The notes under the pieces: model-generated | The model's input: the letters and a program-made list of their open reading frames with translations, nothing else | What the model was told of the DNA's origin: nothing | Databases searched by the model: none | Shown here: positions 1-64,000 of the stretch, piece after piece | Layout of the letters: the number at the start of each line of letters is the position of its first letter | Numbering within the stretch: the first letter of the stretch is position 1 | Translations under genes and position numbers: made by a program | DNA from: Escherichia coli | GTDB lineage: Bacteria > Pseudomonadota > Gammaproteobacteria > Enterobacterales > Enterobacteriaceae | DNA length: 64,000 bases | Reading direction: 5' to 3' (one strand) | Assembly (NCBI RefSeq): GCF_003334335.1 | Contig: NZ_QOWQ01000024.1

Positions 1-839
1 GCCGCTTCATTGTCGCGAACAATCTGCAAAATATGGCGGAAACAATGCACATCAATCTGGCTAGTGTTCAGCGCCTGCGAACACTGATACAACACCTCCA
101 GACGACGCTTGGCCTCGTGGAGATCGCGGGTCTTTTCTTCTACTGACGCTTCCAGCGAACGGTACAATTTATGCAGCTCGCTCGACATCTGGTTAAAGGT
201 TTTTGCAAGCAGACCAAGCTCATTCGGCAGGTTGGTATCCAGCGGCGGCGAGTCGAACTGCCCGTGTTCAATACGCTGACTGGCGGTAACCAGCTGATTC
301 AGCGGGGCAACCACCTGATGGCGTATGCGGCGCAAAGTAAAAAAGACCAGCGTGAAAATACCGATGCCGCCAGCCAGGGAAATCGCCACCACCAGCAGCA
401 TTTTGCGTTCAGCGTAGTGCTGTAAAGCCAGTACGAACAGGTCTATCTGATTAACATAATTATTAATATTGGCCTGATACCACGGCAAATCGCCCTTGCT
501 GAGCCGATTATTCATCTCCAGCCAGTTGGCATTCAGATGCGCATAGCGAGTTTTTACTGCTTCTGGCACATACCAGACGTTGAGGTTGGTTAATACCGGT
601 GAATGCAGTGCCTGCTGAAATAACTGGCGATGTGCATTGAGTTGTGGACTGCCACTTTGCAAGTCGTAGCCCAGGCGGTAACTCTGCATACGCAGCGATC
701 CGGCAATATTGATAGCCTCAGCGTCGCGCAAACTGCTCGCCAGAGTTAGCAGAGCGATACCCGTGGAAAGAATCGACAGCAGCACAATGTAAAAAAAGGC
801 CCGGGCCAGACTGGCCGAGACGGGTCGTTTAACAATCAC
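1..839 (-). CDS. narQ: nitrate/nitrite sensor histidine kinase NarQ, N-terminal part (gene runs off the window start)
   Basis: Minus-strand frame reads (M/V)IVKRPVSASLARAFFYIVLL... from GTG at 839-837 and continues ...QIDVHCFRHILQIVRDNEAA to position 1; recognised as NarQ. Confidence 0.85.
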   Translation of the reverse strand, partial: MIVKRPVSASLARAFFYIVLLSILSTGIALLTLASSLRDAEAINIAGSLRMQSYRLGYDLQSGSPQLNAHRQLFQQALHSPVLTNLNVWYVPEAVKTRYAHLNANWLEMNNRLSKGDLPWYQANINNYVNQIDLFVLALQHYAERKMLLVVAISLAGGIGIFTLVFFTLRRIRHQVVAPLNQLVTASQRIEHGQFDSPPLDTNLPNELGLLAKTFNQMSSELHKLYRSLEASVEEKTRDLHEAKRRLEVLYQCSQALNTSQIDVHCFRHILQIVRDNEA

Positions 840-1044
840 ACGCGTCTTCTCCACAAAAAATCATTAATGTTCCAGTTCGCTGAAACGCAATTTAGTCAGT
901 GATGGGATTATTTGATCTGCCACAGTTTATAGCGAAATAGTTACTTATTCTGGGCACATGAACATTGCCGATTCCCCTGTAAGTCGGGTAATAACAACAC
1001 TCATATAAAGAATAAGGTTTTTACAACCAAAAAAGAAGGTCGTT

Positions 1045-3024
1045 ATGAATCGTTTTATTATGGCCAACAGTCAGCAATGTCTGGGTTGTCATGCTTGTGA
1101 AATCGCCTGTGTCATGGCTCACAATGATGAGCAACATGTCCTGAGCCAACACCATTTTCATCCCCGAATTACGGTTATCAAACATCAACAGCAACGTAGT
1201 GCAGTGACCTGTCACCATTGTGAAGATGCGCCCTGCGCCCGTAGCTGCCCTAATGGCGCAATCAGCCACGTTGATGACAGCATTCAGGTCAATCAGCAAA
1301 AGTGTATTGGCTGTAAATCCTGCGTGGTGGCCTGTCCTTTTGGTACGATGCAAATCGTCCTGACACCCGTCGCGGCAGGAAAAGTAAAAGCCACGGCGCA
1401 TAAATGCGACCTTTGTGCGGGGCGCGAAAACGGTCCTGCCTGTGTTGAGAATTGCCCGGCGGACGCGCTGCAACTGGTCACTGACGTCGCACTCTCCGGC
1501 ATGGCGAAATCCCGCCGCTTGCGCACCGCGCGTCAGGAACATCAACCGTGGCATGCCAGTACCGCGGCGCAAGAAATGCCGGTAATGAGTAAAGTCGAAC
1601 AAATGCAGGCAACGCCCGCGCGTGGCGAGCCGGATAAACTGGCGATTGAAGCGCGCAAAACCGGTTTTGATGAAATTTATCTGCCATTTCGCGCCGACCA
1701 GGCACAACGGGAAGCCTCGCGCTGCCTTAAGTGCGGCGAGCACAGCGTTTGTGAATGGACCTGCCCGCTGCATAACCATATACCGCAGTGGATTGAACTG
1801 GTGAAAGCCGGAAACATCGACGCCGCCGTCGAGCTTTCTCACCAGACCAACACCCTGCCGGAAATTACCGGACGCGTTTGTCCGCAAGACCGTTTGTGTG
1901 AAGGTGCCTGTACTATTCGCGATGAGCACGGCGCGGTAACTATCGGCAACATTGAACGCTACATTTCAGATCAGGCGTTGGCGAAAGGTTGGCGTCCTGA
2001 CTTAAGCCATGTCACCAAAGTGGACAAGCGGGTGGCGATTATCGGTGCAGGTCCGGCAGGGCTGGCCTGTGCGGATGTTCTGACCCGCAATGGCGTGGGG
2101 GTGACGGTGTACGATCGCCATCCAGAAATCGGTGGCTTGCTCACTTTCGGCATTCCTTCTTTCAAACTGGATAAATCCCTGCTGGCACGCCGTCGGGAAA
2201 TCTTCAGCGCGATGGGGATTCACTTCGAACTCAATTGTGAAGTGGGTAAAGATGTCTCTTTGGATTCGCTTTTGGAACAATACGACGCGGTCTTCGTTGG
2301 CGTAGGCACTTACCGTTCCATGAAAGCGGGTTTACCCAATGAAGATGCGCCGGGCGTTTATGACGCGCTGCCGTTCCTCATTGCCAACACTAAACAGGTG
2401 ATGGGGCTCGAAGAGCTACCGGAAGAGCCGTTTATCAATACCGCCGGACTTAACGTCGTGGTACTGGGCGGCGGCGACACCGCGATGGACTGTGTGCGTA
2501 CCGCACTGCGCCACGGCGCGAGTAACGTCACCTGCGCTTATCGTCGTGATGAAGCTAACATGCCAGGCTCGAAGAAAGAAGTGAAGAACGCCCGCGAAGA
2601 GGGGGCCAACTTCGAATTTAACGTCCAGCCGGTGGCGCTTGAGCTGAATGAACAAGGTCACGTCTGCGGGATTCGTTTCCTGCGCACGCGTCTTGGAGAG
2701 CCGGATGCCCAGGGGCGTCGGCGTCCAGTGCCGGTGGAAGGCAGTGAATTTGTCATGCCAGCCGACGCGGTGATTATGGCGTTTGGCTTCAATCCGCACG
2801 GGATGCCGTGGCTGGAGTCGCACGGTGTAACGGTAGACAAATGGGGCCGCATCATCGCGGATGTGGAAAGCCAGTACCGTTACCAGACCACCAATCCGAA
2901 AATCTTCGCTGGTGGTGACGCCGTGCGTGGTGCGGATCTGGTGGTTACCGCAATGGCAGAAGGACGTCATGCGGCACAGGGGATTATTGACTGGCTGGGG
3001 GTAAAATCAGTCAAATCTCACTGA
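1045..3024 (+). CDS. aegA: putative Fe-S/FAD oxidoreductase AegA (GltD-like)
   Basis: 659-aa ORF; N-terminal Cys clusters (CxxCxxC..CP ferredoxin motifs), C-terminal GltD-like FAD/NAD domain; divergent from narQ as in E. coli. Confidence 0.9.
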   Translation: MNRFIMANSQQCLGCHACEIACVMAHNDEQHVLSQHHFHPRITVIKHQQQRSAVTCHHCEDAPCARSCPNGAISHVDDSIQVNQQKCIGCKSCVVACPFGTMQIVLTPVAAGKVKATAHKCDLCAGRENGPACVENCPADALQLVTDVALSGMAKSRRLRTARQEHQPWHASTAAQEMPVMSKVEQMQATPARGEPDKLAIEARKTGFDEIYLPFRADQAQREASRCLKCGEHSVCEWTCPLHNHIPQWIELVKAGNIDAAVELSHQTNTLPEITGRVCPQDRLCEGACTIRDEHGAVTIGNIERYISDQALAKGWRPDLSHVTKVDKRVAIIGAGPAGLACADVLTRNGVGVTVYDRHPEIGGLLTFGIPSFKLDKSLLARRREIFSAMGIHFELNCEVGKDVSLDSLLEQYDAVFVGVGTYRSMKAGLPNEDAPGVYDALPFLIANTKQVMGLEELPEEPFINTAGLNVVVLGGGDTAMDCVRTALRHGASNVTCAYRRDEANMPGSKKEVKNAREEGANFEFNVQPVALELNEQGHVCGIRFLRTRLGEPDAQGRRRPVPVEGSEFVMPADAVIMAFGFNPHGMPWLESHGVTVDKWGRIIADVESQYRYQTTNPKIFAGGDAVRGADLVVTAMAEGRHAAQGIIDWLGVKSVKSH

Positions 3025-3091
3025 TAGCCTGCGCAGACAAACCCGACTTCACAGCGTAAGATAATTGTTCATTTCGCGCTGTGGAGTCGGT

Positions 3092-3667
3092 ATGACGCAA
3101 CAAATCACCCTCATTAAAGACAAAATTCTCTCCGATAACTATTTCACCCTGCACAACATTACTTACGATCTCACGCGCAAAGACGGCGAAGTTATCCGCC
3201 ATAAACGTGAAGTGTACGATCGCGGCAATGGTGCGACGATCCTCCTGTACAACACGAAGAAAAAGACCGTGGTTCTGATTCGTCAGTTCCGTGTCGCTAC
3301 CTGGGTTAATGGCAATGAAAGCGGGCAGCTGATTGAAAGCTGCGCCGGGCTGCTGGATAACGACGAACCGGAAGTGTGTATTCGCAAAGAAGCGATTGAA
3401 GAGACGGGCTATGAAGTGGGTGAAGTGCGCAAATTATTTGAACTGTATATGTCGCCAGGCGGTGTGACTGAGCTAATCCACTTTTTTATCGCCGAATACA
3501 GTGACAATCAGCGCGCTAACGCCGGTGGCGGTGTCGAAGATGAAGATATTGAAGTGCTCGAGCTGCCGTTCAGCCAGGCGCTGGAGATGATCAAAACCGG
3601 CGAGATACGTGACGGTAAGACGGTGTTATTGCTTAACTATTTGCAAACGTCACATTTAATGGACTGA
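3092..3667 (+). CDS. nudK: GDP-mannose pyrophosphatase NudK (Nudix hydrolase)
   Basis: 191 aa from ATG 3092 ([18 protein letters not shown]...), Nudix box [13 protein letters not shown]; SD ggag upstream. Confidence 0.9.
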
Positions 3668-3792
3668 AAAATAACAATAATATTTCGTTGTTTATTATTG
3701 GCTCAATCCGACAAATCCGATTGAGCCGCGCTACCTGCGCAACGAAGATACGACTTGTGCTGTTTGTTTGAACTTCTGGGGTCGTACCGTCC

Positions 3793-4836
3793 ATGCGCTA
3801 TCGCATTTTCCTTCTCTTTTTTTTCGCTTTGTTGCCGACGTCTTTGGTGTGGGCGGCACCAGCGCAACGGGCGTTTTCCGACTGGCAGGTCACCTGTAAT
3901 AACCAAAATTTCTGCGTGGCGCGTAATACGGGCGATCATAATGGACTGGTGATGACCCTGAGCCGCAGCGCCGGGGCGCATACCGATGCCGTTTTACGTA
4001 TTGAGCGCGGCGGATTGAAGTCGCCGGAGGCGTCAGAAGGGGAGATAGCGCCACGGCTGCTGTTAGATGGCGAGCCGTTGGCGTTAAGTGGTGACAAGTG
4101 GCGGATTTCACCATGGTTATTAGTAACCGATGATACGGCAACCATCACCGCGTTTTTGCAGATGATTCAGGAAGGGAAGGCAATCACCTTACGCGATGGC
4201 GATCAGACCATTTCTCTGAGTGGCTTAAAAGCAGCATTGTTGTTTATTGATGCTCAGCAAAAGCGCGTTGGCAGTGAAACCGCGTGGATCAAGAAAGGGG
4301 ACGAACCGCCGCTCAGCGTACCGCCCGCGCCTGCGCTGAAAGAGGTCGCGGTGGTTAACCCAACGCCGACGCCACTCTCACTCGAAGAACGCAACGATTT
4401 GCTGGATTATGGAAACTGGCGGATGAATGGTCTGCGCTGCTCGCTTGATCCATTGCGTCGTGAGGTGAATGTCACTGCGCTGACTGATGATAAAGCGCTG
4501 ATGATGATTAGCTGTGAGGCAGGGGCCTATAACACCATTGATTTGGCATGGATTGTGTCGCGTAAAAAGCCACTAGCTTCGCGCCCGGTTCGGTTGCGTT
4601 TGCCGTTCAACAACGGTCAGGAGACGAATGAACTGGAACTGATGAACGCAACATTTGATGAGAAATCGCGTGAACTGGTGACCTTAGCGAAAGGGCGCGG
4701 ATTAAGCGATTGTGGCATTCAGGCGCGCTGGCGCTTTGACGGTCAGCGTTTTCGCCTGGTGCGTTACGCCGCAGAACCCACCTGCGATAACTGGCATGGG
4801 CCAGACGCCTGGCCCACGTTGTGGATCACCCGTTAA
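3793..4836 (+). CDS. ypfG: DUF1176-family periplasmic protein YpfG
   Basis: 347-aa ORF with N-terminal signal peptide (MRYRIFLLFFFALLPTSLVWA). Confidence 0.85.
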   Translation: MRYRIFLLFFFALLPTSLVWAAPAQRAFSDWQVTCNNQNFCVARNTGDHNGLVMTLSRSAGAHTDAVLRIERGGLKSPEASEGEIAPRLLLDGEPLALSGDKWRISPWLLVTDDTATITAFLQMIQEGKAITLRDGDQTISLSGLKAALLFIDAQQKRVGSETAWIKKGDEPPLSVPPAPALKEVAVVNPTPTPLSLEERNDLLDYGNWRMNGLRCSLDPLRREVNVTALTDDKALMMISCEAGAYNTIDLAWIVSRKKPLASRPVRLRLPFNNGQETNELELMNATFDEKSRELVTLAKGRGLSDCGIQARWRFDGQRFRLVRYAAEPTCDNWHGPDAWPTLWITR

Positions 4837-4852
4837 ACAAAATGGCGGGACA

Positions 4853-4925
4853 TGTAGGCCGGATAAGACGCTGTAGGCCGGATAAGACGCGTCAGCGTCG
4901 CATCCGGCAATCAGCATCCGGCAAT
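4853..4925. repeat. REP-like palindromic units with internal tandem duplications (gtaggccggataagacgc x2; gcatccggcaatca x2)
   Basis: Seen directly between convergent ypfG and tktB. Confidence 0.7.
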
Positions 4926-4930
4926 CACCA

Positions 4931-6934
4931 TCAGGCACCTTTCACTCCCAGCACCTTATGCGCTTTTGCCACAATATTCTCGGCGGTAAAGCCAAAGAAC
5001 GGGAACAGCTTATCCGCCGGAGCAGATTCCCCGTAACCCGTCATCCCGACAATTGCCCCTTTCAGACCAACATACTTGTACCAGTAATCGGCAATACCTG
5101 CTTCCACCGCCACGCGAGCCGCAACGTTAGAAGGCAACACCGACTCCCGATATTCCTCATCCTGGGCGTCGAAAATATCGGTCGAGGGCAGGGAAACTAC
5201 GCGTACATTGCGACCTTCTCCTGCTAATTTCTCTGCCGCTTGCAGGGTAATTTCCATCTCTGAACCGGTGGCAATCAGAATAATATCTGGCTTACCGCCG
5301 CTGTCTTTCAGCACATAACCGCCACGAGCAATCTCTTTAACCTGATCCGGCGTACGTTCCACCTGGGCCAGATTCTGCCTTGAGAGGATCAGTGCCGTCG
5401 GTCCGTTGTGGCGCTCAACCGCCAGCTTCCAGCCCACCGTCGCTTCCACCTGATCGCACGGTCGCCAGGTGCTGAAATTTGGCGTTAAGCGCAGGCTGGC
5501 CAGTTGCTCAACAGCCTGGTGCGTCGGACCATCTTCGCCCAGGCCAATTGAGTCGTGGGTATAAACCATAATCTGCCGCGCTTTCATCAGTGCCGCCATC
5601 CGCGCGGCGTTACGGGCGTATTCAACAAACATCAGGAACGTCGCGGTATACGGCACAAAGCCGCCGTGGTGCGCGATGCCGTTGGCGATAGCGGTCATGC
5701 CAAATTCACGCACCCCGTAGTGAATGTAGTTGCCCGCTGGATCTTCCTTCAGCGAAACAGAACCTTTCCAGATGGTCAGGTTGCTGGGAGCCAGATCCGC
5801 CGAACCGCCGAGCAACTCAGGCAGCATCGGCCCGTAAGCGTTAAGCGTATTTTGCGAAGCCTTACGGGTAGCGATTTTCGCCGGATTTGCCTGTAACTCA
5901 TTGATATATTTCTGAGTCGTTTTCTCCCAGTCCTTCGGTAAACCACCGCTCATCCGTCGGGTAAACTCTTCTGCCAGTTGCGGATGAGCCTTTTTATAGG
6001 CGGCAAACTTCTCATTCCAGCTCTGCTGCGCTTTTTCGCCTTTTTCACGGGCATCCCAGGCGTGATAAATCTCTTTAGGGATCTCAAATGGCGGATGGTG
6101 CCAGCCCAGTTTTTGCCGTGCCAGCGCCACTTCTTCTTCCCCCAGTGGTGCGCCGTGCGCCTCTTCCTTACCTGCTTTATTCGGCGAACCAAAGCCAATC
6201 ACCGTACGGCAGATAATCAGCGACGGCTTATCTTTCACGCTTTGCGCTTCAAGGATCGCTTCCTTCACCGCCTGCGGATCGTGACCGTCGATTTCATGGA
6301 TCACATGCCAGTGATAGGCTTCAAAACGTTTTGCCGTATCGTCGGTAAACCAGCCTTCTGTTTCACCGTCGATGGAAATACCGTTGTGATCGTAAAAACC
6401 AATCAGCTTGCCCAGTCCCAGCGTGCCTGCCAGCGAACAGACTTCGTGGGAAATACCTTCCATCAGGCAGCCGTCGCCCATAAACACATAGGTGAAGTGA
6501 TCGACGATCTCATGGTCTGGCTGGTTAAACTGCGCCGCCAGTGTACGCTCTGCTATCGCCAGCCCGACGGCGTTCGCCAAACCTTGTCCAAGCGGGCCGG
6601 TGGTGGTTTCAACGCCTGGCGTATAGCCAATCTCCGGGTGGCCTGGGGTTTTCGAATGCAACTGACGGAAGTTCTTCAGTTCTTCCAGCGGCAGGTCGTA
6701 ACCGGTCAGATGTAGCAAACTGTAGAGCAGCATCGACGCGTGACCGTTGGAAAGAATAAAGCGGTCGCGATCATACCAGGTTGGGTCGGTAGGGTTATGT
6801 TTAAGAAAATCGTTCCACAGCACTTCGGCAATATCAGCCATGCCCATCGGCGCGCCGGGATGACCAGAGTTGGCTTTTTGTACCGCATCCATACTGAGTG
6901 CGCGAATCGCATTGGCAAGGTCTTTTCGGGACAT
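4931..6934 (-). CDS. tktB: transketolase 2
   Basis: 667 aa from ATG at 6934 ([27 protein letters not shown]...); ORF track extends to an upstream in-frame start. Confidence 0.95.
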
Positions 6935-6953
6935 ATAACACTCCGTGGCTGGT

Positions 6954-7904
6954 TTATAGTTTGGCGGCAAGAAGATCTTCCAGTTTGCGTTGATCAACGG
7001 CGAACAGACGAATGCCTTCAGACAGTTTTTCTACCGCCATCGCATCCTGATTGTGCTCCCAACGGAACTCCGCTTCGCTCATGGGAGCTGGGCGTGGGAA
7101 CGTCTGAGAAGGTGGGATTAATTTACGTACCACTGGCGAAACTTTTTCCTGCAGCTCCTTCAGTAAATTCGGTGCGATAGTCAGTCGATCGCAGCCGGTT
7201 AAGGCGAGGATTTGTTCGGTGCGACGGAAGCTCGCGCCCATCACAATGGTTTCATAGTGGTGTTGCTTATAGTAGTCGTAGATATTGCGCACCGATTTAA
7301 CGCCCGGATCTTCTTCCACCACATACGGGTCCATCGGCTTGCGTGCCTGATACCAGTCATAAATACGCCCGACAAACGGCGAAATCAGAAAAACGCCTGC
7401 TTCCGCACAGGCCCGTGCCTGTGCAAAAGAAAACAGCAGCGTCAGGTTGCAGTTAATACCTTCTTTTTCCAGCTCTTCTGCCGCGCGAATTCCTTCCCAG
7501 GTCGAAGCCAGCTTGATCAGAATGCGTGATTTCTCAACGCCTTGTTGCTGATACAAGTCCACCAGATGGCGCGCCTTCTCAATACTCTTTTCTTTATCAA
7601 AAGAGAGGCGTGCATCAACTTCTGTTGACACGCGACCGGGTACGATTTTGAGGATTTCAGCACCGAAATTGACCGCCAGTTTGTCACACGCTGCGACCAC
7701 CTGTTGTTCCTGGGTCTTGCCATTTTTTTTACCCCAGGCGATAGCATCGTCTATTAAATGCTCATATTGTGATAATCCGGCAGCTTTGAGTAACAGCGAA
7801 GGATTGGTGGTGGCATCCTGGGGATGATAATGGCGAATGGACTCAATATCGCCGCTGTCTGCCACGACAGTGGTGAACTGTTTGATGCCGTCTAACTCGT
7901 TCAT
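6954..7904 (-). CDS. talA: transaldolase A
   Basis: 316-aa [26 protein letters not shown]...; adjacent to tktB as in the talA-tktB operon. Confidence 0.95.
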
Positions 7905-8132
7905 AGGAAATACTCCTTGAAAAGTAAAGTGTTAGATGAGTGCGTTAATTCACACTTCTGAGAAATTTCGCTAAACGCATCAAAAAAGCATAGCAGACAG
8001 GCATGGTATTGCTGGATTAAGCAGGTAACATCAGTGTTATAGGATTATTACCAAAACATTATATTAATGGTGAGAGTTTGGACTTGCTCAAAGTCTGTAG
8101 ACTCCGGCAGGGTAATAATGTGCGCCACGTTG

Positions 8133-8166
8133 TGGGCAGGGGCTGTTGCCCACACACTTTATTTGT
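8133..8166 (+). promoter_or_regulatory. terminator-like hairpin (gtgggca-N7-tgcccac) plus T-rich tract in the maeB leader, 26 nt before the start codon
   Basis: Inverted repeat and following tttatttgtg seen directly; function inferred. Confidence 0.3.
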
Positions 8167-8192
8167 GAACGTTACGTGAAAGGAACAACCAA

Positions 8193-10472
8193 ATGGATGA
8201 CCAGTTAAAACAAAGTGCACTTGATTTCCATGAATTTCCAGTTCCAGGGAAAATCCAGGTTTCTCCAACCAAGCCTCTGGCAACACAGCGCGATCTGGCG
8301 CTGGCCTACTCACCAGGCGTTGCCGCACCTTGTCTTGAAATCGAAAAAGACCCGTTAAAAGCCTACAAATATACCGCCCGCGGTAACCTGGTGGCGGTGA
8401 TCTCTAACGGTACGGCGGTGCTGGGGTTAGGCAACATTGGCGCGCTGGCAGGCAAACCGGTGATGGAAGGCAAGGGCGTTCTGTTTAAGAAATTCGCCGG
8501 GATTGATGTATTTGACATTGAAGTTGACGAACTCGACCCGGACAAATTTATTGAAGTTGTCGCCGCGCTCGAACCAACCTTCGGCGGCATCAACCTCGAA
8601 GACATTAAAGCGCCAGAATGTTTCTATATTGAACAGAAACTGCGCGAGCGGATGAATATTCCGGTATTCCACGACGATCAGCACGGCACGGCAATTATCA
8701 GCACTGCCGCCATCCTCAACGGCTTGCGCGTGGTGGAGAAAAACATCTCCGACGTGCGGATGGTGGTTTCCGGCGCGGGTGCCGCAGCAATCGCCTGTAT
8801 GAACCTGCTGGTAGCGCTGGGTCTGCAAAAACATAACATCGTGGTTTGCGATTCAAAAGGCGTTATCTATCAGGGCCGTGAGCCAAACATGGCGGAAACC
8901 AAAGCCGCATATGCGGTGGTGGATGACGGCAAACGTACCCTCGATGATGTGATTGAAGGCGCGGATATTTTCCTGGGCTGTTCCGGCCCGAAAGTGCTGA
9001 CCCAGGAAATGGTGAAGAAAATGGCTCGTGCGCCAATGATCCTGGCGCTGGCGAACCCGGAACCGGAAATTCTGCCGCCGCTGGCGAAAGAAGTGCGTCC
9101 GGATGCCATCATTTGCACCGGTCGTTCTGACTATCCGAACCAGGTGAACAACGTCCTGTGCTTCCCGTTCATCTTCCGTGGCGCGCTGGACGTTGGCGCA
9201 ACCGCCATCAACGAAGAGATGAAACTGGCGGCGGTACGTGCGATTGCAGAACTCGCCCATGCGGAACAGAGCGAAGTGGTGGCTTCAGCGTATGGCGATC
9301 AGGATCTGAGCTTTGGTCCGGAATACATCATTCCAAAACCGTTTGATCCGCGCTTGATCGTTAAGATCGCTCCTGCGGTCGCTAAAGCCGCGATGGAGTC
9401 GGGCGTGGCGACTCGTCCGATTGCTGATTTCGACGTCTACATCGACAAGCTGACTGAGTTCGTTTACAAAACCAACCTGTTTATGAAGCCGATTTTCTCC
9501 CAGGCTCGCAAAGCGCCGAAGCGCGTTGTTCTGCCGGAAGGGGAAGAGGCGCGCGTTCTGCATGCCACTCAGGAACTGGTAACGCTGGGACTGGCGAAAC
9601 CGATCCTTATCGGTCGTCCGAACGTGATCGAAATGCGCATTCAGAAACTGGGCTTGCAGATCAAAGCGGGCGTTGATTTTGAGATCGTCAATAACGAATC
9701 CGATCCGCGCTTTAAAGAGTACTGGACCGAATACTTCCAGATCATGAAGCGTCGCGGCGTCACTCAGGAACAGGCGCAGCGGGCGCTGATCAGTAACCCG
9801 ACAGTGATCGGCGCGATCATGGTTCAGCGTGGGGAAGCCGATGCAATGATTTGCGGTACGGTGGGTGATTATCATGAACATTTTAGCGTGGTGAAAAATG
9901 TCTTTGGTTATCGCGATGGCGTTCACACCGCAGGTGCCATGAACGCGCTGCTGCTGCCGAGTGGTAACACCTTTATTGCCGATACATATGTTAATGATGA
10001 ACCGGATGCAGAAGAGCTGGCGGAGATCACCTTGATGGCGGCAGAAACTGTCCGTCGTTTTGGTATTGAGCCGCGCGTTGCTTTGTTGTCGCACTCCAAC
10101 TTTGGTTCTTCTGACTGCCCGTCGTCGAGCAAAATGCGTCAGGCGCTGGAACTGGTCAGGGAACGTGCACCAGAACTGATGATTGATGGTGAAATGCACG
10201 GCGATGCAGCGCTGGTGGAAGCGATTCGCAACGACCGTATGCCGGACAGCTCTTTGAAAGGTTCCGCCAATATTCTGGTGATGCCGAACATGGAAGCTGC
10301 CCGCATTAGTTACAACTTACTGCGTGTTTCCAGCTCGGAAGGTGTGACTGTCGGCCCGGTGCTGATGGGTGTGGCGAAACCGGTTCACGTGTTAACGCCG
10401 ATCGCATCGGTGCGTCGTATCGTCAACATGGTGGCGCTGGCCGTGGTAGAAGCGCAAACCCAACCGCTGTAA
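8193..10472 (+). CDS. maeB: NADP-dependent malic enzyme (malic enzyme + phosphotransacetylase-like domain)
   Basis: 759-aa [26 protein letters not shown]... Confidence 0.95.
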
Positions 10473-10514
10473 TTTTTTTTAACTCTCACGCTTACCCTGA
10501 ATATTCAGGGTAAG
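10473..10514 (+). terminator. T9 run followed by perfect 24-bp palindrome cttaccctgaat/attcagggtaag downstream of maeB
   Basis: Seen directly; atypical geometry for an intrinsic terminator (U-tract precedes the hairpin). Confidence 0.35.
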
Positions 10515-10764
10515 CAGTTTAGCTGCAATATATTAGTAAAGCTTATTACTGAGTTTGCGAATAATAAAAAAAAGCAGTCTATATAATATCTCGATATTAT
10601 TTTATTTATATTCATGCGTTGCATATGAAAGTTTATGCACCACAGCGAATATCTCTCCATTCTTAGTGATCTACCTCACCTTTTAAACGCGCTTGCCGAA
10701 TTTTGTTATTTACTCTGACGAAAAATTGTCACGATACACGAAAGTTTTTCACAGGCGGCGACTC

Positions 10765-11100
10765 ATGGATAAAGAACGCATCATTCAGGAATTTGTGCCC
10801 GGCAAACAGGTCACACTGGCGCATCTCATCGCGCATCCCGGTGAGGAACTGGCGAAGAAAATCGGCGTTCCGGATGCGGGCGCAATTGGCATTATGACGC
10901 TAACTCCCGGCGAAACGGCGATGATCGCCGGTGATTTAGCGCTGAAAGCCGCTGATGTGCATATCGGTTTTCTCGACCGATTCAGCGGTGCATTGGTGAT
11001 TTATGGCTCGGTGGGCGCAGTAGAAGAAGCGTTATCACAAACCGTCAGCGGTTTAGGTCGCTTATTAAATTATACGCTTTGTGAAATGACCAAAAGTTAA
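10765..11100 (+). CDS. eutS: ethanolamine-utilisation microcompartment shell protein EutS
   Basis: 111 aa from ATG 10765 ([21 protein letters not shown]...); first gene of eut operon after an AT-rich promoter region. Confidence 0.9.
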
Positions 11101-11112
11101 TACGAGGCATTC

Positions 11113-11592
11113 ATGAAACGAATTGCGTTTGTGGGTAGCGTCGGGGCAGGAAAAACAACGTTATTTAATGCGTTGCAGGGGAATTATACCCTCGCCAGAA
11201 AAACACAGGCCGTGGAATTTAATGATAAGGGCGATATTGATACGCCGGGTGAATATTTTAACCATCCCCGCTGGTATCACGCCTTAATTACCACGCTACA
11301 GGATGTAGACATGCTGATCTATGTCCATGGCGCAAATGACCCGGAAAGTCGGTTGCCTGCCGGGTTGCTGGATATTGGCGTCAGCAAACGGCAAATCGCC
11401 GTCATCAGTAAAACGGACATGCCAGATGCTGACGTCGCCGCAACGCGAAAGTTATTGCTTGAGACGGGCTTCGAAGAGCCGATTTTCGAGCTAAACAGCC
11501 ACGACCCGCAAAGCGTGCAGCAACTGGTGGATTATCTGGCATCTCTCACCAAACAGGAGGAAGCAGGTGAAAAAACTCATCACAGCGAATGA
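11113..11592 (+). CDS. eutP: EutP/PduV-family GTPase-like protein
   Basis: 159 aa, Walker A GSVGAGKTT. Confidence 0.9.
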   Translation: MKRIAFVGSVGAGKTTLFNALQGNYTLARKTQAVEFNDKGDIDTPGEYFNHPRWYHALITTLQDVDMLIYVHGANDPESRLPAGLLDIGVSKRQIAVISKTDMPDADVAATRKLLLETGFEEPIFELNSHDPQSVQQLVDYLASLTKQEEAGEKTHHSE

Positions 11593-12268
11593 TATTCGTG
11601 AAGCACACGCGCGCGGCGAACAGGCAATGTCCGTGGTTCTGCGCGCCAGCATTATTACCCCGGAAGCCCGTGAAGTGGCGGATCTACTGGGTTTTACCAT
11701 CACCGAATGTGATGAATCGATCCCGGTAACGGCGTCCGTGCCCGCCAGCGTGCCAGCCGACAAAACCGAAAGCCAGCGCATCCGCGAAACCATCATTGCC
11801 CAGCTGCCGGAAGGCCAGTTTACCGAAAGCCTGGTCGCACAGCTGATGGAAAAAGTGATGAAGGAAAAACAGTCGCTGGAGCAGGGCGCAATGCAGCCGA
11901 GCTTCAAATCGGTGACCGGCAAAGGCGGCATCAAAGTGATTGATGGCAGTAGCGTCAAGTTTGGTCGTTTCGACGGCGCAGAGCCGCATTGCGTGGGCTT
12001 GACTGATCTTGTGACCGGAGACGACGGCAGCAGCATGGCCGCCGGTTTTATGCAGTGGGAGAACGCATTCTTCCCGTGGACCCTGAACTACGACGAAATC
12101 GACATGGTGCTGGAAGGGGAGCTGCATGTTCGCCACGAAGGCCAAACCATGATCGCCAAAGCAGGCGACGTGATGTTTATCCCGAAAGGCTCCAGCATCG
12201 AATTTGGTACGACATCCAGCGTGAAATTCCTGTATGTCGCCTGGCCGGCTAACTGGCAATCCCTATGA
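11567..12268 (+). CDS. eutQ: EutQ (cupin-fold acetate kinase)
   Basis: 233 aa from GTG 11567; overlaps eutP by 26 nt. Confidence 0.9.
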   Translation: MKKLITANDIREAHARGEQAMSVVLRASIITPEAREVADLLGFTITECDESIPVTASVPASVPADKTESQRIRETIIAQLPEGQFTESLVAQLMEKVMKEKQSLEQGAMQPSFKSVTGKGGIKVIDGSSVKFGRFDGAEPHCVGLTDLVTGDDGSSMAAGFMQWENAFFPWTLNYDEIDMVLEGELHVRHEGQTMIAKAGDVMFIPKGSSIEFGTTSSVKFLYVAWPANWQSL

Positions 12269-13068
12269 AAGATTTCATCACCGAAGCATGGCTAAGAGCG
12301 AACCATACGCTCAGCGAAGGCGCAGAGATCCATCTCCCTGCGGACAGTCGCCTGACGCCCTCTGCCCGGGAGTTGCTGGAAAGCCGCCATCTGCGCATCA
12401 AGTTTATTGACGAGCAGGGCCGCCTGTTTGTTGACGATGAACAGCAGCAGCCGCAGCCCGTTCATGGGCTGACCAGTAGCGATGAACATCCGCAGGCGTG
12501 CTGCGAACTGTGTCGCCAGCCGGTGGCAAAAAAGCCGGATACGCTGACTCACCTGTCGGCGGAAAAAATGGTCGCCAAAAGCGATCCGCGTCTGGGTTTT
12601 CGCGCGGTTCTCGACAGCACCATTGCGCTGGCAGTGTGGCTGCAAATTGAACTGGCGGAACCGTGGCAGCCGTGGCTGGCGGATATCCGTTCGCGTCTTG
12701 GCAACATTATGCGCGCCGATGCGCTGGGGGAACCGCTGGGCTGCCAGGCGATTGTCGGGCTTTCTGACGAAGATCTGCATCGGCTTTCTCATCAGCCGCT
12801 GCGCTATCTCGACCACGATCATCTGGTGCCGGAAGCCAGCCACGGGCGCGATGCTGCGTTGCTCAATCTGCTACGCACCAAAGTGCGGGAAACCGAAACC
12901 GTAGCGGCGCAGGTCTTTATCACCCGCAGCTTTGAAGTATTACGCCCGGACATTTTGCAGGCGCTGAACCGCCTTTCGAGCACGGTCTACGTGATGATGA
13001 TCCTGAGCGTAACGAAGCAGCCGCTAACGGTGAAGCAGATCCAACAACGACTGGGGGAAACGCAATGA
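12265..13068 (+). CDS. eutT: ethanolamine corrinoid adenosyltransferase EutT
   Basis: 267 aa; ATGA overlap with eutQ stop. Confidence 0.9.
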
Positions 13069-14081
13069 TTATTGAACGTTGTCGTGAACTGGCGTTGCGA
13101 GCGCCCGCCAGAGTGGTTTTTCCGGATGCGTTAGACCAACGTGTGCTGAAAGCCGCGCAATATTTACATCAACAAGGTCTGGCAACGCCCATTCTGGTCG
13201 CCAATCCGTTTGAACTTCGTCAGTTTGCGCTCAGTCACGGCGTGGCGATGGACGGGCTACAGGTGATTGATCCGCATGGCAACCTCGCAATGCGGGAAGA
13301 ATTTGCTCATCGCTGGCTGGCCCGCGCGGGCGAAAAAACGCCGCCGGATGCGCTGGAAAAACTTACCGACCCTCTGATGTTCGCCGCAGCAATGGTCAGC
13401 GCCGGTAAAGCGGATGTCTGTATCGCGGGCAACCTCTCTTCCACGGCAAATGTGCTGCGTGCCGGATTACGCATTATCGGCTTGCAGCCAGGCTGTAAAA
13501 CGCTCTCTTCCATTTTCCTGATGTTGCCACAGTACAGCGGCCCGGCGTTGGGCTTTGCCGATTGCAGCGTGGTGCCACAGCCGACGGCGGCGCAGCTGGC
13601 GGATATCGCGCTTGCCAGTGCCGAAACCTGGCGCGCCATCACCGGAGAAGAGCCGCGCGTGGCGATGCTGTCGTTTTCCAGCAATGGTAGCGCCCGTCAC
13701 CCCTGTGTTGCTAACGTCCAGCAGGCGACAGAAATCGTCCGTGAGCGCGCACCAAAGCTGGTGGTGGATGGCGAGTTACAGTTTGACGCCGCCTTCGTGC
13801 CGGAAGTGGCGGCGCAAAAAGCGCCTGCCAGCCCGCTACAGGGCAAGGCCAATGTGATGGTTTTTCCGTCGCTGGAAGCCGGAAATATTGGTTACAAAAT
13901 CGCACAACGACTCGGCGGATATCGTGCCGTCGGGCCACTGATACAAGGACTTGCCGCGCCGATGCACGATCTCTCTCGTGGTTGTAGCGTGCAGGAAATT
14001 ATCGAGCTGGCGCTGGTGGCAGCTGTGCCGCGTCAGACAGAAGTGAACCGCGAAAGCAGTTTACAAACACTGGTTGAATGA
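13065..14081 (+). CDS. eutD: phosphotransacetylase EutD
   Basis: 338 aa, Pta-like; 4-nt overlap with eutT. Confidence 0.9.
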
Positions 14082-14119
14082 ACGGTCCCGTTCTGGACCC
14101 TGATAAAGAGGAAAGCACA

Positions 14120-14413
14120 ATGGAAGCATTAGGAATGATCGAAACCCGGGGCCTGGTTGCACTGATTGAGGCTTCTGACGCGATGGTGAAAGCTGCGCGC
14201 GTCAAGCTGGTTGGTGTTAAGCAGATTGGCGGCGGCCTGTGTACTGCCATGGTTCGTGGTGATGTTGCAGCCTGTAAAGCCGCGACCGATGCAGGTGCCG
14301 CAGCGGCACAGCGTATCGGCGAGCTGGTATCTGTACACGTTATCCCGCGTCCGCACGGCGACCTGGAAGAAGTCTTCCCGATCGGCCTGAAAGGCGATAG
14401 CAGCAACCTGTAA
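14120..14413 (+). CDS. eutM: BMC shell protein EutM
   Basis: 97 aa from ATG 14120 ([28 protein letters not shown]...). Confidence 0.92.
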
Positions 14414-14519
14414 TCACCCTGTGTGACGTCGATTCGGGCGTCACGCTCTCTCCTTTTTCATTTTACCTTCTGCGGAGGGTAGGGGGAGCTTTTACCTGAA
14501 ATACGCCACGGAGGCGGGT

Positions 14520-14807
14520 ATGAAACTGGCAGTCGTCACTGGACAAATTGTTTGTACCGTACGCCATCACGGACTGGCGCATGACAAATTGCTGATGGTG
14601 GAAATGATTGATCCACAAGGTAATCCTGACGGGCAATGCGCCGTCGCCATCGACAATATTGGCGCGGGAACCGGGGAGTGGGTGTTACTGGTGAGTGGCA
14701 GTTCCGCCCGCCAGGCGCATAAAAGCGAAACGTCACCGGTCGATCTGTGCGTGATTGGCATTGTCGATGAGGTGGTGTCTGGCGGTCAGGTAATTTTCCA
14801 CAAATAA
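14520..14807 (+). CDS. eutN: BMC vertex protein EutN
   Basis: 95 aa MKLAVVTGQIVCTVRHHGLAHDKLLMV... Confidence 0.9.
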   Translation: MKLAVVTGQIVCTVRHHGLAHDKLLMVEMIDPQGNPDGQCAVAIDNIGAGTGEWVLLVSGSSARQAHKSETSPVDLCVIGIVDEVVSGGQVIFHK

Positions 14808-14818
14808 GGCAGAACATC

Positions 14819-16222
14819 ATGAATCAACAGGATATTGAACAGGTGGTGAAAGCGGTACTGCTGAAAATGCAAAGCAGTGACACGCCGTCCGCCGCCGTTC
14901 ATGAGATGGGCGTTTTCGCGTCCCTGGATGACGCCGTTGCGGCAGCCAAAGTCGCCCAGCAAGGGTTAAAAAGCGTGGCAATGCGCCAGTTAGCCATTGC
15001 TGCCATTCGTGAAGCAGGCGAAAAACACGCCAGAGATTTAGCGGAACTTGCCGTCAGTGAAACCGGCATGGGGCGCGTTGAAGATAAATTTGCAAAAAAC
15101 GTCGCTCAGGCGCGCGGCACACCAGGCGTTGAGTGCCTCTCTCCGCAAGTGCTGACTGGCGACAACGGCCTGACCCTAATTGAAAACGCACCCTGGGGCG
15201 TGGTGGCTTCGGTGACGCCTTCCACTAACCCGGCGGCAACCGTAATTAACAACGCCATCAGCCTGATTGCCGCGGGCAACAGCGTCATTTTTGCCCCGCA
15301 TCCGGCGGCGAAAAAAGTCTCCCAGCGGGCGATTACGCTGCTCAACCAGGCGATTGTTGCCGCAGGTGGGCCGGAAAACTTACTGGTTACTGTGGCAAAT
15401 CCGGATATCGAAACCGCGCAACGCTTGTTCAAGTTTCCGGGTATCGGCCTGCTGGTGGTAACCGGCGGCGAAGCGGTAGTAGAAGCGGCGCGTAAACACA
15501 CCAATAAACGTCTGATTGCCGCAGGCGCTGGCAACCCGCCGGTAGTGGTGGATGAAACCGCCGACCTCGCCCGTGCCGCTCAGTCCATCGTCAAAGGCGC
15601 TTCTTTCGATAACAACATCATTTGTGCCGACGAAAAGGTACTGATTGTTGTTGATAGCGTAGCCGATGAACTGATGCGTCTGATGGAAGGCCAGCACGCG
15701 GTGAAACTGACCGCAGAACAGGCGCAGCAGCTGCAACCGGTGTTGCTGAAAAATATCGACGAGCGCGGAAAAGGCACCGTCAGCCGTGACTGGGTTGGTC
15801 GCGACGCAGGCAAAATCGCGGCGGCAATCGGCCTTAAAGTTCCGCAAGAAACGCGCCTGCTGTTTGTGGAAACCACCGCAGAACATCCGTTTGCCGTGAC
15901 TGAACTGATGATGCCGGTGTTGCCCGTCGTGCGCGTCGCCAACGTGGCGGATGCCATTGCGCTAGCGGTGAAACTGGAAGGCGGTTGCCACCACACGGCG
16001 GCAATGCACTCGCGCAACATCGAAAACATGAACCAGATGGCGAATGCTATTGATACCAGCATTTTCGTTAAGAACGGACCGTGCATTGCCGGGCTGGGGC
16101 TGGGCGGGGAAGGCTGGACCACCATGACCATCACCACGCCAACCGGTGAAGGGGTAACCAGCGCGCGTACGTTTGTCCGTCTGCGTCGCTGTGTATTAGT
16201 CGATGCGTTTCGCATTGTTTAA
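14819..16222 (+). CDS. eutE: CoA-acylating acetaldehyde dehydrogenase EutE
   Basis: 467 aa aldehyde dehydrogenase fold. Confidence 0.92.
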   Translation: MNQQDIEQVVKAVLLKMQSSDTPSAAVHEMGVFASLDDAVAAAKVAQQGLKSVAMRQLAIAAIREAGEKHARDLAELAVSETGMGRVEDKFAKNVAQARGTPGVECLSPQVLTGDNGLTLIENAPWGVVASVTPSTNPAATVINNAISLIAAGNSVIFAPHPAAKKVSQRAITLLNQAIVAAGGPENLLVTVANPDIETAQRLFKFPGIGLLVVTGGEAVVEAARKHTNKRLIAAGAGNPPVVVDETADLARAAQSIVKGASFDNNIICADEKVLIVVDSVADELMRLMEGQHAVKLTAEQAQQLQPVLLKNIDERGKGTVSRDWVGRDAGKIAAAIGLKVPQETRLLFVETTAEHPFAVTELMMPVLPVVRVANVADAIALAVKLEGGCHHTAAMHSRNIENMNQMANAIDTSIFVKNGPCIAGLGLGGEGWTTMTITTPTGEGVTSARTFVRLRRCVLVDAFRIV

Positions 16223-16232
16223 GGAGTAACAG

Positions 16233-17069
16233 ATGGCGCACGACGAACAATGGCTCACCCCACGTCTGCAAACGGCGGCAACGCTGTGTAACCAGACGCC
16301 CGCCGCGACGGAATCTCCGCTGTGGCTGGGGGTGGATCTGGGCACCTGCGATGTGGTGTCGATGGTTGTCGACCGCGACGGTCAGCCAGTGGCGGTATGC
16401 CTCGACTGGGCCGATGTGGTTCGCGACGGCATCGTCTGGGATTTCTTCGGCGCTGTCACCATTGTTCGTCGCCATCTCGACACGCTCGAGCAGCAATTCG
16501 GTCGTCGTTTTAGCCATGCGGCGACTTCATTTCCTCCAGGTACGGACCCGCGTATTTCCATCAACGTGCTGGAATCTGCCGGACTGGAAGTGAGCCATGT
16601 GCTGGATGAGCCAACCGCAGTTGCGGATCTGCTGCAACTGGACAACGCCGGTGTAGTGGATATCGGCGGCGGCACTACCGGCATTGCCATCGTGAAAAAG
16701 GGCAAGGTGACGTACTCGGCGGATGAAGCCACCGGCGGACATCACATCTCTCTGACTCTCGCCGGAAATCGCCGTATTTCGCTGGAAGAGGCGGAGCAGT
16801 ACAAGCGCGGTCACGGTGAAGAGATTTGGCCTGCGGTGAAACCGGTGTACGAAAAAATGGCGGACATTGTCGCCCGGCATATTGAAGGGCAGGGCATTAC
16901 TGATTTATGGCTGGCGGGCGGCTCTTGTATGCAACCGGGCGTGGCGGAACTGTTTCGCAAACAATTCCCGGCGTTACAGGTGCATTTACCGCAGCACAGT
17001 TTGTTTATGACCCCGCTGGCGATCGCCAGTAGTGGGCGAGAGAAAGCGGAGGGGCTATATGCAAAATGA
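16233..17069 (+). CDS. eutJ: EutJ (actin/Hsp70-fold chaperone-like protein)
   Basis: 278 aa; DIGGGTTG ATPase motif. Confidence 0.9.
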   Translation: MAHDEQWLTPRLQTAATLCNQTPAATESPLWLGVDLGTCDVVSMVVDRDGQPVAVCLDWADVVRDGIVWDFFGAVTIVRRHLDTLEQQFGRRFSHAATSFPPGTDPRISINVLESAGLEVSHVLDEPTAVADLLQLDNAGVVDIGGGTTGIAIVKKGKVTYSADEATGGHHISLTLAGNRRISLEEAEQYKRGHGEEIWPAVKPVYEKMADIVARHIEGQGITDLWLAGGSCMQPGVAELFRKQFPALQVHLPQHSLFMTPLAIASSGREKAEGLYAK

Positions 17070-18246
17070 ATTGCAGACCGCGCTCTTTCAGGCGTTCGAT
17101 ACCCTGAATCTGCAACGGGTAAAAACATTTAGCGTTCCACCGGTGACGCTTTGCGGTCCGGGCTCGGTGAGCAGTTGCGGACAGCAAGCGCAAACGCGTG
17201 GGCTGAAACATCTGTTCGTGATGGCAGACAGCTTTTTGCATCAGGCAGGGATGACCGCCGGGCTGACGCGTAGCCTGACCGTTAAAGGTATCGCCATGAC
17301 GCTCTGGCCATGTCCGGTGGGCGAACCGTGCATTACCGACGTGTGTGCAGCCGTGGCGCAGTTGCGTGAGTCAGGCTGTGATGGGGTGATCGCGTTTGGC
17401 GGCGGCTCGGTGCTGGATGCGGCGAAAGCCGTGACGTTGCTGGTGACGAACCCGGATAGCACGCTGGCAGAGATGTCAGAAACCAGCGTTCTGCAACCGC
17501 GCTTGCCGCTAATTGCCATTCCAACTACCGCCGGAACCGGCTCTGAAACCACCAATGTAACGGTGATTATCGACGCGGTGAGCGGGCGCAAGCAGGTGTT
17601 AGCCCATGCCTCGCTGATGCCGGATGTGGCGATCCTCGACGCCGCATTGACCGAAGGTGTGCCGTCGCATGTCACGGCGATGACCGGCATTGATGCGTTA
17701 ACCCATGCCATTGAAGCATACAGCGCCCTGAACGCTACACCGTTTACCGACAGTCTGGCGATTGGTGCCATTGCGATGATTGGCAAATCGCTGCCGAAAG
17801 CGGTGGGCTACGGTCACGACCTTGCCGCGCGCGAGAGCATGTTGCTGGCTTCATGTATGGCGGGAATGGCGTTTTCCAGTGCGGGTCTTGGGTTGTGCCA
17901 CGCGATGGCGCATCAGCCGGGCGCGGCGCTGCATATTCCGCACGGTCTCGCGAACGCCATGTTGCTGCCAACGGTGATGGAATTTAACCGGATGGTTTGT
18001 CGTGAACGCTTTAGTCAGATTGGTCGGGCACTGCGAACTAAAAAATCCGACGATCGTGACGCTATTAACGCGGTAAGTGAGCTGATTGCGGAAGTTGGGA
18101 TTGGTAAACGACTGGGCGATGTTGGTGCGACATCTGCGCATTACGGCGCATGGGCGCAGGCCGCGCTGGAAGATATTTGTCTGCGCAGTAACCCGCGTAC
18201 CGCCAGCCTGGAGCAGATTGTCGGCCTGTACGCAGCGGCGCAATAA
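17059..18246 (+). CDS. eutG: iron-containing alcohol dehydrogenase EutG
   Basis: 395 aa from ATG 17059 (MQNELQTALFQAFDTL...); overlaps eutJ end. Confidence 0.9.
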   Translation: MQNELQTALFQAFDTLNLQRVKTFSVPPVTLCGPGSVSSCGQQAQTRGLKHLFVMADSFLHQAGMTAGLTRSLTVKGIAMTLWPCPVGEPCITDVCAAVAQLRESGCDGVIAFGGGSVLDAAKAVTLLVTNPDSTLAEMSETSVLQPRLPLIAIPTTAGTGSETTNVTVIIDAVSGRKQVLAHASLMPDVAILDAALTEGVPSHVTAMTGIDALTHAIEAYSALNATPFTDSLAIGAIAMIGKSLPKAVGYGHDLAARESMLLASCMAGMAFSSAGLGLCHAMAHQPGAALHIPHGLANAMLLPTVMEFNRMVCRERFSQIGRALRTKKSDDRDAINAVSELIAEVGIGKRLGDVGATSAHYGAWAQAALEDICLRSNPRTASLEQIVGLYAAAQ

Positions 18247-18248
18247 AT

Positions 18249-18432
<184 letters not shown>

Positions 18433-18462
18433 ATAAATAACAACTAACAGGGAGTAAAGGCG

Positions 18463-19689
18463 ATGGGAATTAACGAAATCATCATGTACATCATGATGTT
18501 CTTTATGCTGATAGCTGCCGTAGACAGGATCCTGTCGCAGTTCGGCGGTTCTGCTCGTTTCCTCGGTAAGTTCGGTAAAAGTATCGAAGGATCAGGCGGT
18601 CAGTTCGAAGAAGGCTTTATGGCAATGGGCGCACTGGGCCTGGCGATGGTCGGTATGACCGCGCTGGCACCGGTACTGGCTCACGTTCTCGGGCCGGTAA
18701 TTATTCCGGTTTACGAAATGCTCGGCGCTAACCCATCGATGTTCGCCGGAACACTGCTGGCGTGCGATATGGGCGGCTTCTTCCTCGCCAAAGAGCTGGC
18801 GGGCGGCGACGTAGCCGCGTGGCTATACTCTGGGTTAATTCTCGGGTCGATGATGGGGCCAACGATTGTGTTTTCCATTCCGGTGGCGCTCGGCATTATC
18901 GAACCTTCTGACCGTCGTTATCTGGCGCTCGGCGTGCTGGCGGGCATTGTGACCATTCCGATTGGTTGTATCGCTGGTGGTCTGGTTGCTATGTACTCCG
19001 GTGTGCAGATCAACGGCCAGCCGGTGGAATTCACTTTCGCCCTGATCCTGATGAACATGATCCCGGTGATCATTGTTGCGATTCTGGTGGCGCTGGGGCT
19101 GAAATTCATCCCGGAAAAAATGATCAACGGCTTCCAGATCTTCGCCAAATTCCTCGTTGCATTGATCACCCTCGGTCTTGCCGCTGCGGTAGTGAAATTC
19201 CTGCTTGGCTGGGAACTGATCCCCGGTCTGGATCCTATCTTTATGGCCCCTGGCGATAAACCCGGTGAGGTGATGCGCGCCATTGAAGTTATCGGTTCTA
19301 TCTCCTGCGTTCTGTTAGGGGCGTATCCGATGGTGCTGCTGCTGACTCGCTGGTTTGAAAAACCGCTGATGAGCGTCGGTAAAGTACTGAATATGAACAA
19401 CATCGCGGCAGCCGGCATGGTGGCAACGCTTGCCAACAACATCCCGATGTTCGGCATGATGAAGCAGATGGATACCCGCGGCAAAGTCATCAACTGCGCC
19501 TTCGCCGTTTCCGCTGCTTTCGCCCTGGGCGACCACTTAGGCTTCGCCGCTGCCAACATGAACGCCATGATCTTCCCGATGATTGTCGGCAAGTTGATCG
19601 GCGGCGTAACGGCGATTGGCGTGGCGATGATGCTGGTGCCAAAAGAAGACGCGACCGCGACTAAAACCGAAGCGGAGGCACAATCGTGA
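18463..19689 (+). CDS. eutH: ethanolamine permease EutH
   Basis: 408-aa polytopic membrane protein. Confidence 0.9.
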   Translation: MGINEIIMYIMMFFMLIAAVDRILSQFGGSARFLGKFGKSIEGSGGQFEEGFMAMGALGLAMVGMTALAPVLAHVLGPVIIPVYEMLGANPSMFAGTLLACDMGGFFLAKELAGGDVAAWLYSGLILGSMMGPTIVFSIPVALGIIEPSDRRYLALGVLAGIVTIPIGCIAGGLVAMYSGVQINGQPVEFTFALILMNMIPVIIVAILVALGLKFIPEKMINGFQIFAKFLVALITLGLAAAVVKFLLGWELIPGLDPIFMAPGDKPGEVMRAIEVIGSISCVLLGAYPMVLLLTRWFEKPLMSVGKVLNMNNIAAAGMVATLANNIPMFGMMKQMDTRGKVINCAFAVSAAFALGDHLGFAAANMNAMIFPMIVGKLIGGVTAIGVAMMLVPKEDATATKTEAEAQS

Positions 19690-21089
19690 ACACTCGCCAG
19701 CTATTGAGCGTCGGTATCGATATCGGCACCACCACCACCCAGGTGATTTTCTCCCGGCTGGAGCTGGTTAACCGTGCGGCGGTGTCGCAGGTGCCGCGCT
19801 ACGAATTCATTAAACGCGAAATTAGCTGGCAAAGTCCGGTGTTCTTTACCCCTGTCGATAAACAGGGCGGTTTAAAAGAAGCGGAACTGAAAACCTTAAT
19901 ACTCGAGCAATATCATGCTGCGGGTATTGAGCCGGAAAGCGTTGATTCTGGTGCCATCATCATCACCGGTGAAAGCGCGAAAACCCGCAATGCTCGCCCG
20001 GCGGTGATGGCGCTCTCTCAGTCGCTGGGCGATTTTGTCGTTGCCAGCGCCGGGCCGCACCTCGAATCCGTGATCGCCGGTCACGGAGCCGGGGCACAAA
20101 CCCTTTCTGAACAACGGCTGTGTCGGGTACTGAATATCGACATCGGCGGTGGCACCGCGAACTACGCCCTGTTCGATGCCGGAAAAATCAGCGGCACTGC
20201 CTGCCTCAACGTCGGTGGTCGCCTGCTGGAAACCGACAGCCACGGGCGCGTGGTTTACGCTCATAAACCGGGGCAGATGATTGTGGATGAGTGCTTCGGT
20301 GCAGGCACCGACGCCCGTTCGCTGACCGGCGCGCAGCTGGTGCAGGTGACCCGGCGGATGGCAGAACTGATTGTCGAAGTGATTGACGGAACGCTCTCAC
20401 CGCTCGCGCAGGCATTGATGCAAACCGGTTTGCTGCCCGCAGGTGTTACGCCCGAAATCATTACGCTTTCTGGCGGCGTGGGCGAATGTTATCGCCACCA
20501 GCCCGCCGACCCGTTCTGTTTTGCCGATATTGGCCCGCTGCTGGCAACTGCGCTGCATGACCATCCGCGCCTGCGTGAGATGAACGTACAGTTTCCGGCG
20601 CAAACCGTGCGCGCCACGGTGATTGGCGCGGGCGCGCATACCCTTTCGCTCTCTGGCAGCACAATCTGGCTTGAGGGCGTACAACTGCCGCTGCGCAATT
20701 TGCCGGTGGCGATCCCGATTGATGAAACGGATCTGGTGGGGGCCTGGCAACAGGCGCTGATTCAGCTGGATCTTGATCCCAAAACTGACGCGTACGTGCT
20801 GGCGCTTCCCGCCTCGCTGCCTGTGCGTTACGCCGCGGTACTGACGGTCATCAACGCGTTGGTCGATTTCGTCGCGCGTTTTCCGAATCCGCATCCCCTG
20901 CTGGTGGTGGCCGGGCAGGACTTTGGTAAAGCTCTGGGCATGTTGTTGCGCCCACAGCTACAACAACTCCCGTTGGCAGTCATTGACGAAGTGATTGTCC
21001 GCGCGGGGGACTATATCGACATTGGTACGCCTCTTTTTGGCGGATCGGTTGTGCCGGTGACGGTGAAATCACTCGCATTTCCTTCCTGA
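19686..21089 (+). CDS. eutA: ethanolamine ammonia-lyase reactivase EutA
   Basis: 467 aa from GTG 19686 overlapping eutH stop. Confidence 0.9.
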   Translation: MNTRQLLSVGIDIGTTTTQVIFSRLELVNRAAVSQVPRYEFIKREISWQSPVFFTPVDKQGGLKEAELKTLILEQYHAAGIEPESVDSGAIIITGESAKTRNARPAVMALSQSLGDFVVASAGPHLESVIAGHGAGAQTLSEQRLCRVLNIDIGGGTANYALFDAGKISGTACLNVGGRLLETDSHGRVVYAHKPGQMIVDECFGAGTDARSLTGAQLVQVTRRMAELIVEVIDGTLSPLAQALMQTGLLPAGVTPEIITLSGGVGECYRHQPADPFCFADIGPLLATALHDHPRLREMNVQFPAQTVRATVIGAGAHTLSLSGSTIWLEGVQLPLRNLPVAIPIDETDLVGAWQQALIQLDLDPKTDAYVLALPASLPVRYAAVLTVINALVDFVARFPNPHPLLVVAGQDFGKALGMLLRPQLQQLPLAVIDEVIVRAGDYIDIGTPLFGGSVVPVTVKSLAFPS

Positions 21090-21100
21090 GGGAACGACTT

Positions 21101-22462
21101 ATGAAACTAAAGACCACATTGTTCGGCAATGTATATCAGTTTAAGGATGTAAAAGAGGTGCTGGCTAAAGCCAACGAACTGCGTTCGGGGGATGTGCTGG
21201 CGGGCGTCGCAGCGGCAAGCTCACAGGAGCGCGTGGCGGCAAAGCAGGTGTTGTCGGAAATGACCGTAGCGGACATCCGCAATAATCCGGTGATTGCCTA
21301 TGAAGATGACTGCGTGACGCGGCTGATTCAGGACGATGTTAACGAAACGGCCTACAACCAGATTAAAAACTGGAGCATCAGCGAACTGCGTGAGTATGTG
21401 CTGAGCGATGAAACCAGCGTGGACGACATTGCCTTTACCCGCAAAGGGCTGACCTCGGAAGTGGTCGCGGCGGTAGCGAAGATTTGCTCCAACGCGGACC
21501 TGATCTACGGCGCGAAGAAAATGCCGGTAATCAAAAAGGCCAATACCACCATCGGTATTCCGGGCACCTTTAGCGCCCGTTTGCAGCCAAATGACACCCG
21601 TGACGACGTGCAAAGTATCGCCGCGCAAATCTACGAAGGGCTTTCCTTCGGGGTGGGCGATGCGGTGATCGGCGTTAACCCGGTGACTGACGACGTGGAA
21701 AACTTAAGCCGCGTGTTGGATACCATCTATGGCGTGATCGACAAATTCAACATCCCAACTCAGGGCTGTGTACTGGCGCACGTCACCACCCAGATCGAAG
21801 CGATCCGTCGTGGCGCACCGGGCGGGCTGATTTTCCAGAGTATCTGTGGCAGCGAAAAAGGGCTGAAAGAGTTTGGCGTGGAGCTGGCGATGCTCGACGA
21901 AGCGCGCGCAGTGGGCGCGGAGTTCAACCGTATCGCCGGGGAAAACTGCCTCTACTTCGAAACCGGACAAGGCTCTGCGCTATCCGCTGGCGCTAACTTC
22001 GGCGCAGACCAGGTAACGATGGAAGCACGTAACTACGGGCTGGCGCGTCATTACGATCCGTTTATCGTCAACACCGTGGTCGGCTTTATTGGGCCGGAGT
22101 ATCTCTACAACGACCGCCAGATTATCCGTGCTGGCTTAGAAGATCACTTTATGGGCAAGCTGAGCGGCATCTCTATGGGCTGTGACTGCTGTTATACCAA
22201 CCACGCTGACGCTGACCAGAACCTCAACGAAAACCTGATGATCCTGCTCGCCACCGCAGGCTGCAACTACATCATGGGGATGCCGCTGGGTGATGACATC
22301 ATGCTCAACTACCAGACCACCGCATTCCACGATACCGCCACTGTGCGTCAGTTACTCAACCTGCGCCCGTCACCGGAGTTTGAACGCTGGCTGGAAAGCA
22401 TGGGCATTATGGCAAACGGTCGCCTGACCAAACGGGCGGGCGATCCGTCACTGTTCTTCTGA
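21101..22462 (+). CDS. eutB: ethanolamine ammonia-lyase large subunit EutB
   Basis: 453 aa; starts 11 nt after eutA stop with nothing inserted between them. Confidence 0.93.
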   Translation: MKLKTTLFGNVYQFKDVKEVLAKANELRSGDVLAGVAAASSQERVAAKQVLSEMTVADIRNNPVIAYEDDCVTRLIQDDVNETAYNQIKNWSISELREYVLSDETSVDDIAFTRKGLTSEVVAAVAKICSNADLIYGAKKMPVIKKANTTIGIPGTFSARLQPNDTRDDVQSIAAQIYEGLSFGVGDAVIGVNPVTDDVENLSRVLDTIYGVIDKFNIPTQGCVLAHVTTQIEAIRRGAPGGLIFQSICGSEKGLKEFGVELAMLDEARAVGAEFNRIAGENCLYFETGQGSALSAGANFGADQVTMEARNYGLARHYDPFIVNTVVGFIGPEYLYNDRQIIRAGLEDHFMGKLSGISMGCDCCYTNHADADQNLNENLMILLATAGCNYIMGMPLGDDIMLNYQTTAFHDTATVRQLLNLRPSPEFERWLESMGIMANGRLTKRAGDPSLFF

Positions 22463-22482
22463 TGACGCGGAGATAACATATC

Positions 22483-23370
22483 ATGGATCAAAAACAGATT
22501 GAAGAAATTGTACGCAGCGTGATGGCGTCAATGGGACAAGCGGCCCCCGCGCCGTCAGAAGCAAAGTGCGCCACCACCAACTGTGCGGCACCGGTGACCT
22601 CGGAAAGCTGTGCGCTGGATTTAGGTTCCGCTGAAGCAAAAGCGTGGATTGGTGTTGAAAATCCGCATCGCGCAGACGTATTAACAGAACTGCGCCGCAG
22701 CACCGTGGCCCGCGTTTGTACCGGTCGTGCCGGTCCGCGTCCACGTACGCAGGCGCTGCTGCGTTTCCTGGCCGATCACTCTCGTTCGAAAGATACCGTA
22801 CTGAAAGAAGTGCCGGAAGAGTGGGTGAAAGCGCAGGGCTTGCTGGAAGTACGCTCTGAAATTAGCGACAAAAATCTCTACCTGACTCGCCCGGATATGG
22901 GCCGCCGCCTGTGTGCAGAAGCTGTTGAAGCGCTGAAAGCGCAGTGTGTTGCCAATCCGGACGTACAGGTCGTTATTTCTGATGGCCTGTCAACTGATGC
23001 GATCACCGTGAACTACGAAGAGATCCTGCCACCGCTGATGGCGGGCCTGAAACAGGCCGGGCTGAAAGTCGGTACACCATTCTTTGTTCGTTATGGTCGC
23101 GTGAAGATTGAAGATCAGATCGGTGAGATCCTCGGCGCGAAAGTAGTGATCCTGCTGGTGGGCGAACGTCCGGGGTTGGGTCAGTCAGAAAGCCTCTCCT
23201 GCTACGCCGTTTACTCGCCGCGTATGGCGACCACCGTTGAGGCCGATCGCACCTGTATCTCTAACATTCACCAGGGCGGCACGCCGCCGGTTGAAGCCGC
23301 AGCCGTCATTGTGGATTTGGCGAAACGTATGCTGGAGCAGAAAGCATCCGGCATCAACATGACCCGATAA
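22483..23370 (+). CDS. eutC: ethanolamine ammonia-lyase small subunit EutC
   Basis: 295 aa. Confidence 0.92.
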
Positions 23371-23379
23371 GGAGGCATC

Positions 23380-24039
23380 ATGCCAGCTTTAGATTTGATT
23401 CGACCGTCTGTCACCGCTATGCGGGTGATTGCCTCCGTTAACGCCGATTTTGCGCGTGAACTGAAATTGCCGCCGCATATTCGTAGCCTCGGTCTGATTT
23501 CTGCCGACTCCGATGACGTCACCTACATTGCCGCTGATGAAGCGACCAAGCAGGCGATGGTGGAAGTGGTGTATGGCCGCTCGCTATATGCGGGCGCTGC
23601 ACACGGCCCGTCACCGACTGCCGGTGAAGTGCTGATTATGCTTGGTGGGCCAAACCCGGCGGAAGTGCGTGCAGGTCTGGATGCGATGATTGCGCATATT
23701 GAAAATGGCGCAGCTTTCCAGTGGGCTAATGACGCGCAAGATACGGCATTCCTGGCACATGTAGTTTCGCGTACCGGTTCTTATCTCTCATCAACCGCCG
23801 GGATCACGCTTGGCGATCCGATGGCGTATCTGGTGGCACCGCCGCTGGAAGCGACCTATGGCATTGATGCAGCCCTGAAGTCTGCCGACGTACAGCTGGC
23901 GACCTATGTCCCGCCACCGTCTGAAACCAACTACTCGGCAGCATTTTTAACCGGTAGCCAGGCAGCGTGTAAAGCAGCCTGTAACGCCTTTACCGATGCA
24001 GTGCTGGAAATCGCGCGTAATCCAATCCAGCGTGCGTAA
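23380..24039 (+). CDS. eutL: BMC shell protein EutL (tandem BMC domain)
   Basis: 219 aa. Confidence 0.9.
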
Positions 24040-24051
24040 CGGAGGTTGCCG

Positions 24052-24552
24052 ATGATCAATGCACTGGGATTGCTGGAAGTGGACGGCATGGTCGCCGCGA
24101 TAGATGCAGCGGATGCCATGCTCAAAGCAGCTAACGTTCGTCTGCTCAGTCACGAAGTGCTTGACCCTGGTCGCTTAACGCTGGTGGTGGAAGGCGATCT
24201 GGCGGCGTGTCGTGCGGCGCTGGACGCAGGTTGTGCTGCCGCGATGCGTACCGGGCGTGTCATCAGCCGCAAGGAGATCGGTCGGCCAGACGATGACACC
24301 CAGTGGCTGGTTACTGGCTTTAACCGCCAGCCGAAGCAACCCGTAAGGGAACCCGACGCGCCAGTTATCGTCGCGGAATCTGCTGACGAGTTGTTGGCGC
24401 TGTTAACATCAGTACGTCAGGGAATGACGGCAGGAGAAGTGGCTGCCCACTTTGGCTGGCCGCTGGAAAAAGCCAGAAATGCGCTCGAACAGCTCTTTTC
24501 TGCCGGGACGTTACGTAAACGCAGTAGTCGTTATCGTCTCAAGCCCCATTAA
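24052..24552 (+). CDS. eutK: BMC shell protein EutK
   Basis: 166 aa from ATG 24052 (MINALGLLEVDGMVAAIDA...), SD ggagg 6 nt upstream; ORF track starts at upstream TTG 24046. Confidence 0.88.
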   Translation: MINALGLLEVDGMVAAIDAADAMLKAANVRLLSHEVLDPGRLTLVVEGDLAACRAALDAGCAAAMRTGRVISRKEIGRPDDDTQWLVTGFNRQPKQPVREPDAPVIVAESADELLALLTSVRQGMTAGEVAAHFGWPLEKARNALEQLFSAGTLRKRSSRYRLKPH

Positions 24553-24597
24553 CCTGTCGGAGGTGCCGGGTGTCCTACAACACCCGGCATTAACATC

Positions 24598-25650
24598 ATG
24601 AAAAAGACCCGTACAGCCAATTTGCACCATCTTTATCATGAACCCTTACCCGAAAACCTGAAGCTCACGCCGAAGGTCGAAGTGGATAATGTTCATCAAC
24701 GACAGACAACGGATGTCTATGAACATGCTTTAACGATTACCGCCTGGCAGCAGATTTACGATCAGCTGCATCCGGGCAAGTTTCATGGTGAATTTACGGA
24801 AATTCTACTCGATGATATTCAGGTTTTTCGTGAATACACCGGTCTGGCGCTGCGTCAGTCGTGCCTGGTCTGGCCGAACTCGTTCTGGTTTGGCATTCCG
24901 GCGACGCGCGGTGAGCAGGGATTTAACGGTTCGCAATGTCTGGGAAGCGCGGAAATCGCCACCCGCCCTGGTGGCACTGAATTTGAACTGAGCACGCCGG
25001 ATGATTACACGATCCTGGGCGTGGTGCTTTCTGAAGATGTCATCACCCGGCAGGCTAACTTTTTGCATAACCCGGATCGGGTATTACATATGTTGCGTAA
25101 CCAGTCGGCGCTGGAAGTGAAAGAGCAGCATAAAGCCGCGCTGTGGGGCTTTGTCCAACAGGCGCTGGCGACGTTTTGCGAGAATCCGGAAAATCTCCAT
25201 CAGCCTGCAGTGCGAAAAGTGCTGGGGGATAATTTGCTAATGGCGATGGGGGCCATGCTGGAAGAAGCGCAACCAATGGTGACGGCGGAAAGCATCAGTC
25301 ATCAGAGTTACCGTCGATTGCTTTCCCGCGCCCGTGAATATGTGCTGGAAAACATGTCCGAACCGGTGACGGTGCTGGATTTGTGTAATCAACTGCATGT
25401 CAGCCGCCGCACGCTACAAAACGCGTTTCACGCTATTTTAGGCATTGGCCCGAACGCGTGGCTGAAACGCATTCGCCTGAACGCCGTACGCCGCGAACTG
25501 ATAAGTCCGTGGTCGCAAAGTATGACGGTAAAAGACGCCGCCATGCAGTGGGGATTCTGGCATCTGGGGCAATTTGCCACGGATTACCAGCAGCTGTTTT
25601 CCGAGAAGCCGTCACTGACGCTGCATCAGCGGATGCGGGAGTGGGGGTGA
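24598..25650 (+). CDS. eutR: AraC-family transcriptional activator EutR
   Basis: 350 aa; C-terminal AraC HTH. Confidence 0.9.
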
Positions 25651-25655
25651 GGGAG

Positions 25656-26558
<903 letters not shown>

Positions 26559-27428
26559 TTATCGCTTTTTCGAATGTGCTTTCTGGTTGTCGAACCAGTG
26601 GAAATAACTGATCACGCCTTCAGCAATCGCTGTGGCGATTTTCTGACGAAACGCCGCCGTGCCTAACAGCCGTTCTTCTTCCGGGTTGGTGATAAACGAG
26701 GTTTCCACCAGCACCGAAGGAACCGACGGTGATTTCAACACCACAAATGCCGCTTGTTCGGTGTTGCGGCTGTGCAGTTTATGCACCGGCTTAATCTTCT
26801 TCAGAATATGCGAGCCGAGCGTCAGACTATTTTTAATGGTATCTGTTTGCACCAGATCAAACAGCACTTGTTGCAATAGGTGATCCTTGTCAGTCGCCTT
26901 TTTACCGGCAACTTCATCGGCGCGGTTTTCGCGTTCAGACAGGTATTTCGCCATTGCGCTACTTGCCCCACGGTTAGAGAGGGCAAATACCGAAGCACCG
27001 GCAGCTTTCGGGTTGGTAAAGCCATCGGCATGAATTGACATAAACAGATCTGCGCCATGTTTATGGGCGATTTCAACGCGATCGTAAAGTGGGATAAACG
27101 TATCGCCAGAACGCGTTAAACGCGCATCAATCCCATGATTACGCAAAATGGAACGGACGTTTTTAGCAATCGCCAGCACCACATGTTTTTCTTTCGAACC
27201 GTTGCGTCCGATCGCTCCGGTATCAATTCCGCCGTGACCTGGATCGAGAACAACGACACGTTTGCCGCCAGATTTTTTGGCTTTCGGCTTGCTGTGTCCG
27301 TTGCTGGTTTTTAAAAGTTCGTCTTTGGCGATGGCTTGCGACATTCCTGACAACGTCAGGGCAGCCAAACCGGCTTTCAGCACCTGGCGGCGCGAAGTGA
27401 GTGTTTTTAGTGGTTTAAAAGTGCTCAT
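26559..27428 (-). CDS. amiA: N-acetylmuramoyl-L-alanine amidase AmiA
   Basis: 289 aa with Tat-type signal (SRRQVLKAGLAAL); amiA-hemF operon arrangement. Confidence 0.93.
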   Translation of the reverse strand: MSTFKPLKTLTSRRQVLKAGLAALTLSGMSQAIAKDELLKTSNGHSKPKAKKSGGKRVVVLDPGHGGIDTGAIGRNGSKEKHVVLAIAKNVRSILRNHGIDARLTRSGDTFIPLYDRVEIAHKHGADLFMSIHADGFTNPKAAGASVFALSNRGASSAMAKYLSERENRADEVAGKKATDKDHLLQQVLFDLVQTDTIKNSLTLGSHILKKIKPVHKLHSRNTEQAAFVVLKSPSVPSVLVETSFITNPEEERLLGTAAFRQKIATAIAEGVISYFHWFDNQKAHSKKR

Positions 27429-27641
27429 ACGGCCTGAGTTGTAATAATAAAGTTCCAGATGTTATATCGTATCGCGTAATCCGTTACGACGGTTTGCTGT
27501 TGAGAATTGTTTTACTTTTCATTTCAATAGTTGACAACTCCCCATTATGCCACTTTTTCAACCGATTTTCGTCAGATATTGGCTAATTCGACCGTTCACG
27601 CCATAATCAGCCTTTTAACCCGCAAAAAGGTAACGAATACC

Positions 27642-28067
27642 ATGGAGATACGCGTATTTCGCCAGGAAGATTTCGAAGAGGTCATCACCCTTTGGGAGCG
27701 TTGCGACTTGCTGCGTCCGTGGAACGATCCGGAAATGGACATCGAGCGTAAGATGAACCATGACGTCAGTTTGTTTTTGGTCGCTGAGGTAAACGGTGAC
27801 GTGGTCGGAACGGTGATGGGCGGTTATGACGGGCATCGCGGGTCTGCTTATTATCTTGGCGTGCATCCAGAGTTTCGTGGGCGTGGGATTGCCAATGCGT
27901 TGCTTAATCGGCTGGAGAAAAAGCTGATTGCTCGTGGCTGCCCGAAAATTCAGATCAATGTGCCGGAAGATAACGACATGGTGCTCGGAATGTATGAACG
28001 CCTGGGATATGAACACGCCGACGTGCTGAGTCTGGGTAAGCGTTTGATTGAAGATGAAGAGTACTGA
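27642..28067 (+). CDS. ypeA: GNAT-family acetyltransferase YpeA
   Basis: 141 aa from ATG 27642 ([19 protein letters not shown]...). Confidence 0.88.
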
Positions 28068-28503
28068 GTTTCATCCTGTCCATTATGATGCGCACGGTCG
28101 CCTGCGTTTACCCTTGCTCTTCTGGCTTGTGCTATTGCTTCAGGCGCGAACCTGGGTGCTGTTTGTCATTGCCGGTGCGTCGCGCGAGCAGGGTACTGCG
28201 CTGCTAAATCTGTTTTATCCCGATCACGATAATTTCTGGCTGGGGCTGATTCCTGGCATTCCGGCGGTGCTGGCGTTTTTGTTGAGCGGTCGGCGGGCTA
28301 CGTTTCCTCGCACCTGGCGTGTACTCTATTTTCTGTTGCTGTTGGCGCAGGTGGTTTTACTTTGCTGGCAACCGTGGCTGTGGCTGAACGGTGAATCCGT
28401 TAGCGGTATCGGTCTGGCGCTGGTAGTGGCGGATATTGTGGCGTTAATCTGGCTGCTGACCAATCGACGTTTACGCGCTTGTTTTAATGAAGTAAAAGAA
28501 TAA
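28054..28503 (+). CDS. yfeZ: inner-membrane protein YfeZ
   Basis: 149 aa from ATG 28054 ([15 protein letters not shown]...), overlaps ypeA end; hydrophobic. Confidence 0.8.
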
Positions 28504-28563
28504 CGGCACTTTTTGGTGAATTTGCACTCCAAGCAACGTTATTGAATAACCAAAGGAAGTGAC

Positions 28564-29139
28564 ATGAAATCGCTGCGTTTAATGTTATGCGCTATGCCAT
28601 TGATGCTGACCGGCTGTTCCACGATGTCGTCAGTTAACTGGTCTGCCGCTAACCCGTGGAACTGGTTTGGGTCGTCCACCAAAGTGAGCGAGCAGGGCGT
28701 GGGTGAATTAACGGCGTCCACACCACTGCAAGAACAAGCCATTGCCGATGCGCTTGATGGCGATTATCGCCTGCGCAGCGGAATGAAAACCGCGAACGGC
28801 AACGTGGTGCGCTTTTTTGAAGTGATGAAGGGCGACAACGTGGCGATGGTGATTAACGGCGATCAAGGCACGATCAGTCGCATTGACGTGCTGGATAGCG
28901 ATATTCCTGCTGACACCGGTGTTAAAATCGGTACACCGTTTAGCGACCTTTACAGCAAAGCATTTGGCAATTGCCAAAAAGCTGATGGTGATGATAATCG
29001 TGCCGTCGAATGTAAAGCCGAAGGCAGTCAACATATTAGCTACCAGTTCAGCGGGGAATGGCGTGGTCCTGAAGGGTTAATGCCTTCGGACGATACCCTG
29101 AAAAACTGGAAAGTCAGTAAAATTATCTGGCGGCGTTAA
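28564..29139 (+). CDS. yfeY: lipoprotein YfeY
   Basis: 191 aa; lipobox LTGCS after signal peptide. Confidence 0.85.
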   Translation: MKSLRLMLCAMPLMLTGCSTMSSVNWSAANPWNWFGSSTKVSEQGVGELTASTPLQEQAIADALDGDYRLRSGMKTANGNVVRFFEVMKGDNVAMVINGDQGTISRIDVLDSDIPADTGVKIGTPFSDLYSKAFGNCQKADGDDNRAVECKAEGSQHISYQFSGEWRGPEGLMPSDDTLKNWKVSKIIWRR

Positions 29140-29150
29140 TTTGCGTCTGA

Positions 29151-30134
<984 letters not shown>

Positions 30135-30156
30135 GCGTTTCTGATTCATTGATTAA

Positions 30157-30367
30157 AGGCCAGGCAGTAACATTACTGACTGGCCTCAGATTGTTGACCA
30201 AGTGCGCGTTGTACACGCCGGATGCGGCGTGAACGCCTTATCCGGCCTACGAAATCGTGCTAATTCAATATATTGTGGGCTCCACGTAGGCCTGATAAGC
30301 GTAGCGCATCAGGCAGTTTTGCGTTTGTCAGCACTCTCAGACCAGCCAGTAACATTACTGACTGGCC
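30157..30367. repeat. BIME/REP cluster flanked by two direct copies of a terminator hairpin (..cagtaacattactgactggcc)
   Basis: Hairpin copies at 30157-30186 and 30343-30367; REP units gccggatgcggcgtgaacgccttatccggcctac (30217-30250) and gtaggcctgataagcgtagcgcatcaggc (30286-30314). Confidence 0.85.
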
Positions 30368-30373
30368 TTTTTA

Positions 30374-31678
30374 TTACTTCTGCTTTAACGCCGCATACAC
30401 CTGATCAACTACCCAACCATAAGTTGCAATCGGCAACTGACCGCTTTCGAACATATTGGGATTCTTTTGCGGATCGGCAACCGGCGAATGTGGCTTGTTG
30501 CTTAACATCACAATCGTCATATGATTCACCGGATCGATAACGGTCACCGTTCCGGTCCAGCCAGTGTGACCGTAGGTTTGCGGGCTTGCCAGCGTGCCAA
30601 ACGTCGGCGTCATGGTGGCATTACCATTCACGCGCCAGCCGAGGCCAAAAGTGGCATCTTCCTTAGAGCTGGTGGTGAACATCTTCACCGTTTCCGCATT
30701 GAACAGCTGCACATCACCATAGCCCCCGCCGTTCAGCATCGTTTGCATTAACACCGCAATATCGCCGGTATTGGAAAACAAACCTGCGTGCCCGGAAACG
30801 CCGCCCATCGAATAAAAGGCTTTTTCATCGTGCACCTGACCCCAGAGAGTGGAGGTGCGGATATTCGGGAAATGGATCACGCCATCGCGGGTATTGCCGT
30901 TCAATTCCGTGGCGGCAATTTGTTGCGGTTTAAAGCCTTTCAGCAGCGGGTTAAATACCGTATGTGTCAGGCCGAGCGGGCGATAAATCGACTCTTCAAC
31001 ATAGCGGTCAAGCGGCTGACCGGTAACCGACTCGACGATAAATCCAAGCAGCATATAATCGACATCGCTGTAGATATGTTTGCTGCCGGGCTGATATTCC
31101 AGCGGCGTGCGCTTGATCATCTCCAGCGTCTGGCCTTTATCCTGGGAATATAACGCGCCCGCGACCGCTTTATTCGGGTATTGCGGATCTGCCGGGAAAC
31201 CGCCGCTGTGATGCAGCAGGTCAGAAATCCGCAGGGTGTTTTTGCCTTTAATGGTGTCATTTGGACTATCGGCAAACCCCGGAATATATTTCGCAATCCG
31301 ATCGTCAGGATGCAGTTTGCCTTCGCTCATCAGCTTTTGCAGGGCGAAGTTCGTGGCGTACATTTTGGTGTTTGAGGCCAGGTCATACAGCGTCCCGGTG
31401 GTGGCTTTGACAGGCTGTTCCATCAACACGCTGCCATCGTACTTTTTCGCCGCTCCCCAGGCTTTGCGATACACAATCTGATTATCTTTAATGATCAGCA
31501 GGTTTACGCTGGGATAACCGACATCAACTTGCTGGCTAATCCAGCGATCCATCTGGTTAAGCCGTTCGACGTTAAACCCTGCTTTCTCTGGCGAGCTTTC
31601 TGTCAGAACAGGGTATTTTGCGGCGCTGACGCTACAACTAACAGCCAGCAGAGAAAGATAGAGCATTGTCCGTTTCAT
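30374..31678 (-). CDS. yfeW: penicillin-binding protein 4B (class C beta-lactamase fold) YfeW
   Basis: 434 aa from ATG at 31678 (MKRTMLYLSLLAVSCSVSA...); SxxK-type motif LASNTK. Confidence 0.88.
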   Translation of the reverse strand: MKRTMLYLSLLAVSCSVSAAKYPVLTESSPEKAGFNVERLNQMDRWISQQVDVGYPSVNLLIIKDNQIVYRKAWGAAKKYDGSVLMEQPVKATTGTLYDLASNTKMYATNFALQKLMSEGKLHPDDRIAKYIPGFADSPNDTIKGKNTLRISDLLHHSGGFPADPQYPNKAVAGALYSQDKGQTLEMIKRTPLEYQPGSKHIYSDVDYMLLGFIVESVTGQPLDRYVEESIYRPLGLTHTVFNPLLKGFKPQQIAATELNGNTRDGVIHFPNIRTSTLWGQVHDEKAFYSMGGVSGHAGLFSNTGDIAVLMQTMLNGGGYGDVQLFNAETVKMFTTSSKEDATFGLGWRVNGNATMTPTFGTLASPQTYGHTGWTGTVTVIDPVNHMTIVMLSNKPHSPVADPQKNPNMFESGQLPIATYGWVVDQVYAALKQK

Positions 31679-31682
31679 GATA

Positions 31683-33107
<1,425 letters not shown>

Positions 33108-33110
33108 GGG

Positions 33111-34007
33111 TTATTCCTTGTCTAAAACCTGACGAATAAAGCCGCCGTGTTGATCCAGGCGTTTTTTAGCTTCTGCGGCATCGAGATTTTTCAGCACCAT
33201 CACAATGGCCGTTTTACAGTTGCGCTCGCAAGCAATTAACGCCGCTTCCGCTTGCTCTGCGCTACATCCGGTGGCGTTTTTAACAATATTGACCTGTCGC
33301 ACATGCAGTTTTTCGTTGGTGGCGACCACATCGACCATCAGGTTGCCGAACACTTTGCCGGATTTAATCATCAGCCCGGTGGAAAGCATATTGAGCACCA
33401 GTTTCTGCGCTGTACCTGCTTTCATCCGCGAAGAACCGGTAACAACTTCGGCACCTACAATCGGTGTAATGGCAAACTCAGCGGTGGTTGAAACGGCGCT
33501 CCCCGGATTACAGGAAATTCCCACTGTGCGGCAGCCGAGCTGGCGTGCGTATTCCAGTCCGGCAATCACATACGGCGTGCGACCGCTGGCAGCAATGCCA
33601 ACCACCACATCCTGTGCCGTTAAATTAATATTTTTCAGATCATTAACACCGCCTTCCCGGCTATCTTCCGCGCCTTCCACCGCGTGCTGAATGGCATATT
33701 CGCCGCCAGCAATCAAACCAACCACCAGACCCGGTTTCACGCCGTAGGTGGGCGGACATTCGCTGGCATCCAGAATCCCCAGACGACCGGATGTTCCCGC
33801 ACCGAGGTAAATCAGACGCCCGCCGCCGCTTACCTGGGCGTGGATAACATCGATCGCCGCGGCGATATCCGGCAGTACGCGCTCAACGGCAAGCGGTACG
33901 GTTTTATCTTCATCGTTGATAATCCGGCACATTTCCAGCGTCGATACGCGGTCAATTTCAGCCGAGGCGGTGTTCGAGCCTTCAGTAATCATCTTTTCAA
34001 ATTGCAT
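33111..34007 (-). CDS. murQ: N-acetylmuramic acid 6-phosphate etherase
   Basis: 298 aa SIS-domain protein. Confidence 0.92.
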
Positions 34008-34170
34008 CGGTGGTGACCTTACTATTTACGATCAAATAATTGCAGATGTATGGAATCATATATCCCGAATTGACAGGCTTAAAGGAATCATTGAGTCTAC
34101 ACTCGCAGAGTGTGAAGAGCGTCATAAGAACTTAAGCGGAATTTATGCTGCCAGCCCAGGAGAGTGGAAG

Positions 34171-35028
34171 ATGTTGTACCTGACGAAAATAAGCAATGCG
34201 GGGAGTGAATTCACCGAAAACGAGCAAAAAATCGCTGACTTTCTGCAGGCCAACGTGAGTGAGCTGCAATCCGTTTCTTCACGGCAGATGGCGAAACAGC
34301 TCGGCATTAGCCAGTCGAGCATAGTGAAATTTGCCCAAAAACTCGGCGCGCAAGGATTTACTGAATTGCGTATGGCGTTAATAGGCGAATACAGTGCCAG
34401 CCGGGAGAAAACGAATGCCACGGCACTGCACCTGCACAGTTCGATTACCAGTGATGATTCGCTGGAAGTGATCGCGCGCAAACTGAATCGCGAAAAAGAG
34501 CTGGCGCTGGAGCAAACCTGCGCGTTGCTCGATTACGCGCGGCTGCAAAAAATCATTGAGGTCATCAGTAAAGCACCGTTTATCCAGATAACGGGCCTGG
34601 GCGGATCGGCGCTGGTGGGGCGCGATCTGTCGTTCAAACTGATGAAAATTGGCTATCGCGTGGCCTGCGAAGCCGACACGCACGTACAAGCCACCGTTTC
34701 CCAGGCGTTGAAAAAAGGCGATGTACAAATCGCTATCTCTTACAGCGGCAGTAAAAAAGAGATTGTCTTGTGCGCAGAAGCGGCACGAAAGCAGGGGGCA
34801 ACGGTGATTGCCATTACTTCTCTGACTGACTCTCCGCTGCGGCGGCTGGCGCATTTCACCCTCGATACCGTTTCCGGAGAAACCGAATGGCGTAGCTCGT
34901 CGATGTCTACCCGCACGGCGCAAAATTCTGTTACCGATTTACTGTTTGTTGGCCTTGTGCAACTCAATGATGTGGAGTCATTGAAAATGATTCAGCGCAG
35001 CAGTGAGCTAACACAACGCCTGAAATGA
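34171..35028 (+). CDS. murR: RpiR-family transcriptional repressor MurR
   Basis: 285 aa from ATG 34171 ([14 protein letters not shown]...); divergent from murQP. Confidence 0.9.
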
Positions 35029-35156
35029 TGCATAAAGCAGCGACTGGATTGAGATTTTCCTGAATTAGTGAGCTGATCCGCAGCAATATTTTGTTTATCC
35101 TGTATTTTCAGAGGGAATGGAGTGTAACGCTCTGTATTAACAAGGAGAGCATTAAA

Positions 35157-35948
35157 ATGGGTAAACTCACGGGCAAGACAGCACTGATTACGGGCGCATT
35201 GCAGGGAATTGGCGAAGGAATTGCCAGAACTTTTGCACGTCATGGCGCGAACCTAATCTTGCTGGATATCTCCCCTGAGATCGAAAAGCTGGCGGACGAA
35301 CTGTGTGGTCGTGGTCATCGCTGTACGGCGGTTGTCGCCGATGTGCGTGACCCGGCGTCGGTAGCCGCAGCTATCAAACGCGCGAAGGAAAAAGAAGGGC
35401 GCATTGATATCCTGGTGAATAACGCAGGCGTTTGTCGTCTGGGCAGTTTCCTCGATATGAGCGATGACGATCGCGATTTCCATATTGACATCAATATTAA
35501 AGGCGTATGGAACGTCACGAAGGCGGTGCTGCCGGAGATGATTGCCCGCAAAGATGGTCGCATTGTGATGATGTCTTCAGTCACTGGTGATATGGTGGCC
35601 GATCCTGGCGAAACGGCGTACGCCTTAACGAAAGCGGCGATTGTTGGCCTGACAAAATCGCTGGCGGTGGAGTACGCGCAGTCTGGTATTCGCGTTAACG
35701 CCATTTGCCCGGGATACGTGCGCACACCAATGGCGGAAAGCATTGCCCGCCAGTCGAACCCGGAAGATCCAGAGTCGGTGCTGACTGAAATGGCGAAAGC
35801 AATCCCGATGCGTCGCCTCGCCGATCCGCTGGAAGTCGGCGAACTGGCGGCCTTCCTCGCATCGGATGAATCCAGCTATTTAACCGGTACACAGAATGTG
35901 ATTGATGGCGGCAGCACACTGCCGGAGACGGTTAGCGTCGGTATCTGA
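35157..35948 (+). CDS. ucpA: short-chain dehydrogenase/reductase UcpA
   Basis: 263 aa from ATG 35157 with SD aaggagag; TGALQGIG Rossmann motif. Confidence 0.9.
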   Translation: MGKLTGKTALITGALQGIGEGIARTFARHGANLILLDISPEIEKLADELCGRGHRCTAVVADVRDPASVAAAIKRAKEKEGRIDILVNNAGVCRLGSFLDMSDDDRDFHIDINIKGVWNVTKAVLPEMIARKDGRIVMMSSVTGDMVADPGETAYALTKAAIVGLTKSLAVEYAQSGIRVNAICPGYVRTPMAESIARQSNPEDPESVLTEMAKAIPMRRLADPLEVGELAAFLASDESSYLTGTQNVIDGGSTLPETVSVGI

Positions 35949-36251
35949 TTCACCTCTGTTTCCTCCCTGCATTTGTGGGGAGGATTTCGTCTTGAACTAA
36001 GTTCACCAGGCTATTTTATTTGTCATTTTGGCCCCGGGCAGTGCTCGAAATCCTCACGTACTATGTGTACGCTCCGGTTTCTCCGCGCTGTTCGTGTCCA
36101 AACTGACTGCAACAATTACGCCTGTTGAACCAAGTTCTTATTCCCTTTTCAACTTCCAAATCACCAAACGGTATATAAAACCGTTACTCCTTTCACGTCC
36201 GTTATAAATATGATGGCTATTAGAAAGTCATTAAATTTATAAGGGTGCGCA

Positions 36252-37268
36252 ATGGCCGTTAACTTACTGAAAAAGAACTCACTCGCGCTGGTCGCTTCTC
36301 TGCTGCTGGCGGGCCATGTACAGGCAACGGAACTGCTGAACAGTTCTTATGACGTCTCCCGCGAGCTGTTTGCCGCCCTGAATCCGCCGTTTGAGCAACA
36401 ATGGGCAAAAGATAACGGCGGCGACAAACTGACGATAAAACAATCTCATGCCGGGTCATCAAAACAGGCGCTGGCGATTTTACAGGGCTTAAAAGCCGAC
36501 GTTGTCACTTATAACCAGGTGACCGACGTACAAATCCTGCACGATAAAGGCAAGCTGATCCCGGCCGACTGGCAGTCGCGCCTGCCGAATAATAGCTCGC
36601 CGTTCTACTCCACCATGGGCTTCCTGGTGCGTAAGGGTAACCCGAAGAATATCCACGATTGGAACGACCTGGTGCGCTCCGACGTGAAGCTGATTTTCCC
36701 GAACCCGAAAACGTCGGGTAACGCGCGTTATACCTATCTGGCGGCATGGGGCGCAGCGGATAAAGCTGACGGTGGTGACAAAGGCAAAACCGAACAGTTT
36801 ATGACCCAGTTCCTGAAAAACGTTGAAGTGTTCGATACTGGCGGTCGTGGCGCGACCACCACTTTTGCCGAGCGCGGCCTGGGCGATGTGCTGATTAGCT
36901 TCGAATCGGAAGTGAACAACATCCGTAAACAGTATGAAGCGCAGGGCTTTGAAGTGGTGATTCCGAAAACCAACATTCTGGCGGAATTCCCGGTGGCGTG
37001 GGTTGATAAAAACGTGCAGGCCAACGGTACGGAAAAAGCCGCCAAAGCCTATCTGAACTGGCTCTATAGCCCGCAGGCGCAAACCATCATCACCGACTAT
37101 TACTACCGCGTGAATAACCCGGAGGTGATGGACAAACTGAAAGACAAATTCCCGCAGACCGAGCTGTTCCGCGTGGAAGACAAATTTGGCTCCTGGCCGG
37201 AAGTGATGAAAACCCACTTCACCAGCGGCGGCGAGTTAGACAAGCTGTTAGCGGCGGGGCGTAACTGA
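36252..37268 (+). CDS. cysP: thiosulfate/sulfate periplasmic binding protein CysP
   Basis: 338 aa with signal peptide. Confidence 0.93.
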
Positions 37269-38101
37269 TGTTTGCTGTCTCCTCCAGACGCGTGCTGCCG
37301 GGCTTTACCTTAAGCCTCGGCACCAGTCTGCTGTTTGTGTGCCTGATTTTGCTGCTGCCGCTCTCCGCGCTGGTGATGCAACTGGCCCAGATGAGCTGGG
37401 CGCAGTACTGGGAGGTGATCACCAACCCGCAGGTGGTCGCGGCCTACAAAGTAACGCTGCTGTCGGCGTTTGTGGCATCGATTTTTAACGGCGTTTTCGG
37501 TCTGCTGATGGCGTGGATCCTAACCCGCTATCGCTTCCCAGGCCGCACGCTGCTTGATGCGCTGATGGATTTACCCTTTGCGCTGCCAACGGCTGTCGCC
37601 GGTTTAACGCTGGCCTCGCTCTTTTCCGTAAACGGTTTTTACGGTGAATGGCTGGCGAAGTTTGATATCAAAGTCACCTATACATGGCTGGGGATTGCGG
37701 TGGCTATGGCCTTTACCAGCATTCCGTTTGTGGTGCGTACCGTGCAGCCGGTGCTGGAAGAGTTAGGCCCGGAATATGAAGAAGCGGCGGAAACGCTTGG
37801 TGCAACGCGCTGGCAGAGTTTCTGCAAAGTGGTGCTGCCGGAGCTTTCTCCGGCGCTGGTGGCGGGCGTGGCGCTGTCGTTTACCCGTAGTCTTGGTGAA
37901 TTTGGCGCGGTGATTTTTATCGCCGGAAATATCGCGTGGAAGACGGAAGTGACGTCGCTGATGATTTTTGTGCGCTTACAGGAGTTTGATTACCCGGCAG
38001 CGAGCGCGATTGCTTCGGTGATCCTCGCGGCATCTCTGCTGCTGCTGTTCTCAATTAACACTCTGCAAAGTCGCTTTGGTCGGCGTGTGGTAGGTCATTA
38101 A
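37268..38101 (+). CDS. cysU: sulfate/thiosulfate ABC transporter permease CysU (CysT)
   Basis: 277 aa; start overlaps cysP stop. Confidence 0.93.
   Translation: MFAVSSRRVLPGFTLSLGTSLLFVCLILLLPLSALVMQLAQMSWAQYWEVITNPQVVAAYKVTLLSAFVASIFNGVFGLLMAWILTRYRFPGRTLLDALMDLPFALPTAVAGLTLASLFSVNGFYGEWLAKFDIKVTYTWLGIAVAMAFTSIPFVVRTVQPVLEELGPEYEEAAETLGATRWQSFCKVVLPELSPALVAGVALSFTRSLGEFGAVIFIAGNIAWKTEVTSLMIFVRLQEFDYPAASAIASVILAASLLLLFSINTLQSRFGRRVVGH

Positions 38102-64000: not shown

Follow-up and report, generated by a model that had tools for sequence, protein, structure and literature searches.

A terminator-like stem-loop in the 5' leader of Escherichia coli maeB and its possible roles

Stem-loops that stabilize transcripts from the 5' end, as in ompA, must sit within a few nucleotides of that end. 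Intrinsic terminators, including those that act as attenuators in leaders, are recognized by a G+C-rich stem of about 5-14 bp closed by a loop of 3-8 nt and by a U tract that begins 0-2 nt past the base of the stem, and attenuation further implies a mutually exclusive antiterminator or another sensing element. Structures that sequester the ribosome binding site (RBS) pair the Shine-Dalgarno (SD) sequence or the start codon in the dominant fold, while conserved cis-regulatory RNAs are assigned on the basis of a curated family or a structure supported by covariation. Leaders bound by CsrA, such as that of glgC, carry a GGA in a hairpin together with a GGA at the SD. For E. coli, a Term-seq study was designed to find 3' ends located in 5' untranslated regions (5'UTRs) (Adams et al., 2021; PMC7815308).

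The gene maeB encodes an NADPH-producing malic enzyme which is controlled by ArcA and CsrA. ArcA represses maeB directly (Park 2013; PMC3798270), a GFP reporter carrying the maeB 5'UTR is repressed by CsrA, for which a site was modelled at the SD (Leistra 2018; PMC6028588), and in csrA51 the maeB mRNA is stabilized and up-regulated (PMC4844966). The maeB sites of the biophysical CsrA model are at -13, -17/-18, -24/-25 and -76, which leaves the loop near -53 without one (PMC6028588), and the paper on EttA reports maeB as unaffected. The stem-loop described here lies in the maeB leader, within a window of 64,000 nt which is the whole stretch of E. coli DNA that was analysed. In this window talA and maeB are separated by a 288-bp divergent intergenic region, and over the 101 nt that precede the maeB start the sequence matches K-12 MG1655 exactly. 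A first-pass annotation of the window had proposed that the structure acts as a transcriptional attenuator or occludes the RBS. The features on which the analysis relies are the following:

6954-7904, minus strand: talA
8060-8065, plus strand: TATATT, likely -10 hexamer of the mapped maeB promoter, assigned from its position relative to the transcription start site (TSS)
8072, plus strand: maeB TSS (G), mapped experimentally (Kim et al., 2012), giving a 5'UTR of 121 nt
8118-8168, plus strand: hypothetical upstream open reading frame (uORF) of 16 codons, MCATLWAGAVAHTLYL and a stop, running through the hairpin; read from the sequence, translation putative
8131-8154, plus strand: RNA stem-loop, +60 to +83 of the maeB mRNA, from folding and pair probabilities
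8155-8167, plus strand: hairpin tail, a CAC spacer and then the interrupted U-run UUUAUUUGUG, read from the sequence
8180-8186, plus strand: SD region AAGGAAC, with GGA at 8182-8184
8193-10472, plus strand: maeB coding sequence, 759 aa, annotated in RefSeq as NADP-dependent oxaloacetate-decarboxylating malate dehydrogenase

The transcription start was taken from supplementary file 2 of Kim et al. (2012; PMC3415461), where the maeB record lists a single TSS at NC_000913.2 2576520, minus strand, with 611 reads and a UTR of 121 nt. The 51-nt upstream sequence given with that entry corresponds to window positions 8022-8072, which places the TSS at G8072, and the stem begins 59 nt downstream of it. 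Because this TSS lies upstream of the stem, and not downstream of the hairpin, the hairpin is transcribed at +60 to +83 and its earlier placement inside the maeB leader holds. Other genera do not share the TATATT hexamer. The conserved repeats GGTAACA..TGTTATA..(T)TGATAACAA lie at 8024-8052, immediately before the mapped promoter and partly over it; in sequence they resemble ArcA direct repeats and represent a candidate ArcA site.

Another conserved block of the leader is formed by TCAAAGT(C/T)T, 16-18 variable nucleotides and (G/C/T/A)ATA(C/A)T. This module is near-invariant in the maeB leaders of Enterobacterales, being present in all the Enterobacteriaceae loci compared (L001-L049) and weaker in Yersinia, Serratia and Pantoea; in E. 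coli it spans 8088-8119 and its 3' hexamer is AATAAT (8114-8119). Although it resembles a -10 hexamer with a non-canonical -35, the module is found at +17 to +48 of the mapped E. coli transcript and thus inside the 5'UTR, since the TSS maps to 8072. It may serve as a second promoter or bind a protein, and no supporting RNA structure was found for it. The proposal that TCAAAGTTT-N17-GATACT serves as the maeB promoter, which would bring the hairpin to the extreme 5' end of the mRNA, is overridden for E. coli by the TSS mapped at 8072.

The inverted repeat had been described as gtgggca-N7-tgcccac starting at 8133. Both arms are indeed present, at 8132-8138 and 8147-8153, while the start is 8132 and the gap between the arms is 8 nt. 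Addition of the U8131-A8154 and G8139.U8146 pairs extends the stem to 9 bp (8131-8139/8146-8154), with UGUGGGCAG as the 5' arm (8131-8139), UUGCCCACA as the 3' arm (8146-8154) and a 6-nt loop, GGGCUG (8140-8145). The isolated hairpin has a dG of -14.3 to -15.0 kcal/mol. Its tail consists of CAC and TTTATTTGTG (8155-8167), and the T-rich tract ends 26 nt before the maeB ATG (8193), as had been stated. The terminator-like hairpin reported for this leader therefore exists; it also passes a simple terminator pattern, of which it is the only match in 7850-8260.

The exact repeat GTGGGCA-N8-TGCCCAC occurs once in the 64-kb window as compared with 0.01 expected. A 46-nt fold of the hairpin has a dG of -16.5 and a z of -1.8, with 8 of 200 shuffles equally stable, and a looser scan of both strands of the 64-kb window returned 25 raw matches, corresponding to 14 distinct sites, as compared with about 10 raw matches in block-shuffled sequence. 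Statistical support for the hairpin is modest. In the ensemble of the full leader (151-nt RNA, 8072-8222) the pairing probabilities of the nine stem pairs range from 0.74 to 0.99, with the hairpin as a whole forming at about 0.99; these pairs are formed only between the two arms, and the entire leader has no extra structure relative to shuffles (z = -0.68). The hairpin is accordingly predicted by folding to form in the transcript as a self-contained unit. Elsewhere, an 11-bp hairpin (TCGCCGCTGTC..GACAGTGGTGA, -17.8 kcal/mol) with a T-poor tail is located on the plus strand at 7849-7876, antisense to the first talA codons.

The reading favoured here, with a probability of roughly one half, is that the maeB hairpin is an Escherichia-specific passive structure of the leader, a poor terminator or none, and at most a weak pause or leaky terminator. 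A stable stem-loop mid-way in the 121-nt 5'UTR (+60 to +83) would fold on its own and would leave the U-rich linker and the SD/AUG downstream largely single-stranded. Its effect on elongation would be limited because the CAC spacer and the broken U-run place a G:C-rich hybrid where a terminator requires rU:dA. Documented control of maeB lies elsewhere, with ArcA acting on transcription and CsrA acting via the 5'UTR, where the modelled site covers the GGA of the SD, and the hairpin would probably have little or no regulatory effect. Two features speak against a passive role: the stability of the hairpin, unusual among leader structures, and the U-rich stretch behind it.

Occlusion of the RBS, one of the two functions first suggested, is contradicted by the folding predictions. 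The hairpin pairs only with its own arms and not with the SD, and the region 8179-8194 is mostly unpaired: in the ensemble of the 151-nt leader and early coding RNA, most of its positions have unpaired probabilities of 0.5-0.98, with values below 0.25 at five positions (8182, 8183, 8189, 8190 and G8195). The minimum free energy structure contains a few weak, short pairs near the SD/AUG which are absent from the centroid and none of which involves the hairpin. The end of the stem is 28 nt upstream of the GGA of the SD (8182-8184), and the SD and start codon region is predicted to stay mostly unpaired. The hairpin is thus predicted not to occlude the maeB RBS.

The best placed of the alternatives, unlikely as it is, holds that the hairpin and U-run constitute a leaky or regulated intrinsic terminator which yields transcripts ending about 90 nt past the start, with read-through depending on a factor, on NTP levels or on translation of the uORF (8118-8168). 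The location of the hairpin within the true 5'UTR and its match to the simple terminator pattern favour this possibility, and its stem, with 9 bp of which 5 are G-C pairs and a 6-nt loop, falls within the range of intrinsic terminators. The tail falls outside it, with CAC preceding UUUAUUUGUG: the 3-nt spacer and the interrupted U-run lead to a poor T-weighted tail score, 0.79 for the maeB hairpin, a level like that of intragenic or chance matches, as compared with 2.9-3.9 for the gene-end terminators of the window (same-strand ORF ends). In the terminator d-score, which follows d'Aubenton Carafa 1990 and was computed in approximate form so that its ranking alone was used, the maeB hairpin reached about -45, within the range of intragenic or chance matches in the window (-40 to -51), and gene-end terminators scored above 0. 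Downstream of the maeB stop codon, in 10473-10760, an intrinsic-terminator-like site was not found on either strand.

Published 3'-end maps also speak against premature termination in the leader. Adams et al. (2021; PMC7815308) sampled LB at two densities and M63 glucose; neither maeB nor talA is listed in their four complete supplementary tables, and for these conditions no 3' end or Rho-region coordinate falls in the hairpin interval. The 3' end of maeB itself is likewise absent from these tables, which makes the sensitivity of Term-seq at this locus uncertain. No maeB entry was found in the TERMITe supplements or in those of SMRT-Cappable-seq.

Variation within E. coli bears on the same question. 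The K-12 allele of 8113-8172 occurs exactly in 4,254 of the 5,420 complete E. coli records, and G8136A is found exactly in 558 of them (about 10%), including Nissle 1917 and the type strain ATCC 11775. This substitution converts the central G8136-C8149 pair into an A.C mismatch in the middle of the stem, and is predicted to shift the fold from -15.0 to -9.1 kcal/mol with an altered structure. Such a common stem-breaking allele weighs against an attenuator and speaks against purifying selection of any strength on the stem-loop. In B2 strains the natural G8136A allele would provide a ready-made expression variant, provided that the hairpin worked as an attenuator. The same substitution also creates a GGA (UGGACA). 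Other changes comprise a second common allele, C8157A, which turns the CAC spacer into CAA and was present in four of six variant genomes sampled, and rare alleles with either a loop deletion plus C8150T (G.U pair retained) or a 2-nt deletion in the CACACAC spacer.

The comparison was extended to 80 Enterobacterales maeB loci and 20 metagenomic loci. The hairpin of E. coli type is restricted to Escherichia, and two other lineages of this genus carry GTGGGCTGAGGCAGTTGCCCAC and then CATTTTTGTG or similar. Salmonella and Citrobacter possess unrelated stems of -3 to -12 kcal/mol which end 0-3 nt before a conserved T5-7 run; their presence at the same place, followed by a cleaner U5-7 run, is a point in favour of a conditional attenuator. 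Tested singly, these stems did no better than shuffles (p = 0.05-0.44), and Fisher's combined test, calculated by hand on six lineage representatives, gave p of about 0.08. All the Escherichia, Salmonella and Citrobacter leaders have some hairpin that ends 0-3 nt before the conserved T-run, with differing stem sequences, and one Salmonella pair displays, by eye, a compensatory change from A:U to G:C. The kept hairpin and the compensatory change could reflect selection for a hairpin plus U-tract.

On a broader scale, RNAalifold returned 0 consensus pairs for 34 enterobacterial leaders (from the TSS equivalent to the AUG), so that a family-wide RNA structure was rejected, and a search of 7600-8500 against Rfam gave no family match (best E-values 6.6-8.3, far below the gathering scores); the leader thus has neither the curated family nor the covariation-supported structure of a conserved cis-regulatory RNA. 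A conserved terminator-like site was rejected as well, as the simple terminator pattern matched 5 of 81 leaders with 3.2 expected; only two leaders, those of E. coli and S. enterica arizonae, have such a site at the homologous place. Conservation of the inverted repeat across enterobacterial maeB leaders, by which the first-pass annotation had suggested checking its proposal, proved negative for sequence and marginal for structure. The attenuator that it had put forward is disfavoured by the poor tail, the missing Term-seq 3' end, the stem broken in about 10% of E. coli and the lack of structural conservation; a weak or condition-specific attenuator is possible.

Regulation of such a terminator would call for an alternative pairing or another sensing device. 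In the E. coli leader fold no competing (antiterminator) helix occurs, and no mutually exclusive antiterminator or other sensing element was identified. A model in which the spacer of the promoter-like module pairs with the segment after ATAAT, originally picked by eye, was rejected as a general feature: over 61 distinct leaders the mean best run was 5.07, as compared with 4.79 +/- 0.135 in shuffles and 5.15 with reversed spacers, that is, at chance level, which counts against a conditional attenuator. In the Salmonella-like leaders L010 and L097/L103, a 9-bp helix (GCGTTGCGC : GTGCAACGC) joins the spacer before ATAAT to the 5' arm of the stem-loop in front of the T-run. G.U pairs maintain this helix in L097, and mutually exclusive pairings are seen in the Salmonella-like lineage only; competition for the 5' arm in these leaders is in line with an attenuator.

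The uORF has been considered in the same context. Its TGA shares bases with the end of the T-rich tail, and its ATG arises from AATAATG. Only Escherichia, Salmonella and Citrobacter have an ATG at this start position, where the other genera have GATACT. Every Escherichia, Salmonella and Citrobacter sequence examined by eye has the ATG formed by ATAATG and an ORF of at least 10 codons, which would suit a conditional attenuator, but chance alone would yield an open frame of 10 codons in about 60% of cases (author's estimate), and the frame and length of the uORF vary even within E. coli. Both are broken by indels in E. coli RMDEC465 and TUM13936 and in Escherichia sp. L001. A conserved uORF peptide is ruled out by these frame-shifting indels within E. 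coli/Escherichia sp., and the residues past Met-Cys differ. It is very improbable that the hairpin and U-run of Escherichia, Salmonella and Citrobacter form a condition-dependent premature terminator which produces a leader RNA of about 90 nt and is overridden by translation of the uORF from the ATAATG start through the stem. If true, this would be a translation-coupled attenuator on a gene of central metabolism, missed by current Term-seq conditions.

Ranking behind the attenuator, and doubtful, is a protein-binding or mRNA stability element, either as a degenerate upstream CsrA-type hairpin, with a CsrA dimer bridging it to the GGA of the SD, or as an RNase E barrier or entry context at the U-rich linker. 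The repression of the 5'UTR reporter by CsrA and the stabilization of the maeB mRNA in csrA51 agree with such an element. The SD itself has the features of a CsrA target, namely a GGA overlapping the SD (AAAGGAAC, 8179-8186, the modelled -13 site; PMC6028588) and CsrA-dependent repression. The hairpin lacks them: the E. coli K-12 loop and its flanks, CAGGGGCUG, contain no GGA, the defining CsrA contact, the published model puts no maeB site in the loop, and the loops of Salmonella and Citrobacter (CCAGAC and similar) are also devoid of GGA.

Other genera provide the remaining support for a CsrA-type element. Of 48 other enterobacterial leaders, 18 contain a (C/U)(A/G)GGA motif 48-63 nt before the AUG, which is predicted to be unpaired in 11 of them, all the distances being 48-54 nt except that of an extra Kluyvera site. 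Sequences of the form UCAGGA/UYGGGA about 48-54 nt before the AUG are seen in many Enterobacter, Kluyvera, Kosakonia, Phytobacter and Pseudescherichia leaders (L013, L014, L017-L020, L023, L024, L030-L032, L035-L039, L041 and L044), at a nearly fixed distance from the GGA of the SD, a spacing which would suit a two-site CsrA target. The E. coli loop motif CAGGGG is placed at the same distance from the AUG (about -54), so that in E. coli the hairpin may represent the upstream CsrA site in degenerate form, without the defining GGA. Around the SD, the block CG(A/T)TACGTGAAAGGAAC, at 8170-8186 and at the corresponding position of L002-L049, shows far more conservation than an SD would require and contains a CsrA-type AAGGA; its CGATAC recurs in the upstream GCGATACT box in many genera.

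Least probable of all is a DNA-level operator, with GTGGGCA-N8-TGCCCAC bound by a dimeric transcription factor as a roadblock downstream of the start site, for which the rarity of this perfect 7-bp inverted repeat in the window and its position at +61 to +82, where repressors can act, can be adduced, but of which the half-site is not conserved outside Escherichia whereas the flanking blocks are, about 10% of E. coli genomes have a mutation in one half-site, and no regulator is named for the position in the literature searched.

Returning to the passive leader structure as the preferred reading, the main value of the analysis is a negative result, in that the hairpin would be ordinary and lineage-specific. 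A clearer map of the maeB leader was gained, with the TSS, the conserved sequence blocks, the CsrA site at the SD and the ArcA-like repeats. Should the hairpin be a working attenuator after all, it would add an RNA-level control point to a malic enzyme gene already under ArcA and CsrA.

Among the described systems, the maeB leader shares with the intrinsic terminators of leader attenuators mapped by Term-seq (PMC7815308) a G+C-rich 9-bp stem with a 6-nt loop and a U-rich stretch, located between the TSS and the start codon. It differs from them in a U tract that starts 3 nt past the stem and is interrupted (UUUAUUUGUG), in a polymorphic stem, in having no listed Term-seq 3' end and in the lack of a supported antiterminator pairing in E. 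coli. As in the 5'-terminal stabilizers of ompA type, a stable hairpin is found in the 5'UTR; unlike them, it starts at +60 of the mapped transcript, and a position near the 5' end would require use of the putative downstream promoter-like module (AATAAT, 8114-8119). Compared with CsrA-bound leaders of the glgC type, which combine a GGA hairpin with a GGA at the SD, the E. coli loop GGGCUG, in the context CAGGGGCUG, has no GGA and no modelled site, whereas the CsrA-repressed 5'UTR, the GGA of the SD and a hairpin about 28 nt upstream of it are held in common, and CAGGA occupies the place of the E. coli loop in other genera.

Follow-up and report, generated by a model that had tools for sequence, protein, structure and literature searches.

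Organization of the maeB-eutS intergenic region

The window, i.e. the whole stretch of 64 kb of DNA that was analysed, is of the E. coli K-12 type. Its positions 9770-10970 are identical to positions 2,575,600-2,576,800 of the MG1655 genome on the reverse strand (window position = 2,586,570 - x, where x is the MG1655 coordinate), and a 451-bp query taken around the palindrome that is the subject of this analysis shows 100% identity to the E. coli laboratory strain BM28. The palindrome lies between maeB, which ends with a TAA stop codon at 10470-10472, and eutS, whose ATG is at 10765, and its location between maeB and eut was therefore given correctly in the earlier note on this DNA. The features of the region are the following:

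8193-10472, + strand: maeB coding sequence (NADP-dependent malic enzyme, 759 aa), from the ORF list and the RefSeq annotation of the identical K-12 sequence
10473-10489, + strand: spacer of 17 nt from the stop codon to the hairpin, consisting of a T8 run (10473-10480) followed by AACTCTCAC; polymorphic
10490-10515, + strand: perfect palindrome of 26 bp, with arms of 13 + 13 nt and no spacer between them
10516-10524, + strand: decayed U-tail, AGTTTAGCT, whose first 8 nt contain 3 T in K-12 and 4 T in the majority allele
10525-10612, + strand: AT-rich, C-poor spacer, the most polymorphic part of the intergenic region as judged from the variable sites in the alignment
10613-10730, + strand: stretch with more C than G (C>G), a candidate rut/termination zone (28 C and 18 G in 118 nt; C/G of about 2)
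10658-10764, + strand: eutS upstream block (TTCTTAGTGATC...TTGCCGAATTTTGTTATTTAC...), presumed to be the eut promoter and leader from its cross-genus conservation
10765-11100, + strand: eutS coding sequence, the first gene of the eut operon, from translation and annotation

The eutS upstream block contains invariant columns in an alignment of 11 Enterobacteriaceae and no variable site among five E. coli strains, and the C>G stretch (10613-10730) overlaps this conserved eut promoter block. The U-tail and the AT-rich spacer that follows it (10516-10524 and 10525-10612) together represent the larger part of an AT-rich segment of about 140 bp (10516-10657) that is found in Escherichia between the hairpin and the eut promoter block. 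This segment is missing in Citrobacter, K. oxytoca, Yokenella and Pseudocitrobacter, and a shorter version of it is present in SCPM-O-B-8794.

No sigma-70-like promoter was called by a consensus promoter scan over positions 10000-11200. An RpoS-holoenzyme genomic-SELEX peak has been located somewhere in the eutS-maeB spacer (PMC5493296), and this is the only context in which our literature search found the spacer named; the peak concerns a promoter and is unrelated to the palindrome. Nothing relevant on a maeB terminator, the maeB 3' UTR or Rho at maeB came out of the literature searches, and no usable EutR motif was found in a paper on K. pneumoniae eut.

The spacer between the maeB stop codon and the palindrome had previously been described as containing a T9 run, whose position ahead of the palindrome had been taken as a ground for doubting a terminator. 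The run is in fact T8 (10473-10480). Of the strains that were read, just K-12 and ST540 have it without interruption. ST131, O145, D8 and AST262 carry TTCTTTTTT or TTCATTCTT in its place, and the same region differs again in other Escherichia species. Since it is conserved neither across strains nor across species, the upstream T-run is a strain-level accident. The relevant tail is the one downstream of the palindrome, which is U-rich in sister species.

Anatomy of the palindrome and predicted RNA structure

The two arms of the palindrome (GCTTACCCTGAAT at 10490-10502 and ATTCAGGGTAAGC at 10503-10515) show 100% complementarity. The perfect 24-bp palindrome reported earlier corresponds to its core (10491-10514), which is real, and only the size has to be corrected, to 26 bp for the full palindrome. 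Moreover, most E. coli strains have G rather than A at position 10516, so that the perfect palindrome extends to 28 bp in them. With its 26 bp at 10490-10515, it is the longest perfect palindrome in the 64-kb window, the runner-up having 16 bp, and this length was reached in none of 200 first-order Markov shuffles (maximum 24 bp). Perfect stems of at least 10 bp occur at eight loci in the window, all of them in spacers at gene ends or tRNA ends; the size of the palindrome is therefore beyond chance for the window, yet perfect stems of at least 10 bp are not rare.

When folded as RNA of the maeB strand, the sequence is predicted to form an 11-bp stem, with G-C in 6 of the 11 pairs, closed by a 4-nt loop (AUAU), with a dG of -19.5 kcal/mol. 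The hairpin begins 17 nt 3' of the maeB stop on the coding strand. Shuffles of this 30-nt hairpin gave -3.6 +/- 2.0 kcal/mol (z = -8), and both the MFE and the centroid fold contain the hairpin in all the sequence contexts tried, larger ones included. The stem has 12 bp and spans 10489-10516 in most E. coli, the energies of the 11-12 bp stems ranging from -19.5 to -20.4 kcal/mol. An Rfam covariance-model scan of positions 10300-10900 (E <= 10) returned four chance-level matches, with E of at least 1.4 and far under the gathering scores.

Two other perfect hairpins in the window also lack a U-tail. One is a G+C-rich hairpin of 10 bp at 24564-24589 (TGCCGGGTGT-CCTACA-ACACCCGGCA), which occupies the 45 nt separating an ORF that ends at 24552 from another that starts at 24598; judging from the known order of the eut genes, these are presumably eutK and eutR, and the hairpin may attenuate or stabilise transcripts. 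The second, also of 10 bp (TACTGCCGGG-AGC-CCCGGCAGTA, 53861-53883), has no T-run on either side and is located between convergent ORFs that end at 53850 (+) and 53889 (-). Neither of the two has a Rho region or a 3' end in Adams et al. 2021. The presence of these two hairpins indicates that U-less hairpins at gene ends are commonplace, and the maeB hairpin is an ordinary feature of a kind already known.

In addition, the same terminator-like hairpin (AAAAAAGCGCCTTTAGGGCGCTTTTTT) occurs twice in the window, 154 bp apart (58265-58291 and 58419-58449), each copy being followed by ACATTGGTGGGTCGTGCAGGA. The copy at 58419-58449 abuts a tRNA-Lys gene (58452-58527, - strand), and the copy at 58265-58291 is followed by a tRNA 3'-end fragment only. 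This arrangement resembles a partial duplication of the end of the tRNA, of a kind often seen at integration sites.

Variation within E. coli

BLAST queries of 38 nt and 30 nt found one locus per E. coli genome, the median of two BLAST places per genome corresponding to both strands of the one palindrome locus. A repeated or mobile element, REP/BIME included, is ruled out by this single locus per genome. Of 5411 E. coli records, 5245 (97%) have an intact palindrome. The only common variant within E. coli, a single C->T in the left arm that produces a U-G wobble on the maeB strand, was seen in 152 records, among them ST540 and a B-derived laboratory strain. A stem-breaking C->A beside the loop is present in one O157:H7 genome. 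A comparison of five E. coli strains showed variation in 22 of 293 intergenic columns and in none of the 26 columns of the palindrome (P = 0.13), a difference that is not significant, so that the conservation of the palindrome within E. coli is statistically indistinguishable from that of its flanks.

The maeB-eutS spacer is also a site of rearrangement. In E. coli 19AR0656, the hairpin is gone together with eutS and the beginning of eutP, and an IS1 element is found in their place (L002 3124-3900). In the divergent "E. coli" MSB1_4I, a gene coding for a family-4 glycosyltransferase is inserted on the opposite strand between the hairpin and eutS, and an IS1 is located after eutS (L089 1101-2171 and 2911-3608); despite this insertion, the hairpin remains beside maeB.

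Comparison across genera and Escherichia lineages

Eighty loci were taken from species-representative genomes by means of the MaeB C-terminus, and the sequence after the stop codon was read in each of them. The strongest hairpin starts 14-20 nt after the maeB stop in all 21 tabulated maeB-eutS loci from outside Escherichia (Citrobacter species, K. oxytoca, K. pneumoniae, Yokenella and Pseudocitrobacter). Most of these loci display a textbook terminator, with a stem of 8-14 bp followed by 6-7 T in 8 nt, for example GGCGCGGG-TTTCT-CCCGCGCC followed by TTTTTATTTT. K. pneumoniae ATCC 13883 has two serial hairpins after the maeB stop (L020 1970-2050), the first without a U-tail (CGCGCGGA...TCCGCGCG) and the second (GGCAGGC...GCCTGCC) followed by TTTTTAATT. 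This double hairpin may be an intermediate between the canonical and the E. coli arrangement.

The Escherichia lineages harbor, at offset +17, a stem that is different from that of the other genera. Its arms, GCTTAC[C/T]CTG ... C[A/G]GGGTAAGC, are kept in four lineages besides E. coli proper, namely E. whittamii, Escherichia sp. MOD1-EC7003, SCPM-O-B-8794 and the divergent "E. coli" MSB1_4I. The loop varies among Escherichia in both sequence and length (4-7 nt), with AATATT, TTTATT, GATTATT and AGTAATT. The tails that follow the stem are:

Escherichia sp. MOD1-EC7003: GTTTTATT, 6 T in the first 8 nt
E. whittamii: ATTTTTAT, 6 T in the first 8 nt
E. coli, majority and K-12: GTTTAGCT and AGTTTAGC, 4 and 3 T in the first 8 nt, respectively
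SCPM-O-B-8794: GTTAAGTC, 3 T in the first 8 nt

E. whittamii and Escherichia sp. MOD1-EC7003 thus combine the same stem, with G-U wobbles, with a tail as U-rich as is usual for a terminator.

The substitutions that preserve pairing in the core stem give a U-G wobble on the maeB strand and an A-C mismatch on the opposite strand. In the divergent species, the predicted energy of the hairpin ranges from -16.3 to -19.6 kcal/mol on the + strand and from -7.5 to -15.6 kcal/mol on the - strand, and 95.8% of the cells are paired on the + strand versus 91.7% on the - strand. The independent substitution events behind these figures are few: three favour the + strand, and the G->A of K-12 at the outermost pair favours the - strand. 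With three or four independent events, one of them opposite, this strand evidence is only suggestive of a role at the RNA level. A covariation test of the stem found no compensatory double substitution, all the variation being one-sided, and because double-sided changes are absent it neither proves nor disproves the structure. A terminator of a minus-strand transcript was considered and discarded, since the hairpin is followed there by GTGAGAGTTAAAAAAAA, an A-run, and therefore is no terminator on that strand, where the stem variants also create A-C mismatches.

The hairpin could be a decayed relic, that is, a former terminator hairpin without function in E. coli that has been kept since the species is young. 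Such an origin would agree with the decay of the U-tail in both E. coli and SCPM-O-B-8794, with the non-significant conservation within the species and with the stem-breaking C->A variant of the O157:H7 genome. However, the arms are retained across the Escherichia lineages although the flanking spacer and the downstream sequence have heavily diverged, the changes in the core stem mostly preserve pairing through wobbles, and the stem is perfect in 97% of the 5411 E. coli records, which makes the loss of all function rather improbable.

The comparison also bears on the proposal of the earlier note that the palindrome is a protein-binding operator. A dyad-symmetric DNA site for a dimeric regulator, which would control eut or insulate it from maeB, fits the perfect dyad symmetry of 26-28 bp through the centre in E. 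coli and the position upstream of the eut promoter; the RpoS-holoenzyme SELEX peak also falls in the spacer, though as a promoter-related signal rather than a palindrome site. Against such a site, some 260 bp separate the centre of the palindrome from the eutS ATG downstream of it and more than 140 bp separate it from the conserved promoter block, and the palindrome is absent from Citrobacter, Klebsiella and Yokenella, which have the eut promoter block. In other Escherichia species, moreover, the spacing of the arms is 1 bp larger, the centre is asymmetric and one arm alone is changed, and in E. coli a near-full-length sequence is found at a single locus per genome. No paper containing the sequence was found by a literature search with the 16-nt palindrome core. 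The search for further copies of the half-site that had been suggested was run on the 64-kb window and revealed no excess, with two extra one-mismatch matches compared with 0.75 expected for all matches. These two copies (ATACCCTGAAT, 17099-17109 and 46683-46693) lie outside any palindrome, and finding two of them is compatible with chance. To our knowledge, the palindrome fits no E. coli operator consensus (ArgR, Cra, LexA, MetR, TyrR); its 11-6-11 layout recalls Xer/dif-type recombination sites, but since the arms are, as far as we know, unlike those of dif, cer and psi, such a site seems unlikely. For a site that is single-copy and variable in its arm spacing, with a half-site that is not enriched and no match in the literature, a role as operator is extremely improbable.

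Termination of the maeB transcript

A stable, G+C-containing stem-loop is present just downstream of maeB, as in intrinsic terminators, and its tail in E. coli is poorer in U than the U-tract of such terminators (about 5 or more U in 8 nt). A consensus scan for promoters and terminators over the hairpin made no terminator call. The earlier view that this is not a canonical intrinsic terminator in either direction is borne out by these results, i.e. by the 3-4 T in the 8 nt after the stem and by the outcome of the consensus scan.

Termination in the spacer is instead documented for Rho. Supplementary file 2 of Adams et al. 2021 (PMC7815308) gives Rho termination regions obtained by DirectRNA-seq with and without bicyclomycin, and one of its entries reads 2575860, -, orphan, 161, 21, 195, 140, 5.50, 1.5e-13 (PMC7815308). 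This Rho region, at MG1655 2,575,860 on the - strand, has a Rho score of 5.5 (p = 1.5e-13), with a coverage upstream/downstream of 161/21 without the drug and of 195/140 with bicyclomycin (PMC7815308). It corresponds to window position ~10710 on the maeB strand, inside the C>G stretch (10613-10730), about 195 nt downstream of the hairpin and 55 nt short of eutS, a position that is coarse and does not single out the hairpin itself because the score windows are 800 nt wide. According to the coverage in Adams 2021, read-through across the spacer increases from 13% to about 72% when Rho is inhibited, and the drop in coverage is 7.7-fold normally and 1.4-fold under Rho inhibition. Most of the termination in the spacer is thus Rho-dependent, and the hairpin alone therefore stops at most a minority of the transcripts. 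The residual drop of about 28% with bicyclomycin could represent the share of intrinsic termination (28% or less), and the drug could also lift the downstream signal through de-silenced promoters.

The 85 nt that follow the hairpin (10516-10600) are C-poor, with 10.6% C and C/G below 1, so that the rut-like stretch is not directly adjacent to it. The curated Term-seq 3' ends of Adams 2021 (PMC7815308) include none in MG1655 2,575,800-2,576,099, an interval that comprises the hairpin, and maeB is absent from the TERMITe supplements. The palindrome had also been proposed as a boundary element separating maeB from eut. It does stand at the functional boundary between the two, the actual boundary in K-12 being the Rho region located about 195 nt downstream.

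These data also concern the possibility that the hairpin is a leaky but working intrinsic terminator of maeB, with release at about 10520-10525 and Rho as a backstop only. In favour of it are a location that matches that of the canonical terminators in other genera, the good U-tail that follows the same stem in sister species, the strength of the stem (-19.5 to -20.4 kcal/mol), the three or four U found within 5 nt of the stem, and a coverage that in the presence of bicyclomycin is still about 28% lower downstream (195 vs 140). However, a tail of merely 3-4 T in 8 nt that elicits no call from the consensus scan, the restoration of most of the read-through by bicyclomycin (13% to 72%) and the lack of a curated Term-seq 3' end at the hairpin argue against it, and we consider a terminator of this kind possible but unlikely.

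A probable 3'-end hairpin of the maeB transcript

We favour, with a probability of roughly 0.6, the interpretation that the palindrome is a decayed intrinsic terminator whose main role today is to stabilise the 3' end of a maeB transcript terminated by Rho. The broader claim, namely that the element acts in one way or another as a hairpin at the 3' end of an RNA, is highly probable. It would then act as RNA and not as a DNA site, constituting the first structured element of the maeB 3' UTR, and its stem would be a descendant of, or a replacement for, the intrinsic terminator found at the same offset in other Enterobacteriaceae. In the ancestor of Escherichia, the hairpin was probably an intrinsic terminator, as it still seems to be in E. 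whittamii. In the lineage of E. coli, the U-tail would have decayed to (A/G)GUUUAG, as a consequence of which RNA polymerase would mostly read through the hairpin. Transcription would then be stopped by Rho about 200 nt past the hairpin, in the C>G stretch at the edge of the eut promoter. We infer that the RNA released by Rho is shortened by 3'-to-5' exonucleases until they reach the hairpin, the first strong structure in their path, which by blocking them would set and protect the mature 3' end of the maeB mRNA. The hairpin may in addition provide a minor share of factor-independent termination.

A more elaborate role, in which the hairpin and the Rho site together would form a tunable read-through valve from maeB into the eut operon, is very doubtful. 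Read-through into eut would be possible because E. coli has lost the U-tail. If such a valve existed, a weakened Rho, or a protein bound to the hairpin or to the DNA dyad, would let maeB transcription enter eut, and this read-through would be independent of EutR, ethanolamine and B12. It would also couple the expression of malic enzyme to the basal expression of microcompartment genes.

The interpretation as a 3'-end hairpin gives a conspicuous palindrome of the best-studied bacterial genome a likely function, and has little import beyond annotation. It suggests that an intrinsic terminator can lose its U-tail inside one genus, the stem staying in place and Rho taking over termination. Furthermore, when the maeB-eutS spacer is used as a eut promoter fragment, the fragment contains the maeB 3' hairpin, and users of such fragments should consider that maeB read-through is restrained mainly by Rho.

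Comparison with known systems

The maeB palindrome resembles REP/BIME elements in being an intergenic palindrome at a gene end that may stabilise the upstream mRNA against 3' exonucleases, and differs from them in being single-copy and unrelated in sequence to REP. REP-like elements are present after maeB in the Enterobacter and Leclercia loci, and their sequence is different from that of the E. coli palindrome.

With the canonical terminators that follow maeB in Citrobacter, K. oxytoca, Yokenella and S. enterica arizonae, the hairpin shares position, orientation and a comparable stem energy. However, its tail in E. coli has 3-4 U in 8 nt, whereas theirs have 6-7, its stem is longer and less G+C-rich, and most of the termination in the E. 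coli spacer is sensitive to bicyclomycin.

The third system is the class of Rho-dependent E. coli transcripts described by Dar & Sorek 2018 (PMC6061677), which end precisely after stable stem-loops. These stem-loops have neither U-tails nor upstream A-tracts, show C>G enrichment downstream, and protect the transcripts against PNPase and RNase II (PMC6061677). The maeB hairpin is likewise a stable stem-loop just after the coding sequence without a U-rich tail, it has no A-tract upstream (the T-run and AACTCTCAC being found there), and it is followed by Rho-dependent termination downstream of maeB (Adams 2021, PMC7815308). Members of the class have a precise 3' end after the stem, whereas none is present for maeB in the curated Term-seq data of Adams et al. 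The C>G stretch is also located downstream of the maeB hairpin, but begins about 100 nt after the stem and not immediately. With the placement of this stretch being ambiguous in that respect, the maeB hairpin would, by analogy, fit the class of Dar & Sorek on three features: the U-poor stem-loop at the gene end, the lack of an upstream A-tract and the Rho-dependent termination downstream.

Follow-up and report, generated by a model that had tools for sequence, protein, structure and literature searches.

A contiguous 17-gene ethanolamine utilization (eut) operon with an unoccupied prophage attachment site in Escherichia coli

Gene Content of the eut Locus

We analyzed a 64,000-nt stretch of Escherichia coli DNA (hereafter, the window). 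The genes eutSPQTDMNEJGHABCLKR occupied positions 10765–25650 on the plus strand, from the ATG of eutS (10765) to the end of the eutR stop codon (25650), and were preceded by the maeB–eutS intergenic region. The NCBIfam model and bit score are given for each product.

10473..10764, +, maeB–eutS intergenic region, 292 nt from the maeB stop to the eutS start
10765..11100, +, eutS, BMC-H type shell protein, 111 aa (NF012012, 247 bits, residues 1–111 of 111)
11113..11592, +, eutP, acetate kinase/GTPase-like protein, 159 aa (NF012011, 350 bits, full length)
11567..12268, +, eutQ, cupin-type acetate kinase, 233 aa, GTG start (NF012001, 502 bits, full length)
12265..13068, +, eutT, corrinoid adenosyltransferase, 267 aa (NF011595, 571 bits)
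13065..14081, +, eutD, phosphotransacetylase, 338 aa, annotated pta/eutD (NF007233, 411 bits)
14120..14413, +, eutM, major hexameric shell protein, 97 aa (NF012018, 213 bits)
14520..14807, +, eutN, pentameric vertex shell protein, 95 aa (NF011992, 210 bits)
14819..16222, +, eutE, CoA-acylating acetaldehyde dehydrogenase, 467 aa (NF011927, 738 bits)
16233..17069, +, eutJ, DnaK-like chaperone, 278 aa (NF011660, 402 bits)
17059..18246, +, eutG, iron-type alcohol dehydrogenase, 395 aa (NF011998, 888 bits)
18463..19689, +, eutH, ethanolamine permease, 408 aa (NF011665, 874 bits)
19686..21089, +, eutA, ethanolamine ammonia-lyase reactivase, 467 aa, GTG start (NF007991, 1069 bits)
21101..22462, +, eutB, ethanolamine ammonia-lyase large subunit, 453 aa (NF011649, 665 bits)
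22483..23370, +, eutC, ethanolamine ammonia-lyase small subunit, 295 aa (NF003971, 340 bits, residues 52–294)
23380..24039, +, eutL, pseudohexameric (tandem-domain) shell protein, 219 aa (NF011934, 400 bits)
24052..24552, +, eutK, C-terminally extended shell protein, 166 aa (NF012010, 362 bits)
24598..25650, +, eutR, AraC-family activator, 350 aa (NF007522, 785 bits)

Each of the 17 frames had a single start and a single terminal stop with no internal stop codons, and in a profile search each product matched its own NCBIfam model over its full length and above the curated cut-off. The RefSeq annotation of strain NCTC9041 lists the same 17 genes with identical boundaries; the 17-kb stretch was 100% identical to RefSeq genomes such as that of NCTC9041 and to those of many natural isolates. 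Frames, coordinates, profile matches and annotation thus agree with an earlier note on this DNA, according to which all 17 genes are present and intact.

Junctions, Repeats and Regulatory Signals

Five gene junctions overlapped: eutP/eutQ (26 nt), eutQ/eutT (4 nt), eutT/eutD (4 nt), eutJ/eutG (11 nt), and eutH/eutA (4 nt). The spacers in the first half of the operon measured 12 (eutS–eutP), 38 (eutD–eutM), 106 (eutM–eutN), 11 (eutN–eutE), and 10 nt (eutE–eutJ), and those in the second half 216 (eutG–eutH), 11 (eutA–eutB), 20 (eutB–eutC), 9 (eutC–eutL), 12 (eutL–eutK), and 45 nt (eutK–eutR). The several overlapping junctions and the 11 nt between the eutA stop and the eutB start that had been noted earlier were therefore found again; the description of the genes as tightly coupled applies to most junctions, except for the eutG–eutH (216 nt) and eutM–eutN (106 nt) gaps. 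The latter holds a 10-pair hairpin, and the former the following repeats, which are also present in MG1655:

18245..18432, +, pair of 88-nt REP/BIME-type units between eutG and eutH, direct repeat, 97% identity, spacing 100 nt

Rfam matches in the window were to tRNAs, RtT, naRNA4, and ES036; the naRNA4 match lay within the eutG–eutH repeats (18301–18382, 71.8 bits), and both naRNA4 and ES036 were taken as REP-type. Apart from this REP-type match, neither a cobalamin riboswitch nor other regulatory RNA families were found in the operon by Rfam. A scan for consensus sigma-70 promoters gave no hit upstream of eutS or eutR and, with 2 hits against 8.2 in shuffled sequence, carries no weight; a miss is expected for eutS if its promoter is activator-dependent. 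By analogy with the Salmonella and E. coli literature (including a figure legend in PMC7617246), the maeB–eutS gap is the predicted site of the main EutR-dependent promoter (PI).

Assignment to the EUT1 Class and Predicted Functioning

The signature enzyme of EUT1 loci, ethanolamine ammonia-lyase, was encoded by eutB and eutC, both scoring above the cut-off (665 bits with NF011649 and 340 bits with NF003971, respectively). Three classes of shell proteins were identified by full-length equivalog or subfamily matches: hexamers (EutM, EutS, EutK), a tandem-domain pseudohexamer (EutL), and a pentamer (EutN). The aldehyde core and cofactor recycling were represented by EutE, EutD, EutG, the EutA reactivase, and the EutT adenosyltransferase. 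The regulator gene at the 3′ end, eutR, is of the AraC type found in EUT1 loci, whereas regulation in Firmicutes relies on the EutVW two-component system and a riboswitch. The order SPQTDMNEJGHABCLKR ran on one strand with no foreign insertions and was colinear with MG1655 except for the prophage of the latter.

The 51-residue N-terminal extension of EutC ahead of the NF003971 match begins with a predicted encapsulation peptide, which probably matches that of Salmonella enterica LT2. The N-terminus of EutE (MNQQDIEQVVKAVLLKMQ) is a predicted amphipathic targeting segment. In E. coli, EutC(1–20)–GFP gives puncta when eut is induced (PMC11334477).

The eut operon of LT2 likewise comprises 17 genes, arranged on one strand in the order found here and ending with eutR (Kofoid et al. 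1999, cited in PMC7617246). LT2 provides a species orthologue and not an identical sequence. The Eut proteins of K-12 and LT2 share >73% identity (PMC11334477), and in E. coli the eutG–eutH spacer carries REP-type repeats.

By analogy with established work on Salmonella and E. coli, EutR together with ethanolamine and adenosylcobalamin would activate the promoter upstream of eutS, and the 17 genes would be transcribed as one unit. Ethanolamine would enter via EutH and be split by EutBC into ammonia and acetaldehyde within a shell of EutS, EutM, EutN, EutL, and EutK, with EutA probably reactivating the lyase and EutT adenosylating its cofactor; EutC and EutE would be carried into the shell by their own N-terminal peptides. 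Acetaldehyde would then be converted to acetyl-CoA by EutE, while ethanol production by EutG would recycle NADH. EutD would form acetyl-phosphate, from which EutP/EutQ may yield acetate and ATP.

Prophage Attachment Site and Distribution of the Uninterrupted State

The eutA–eutB junction of the window contained the following feature:

21067..21100, +, unoccupied CPZ-55/IntZ-type attachment site: last 23 nt of eutA with its TGA stop, and the 11-nt spacer with the eutB ribosome-binding site

In K-12, the 6790-bp cryptic prophage CPZ-55 (intZ, yffL–S, antisense to eut) splits eutA and eutB, whereas in the window these genes are separated by 11 nt. The earlier note had placed CPZ-55 here in MG1655, and correctly so: the element lies at 2558691–2565480 between eutB and eutA, so a contiguous junction, which would have refuted the note, is not found in reference K-12. 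An 8-bp core, CTTCCTGA, is present on both sides of the MG1655 prophage inside an imperfect match of about 23 nt and occurs as a single copy in the window. The window junction had neither the intZ and yff genes nor the duplicated CTTCCTGA of an IntZ-type element, and no remnant of CPZ-55 was found there. An overlap of BLAST alignments suggested a 23-bp attachment duplication, which direct reading reduced to the exact 8-bp core within the imperfect 23-nt match. The 8 bp agree with PMC6379469, although the term “transposon-like” used there fits less naturally than an integrase site. A site vacated by exact excision of an IntZ-type element would be identical in sequence to one that had never been occupied.

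In PMC6652756, the eutA–eutB junction is called a hot spot for prophage insertion and CPZ-55 is regarded as typical of K-12; according to PMC6379469, CPZ-55 is present in 8% of 638 genomes. An unbroken eutA–eutB junction was found in 4965 of the 5426 complete E. coli genomes searched, in various phylogroups and in strains B, W, O157:H7, UTI89, and Nissle among others. At least two sequence types of IntZ-type elements occur at the 3′ end of eutA: about 216 genomes carry one with ≥99% identity to the K-12 intZ and about 199 one with 80–90% identity. The uninterrupted junction is therefore the majority state and hence ordinary, while the prophage interrupts the operon only in laboratory K-12 and a small number of other lineages. 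That the window shows the ancestral state, as had been proposed, is supported by this majority, the empty site being ancestral by parsimony.

In K-12, the antisense CPZ-55 in the integrase site at the 3′ end of eutA severs eutBCLKR from the promoter. Strain BW25113 with the prophage did not grow on ethanolamine as a carbon source (M9 with ethanolamine and B12), did not form compartments and did not induce eutB (PMC7617246); in published experiments, K-12 freed of the prophage regained ethanolamine use. Because of this restoration the operon of the window is expected to work, a prediction from sequence, since an intact sequence alone is not proof of expression. Two strains with the uninterrupted layout and a near-identical backbone, BW25113 eut+ (scarless prophage removal) and laboratory W3110 eut+ (Jallet et al. 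2024), use ethanolamine as a nitrogen source in experiments (Jallet et al. 2024 for W3110), and the latter forms compartments (PMC11334477). The window differs from them in EutP (I124M), EutR (N110I), the IS186 orientation, and the tRNA-Val copy number. From these near-identical K-12 eut+ strains we infer B12-dependent growth on ethanolamine and polyhedral bodies in the source strain as well. The strain falls among the approximately 90% of E. coli that keep a predicted-working ethanolamine operon, and at this locus MG1655 is the exception. Having such an operon has been linked to fitness in the gut and urinary tract.

Comparison with K-12 and the IS186 Insertion

Leaving the prophage aside, 12 substitutions across about 64 kb separated the window from MG1655, and four of these lay within eut. 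The DNA flanking the prophage in the eut locus of MG1655/BW25113 was 99.98% identical to the window, and 15 of the 17 Eut proteins were identical; EutP had one silent change and I124M, and residue 110 of EutR was N in the window and I in MG1655. The statement that the window is not MG1655-like at this locus cannot therefore be upheld beyond the prophage itself. The host is probably a phylogroup-A-like strain very near K-12. It departs from K-12 in the orientation of IS186 and in the number of tRNA-Val copies; the latter ranges between 1 and 3 within K-12 stocks themselves. Other genomes differed elsewhere: NCTC9041 has an identical eut sequence but carries IS30 within xapA and three copies of tRNA-Val, and lacks IS186 at pdeA/nupC; in ATCC 8739, another gene replaces yfeN–xapABR; and CP8-3_Sichuan was not colinear with the window.

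The insertion sequence lies at the end of the window:

63924..64000, +, IS186/IS421 end lying in the terminator hairpin of pdeA/nupC, final 77 nt of the window, with the 23-nt terminal repeat CATAAGCGCTAACTTAAGGGTTG from 63924

The insertion point is that of IS186C of MG1655 (nupC–pdeA), in the terminator hairpin CCGGGGAATTATCCCCGG with the 10-bp flanking duplication GGAATTATCC. This hairpin matches GGGG-N6-CCCC, presumably the preferred target of IS186. Past the terminal repeat, the window matches the other end of IS186, and its copy is thus inverted with respect to IS186C, the transposase of which is directed as nupC and opposite to pdeA. ATCC 8739 has the same junction as the window, with the transposase co-directional with pdeA; the whole 1339-bp element of MG1655 is identical there, as are the flanks. 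Of the “K-12-like IS186 position” claimed before, the site and target duplication stand, and the orientation does not.

An IS186 at pdeA/nupC was found in about 940 genomes, 465 in the orientation of the window and 476 in that of K-12. PCN061 combines the K-12 orientation with contiguous eutA–eutB, and NCTC9041 has the identical eut sequence with no IS186. As these individual counter-example genomes demonstrate, the prophage and IS186 assort independently, and IS186 is uninformative on the prophage. The earlier view that the uninterrupted operon is hard to reconcile with IS186 thus falls away, because of the near-identity to MG1655, the shared preferred site, and the independent assortment of the two markers. 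A shared IS186 site is poor evidence for K-12 ancestry.

Alternative Explanations

The region is almost certainly a canonical enterobacterial EUT1 locus, encoding B12-dependent breakdown of ethanolamine in a protein-shelled microcompartment, in its normal uninterrupted form with an empty attachment site. It is improbable that the site was emptied secondarily, i.e., that an ancestor carried a CPZ-55/IntZ-type element and later precise excision restored the operon. The backbone is indeed very near K-12 (12 substitutions), the prophage is absent from some K-12-derived stocks (the AG100 assembly, ET12567), laboratory W3110 is described as eut+ (PMC11334477), and excision by the integrase leaves no scar. 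However, 12 natural isolates (pigs, humans, chicken, water) carry exactly this 17-kb stretch, with the attachment site empty; the unoccupied site predominates in every lineage sampled, and the junction holds no remnant of an element. The IS186 orientation and tRNA-Val copy number also argue against excision, because they indicate that the window is not a K-12 derivative.

An intact but silent or non-functional operon, for example, through a regulatory defect or EutR/EutP variants, is still less probable. EutR residue 110 and EutP residue 124 do differ from MG1655, and function is here predicted from sequence; however, the EutR of the window is a common allele, because the same RefSeq protein is found in NCTC9041 and PCN061, the K-12 alleles were functional after prophage removal in published work, and all 17 proteins score as full-length equivalogs. 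That a K-12-like backbone, the missing prophage, and IS186 were brought together by chimeric assembly or contamination is hardly credible: no positive support was found, although no complete genome in the collection matched the last 24 kb whole and in one piece. Each of the three features recurs in many complete, independent genomes, and Z1323PEC0012, for example, matches both the eutA–eutB junction and the last 24 kb at 100%, tRNA-Val copy number aside.

With the normal uninterrupted locus as the preferred reading, two more far-reaching ideas have, even jointly, only a slim chance: that the 3′ end of eutA is a reversible on/off switch for ethanolamine catabolism, turned “on” in the window after excision, or that IS186 inverted in place at pdeA/nupC. 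The near-equal split between the two orientations might reflect such inversion of the element or, alternatively, repeated insertion at a hot spot.

Organization of the eut Operon

Seventeen eut reading frames were found in succession in the window, each with a correct start, a single terminal stop, and no internal stops; all 17 products matched their NCBIfam models over the full span, far above the curated cut-off. The boundaries were the same as in the RefSeq annotation of strain NCTC9041 (eutS, P, Q, T, pta(eutD), M, N, E, J, G, H, A, B, C, L, K, R), in which maeB lies upstream of the operon, and hemF and amiA, both convergent, lie downstream. A dozen complete E. coli chromosomes, of pig, human, chicken, and water origin, matched the 17 kb at 10000–27000 with 100% identity.

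10765–25650, + strand: eutSPQTDMNEJGHABCLKR operon
14421–14456: strong hairpin just 3′ of eutM (10 base pairs, six of them G-C), with a T-rich run after it
18245–18432: pair of 88-nt REP/BIME-type units with a spacing of 100 nt, filling the eutG–eutH spacer
63924–64000: end of IS186/IS421, the final 77 nt of the window

Junction spacing in the eut operon (nt; negative values are overlaps)
S–P 12; P/Q −26; Q/T −4; T/D −4; D–M 38; M–N 106
N–E 11; E–J 10; J/G −11; G–H 216; H/A −4
A–B 11; B–C 20; C–L 9; L–K 12; K–R 45

Thus, the 17 intact genes with several overlaps described in the earlier note were confirmed, with five overlapping junctions, as was the distance of 11 nt from the eutA stop to the eutB start. 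Its wording "tightly coupled" applied to most junctions but not to the two loose spacers, eutG–eutH and eutM–eutN. One of the eutG–eutH units matched Rfam naRNA4 (71.8 bits), and both units were also present in MG1655. The eutM–eutN hairpin may act as a partial terminator or an RNA-stabilising structure, raising EutM output relative to the downstream genes. The stop codons of the convergent eutR and hemF were only 5 nt apart (25648–25658), as in MG1655, leaving no space for a terminator between them.

The eutA–eutB Junction

The cryptic prophage CPZ-55 is annotated in MG1655 between eutB and eutA (2558691–2565480, 6790 bp), as the earlier note had stated, so the K-12 reference lacks a contiguous junction; its genes, intZ and yffL-S, are antisense to eut. 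In the alignment of the window with MG1655, the first block ended at the final base of the eutA stop, and the second began 23 nt earlier. An exact 8-bp core, CTTCCTGA, takes in the eutA stop and is present in MG1655 at both prophage ends, where it forms part of a roughly 23-nt stretch of imperfect similarity. In the window, this core occurred once and was followed by the 11-nt spacer bearing the eutB ribosome-binding site. One core in the window versus two flanking the prophage in MG1655 identifies the junction, judging by its sequence, as an empty integrase attachment site.

An uninterrupted eutA–eutB junction is the norm: of 5426 complete E. coli genomes, 4965 matched a 1-kb junction probe without a break (among them B derivatives, W, O157:H7, UTI89, and Nissle 1917), and at least 4296 were unbroken over the full 17-kb stretch. 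An intZ-type integrase adjoined eutB in 394 genomes; the eutB–intZ probe matched about 216 genomes at ≥99% identity, mostly K-12 laboratory derivatives, and about 199 at 80–90%. The latter values at the same site indicate that related but different elements use it; strains VG888-46E9 and TBE6 are examples, and the integrase of this group of about 199 was only 84–87% identical to K-12 intZ. These counts agree with published statements: one paper calls the site a hot spot of prophage insertion and considers CPZ-55 characteristic of K-12 (PMC6652756), and another detected CPZ-55 in 8% of 638 genomes (PMC6379469).

By parsimony, the uninterrupted state is ancestral, as the earlier note proposed. 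Since excision is scarless, a site restored by precise excision would look the same in the window's lineage as one never occupied, and a few K-12 stocks do lack CPZ-55 (the AG100 assembly, ET12567, and a laboratory W3110); restoration is nevertheless less likely, because the identical empty-site haplotype was found in many natural isolates. In the AG100 assembly (NZ_LN832404.1; 1911–2090 of the extracted locus), the 3′ end of eutA and the spacer were instead duplicated in tandem (90 nt), and the annotation lists this as a 24-aa EutA fragment; the duplication could be an excision scar, a repair scar, or an assembly artefact.

Similarity to MG1655

Outside the prophage, the window and MG1655 were separated by six substitutions across the initial 21,089 nt and another six across the 37,518 nt that follow; the final 5.4 kb had none. 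With so few substitutions, the locus is very K-12-like apart from the insertion, and the claim that it is "not MG1655-like" did not hold. Four substitutions fell in eut, two of them changing amino acids (window to K-12): EutP I124M (window position 11484) and EutR N110I (24926). NCTC9041 and PCN061 share their EutR RefSeq protein with the window; K-12 residue 110 may therefore be the derived state.

Several minor features were also observed. The tRNA-Val(UAC) gene was present as a single copy beside tRNA-Lys (58452–58607); MG1655, NCTC9041, and ATCC 8739 have three copies (valU-valX-valY), BW25113 and J53 two, and TG1 apparently one. This 242-nt difference arose through the loss of units from a tandem tRNA array. 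Rfam matches were found to the RtT element adjoining tRNA-Lys (58296–58421) and to ES036 (CssrF; 41169–41211), the latter probably REP-related; BLAST revealed inverted copies of about 140 nt with 89% identity (30200–30338 and 41121–41262). In NCTC9041, xapA is interrupted by IS30 (4902–6958 of its extracted locus), while the window xapA is uninterrupted; the eut region is identical in both.

IS186 at the Window End

IS186 is inserted in the terminator hairpin that serves both pdeA and nupC, two convergent genes; the empty site is AAAAAAACCGGGGAATTATCCCCGGCTTTTTT, with a 10-bp flanking duplication, GGAATTATCC. An IS186 preference for GGGG-N6-CCCC was reportedly described by saiSree et al. in 2001, and the empty site fits this pattern. 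The MG1655 copy, IS186C, has the same insertion nucleotide and 10-bp flanks but the opposite orientation; ATCC 8739 has the window's junction, with a 1339-bp element identical to IS186C, inverted (comparison loci L002 6925–8263 and L004 1774–3118). The two orientations were about equally frequent: 465 of the 5426 genomes had that of the window, among them ATCC 8739 and strain C, and 476 had that of K-12, among them clinical and animal isolates. Repeated hot-spot insertion or in-place inversion could account for both.

The prophage and IS186 are unlinked markers: PCN061 combines IS186 in K-12 orientation with contiguous eutA–eutB, NCTC9041 shares the window's exact eut sequence and lacks IS186 at this site, and T142A, which appears K-12-like, has both K-12 features. 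The supposed conflict with a K-12-like IS186 dissolves, the orientation being opposite and both orientations widespread; there is nothing to reconcile. The observation of the earlier note was thus confirmed, and its interpretation was partly right and partly wrong.

Expected Function

The window carries a textbook operon in its usual form. Judging from the gene set and the established literature, EutR with ethanolamine and adenosylcobalamin would switch on the promoter upstream of eutS; according to a figure legend in PMC7617246, a weak internal promoter keeps up eutR. Ethanolamine would be imported by EutH and converted by EutBC, within a shell of EutS, M, N, L, and K, to ammonia and acetaldehyde, with EutA and EutT keeping the cofactor active. 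EutE, EutG, and EutD would handle the aldehyde, regenerating NAD and CoA, and EutP and EutQ would serve as acetate kinases. EutC and EutE have N-terminal targeting peptides; EutC(1-20)-GFP formed puncta upon induction in E. coli (PMC11334477).

Direct experiments with the prophage present and removed support the functional importance of operon continuity. In BW25113, which carries the prophage, eutS and eutR were induced and eutB was not, no compartments were formed, and ethanolamine did not support growth as the carbon source (PMC7617246); scarless removal of the prophage restored growth with ethanolamine as a nitrogen source (PMC11334477). Since only two residues differ from the K-12 Eut proteins, and the EutR allele is common to NCTC9041 and PCN061, the window operon is expected to be functional.

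Follow-up and report, generated by a model that had tools for sequence, protein, structure and literature searches.

A conserved hairpin at the eutK-eutR junction as a candidate bridge of a split ribosome-binding site in Escherichia coli and its relatives

The junction between eutK and eutR carries an RNA hairpin, here called H1, that has almost certainly been kept by selection as a structure, and comparative sequence evidence suggests that it probably acts as the bridge of a split, or non-contiguous, ribosome-binding site for eutR. The Shine-Dalgarno (SD) sequence lies on the 5' side of the hairpin and the start codon on its 3' side, and most likely the hairpin serves the SD, rather than substituting for it, by bringing the effective distance to the AUG down from 34 nt to about 8. 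An earlier note on the 64,000-nt window of Escherichia coli DNA analyzed here (contig NZ_QOWQ01000024.1 of assembly GCF_003334335.1) had proposed structured or coupled translation initiation for eutR, reasoning that the hairpin is followed directly by the gene with no obvious SD. The part concerning structured initiation gains support from covariation in H1 and from nucleotide-level constraint running from -45 to +63, but its premise of an absent SD does not hold, as a strong SD sits 5' of the hairpin.

The eutL-eutK-eutR-hemF region of the window is 99.9% identical to K-12 and to many other annotated E. coli genomes, which confirms the identities of eutK, eutR, and hemF (Table 1). The ATG at 24598 is the sole canonical in-frame start 3' of an in-frame eutK stop, and the N terminus of EutR is conserved from residue 1, including in distant orthologues. 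The longest open reading frame for eutK begins at TTG 24046, and the RefSeq start is ATG 24052, two codons downstream, which yields a protein of 166 aa. Residues 111-162 of this protein, encoded at about 24382-24537, match the EutK_C helix-turn-helix domain (PF16365, E = 8.6e-26), which has been described as "suggestive of nucleotide binding" and whose role is not known (PMC5821096). The conserved hairpin starts about 11-12 nt past the stop codon of this EutK_C-encoding gene. At the far end of the region, the eutR stop ends at 25650 on the + strand and the hemF stop at 25656 on the - strand; with the two genes convergent and only 5 nt between them, any terminator of either must sit inside the coding sequence of the other.

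Table 1. Features of the eutK-eutR junction, in window coordinates.
Feature	Position	Strand	Remarks
eutK stop codon TAA	24550..24552	+	ORF list, RefSeq annotation, junction alignments
Tentative closing helix H3, 5' strand UCGG	24557..24560	+	Predicted, low confidence; includes the first two G of the SD
Shine-Dalgarno sequence GGAGG	24559..24563	+	34 nt ahead of the eutR AUG along the linear sequence; abuts the hairpin
Hairpin H1	24564..24589	+	5' arm 24564-24573, loop 24574-24579, 3' arm 24580-24589
Unpaired A/U-rich spacer UUAACAUC	24590..24597	+	Joins hairpin and start codon; contains no SD
Predicted helix H2, 5' arm UCAUGAAAAAGA	24596..24607	+	Holds the start codon; predicted partner 24630-24641
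eutR CDS, AraC-type activator, 350 aa	24598..25650	+	ORF list, RefSeq annotation
Predicted helix H2, 3' arm UCUUUAUCAUGA	24630..24641	+	Codons 11-15, invariant; predicted pairing
Tentative closing helix H3, 3' strand CCGA	24650..24653	+	Predicted; codons 18-19

The hairpin was first noticed as gccgggtg-N8-cacccggc at 24565-24588, ending 9 nt ahead of the eutR ATG, and we find it exactly there, reading gccgggtg-tcctacaa-cacccggc. Its full extent exceeds that first description: 10 perfect Watson-Crick pairs (24564-24573 with 24580-24589) close a 6-nt loop, CCTACA, and the predicted fold extends the stem by two G.U pairs, 24562/24591 and 24563/24590. A 91-nt context folds at -26.3 kcal/mol (z = -2.9), and the longer stretch 24553-24660 folds at -34.5 kcal/mol (z = -4.9), with none of 200 shuffles folding as well. 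Strong stems are common in this DNA, however. When we counted stems of at least 9 bp with loops of 3-10 nt, the window gave 25 register hits against 2.45 in Markov-shuffled sequence, a roughly tenfold excess, and H1, as one of about ten such sites, is by itself unusual and not unique; it is conservation that argues against chance. Elsewhere in the window, the hairpins at 58265-58291 and 58421-58447 share the same stem sequence (AAAAAAGCGCC...) at a spacing of 156 nt, and further perfect stems of at least 9 bp occur at 3700-3727, 10490-10515, 29193-29215, 43395-43422, 46350-46377, 53861-53883, and 60300-60326. Several of the window's other stems of this length are terminator-like, with an A run ahead of the stem and hence a T run behind it.

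The stretch between the hairpin and the ATG does lack an SD, as had been stated: no anti-SD duplex that ends 12 nt or less from the AUG does better than -1.7 kcal/mol. To say that eutR has no obvious SD is nevertheless misleading, because a perfect GGAGG directly 5' of the stem had been overlooked. This motif pairs with the 16S 3' end at -10.8 kcal/mol, and over the 100 nt that precede the AUG nothing else makes a strong partner for the anti-SD. The same holds across the hairpin-bearing clade, where GGAGG is the only strong partner upstream of eutR (-9.5 to -10.8 kcal/mol, 32-36 nt from the AUG) and no anti-SD match better than -2.5 kcal/mol occurs within 12 nt of the AUG. Although non-coding, GGAG is invariant in all 31 hairpin-bearing junctions.

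To compare the junction across species, eutR loci were collected with one genome per species, and intermediate lineages were added by protein search and contig look-up, which together gave 31 distinct junctions representing eight or more genera. The order of elements is constant in Escherichia, Citrobacter, Klebsiella, Salmonella, Pseudocitrobacter, Pluralibacter, Phytobacter, Intestinirhabdus, and several further Enterobacteriaceae: the eutK stop, 6 nt, GGAG(G/A/C), the hairpin, 7-10 unpaired nt, and the start codon. Three short contigs in the collection (L057, L058, and L059; 411-457 nt) carry E. coli-like or Citrobacter-like eutR fragments with 94-99% identity; they are listed as Bacillus hominis and as part of a Prolixibacteraceae assembly, and most likely represent contamination of those assemblies.

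Across genera the sequence of the stem varies while its pairing is maintained. Pairs 6-11 from the base are seen as T-A, C-G, A-T, G-C, and G.U, and the added lineages bring compensatory changes even in pairs 1, 2, and 5. A MAFFT alignment of the junctions placed stem-length differences on one arm only, and the sequences were therefore realigned with a covariance model. In that alignment of 31 distinct sequences, 8 of the 11 H1 pairs change on both sides, which was matched by 1 of 500 shuffles, and the covariation score is 0.311 against 0.178 +/- 0.017 for the shuffles, none of which (0/500) reached it. Paired cells make up 88% of H1, compared with 36-61% when the partners are slid. Because the covariance model was fitted to the structure, its alignment leans towards it; an independent table anchored at the stem base, compiled as a cross-check, concurs, and an earlier sequence set gave the same outcome. 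In the hairpin-bearing junctions H1 folds at -15 to -24 kcal/mol by one estimate and at -17 to -25 kcal/mol by another. Within Escherichia the loops drift (CCUACA, CAUAUA, CGUACA, and UAUG) and the stems are held or compensated, and of 5391 E. coli records, 5366 match the 48-nt junction with an identity of 99% or more.

These patterns also bear on the kind of element that H1 is. A DNA palindrome or operator was considered and rejected, since the sequence varies while the pairing is held and a G-T on the + strand would be an A-C mismatch on the other. The G.U pairs, of which there are many, are possible on the + strand alone, which makes H1 an RNA structure of the eut transcript. A search of 23300-25800 for the sigma-70 promoter consensus found none, and Rfam gave no covariance-model match at E <= 1 over 23000-26500 on either strand.

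What the conserved junctions have in common is geometry. In the core clade the linear SD-to-AUG distance is 35-39 nt, the gap from GGAG to the stem base is 0-2 nt in every species, and the unpaired distance from SD to AUG is 7-12 nt over at least 30 junctions. Thus every core-clade species has only an SD that is too far away in linear sequence and none at a canonical distance, and the spacer hairpin leaves an effective spacing in the functional range (about 5-13 nt). The extreme case is Intestinirhabdus alba (L028 2410-2500), whose junction hairpin encloses a structured insertion of about 50 nt with a long inner hairpin of its own, the two together folding at -48 to -50 kcal/mol. Although this puts 86-87 nt between SD and AUG, the stem base is intact and the effective spacing is still 9-10 nt. 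Where orthologues have no such hairpin (Hafnia, Buttiauxella, Morganella, Brenneria, Dickeya, Pectobacterium, Lonsdalea, and Samsonia), an ordinary SD stands 3-9 nt ahead of the AUG, the best match by anti-SD energy being at 4-9 nt, and in Buttiauxella the whole eutK-eutR gap is only 18 nt. Selection on the hairpin among close relatives and a contiguous site in those that lack it are both as expected of a split site, with a mixed picture in the intermediate lineages.

Those intermediate lineages are the source of the most serious rival. Lineage L069 has the hairpin with its SD on the downstream side, an SD occurs both before and after the hairpin in Yokenella and L070, and Entomohabitans has GGAGA in a loop. 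We conclude, from comparison of the junctions, that the hairpin predates the arrangement with an upstream SD only, and the arrangements in L069, L070, and Yokenella indicate that bridging cannot be its sole possible role. H1 might instead be mainly an intercistronic mRNA element, such as a barrier to 3' exonucleases, a processing site, or a weak attenuator, that sets how much eutR mRNA is present compared with the eut genes upstream of it, with initiation independent of GGAGG and perhaps proceeding via the A-rich spacer. Intercistronic hairpins that give differential expression within operons are well established, as with the REP elements in malEFG. A GC-rich hairpin kept even where the SD is downstream or on both sides, with a stem as stable as this one, would suit such a role. 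It would leave unexplained the invariant GGAG, its adjacency to the stem base, the unpaired distance of 7-12 nt, and the nested insertion of I. alba, and we consider it unlikely on balance. An intrinsic terminator was rejected, as the tail AUUAACAUC has no U tract and no terminator was called at the site on either strand, and this too counts against the intercistronic alternative.

REP and BIME elements are dispersed, multi-copy repeats that form stabilizing hairpins between cistrons. Like them, H1 is a GC-rich stem-loop that stands between genes of the same operon; it differs in being single-copy, with a fixed relation to an SD and a start codon, whereas REP sequences are dispersed in many copies. 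Among 5390 E. coli genomes the median number of places with its sequence is one, which excludes REP/BIME as its class and counts against the intercistronic alternative in that form.

If H1 is read as the bridge of a split site, initiation can be pictured as follows. The SD, 6 nt past the eutK stop, would be too distant from the AUG in a linear mRNA, but 26 of the 34 intervening nucleotides would be folded as H1, leaving about 8 unpaired nucleotides between SD and AUG. A 30S subunit bound to the SD would then set the AUG in the P site with the hairpin left unmelted. The start codon itself would be held in a second, weaker and A/U-rich helix, H2, formed with codons 11-15, and as H2 would have to open for initiation, it probably holds EutR synthesis low. 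Use of the SD across a folded hairpin is something we infer from the conserved arrangement. In folding models the AUG lies fully in H2 and part of the SD is weakly paired, through the G.U extension of H1 and through the tentative H3, so the site may be a poor one by nature or may depend on an upstream ribosome or some other factor. Initiation might also proceed independently of an SD, helped by the A-rich spacer and A-rich first codons.

Experiments in Salmonella lend this reading indirect support: there a translational fusion, P2-eutR'-'lacZ, is expressed and is lowered by CsrA overproduction (PMC10433801). When mapped, the primers of that fusion span eutK codon 30 to eutR codon 35, and thus exclude the eutK start. 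Since CsrA binds GGA motifs, repression of the fusion would be expected if the GGA-containing SD is in use.

The need for an upstream ribosome is central to a second alternative, in which translation of eutR is mainly coupled to that of eutK: a ribosome terminating at the UAA would be retained by the SD, or would open nearby pairing, and would reinitiate at the AUG. Such coupling, the other half of what the earlier note had suggested, is compatible with a split site and differs only in where the ribosome comes from. The spacing UAA-N6-GGAG is fixed in all core-clade junctions, the gap always being 6 nt in the alignments, though the 6 nt themselves and the C-terminal residues of EutK differ; short spacers seldom gain indels, however, which makes fixed spacing weak evidence. 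With the hairpin beginning where it does, a terminating ribosome would presumably not need to melt it, and the tentative H3 would open under a ribosome at the eutK stop. The Salmonella fusion, expressed without the eutK start codon (PMC10433801), speaks against obligatory coupling, but its insert contains internal starts in the eutK frame and the fusion is therefore not decisive. As the main route to eutR, coupling seems to us rather improbable.

The CsrA effect also raises the question of a protein-binding operator. Under this alternative the hairpin and GGA together would be the putative target of CsrA, or of the orphan helix-turn-helix domain at the C terminus of EutK. That CsrA overproduction lowers P2-eutR'-'lacZ (PMC10433801) fits the former, and the latter is encoded immediately upstream and has no known role. 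EutK_C lies upstream at all hairpin-bearing loci, and the Hafnia-type locus that lacks it also lacks the hairpin, but this co-occurrence is confounded by phylogeny, and Buttiauxella has EutK_C and no comparable hairpin. Stem and loop sequences vary freely, unlike those of a sequence-specific operator. As for CsrA, the leader offers a single GGA, which is in the SD rather than in a loop and is the only one near the start, while CsrA usually bridges two; binding of CsrA to this RNA is putative. We regard an operator of either kind as a remote prospect.

A last alternative takes the SD at face value and gives it another target. In E. coli a mini-ORF of 7 codons (24570-24593, GUG-UCC-UAC-AAC-ACC-CGG-CAU-UAA) begins 6 nt past GGAGG, an ideal SD spacing, and ends with a UAA at 24591-24593, 4 nt ahead of the eutR AUG, so that eutR might be reached by reinitiation 4 nt downstream. 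Gene callers, too, choose starts inside the hairpin in several database entries. The GUG is buried, though, in a stem of about -20 kcal/mol, and the mini-ORF is absent in S. enterica, C. sedlakii, and one C. amalonaticus, with a differing start position, length, and stop elsewhere. A leader peptide or upstream ORF coupled to eutR was rejected on this lack of conservation in other genera, and we hold it to be extremely improbable that the mini-ORF is the true target of the SD.

The starts just mentioned belong to database EutR entries of 356-359 aa (P0001, P0013, and P0015; L066 1201-1222), in which the start of eutR is set inside the hairpin. The mis-called codons are a GTG in the 5' arm in a frameshifted E. 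coli variant and a TTG or ATG in the loop in Klebsiella-like lineages, each of which produces an N-terminal extension. That the true ATG has no adjacent SD is the likely reason for these calls.

Downstream of the AUG, a second layer of constraint is visible in the coding sequence. The minimum of synonymous diversity in eutR always falls within the first 21 codons, whether windows of 5, 10, or 20 codons are used (37 sequences), and the lowest value is 0.197 against 0.416 gene-wide (permutation P < 1e-5). Codons 11-15 (CAT CTT TAT CAT GAA) do not vary at any synonymous site among 32 distinct coding sequences; they form the lowest-diversity window of the gene and the only run of at least three invariant codons, 6.3% of the degenerate codons of eutR being invariant. 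Codons 2-3, which lie in the 5' arm of H2, are likewise invariant, and codons 17-21 show low synonymous diversity. The two arms of H2 pair at 11 of 12 positions in the predicted fold, and the predicted probability that the AUG is unpaired is about 0 in every hairpin-bearing species. Changes within the arms are wobble-compatible only, with no compensatory change among the compared sequences, and H2 is degraded in the abundant P0013 lineage, in P0031, and in Yokenella. On these grounds we rate H2, as a helix that pairs the AUG with codons 11-15, as probable rather than proven. It probably throttles initiation. As eutR comes last in an operon that is strongly induced and under positive feedback (PMC5821096), limiting its initiation through H2 would suit a regulator in that position. 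A role for H2 as an RNA thermometer was set aside for want of support in silico, the modeled probability of an unpaired AUG staying at about 0 from 20 to 45 C.

A short closing helix, H3, would join the SD region to codons 18-19 and make the whole a three-helix module. It is predicted in E. coli and several other genera with 4-7 bp and has no formal covariation support, and being too short and too weakly supported, it is not claimed here. A more far-reaching scheme can be drawn in which -45 to +63 is a compact, closed initiation module of H1, H2, and H3 that is read differently on two eutR transcripts: on the induced P1 mRNA a ribosome finishing eutK would open the module and hand over to the split site, whereas on the constitutive P2 mRNA it would stay largely closed, and the EutK C-terminal domain may bind the hairpin and so feed the supply of shell protein back onto synthesis of the activator. 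We offer this as speculation and think it improbable as a whole.

The second of these transcripts starts at P2, a weak constitutive promoter "preceding" eutR (PMC5821096, PMC10433801), for which we found no mapped start site in the searchable literature. Synonymous sites in the final 330 nt of eutK were searched for a constrained block that might mark it, with nothing convincing to show. Any transcript that began past the hairpin would be nearly leaderless, only 8 nt being left ahead of the ATG.

Split sites of this design are known from phage T4. At gene 25, which follows an intercistronic junction, a hairpin shortens the SD-AUG spacing from 27 to 11 nt (PMC3014915, PMC7297116; Malys & Nivinskas 2009), and at gene 38 from 22 to 5 nt (Gold 1988, via PMC3014915 and PMC7297116). 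Mutations that destabilize the hairpins reduce translation, and the arrangement is limited to close T-even phages (PMC3014915, PMC7297116). As described there, gene 25 and eutR share the order SD, stable hairpin, AUG at an intercistronic junction, with eutR going from 34 to about 8 nt, and in both the hairpin is found in close relatives and a contiguous site in distant ones. They differ in that gene 25 is a late gene of a phage and eutR a cellular regulator, and in that gene 25 has been shown by mutagenesis and DMS probing while eutR is known by comparative evidence only; the accessible text also mentions no second helix sequestering the gene 25 start codon, whereas eutR has the predicted H2. 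Gene 38 likewise has a hairpin between SD and AUG, with a shorter insert and in a phage gene, and the accounts cited give no phylogenetic covariation for it.

Among cellular mRNAs, E. coli thrS and rpmE show that the ribosome accommodates a stable stem-loop in its binding site (Sacerdot et al. 1998; PMC7297116), as would be the case at eutR. In those two genes, however, the hairpin parts an upstream A/U-rich enhancer from the SD, whereas at eutR it parts the SD from the AUG, and theirs is the operator for an autoregulatory protein, of which none is known for eutR (PMC7297116).

In the searchable literature, a scope that leaves out the primary eut papers of 1992 and 1999 (Roof & Roth 1992; Kofoid 1999), we found no description of eutR translation, of the eutK-eutR hairpin, or of a split site at this junction. 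The class of mechanism is already known; what is new here is a probable SD-hairpin-AUG split site, supported by covariation, in a cellular regulatory gene, together with a helix predicted to sequester the start codon. Proven sites of this kind are very few and, in the literature accessible to us, come from phage T4. Calculators of ribosome-binding-site strength that unfold spacer hairpins would underestimate the eutR site, and the hairpin is a concrete candidate ligand for the unexplained C-terminal domain of EutK. EutR and the lyase compete for adenosyl-cobalamin, and how much EutR each transcript yields matters. If the bridging role of H1 is true, a chromosomal regulatory gene of E. coli and Salmonella uses a device known from phage T4, and a post-transcriptional layer would be added to a well-studied positive-feedback circuit.

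Follow-up and report, generated by a model that had tools for sequence, protein, structure and literature searches.

In Escherichia coli the genes yfeX and yfeW converge on a spacer with a BIME-1 element that very probably integrated into the terminator shared by the two genes and duplicated it, in an old event followed by changes in copy number. The preliminary description of this stretch of DNA (the window, 64,000 nucleotides in all) had likened the two hairpins around the element to a target duplication, and the likeness is borne out by BIME-less alleles with a single hairpin, by a one-hairpin locus in a Citrobacter-like relative and by comparable repeats around BIME-1 elements elsewhere in the family. 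The recent insertion that the same description implied does not hold up, since E. whittamii and two other Escherichia species share this BIME and its junctions.

The duplicated hairpin and the element between its copies

The spacer of the window is K-12-like (100% identity to BW2952), and the yfeW stop codon (30374-30376, minus strand) faces that of yfeX across it. In RefSeq NC_000913.3 no repeat feature is annotated in this spacer. The features to which the text refers are the following.

29235..30134, plus strand: yfeX coding sequence (porphyrinogen/Dyp-type peroxidase), stop TAA at 30132-30134; from the ORF list and the RefSeq annotation of matching genomes, stop codon checked
30157..30186 (stem 30158-30185), no strand assigned: terminator hairpin copy 1; from repeat comparison and folding
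30187..30216, plus strand: left outer motif, starting CAGATTGTTGACCAAGTGCGCG; an inverted-repeat arm, kept in 34 BIME-1 copies
30217..30250, plus strand: Y-type palindromic unit (REP), an inverted repeat with an exact match to the Y core and tail
30251..30285, plus strand: L linker, with an IHF-consensus-like site at 30263-30275
30286..30314, minus strand: Z1-type palindromic unit (REP), inverted relative to Y; the Y and Z tails pair
30315..30341, plus strand: right outer motif, ending GCGTTTGTCAGCACTCTCAGA; common to the sister copy (to ...TCTC(A/C)GA) and the 34 copies
30339..30368, no strand assigned: terminator hairpin copy 2; from repeat comparison and folding
30374..31678, minus strand: yfeW (pbp4B) coding sequence; from the ORF list and RefSeq annotation, homologues being named PBP4B
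41122..41275, minus strand: sister BIME-1 at cysM-yfeS, 154 nt, inverted relative to the yfeX-yfeW copy; from sequence comparison

As first described, direct copies of a hairpin bracket the REP/BIME sequence, and the second is followed by a T-run. Copy 1 (AGGCCAGGCAGTAACATTACTGACTGGCCT) and copy 2 (AGACCAGCCAGTAACATTACTGACTGGCCT) are direct repeats of 30 nt, identical at 28 positions, with starts 182 nt apart; between them lie the Y unit, the L linker and the Z1 unit in an element of 155 nt (30187-30341), and the inserted unit, hairpin plus BIME, comes to 182 nt. That the BIME extends to 30341 follows from comparison with the sister copy and with other Escherichia. The block that is duplicated in the strict sense is 27 nt long (30160-30186 and 30342-30368, 26/27 identical), and its single mismatch falls on a site that is polymorphic for G and C among strains. 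The first 3 nt of the 30-nt repeat at copy 2 overlap the end of the BIME, which makes this junction ambiguous; the A at 30341 within it is a K-12-lineage change, other Escherichia having CTCAGGCCAG.

Could two independent terminators simply have come to look alike? GC-rich stems followed by T-runs are common among terminators, but the identity of 28/30 takes in an asymmetric loop, the 21-mer core of the repeat is expected to find 0 chance matches (100 shuffles of the window), alleles with a single copy exist, and the flank alignment described below scores 50 at this locus against a null maximum of 20. The chance of such a convergence is practically negligible. Throughout the 5426 complete E. 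coli genomes the hairpin occurs at the yfeX-yfeW locus alone, at 1 to 3 places per genome.

Both copies fold well on either strand. The RNA free energies are -18.6 (copy 1) and -11.3 kcal/mol (copy 2) on the plus strand and -19.7 and -20.8 kcal/mol on the minus strand, with folding z values of -3.3 to -6.1 for the two. They differ in what adjoins them: the A-run (30155-30157) precedes copy 1 only and the T-run (30368-30372) follows copy 2 only, the 3′ neighbour of copy 1 being BIME sequence with no T-run. On this layout copy 1 is predicted to terminate the minus-strand (yfeW) transcript only, and copy 2 the plus-strand (yfeX) transcript. Because each copy thus has only one of the two runs, transcription from either side is predicted to pass the BIME and to end at the hairpin beyond it. 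A simple terminator scan called neither copy, which we attribute to an internal mismatch in the stem; the same holds for the single-hairpin allele discussed below.

By its sequence the element is a member of the BIME-1 (RIP/RIB-type) family. BIME-1 is defined as one Y and one Z1 palindromic unit, inverted, around a long L linker with an IHF site, and is about 140-155 nt in size and found at the 3′ ends of transcription units (PMC3333891, PMC1187871); the composition, size and placement of the yfeX-yfeW element are those described for BIME-1/RIP/RIB by Gilson, Bachellier and Hofnung, by Boccard and Prentki and by Oppenheim, and the Y unit with an inverted Z1 is present here, with a candidate IHF site in the linker. 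This site, ATTCAATATATTG (30263-30275), matches WATCAANNNNTTR at 12 of 13 positions by hand count. When the sequence collection was scanned with the linker pattern GTGCNAATTCAATANATTG, BIME-1 copies came from both Escherichia and Pseudocitrobacter: 60 linker matches, the window included, of which 34 had both outer motifs, representing 22 independent loci. The L linker is conserved across the 60 copies and the length of the element is constant across the family, at 152-155 nt. Comparison of the window element with its sister and 58 other copies gives the consensus CAGATTG(C/T)TGAC(A/C)AAGTGCGC for the left outer motif and GCGTTTGTCA(T/G)CA(G/C)TCTCA for the right, and CAGATTGCTGACAAAG and CTTTGTCATCAGTCTCA as the family consensus of the element ends. 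The outer motifs are imperfect inverted repeats of each other (here 11/15 positions pair, and the 47-nt arms match at 81% overall), so that the element has terminal inverted repeats of the kind used to recognise MITEs. In Rfam only sub-threshold, REP-derived matches were obtained, one of them to the Yersinia sRNA 224 at 30187-30239.

Two further loci of the window had been brought in as parallels. The sister at cysM-yfeS (described at 41130-41250) does belong to the same BIME family and is inverted, but it has no flanking hairpin duplication. It differs from the yfeX-yfeW copy at 23/154 positions, and what the two share is the BIME (about 30196-30338), with the hairpin excluded. The sister forms the left margin of an indel of 958 nt (41115-42072) in which yfeS lies as well; most genomes lack this block and join cysM directly to yfeK. 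Since there is no clean duplication, the sister is uninformative on how a BIME inserts and was set aside as a second example. The proposed parallel at the lysV-distal locus was dropped: the 61-nt repeat there consists of the 3′ end of a tRNA-Lys gene and its terminator, with no BIME between the copies.

Alleles of the yfeX-yfeW locus and the age of the insertion

The comparison across strains proposed in the preliminary description turned up the alleles it had hoped for. The full hairpin-BIME-hairpin allele is present in 1401 of 5426 complete E. coli genomes, and the remaining alleles were classed from 40 rows sampled evenly along the ranking. The insert is absent in 19/40 of these rows, and in 9/40 (BL21 and others) yfeW is deleted and one hairpin kept. 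Most E. coli genomes without the full allele have exactly one hairpin and zero BIME, the number of units being 0 in about three quarters of the E. coli genomes and 1 in K-12-like E. coli. The insert-less alleles are exactly 182 nt shorter in close relatives and 185 nt shorter in divergent ones, where a 3-nt indel in the right flank accounts for the extra 3 nt. The converse arrangement, two hairpins irrespective of a BIME, which would have spoken against a target duplication, is not what the genomes show: two hairpins without a BIME occurred in none of the 5426, nor did an internal hairpin junction, and a megablast search found no E. coli genome with more than one unit at the locus. The single-hairpin allele reads AAAGGCCAG...CTGGCCTTTTT, that is, a hairpin with both an A-run and a T-run in the form of a bidirectional terminator (dG -20.3, z -6.5). 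Rare derivatives were also seen: an IS200C inserted immediately 3′ of the T-run, an IS1 within a K-12-like allele, and a 29-nt deletion that takes half of copy 2.

From E. coli alone, one might conclude that the single-hairpin alleles were never occupied and that K-12 gained its BIME by a recent insertion within phylogroup A. The alleles shorter by exactly 182 nt are the majority, the K-12 flanks equal those of the single-hairpin alleles (0/200 and 2/200 mismatches against ARS-C301), and a single unit is the most that any E. coli genome carries. The other Escherichia species tell against this. E. whittamii (L061) has yfeX-hairpin-BIME-hairpin-TTTTT-yfeW, a single unit as in K-12; Escherichia sp. 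E1V33 (L105) has two BIMEs and three hairpins; and Escherichia sp. MOD1-EC7003 (L086 and L087) has seven BIMEs and eight hairpins, in a tandem array with a period of 182 and 96% matches. In all three the order is yfeX-(hairpin-BIME)n-hairpin-TTTTT-yfeW. Their BIMEs show 4-8 differences from the K-12 copy in 154 positions (2.6-5%), whereas the sister copy at cysM-yfeS differs from them at 20-26 of 154. All the yfeX-yfeW BIMEs, K-12 included, have locus-specific substitutions and junctions in common. These features, together with the small number of differences, make them orthologous, descended from a single integration, and a divergence of the BIMEs similar to that of the flanks points to an old insertion rather than a recent import. 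Import into K-12 would, moreover, need to have been confined to 182 nt, with zero donor changes in the flanks, and the right-flank variant ACTTTTGC is carried both by a filled E. coli allele (L009) and by a single-hairpin one (L001), while K-12 and the three other species have ACTTCTGC at that site. Hence a recent insertion is unlikely.

The ancestral state is taken from a Citrobacter-like genome (L115), in which yfeX and yfeW are a convergent pair (order murP-yfeW / yfeX, 87% DNA identity in yfeX) with one homologous GGCCAG...CTGGCC hairpin, a T-run and no BIME between them. Polarity at this locus rests on this one outgroup; protein searches with YfeX and YfeW gave no hit named as E. albertii or E. 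fergusonii. Salmonella and Citrobacter freundii were considered for the same role and rejected: they have cysP or ucpA next to yfeX, lack yfeW-murPQR and have other terminators.

If the insertion is old, the single-hairpin alleles of E. coli are probably, for the most part, secondary deletions between the hairpin copies and not never-occupied sites. For the A/B1 single-hairpin alleles, the near-identical flanks, the variant common to L009 and L001, and the hairpin itself, which in three BIME-less alleles (L001, L003, L007) is identical to copy 1, all point this way. Direct repeats around quasi-palindromes are known substrates for deletion and expansion (reportedly the subject of Bzymek and Lovett in 2001 and of Sinden in 1991), and Bachellier is said to have reported the "excision of a whole BIME-1" as early as 1997. 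The simplest reading is one old insertion, with repeated loss by slippage or recombination and, in two species, expansion of the same origin. Events of this kind between short direct repeats would account for the passage from one unit to none, to two and to seven, but not for the first appearance of the duplication.

Some details of the hairpin copies call for extra steps under this reading. The two copies of K-12 differ at 2/30 positions although their flanks almost match those of single-hairpin alleles, and this needs either change after the duplication or exchange with other alleles. Position 30164, either G or C, is homoplastic and fails the four-gamete test against a nearby indel. The loop is of the same type in both hairpins of each lineage, CATTAC in K-12, E1V33 and MOD1 and CACAAC-like in E. 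whittamii, which calls for homogenisation between copies or else for independent events.

Flanking duplications across the BIME-1 family

For each of the 22 independent loci with an intact element, the 45 nt to the left of the element were aligned with the 45 nt to its right, and 462 mismatched pairings of left and right flanks served as the null (maximum 20, 99th percentile 18). Flanking repeats of 16-31 nt, with scores of 25-55, were found at 13 of the 22. These repeats start or end at most 4 nt from the ends of the element and consist of different, locus-specific hairpins (dG -7 to -17 kcal/mol), in most cases with a T-run 3′ of the right copy. The long duplication is missing at the other 9, the sister copy among them. 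Three of these (L017/L029, L036 and L031) have short repeats of 5-8 nt, equivalent to the 5′ foot of a hairpin that stands intact on the right; the rest have no repeat or degraded copies, as at the cysM-yfeS sister and at L011. Hairpin-length duplication is thus common in BIME-1 but not universal. The 8-nt repeat at the eutG-eutH BIME was considered as support for a fixed stagger, and a BIME-less allele of that locus was looked for and not found. A second locus with filled and single-hairpin alleles is yccJ-agp, where K-12 MG1655 has one hairpin (ACTCCCCCGCTTCTCGCGGGGGAGT) and both E. coli 1919D3 and E. whittamii have hairpin-BIME-hairpin.

Arrays of the form (hairpin-BIME)n with n+1 hairpins are likewise found beyond yfeX-yfeW, at L104 (n=2) and at L107. 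One may ask whether the repeat at yfeX-yfeW is a target duplication at all. A unit of hairpin plus BIME might have been duplicated in tandem, by unequal exchange or, following the Ton-Hoang model, by RAYT-driven rolling-circle amplification, with a later partial deletion that left hairpin-BIME-hairpin. The yfeX-yfeW arrays do consist of just this unit, and amplification has been proposed to take up flanking sequence (PMC3333891). But every yfeX-yfeW allele, from n=0 to n=7, has one hairpin more than it has BIMEs, and a hairpin and BIME without a second hairpin was not seen in any allele. Furthermore, the same flush arrangement at 13 unrelated loci, with different hairpins around an element of constant 152-155 nt, is what integration would be expected to leave, and not what rounds of duplication with incomplete loss would. 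Tandem duplication as the origin of the second hairpin is therefore very unlikely.

The tandem arrays also bear on what has been written about the family. BIME-1 elements are stated to "occur as single copies" (PMC3333891). This is true of the window and of all E. coli, but not of the genus: E1V33, MOD1-EC7003, L104 and L107 have them in tandem, and the rule therefore fails. In the REP/BIME papers and reviews consulted, neither a flanking terminator duplication nor terminal inverted repeats nor tandem amplification is described for BIME-1, with the proviso that older originals (Bachellier 1997; Boccard and Prentki 1993) may mention them. That BIME-1 elements are present in some isolates and absent from others is on record in the portion of PMC1187871 that cites Bachellier 1997.

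Mechanism of insertion and its meaning for the BIME-1 family

The spread of REP and BIME sequences has been debated since the 1980s, and the current view credits the RAYT transposase. Applied here, that view would have the RAYT protein, TnpA_REP, insert the element by single-strand "peel and paste" without any duplication, the second hairpin arising later by slippage or template switching. TnpA_REP, to which REP/BIME proliferation has been ascribed, cleaves single-stranded DNA at C^T near the BIME (PMC3333891, PMC2817692), and E. coli has a single tnpA_REP gene, which 74 of 110 E. coli/Shigella genomes carry between yafL and fhiA (PMC3333891). BIME-1 resembles the REPIN/RAYT and IS200/IS605 systems in having two inverted REPs and a spacer in a non-autonomous, hairpin-rich unit, and at yfeX-yfeW the hairpin has GGCC^T at its 3′ foot whichever strand is read. 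However, the C^T rule, which fits this locus, fails as an explanation of the junctions at several others (e.g., L012, L062 and L071), and a C does not regularly precede the T-run; the C^T sites at which TnpA_REP was found to cleave in vitro (PMC3333891) are not the boundaries that the duplications define. An IS200/IS605-type reaction, moreover, leaves no repeats at its target and does without terminal inverted repeats (PMC3333891, PMC2817692), and BIME-1 has both. A separate slippage would also have to recur, with flush junctions, at 13 loci. Since target repeats are present and the boundaries lie off the mapped C^T sites, we rank a pure peel-and-paste origin low, as quite unlikely, although RAYT involvement of some kind is possible. 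Duplications as long as a hairpin speak against a simple mechanism of the RAYT/IS200 type.

Integration into the terminator, the reading we prefer, would have proceeded as follows. The target would have been the bidirectional intrinsic terminator common to yfeX and yfeW, in an Escherichia ancestor, at a site that until then had one hairpin as in the Citrobacter-like relative. Integration would have duplicated the whole terminator palindrome, 27-30 nt, leaving one copy at each end of the element, so that the length of the target-site duplication would be set by the hairpin. Such an outcome suggests that the two strands were cut at opposite palindrome feet and the gaps then filled in; one could imagine, for instance, an attack on an extruded cruciform. 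In this speculative scheme a fixed small stagger would yield a hairpin-length duplication on an extruded cruciform and the 5-8-nt class on linear DNA, and a central bend made by IHF may bring the ends of the element together. Both convergent genes would keep a terminator, now beyond the BIME. The hairpin copies would then have acted as direct repeats for slippage or recombination, and the number of 182-nt units would have varied accordingly.

Among known systems the closest behavioural precedent is YPAL/RU-2 of Yersinia, an intergenic element of about 168 bp that is not A+T-rich and has internal inverted repeats, as summarised in PMC2229807 after De Gregorio 2006. According to that summary, YPAL makes target duplications of 3-26 bp, its targets either spanning dyad symmetries or lying next to them, and close relatives have both filled and empty sites. 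BIME-1 behaves similarly, with duplications of variable length at palindromes and both filled and empty sites, but the likeness is one of behaviour only: the genus and the sequence family are different, the summary in PMC2229807 gives YPAL no IHF linker, and the duplication of BIME-1 reaches 31 nt and equals the whole terminator hairpin.

MITEs, for their part, make short duplications of fixed length, often TA, and their ends usually match those of a known IS. The duplications of BIME-1 depart from this, being 5-8 nt or 16-31 nt and tracking the size of the hairpin. In other respects BIME-1 is like the Correia/NEMIS, ERIC/IRU and RUP elements, which are small, non-coding, multi-copy sequences with terminal inverted repeats and target duplications, co-transcribed with their neighbours; Correia elements also have an IHF site (PMC2229807, PMC3184786). 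The REP dimers inside palindromes that Di Nocera et al. described in other phyla are a related but different arrangement (PMC3733652).

REP elements have been said to lack MITE signatures (PMC3184786), and the footprint of BIME-1, with its constant ends, imperfect terminal inverted repeats and a duplicated terminator at 13 of 22 loci, contradicts that statement. The footprint also constrains the mechanism, in that both strands would be cut at the feet of a palindrome. It is possible, though we hold this only tentatively, that BIME-1 moves or formerly moved by a double-strand mechanism with defined ends that attacks the feet of a cruciform, and that the insertion "heals" its own site by duplicating the whole terminator. 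In that case RAYT-type peel and paste would not be the way in which the most abundant IHF-binding repeat of E. coli spreads, and its insertion would be reversible through deletion between the hairpin copies.

Seen in this way, three familiar properties of the family would follow from its target. BIME-1 elements would lie at the 3′ ends of operons because terminators are what they insert into; the insertions would be tolerated because the genes on either side still have a complete terminator past the element; and presence and absence would vary among strains because direct repeats around a quasi-palindrome favour precise loss and occasional tandem expansion. The yfeX-yfeW copy itself is an ordinary old BIME-1 insertion, usable as a marker with 0, 1, 2 or 7 copies in Escherichia. 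What adds to the presence/absence polymorphism already known is the family-level footprint and the constraint that it places on how BIME-1 inserts.

Alleles of the yfeX-yfeW terminator

In an even sample of the ranking, 9 of 40 rows had lost yfeW/pbp4B almost wholly, and in these alleles yfeX, followed by one hairpin, is fused to a short pseudogene remnant adjoining murP.

Examples of yfeW-deleted alleles
L003, approximately 1040-1160: BL21(DE3)
L004, approximately 1040-1160: Ecol_656

A smaller change is found in E. coli Br_178_kylling (locus L006), where a 29-nt deletion, equivalent to window 30323-30351 and with the junction GTTTGTC joined to TGACTGGCC, takes out the right end of the BIME together with the left arm and loop of hairpin copy 2. 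This allele is derived, and it is probably common to the 9 records that make up the top identity band of the hairpin search across E. coli genomes. Separately, in E. coli 98227 (L005, 540-1245), IS200C lies directly after the T-run of a single yfeX-yfeW hairpin; it is a further mobile element that uses this terminator.

Loci L111, L112, and L113 come from Salmonella and Citrobacter. The Salmonella enterica and C. freundii genomes examined carry cysP or ucpA-cysP after yfeX, and they lack murR-murQ-murP-yfeW there. In L113, another Citrobacter-like contig, yfeW is present and the spacer carries a Citrobacter-type REP pair in place of the hairpin.

Other BIMEs and flanking repeats

A further BIME in the window is bracketed by a short direct repeat.

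BIME between eutG and eutH
18241-18248: first copy of the exact 8-nt direct repeat CAATAAAT, overlapping the eutG stop codon
18249-18430: BIME, 182 nt, four palindromic units, two units of approximately 100 nt
18431-18438: second copy of CAATAAAT

E. coli genomes differ in how many units this BIME has, the spans being 801, 701, and 684 nt, and since no BIME-less allele was seen among the E. coli alleles compared, the 8-nt repeat is only a candidate target duplication. At cysM-yfeS, the sister BIME-1 belongs to a 958-nt block (41115-42072) that also includes yfeS, encoding a WGR-domain protein; about 1382 of 5426 E. coli genomes carry the block, which has GGATTAAT at each of its edges in the window. 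In genomes lacking the block, cysM is joined directly to yfeK, the 3′ end of which is different.

The preliminary description had drawn a parallel with the lysV-distal locus, but the repeat there is unrelated to BIMEs. It is a 61-nt direct repeat (58253-58313 and 58409-58469, 60 of 61 positions matching) made up of the tRNA-Lys 3′ end and the tRNA's terminator. The approximately 95 nt between the copies have the appearance of a decayed tRNA 3′ half, and no more than one tRNA each for Val and Lys was found here. The arrangement looks like either a tRNA-terminator module that has been duplicated or a remnant of the att type.

BIME amplification, Rfam matches, and possible exchange between hairpins

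Escherichia sp. MOD1-EC7003 seems prone to BIME amplification: in a second tandem array (L088, 2700-3400), the BIME-1-type linker motif recurs seven times at intervals of 107 nt, the units being Y-L-Z, with neither outer motifs nor hairpins. In the window, Rfam matches over 30187-30363 were all sub-threshold and fell to the REP-derived sRNA families naRNA4 (36 bits, where the gathering score is 59.5), ES036, and Yersinia Ysr224. The Ysr224 match, which spans the left outer motif and the Y unit of BIME-1, could hint at a relationship to the YPAL-type intergenic repeats of Yersinia.

Finally, K-12-like E. coli BHUCD02 (match records H141 and H222) matches at 100% a query in which a copy-1-type hairpin is joined to the right end of the BIME. 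The match suggests that copy 2 may have been converted to the copy-1 sequence. Such a conversion, if true, would amount to direct evidence that the two hairpins exchange sequence.
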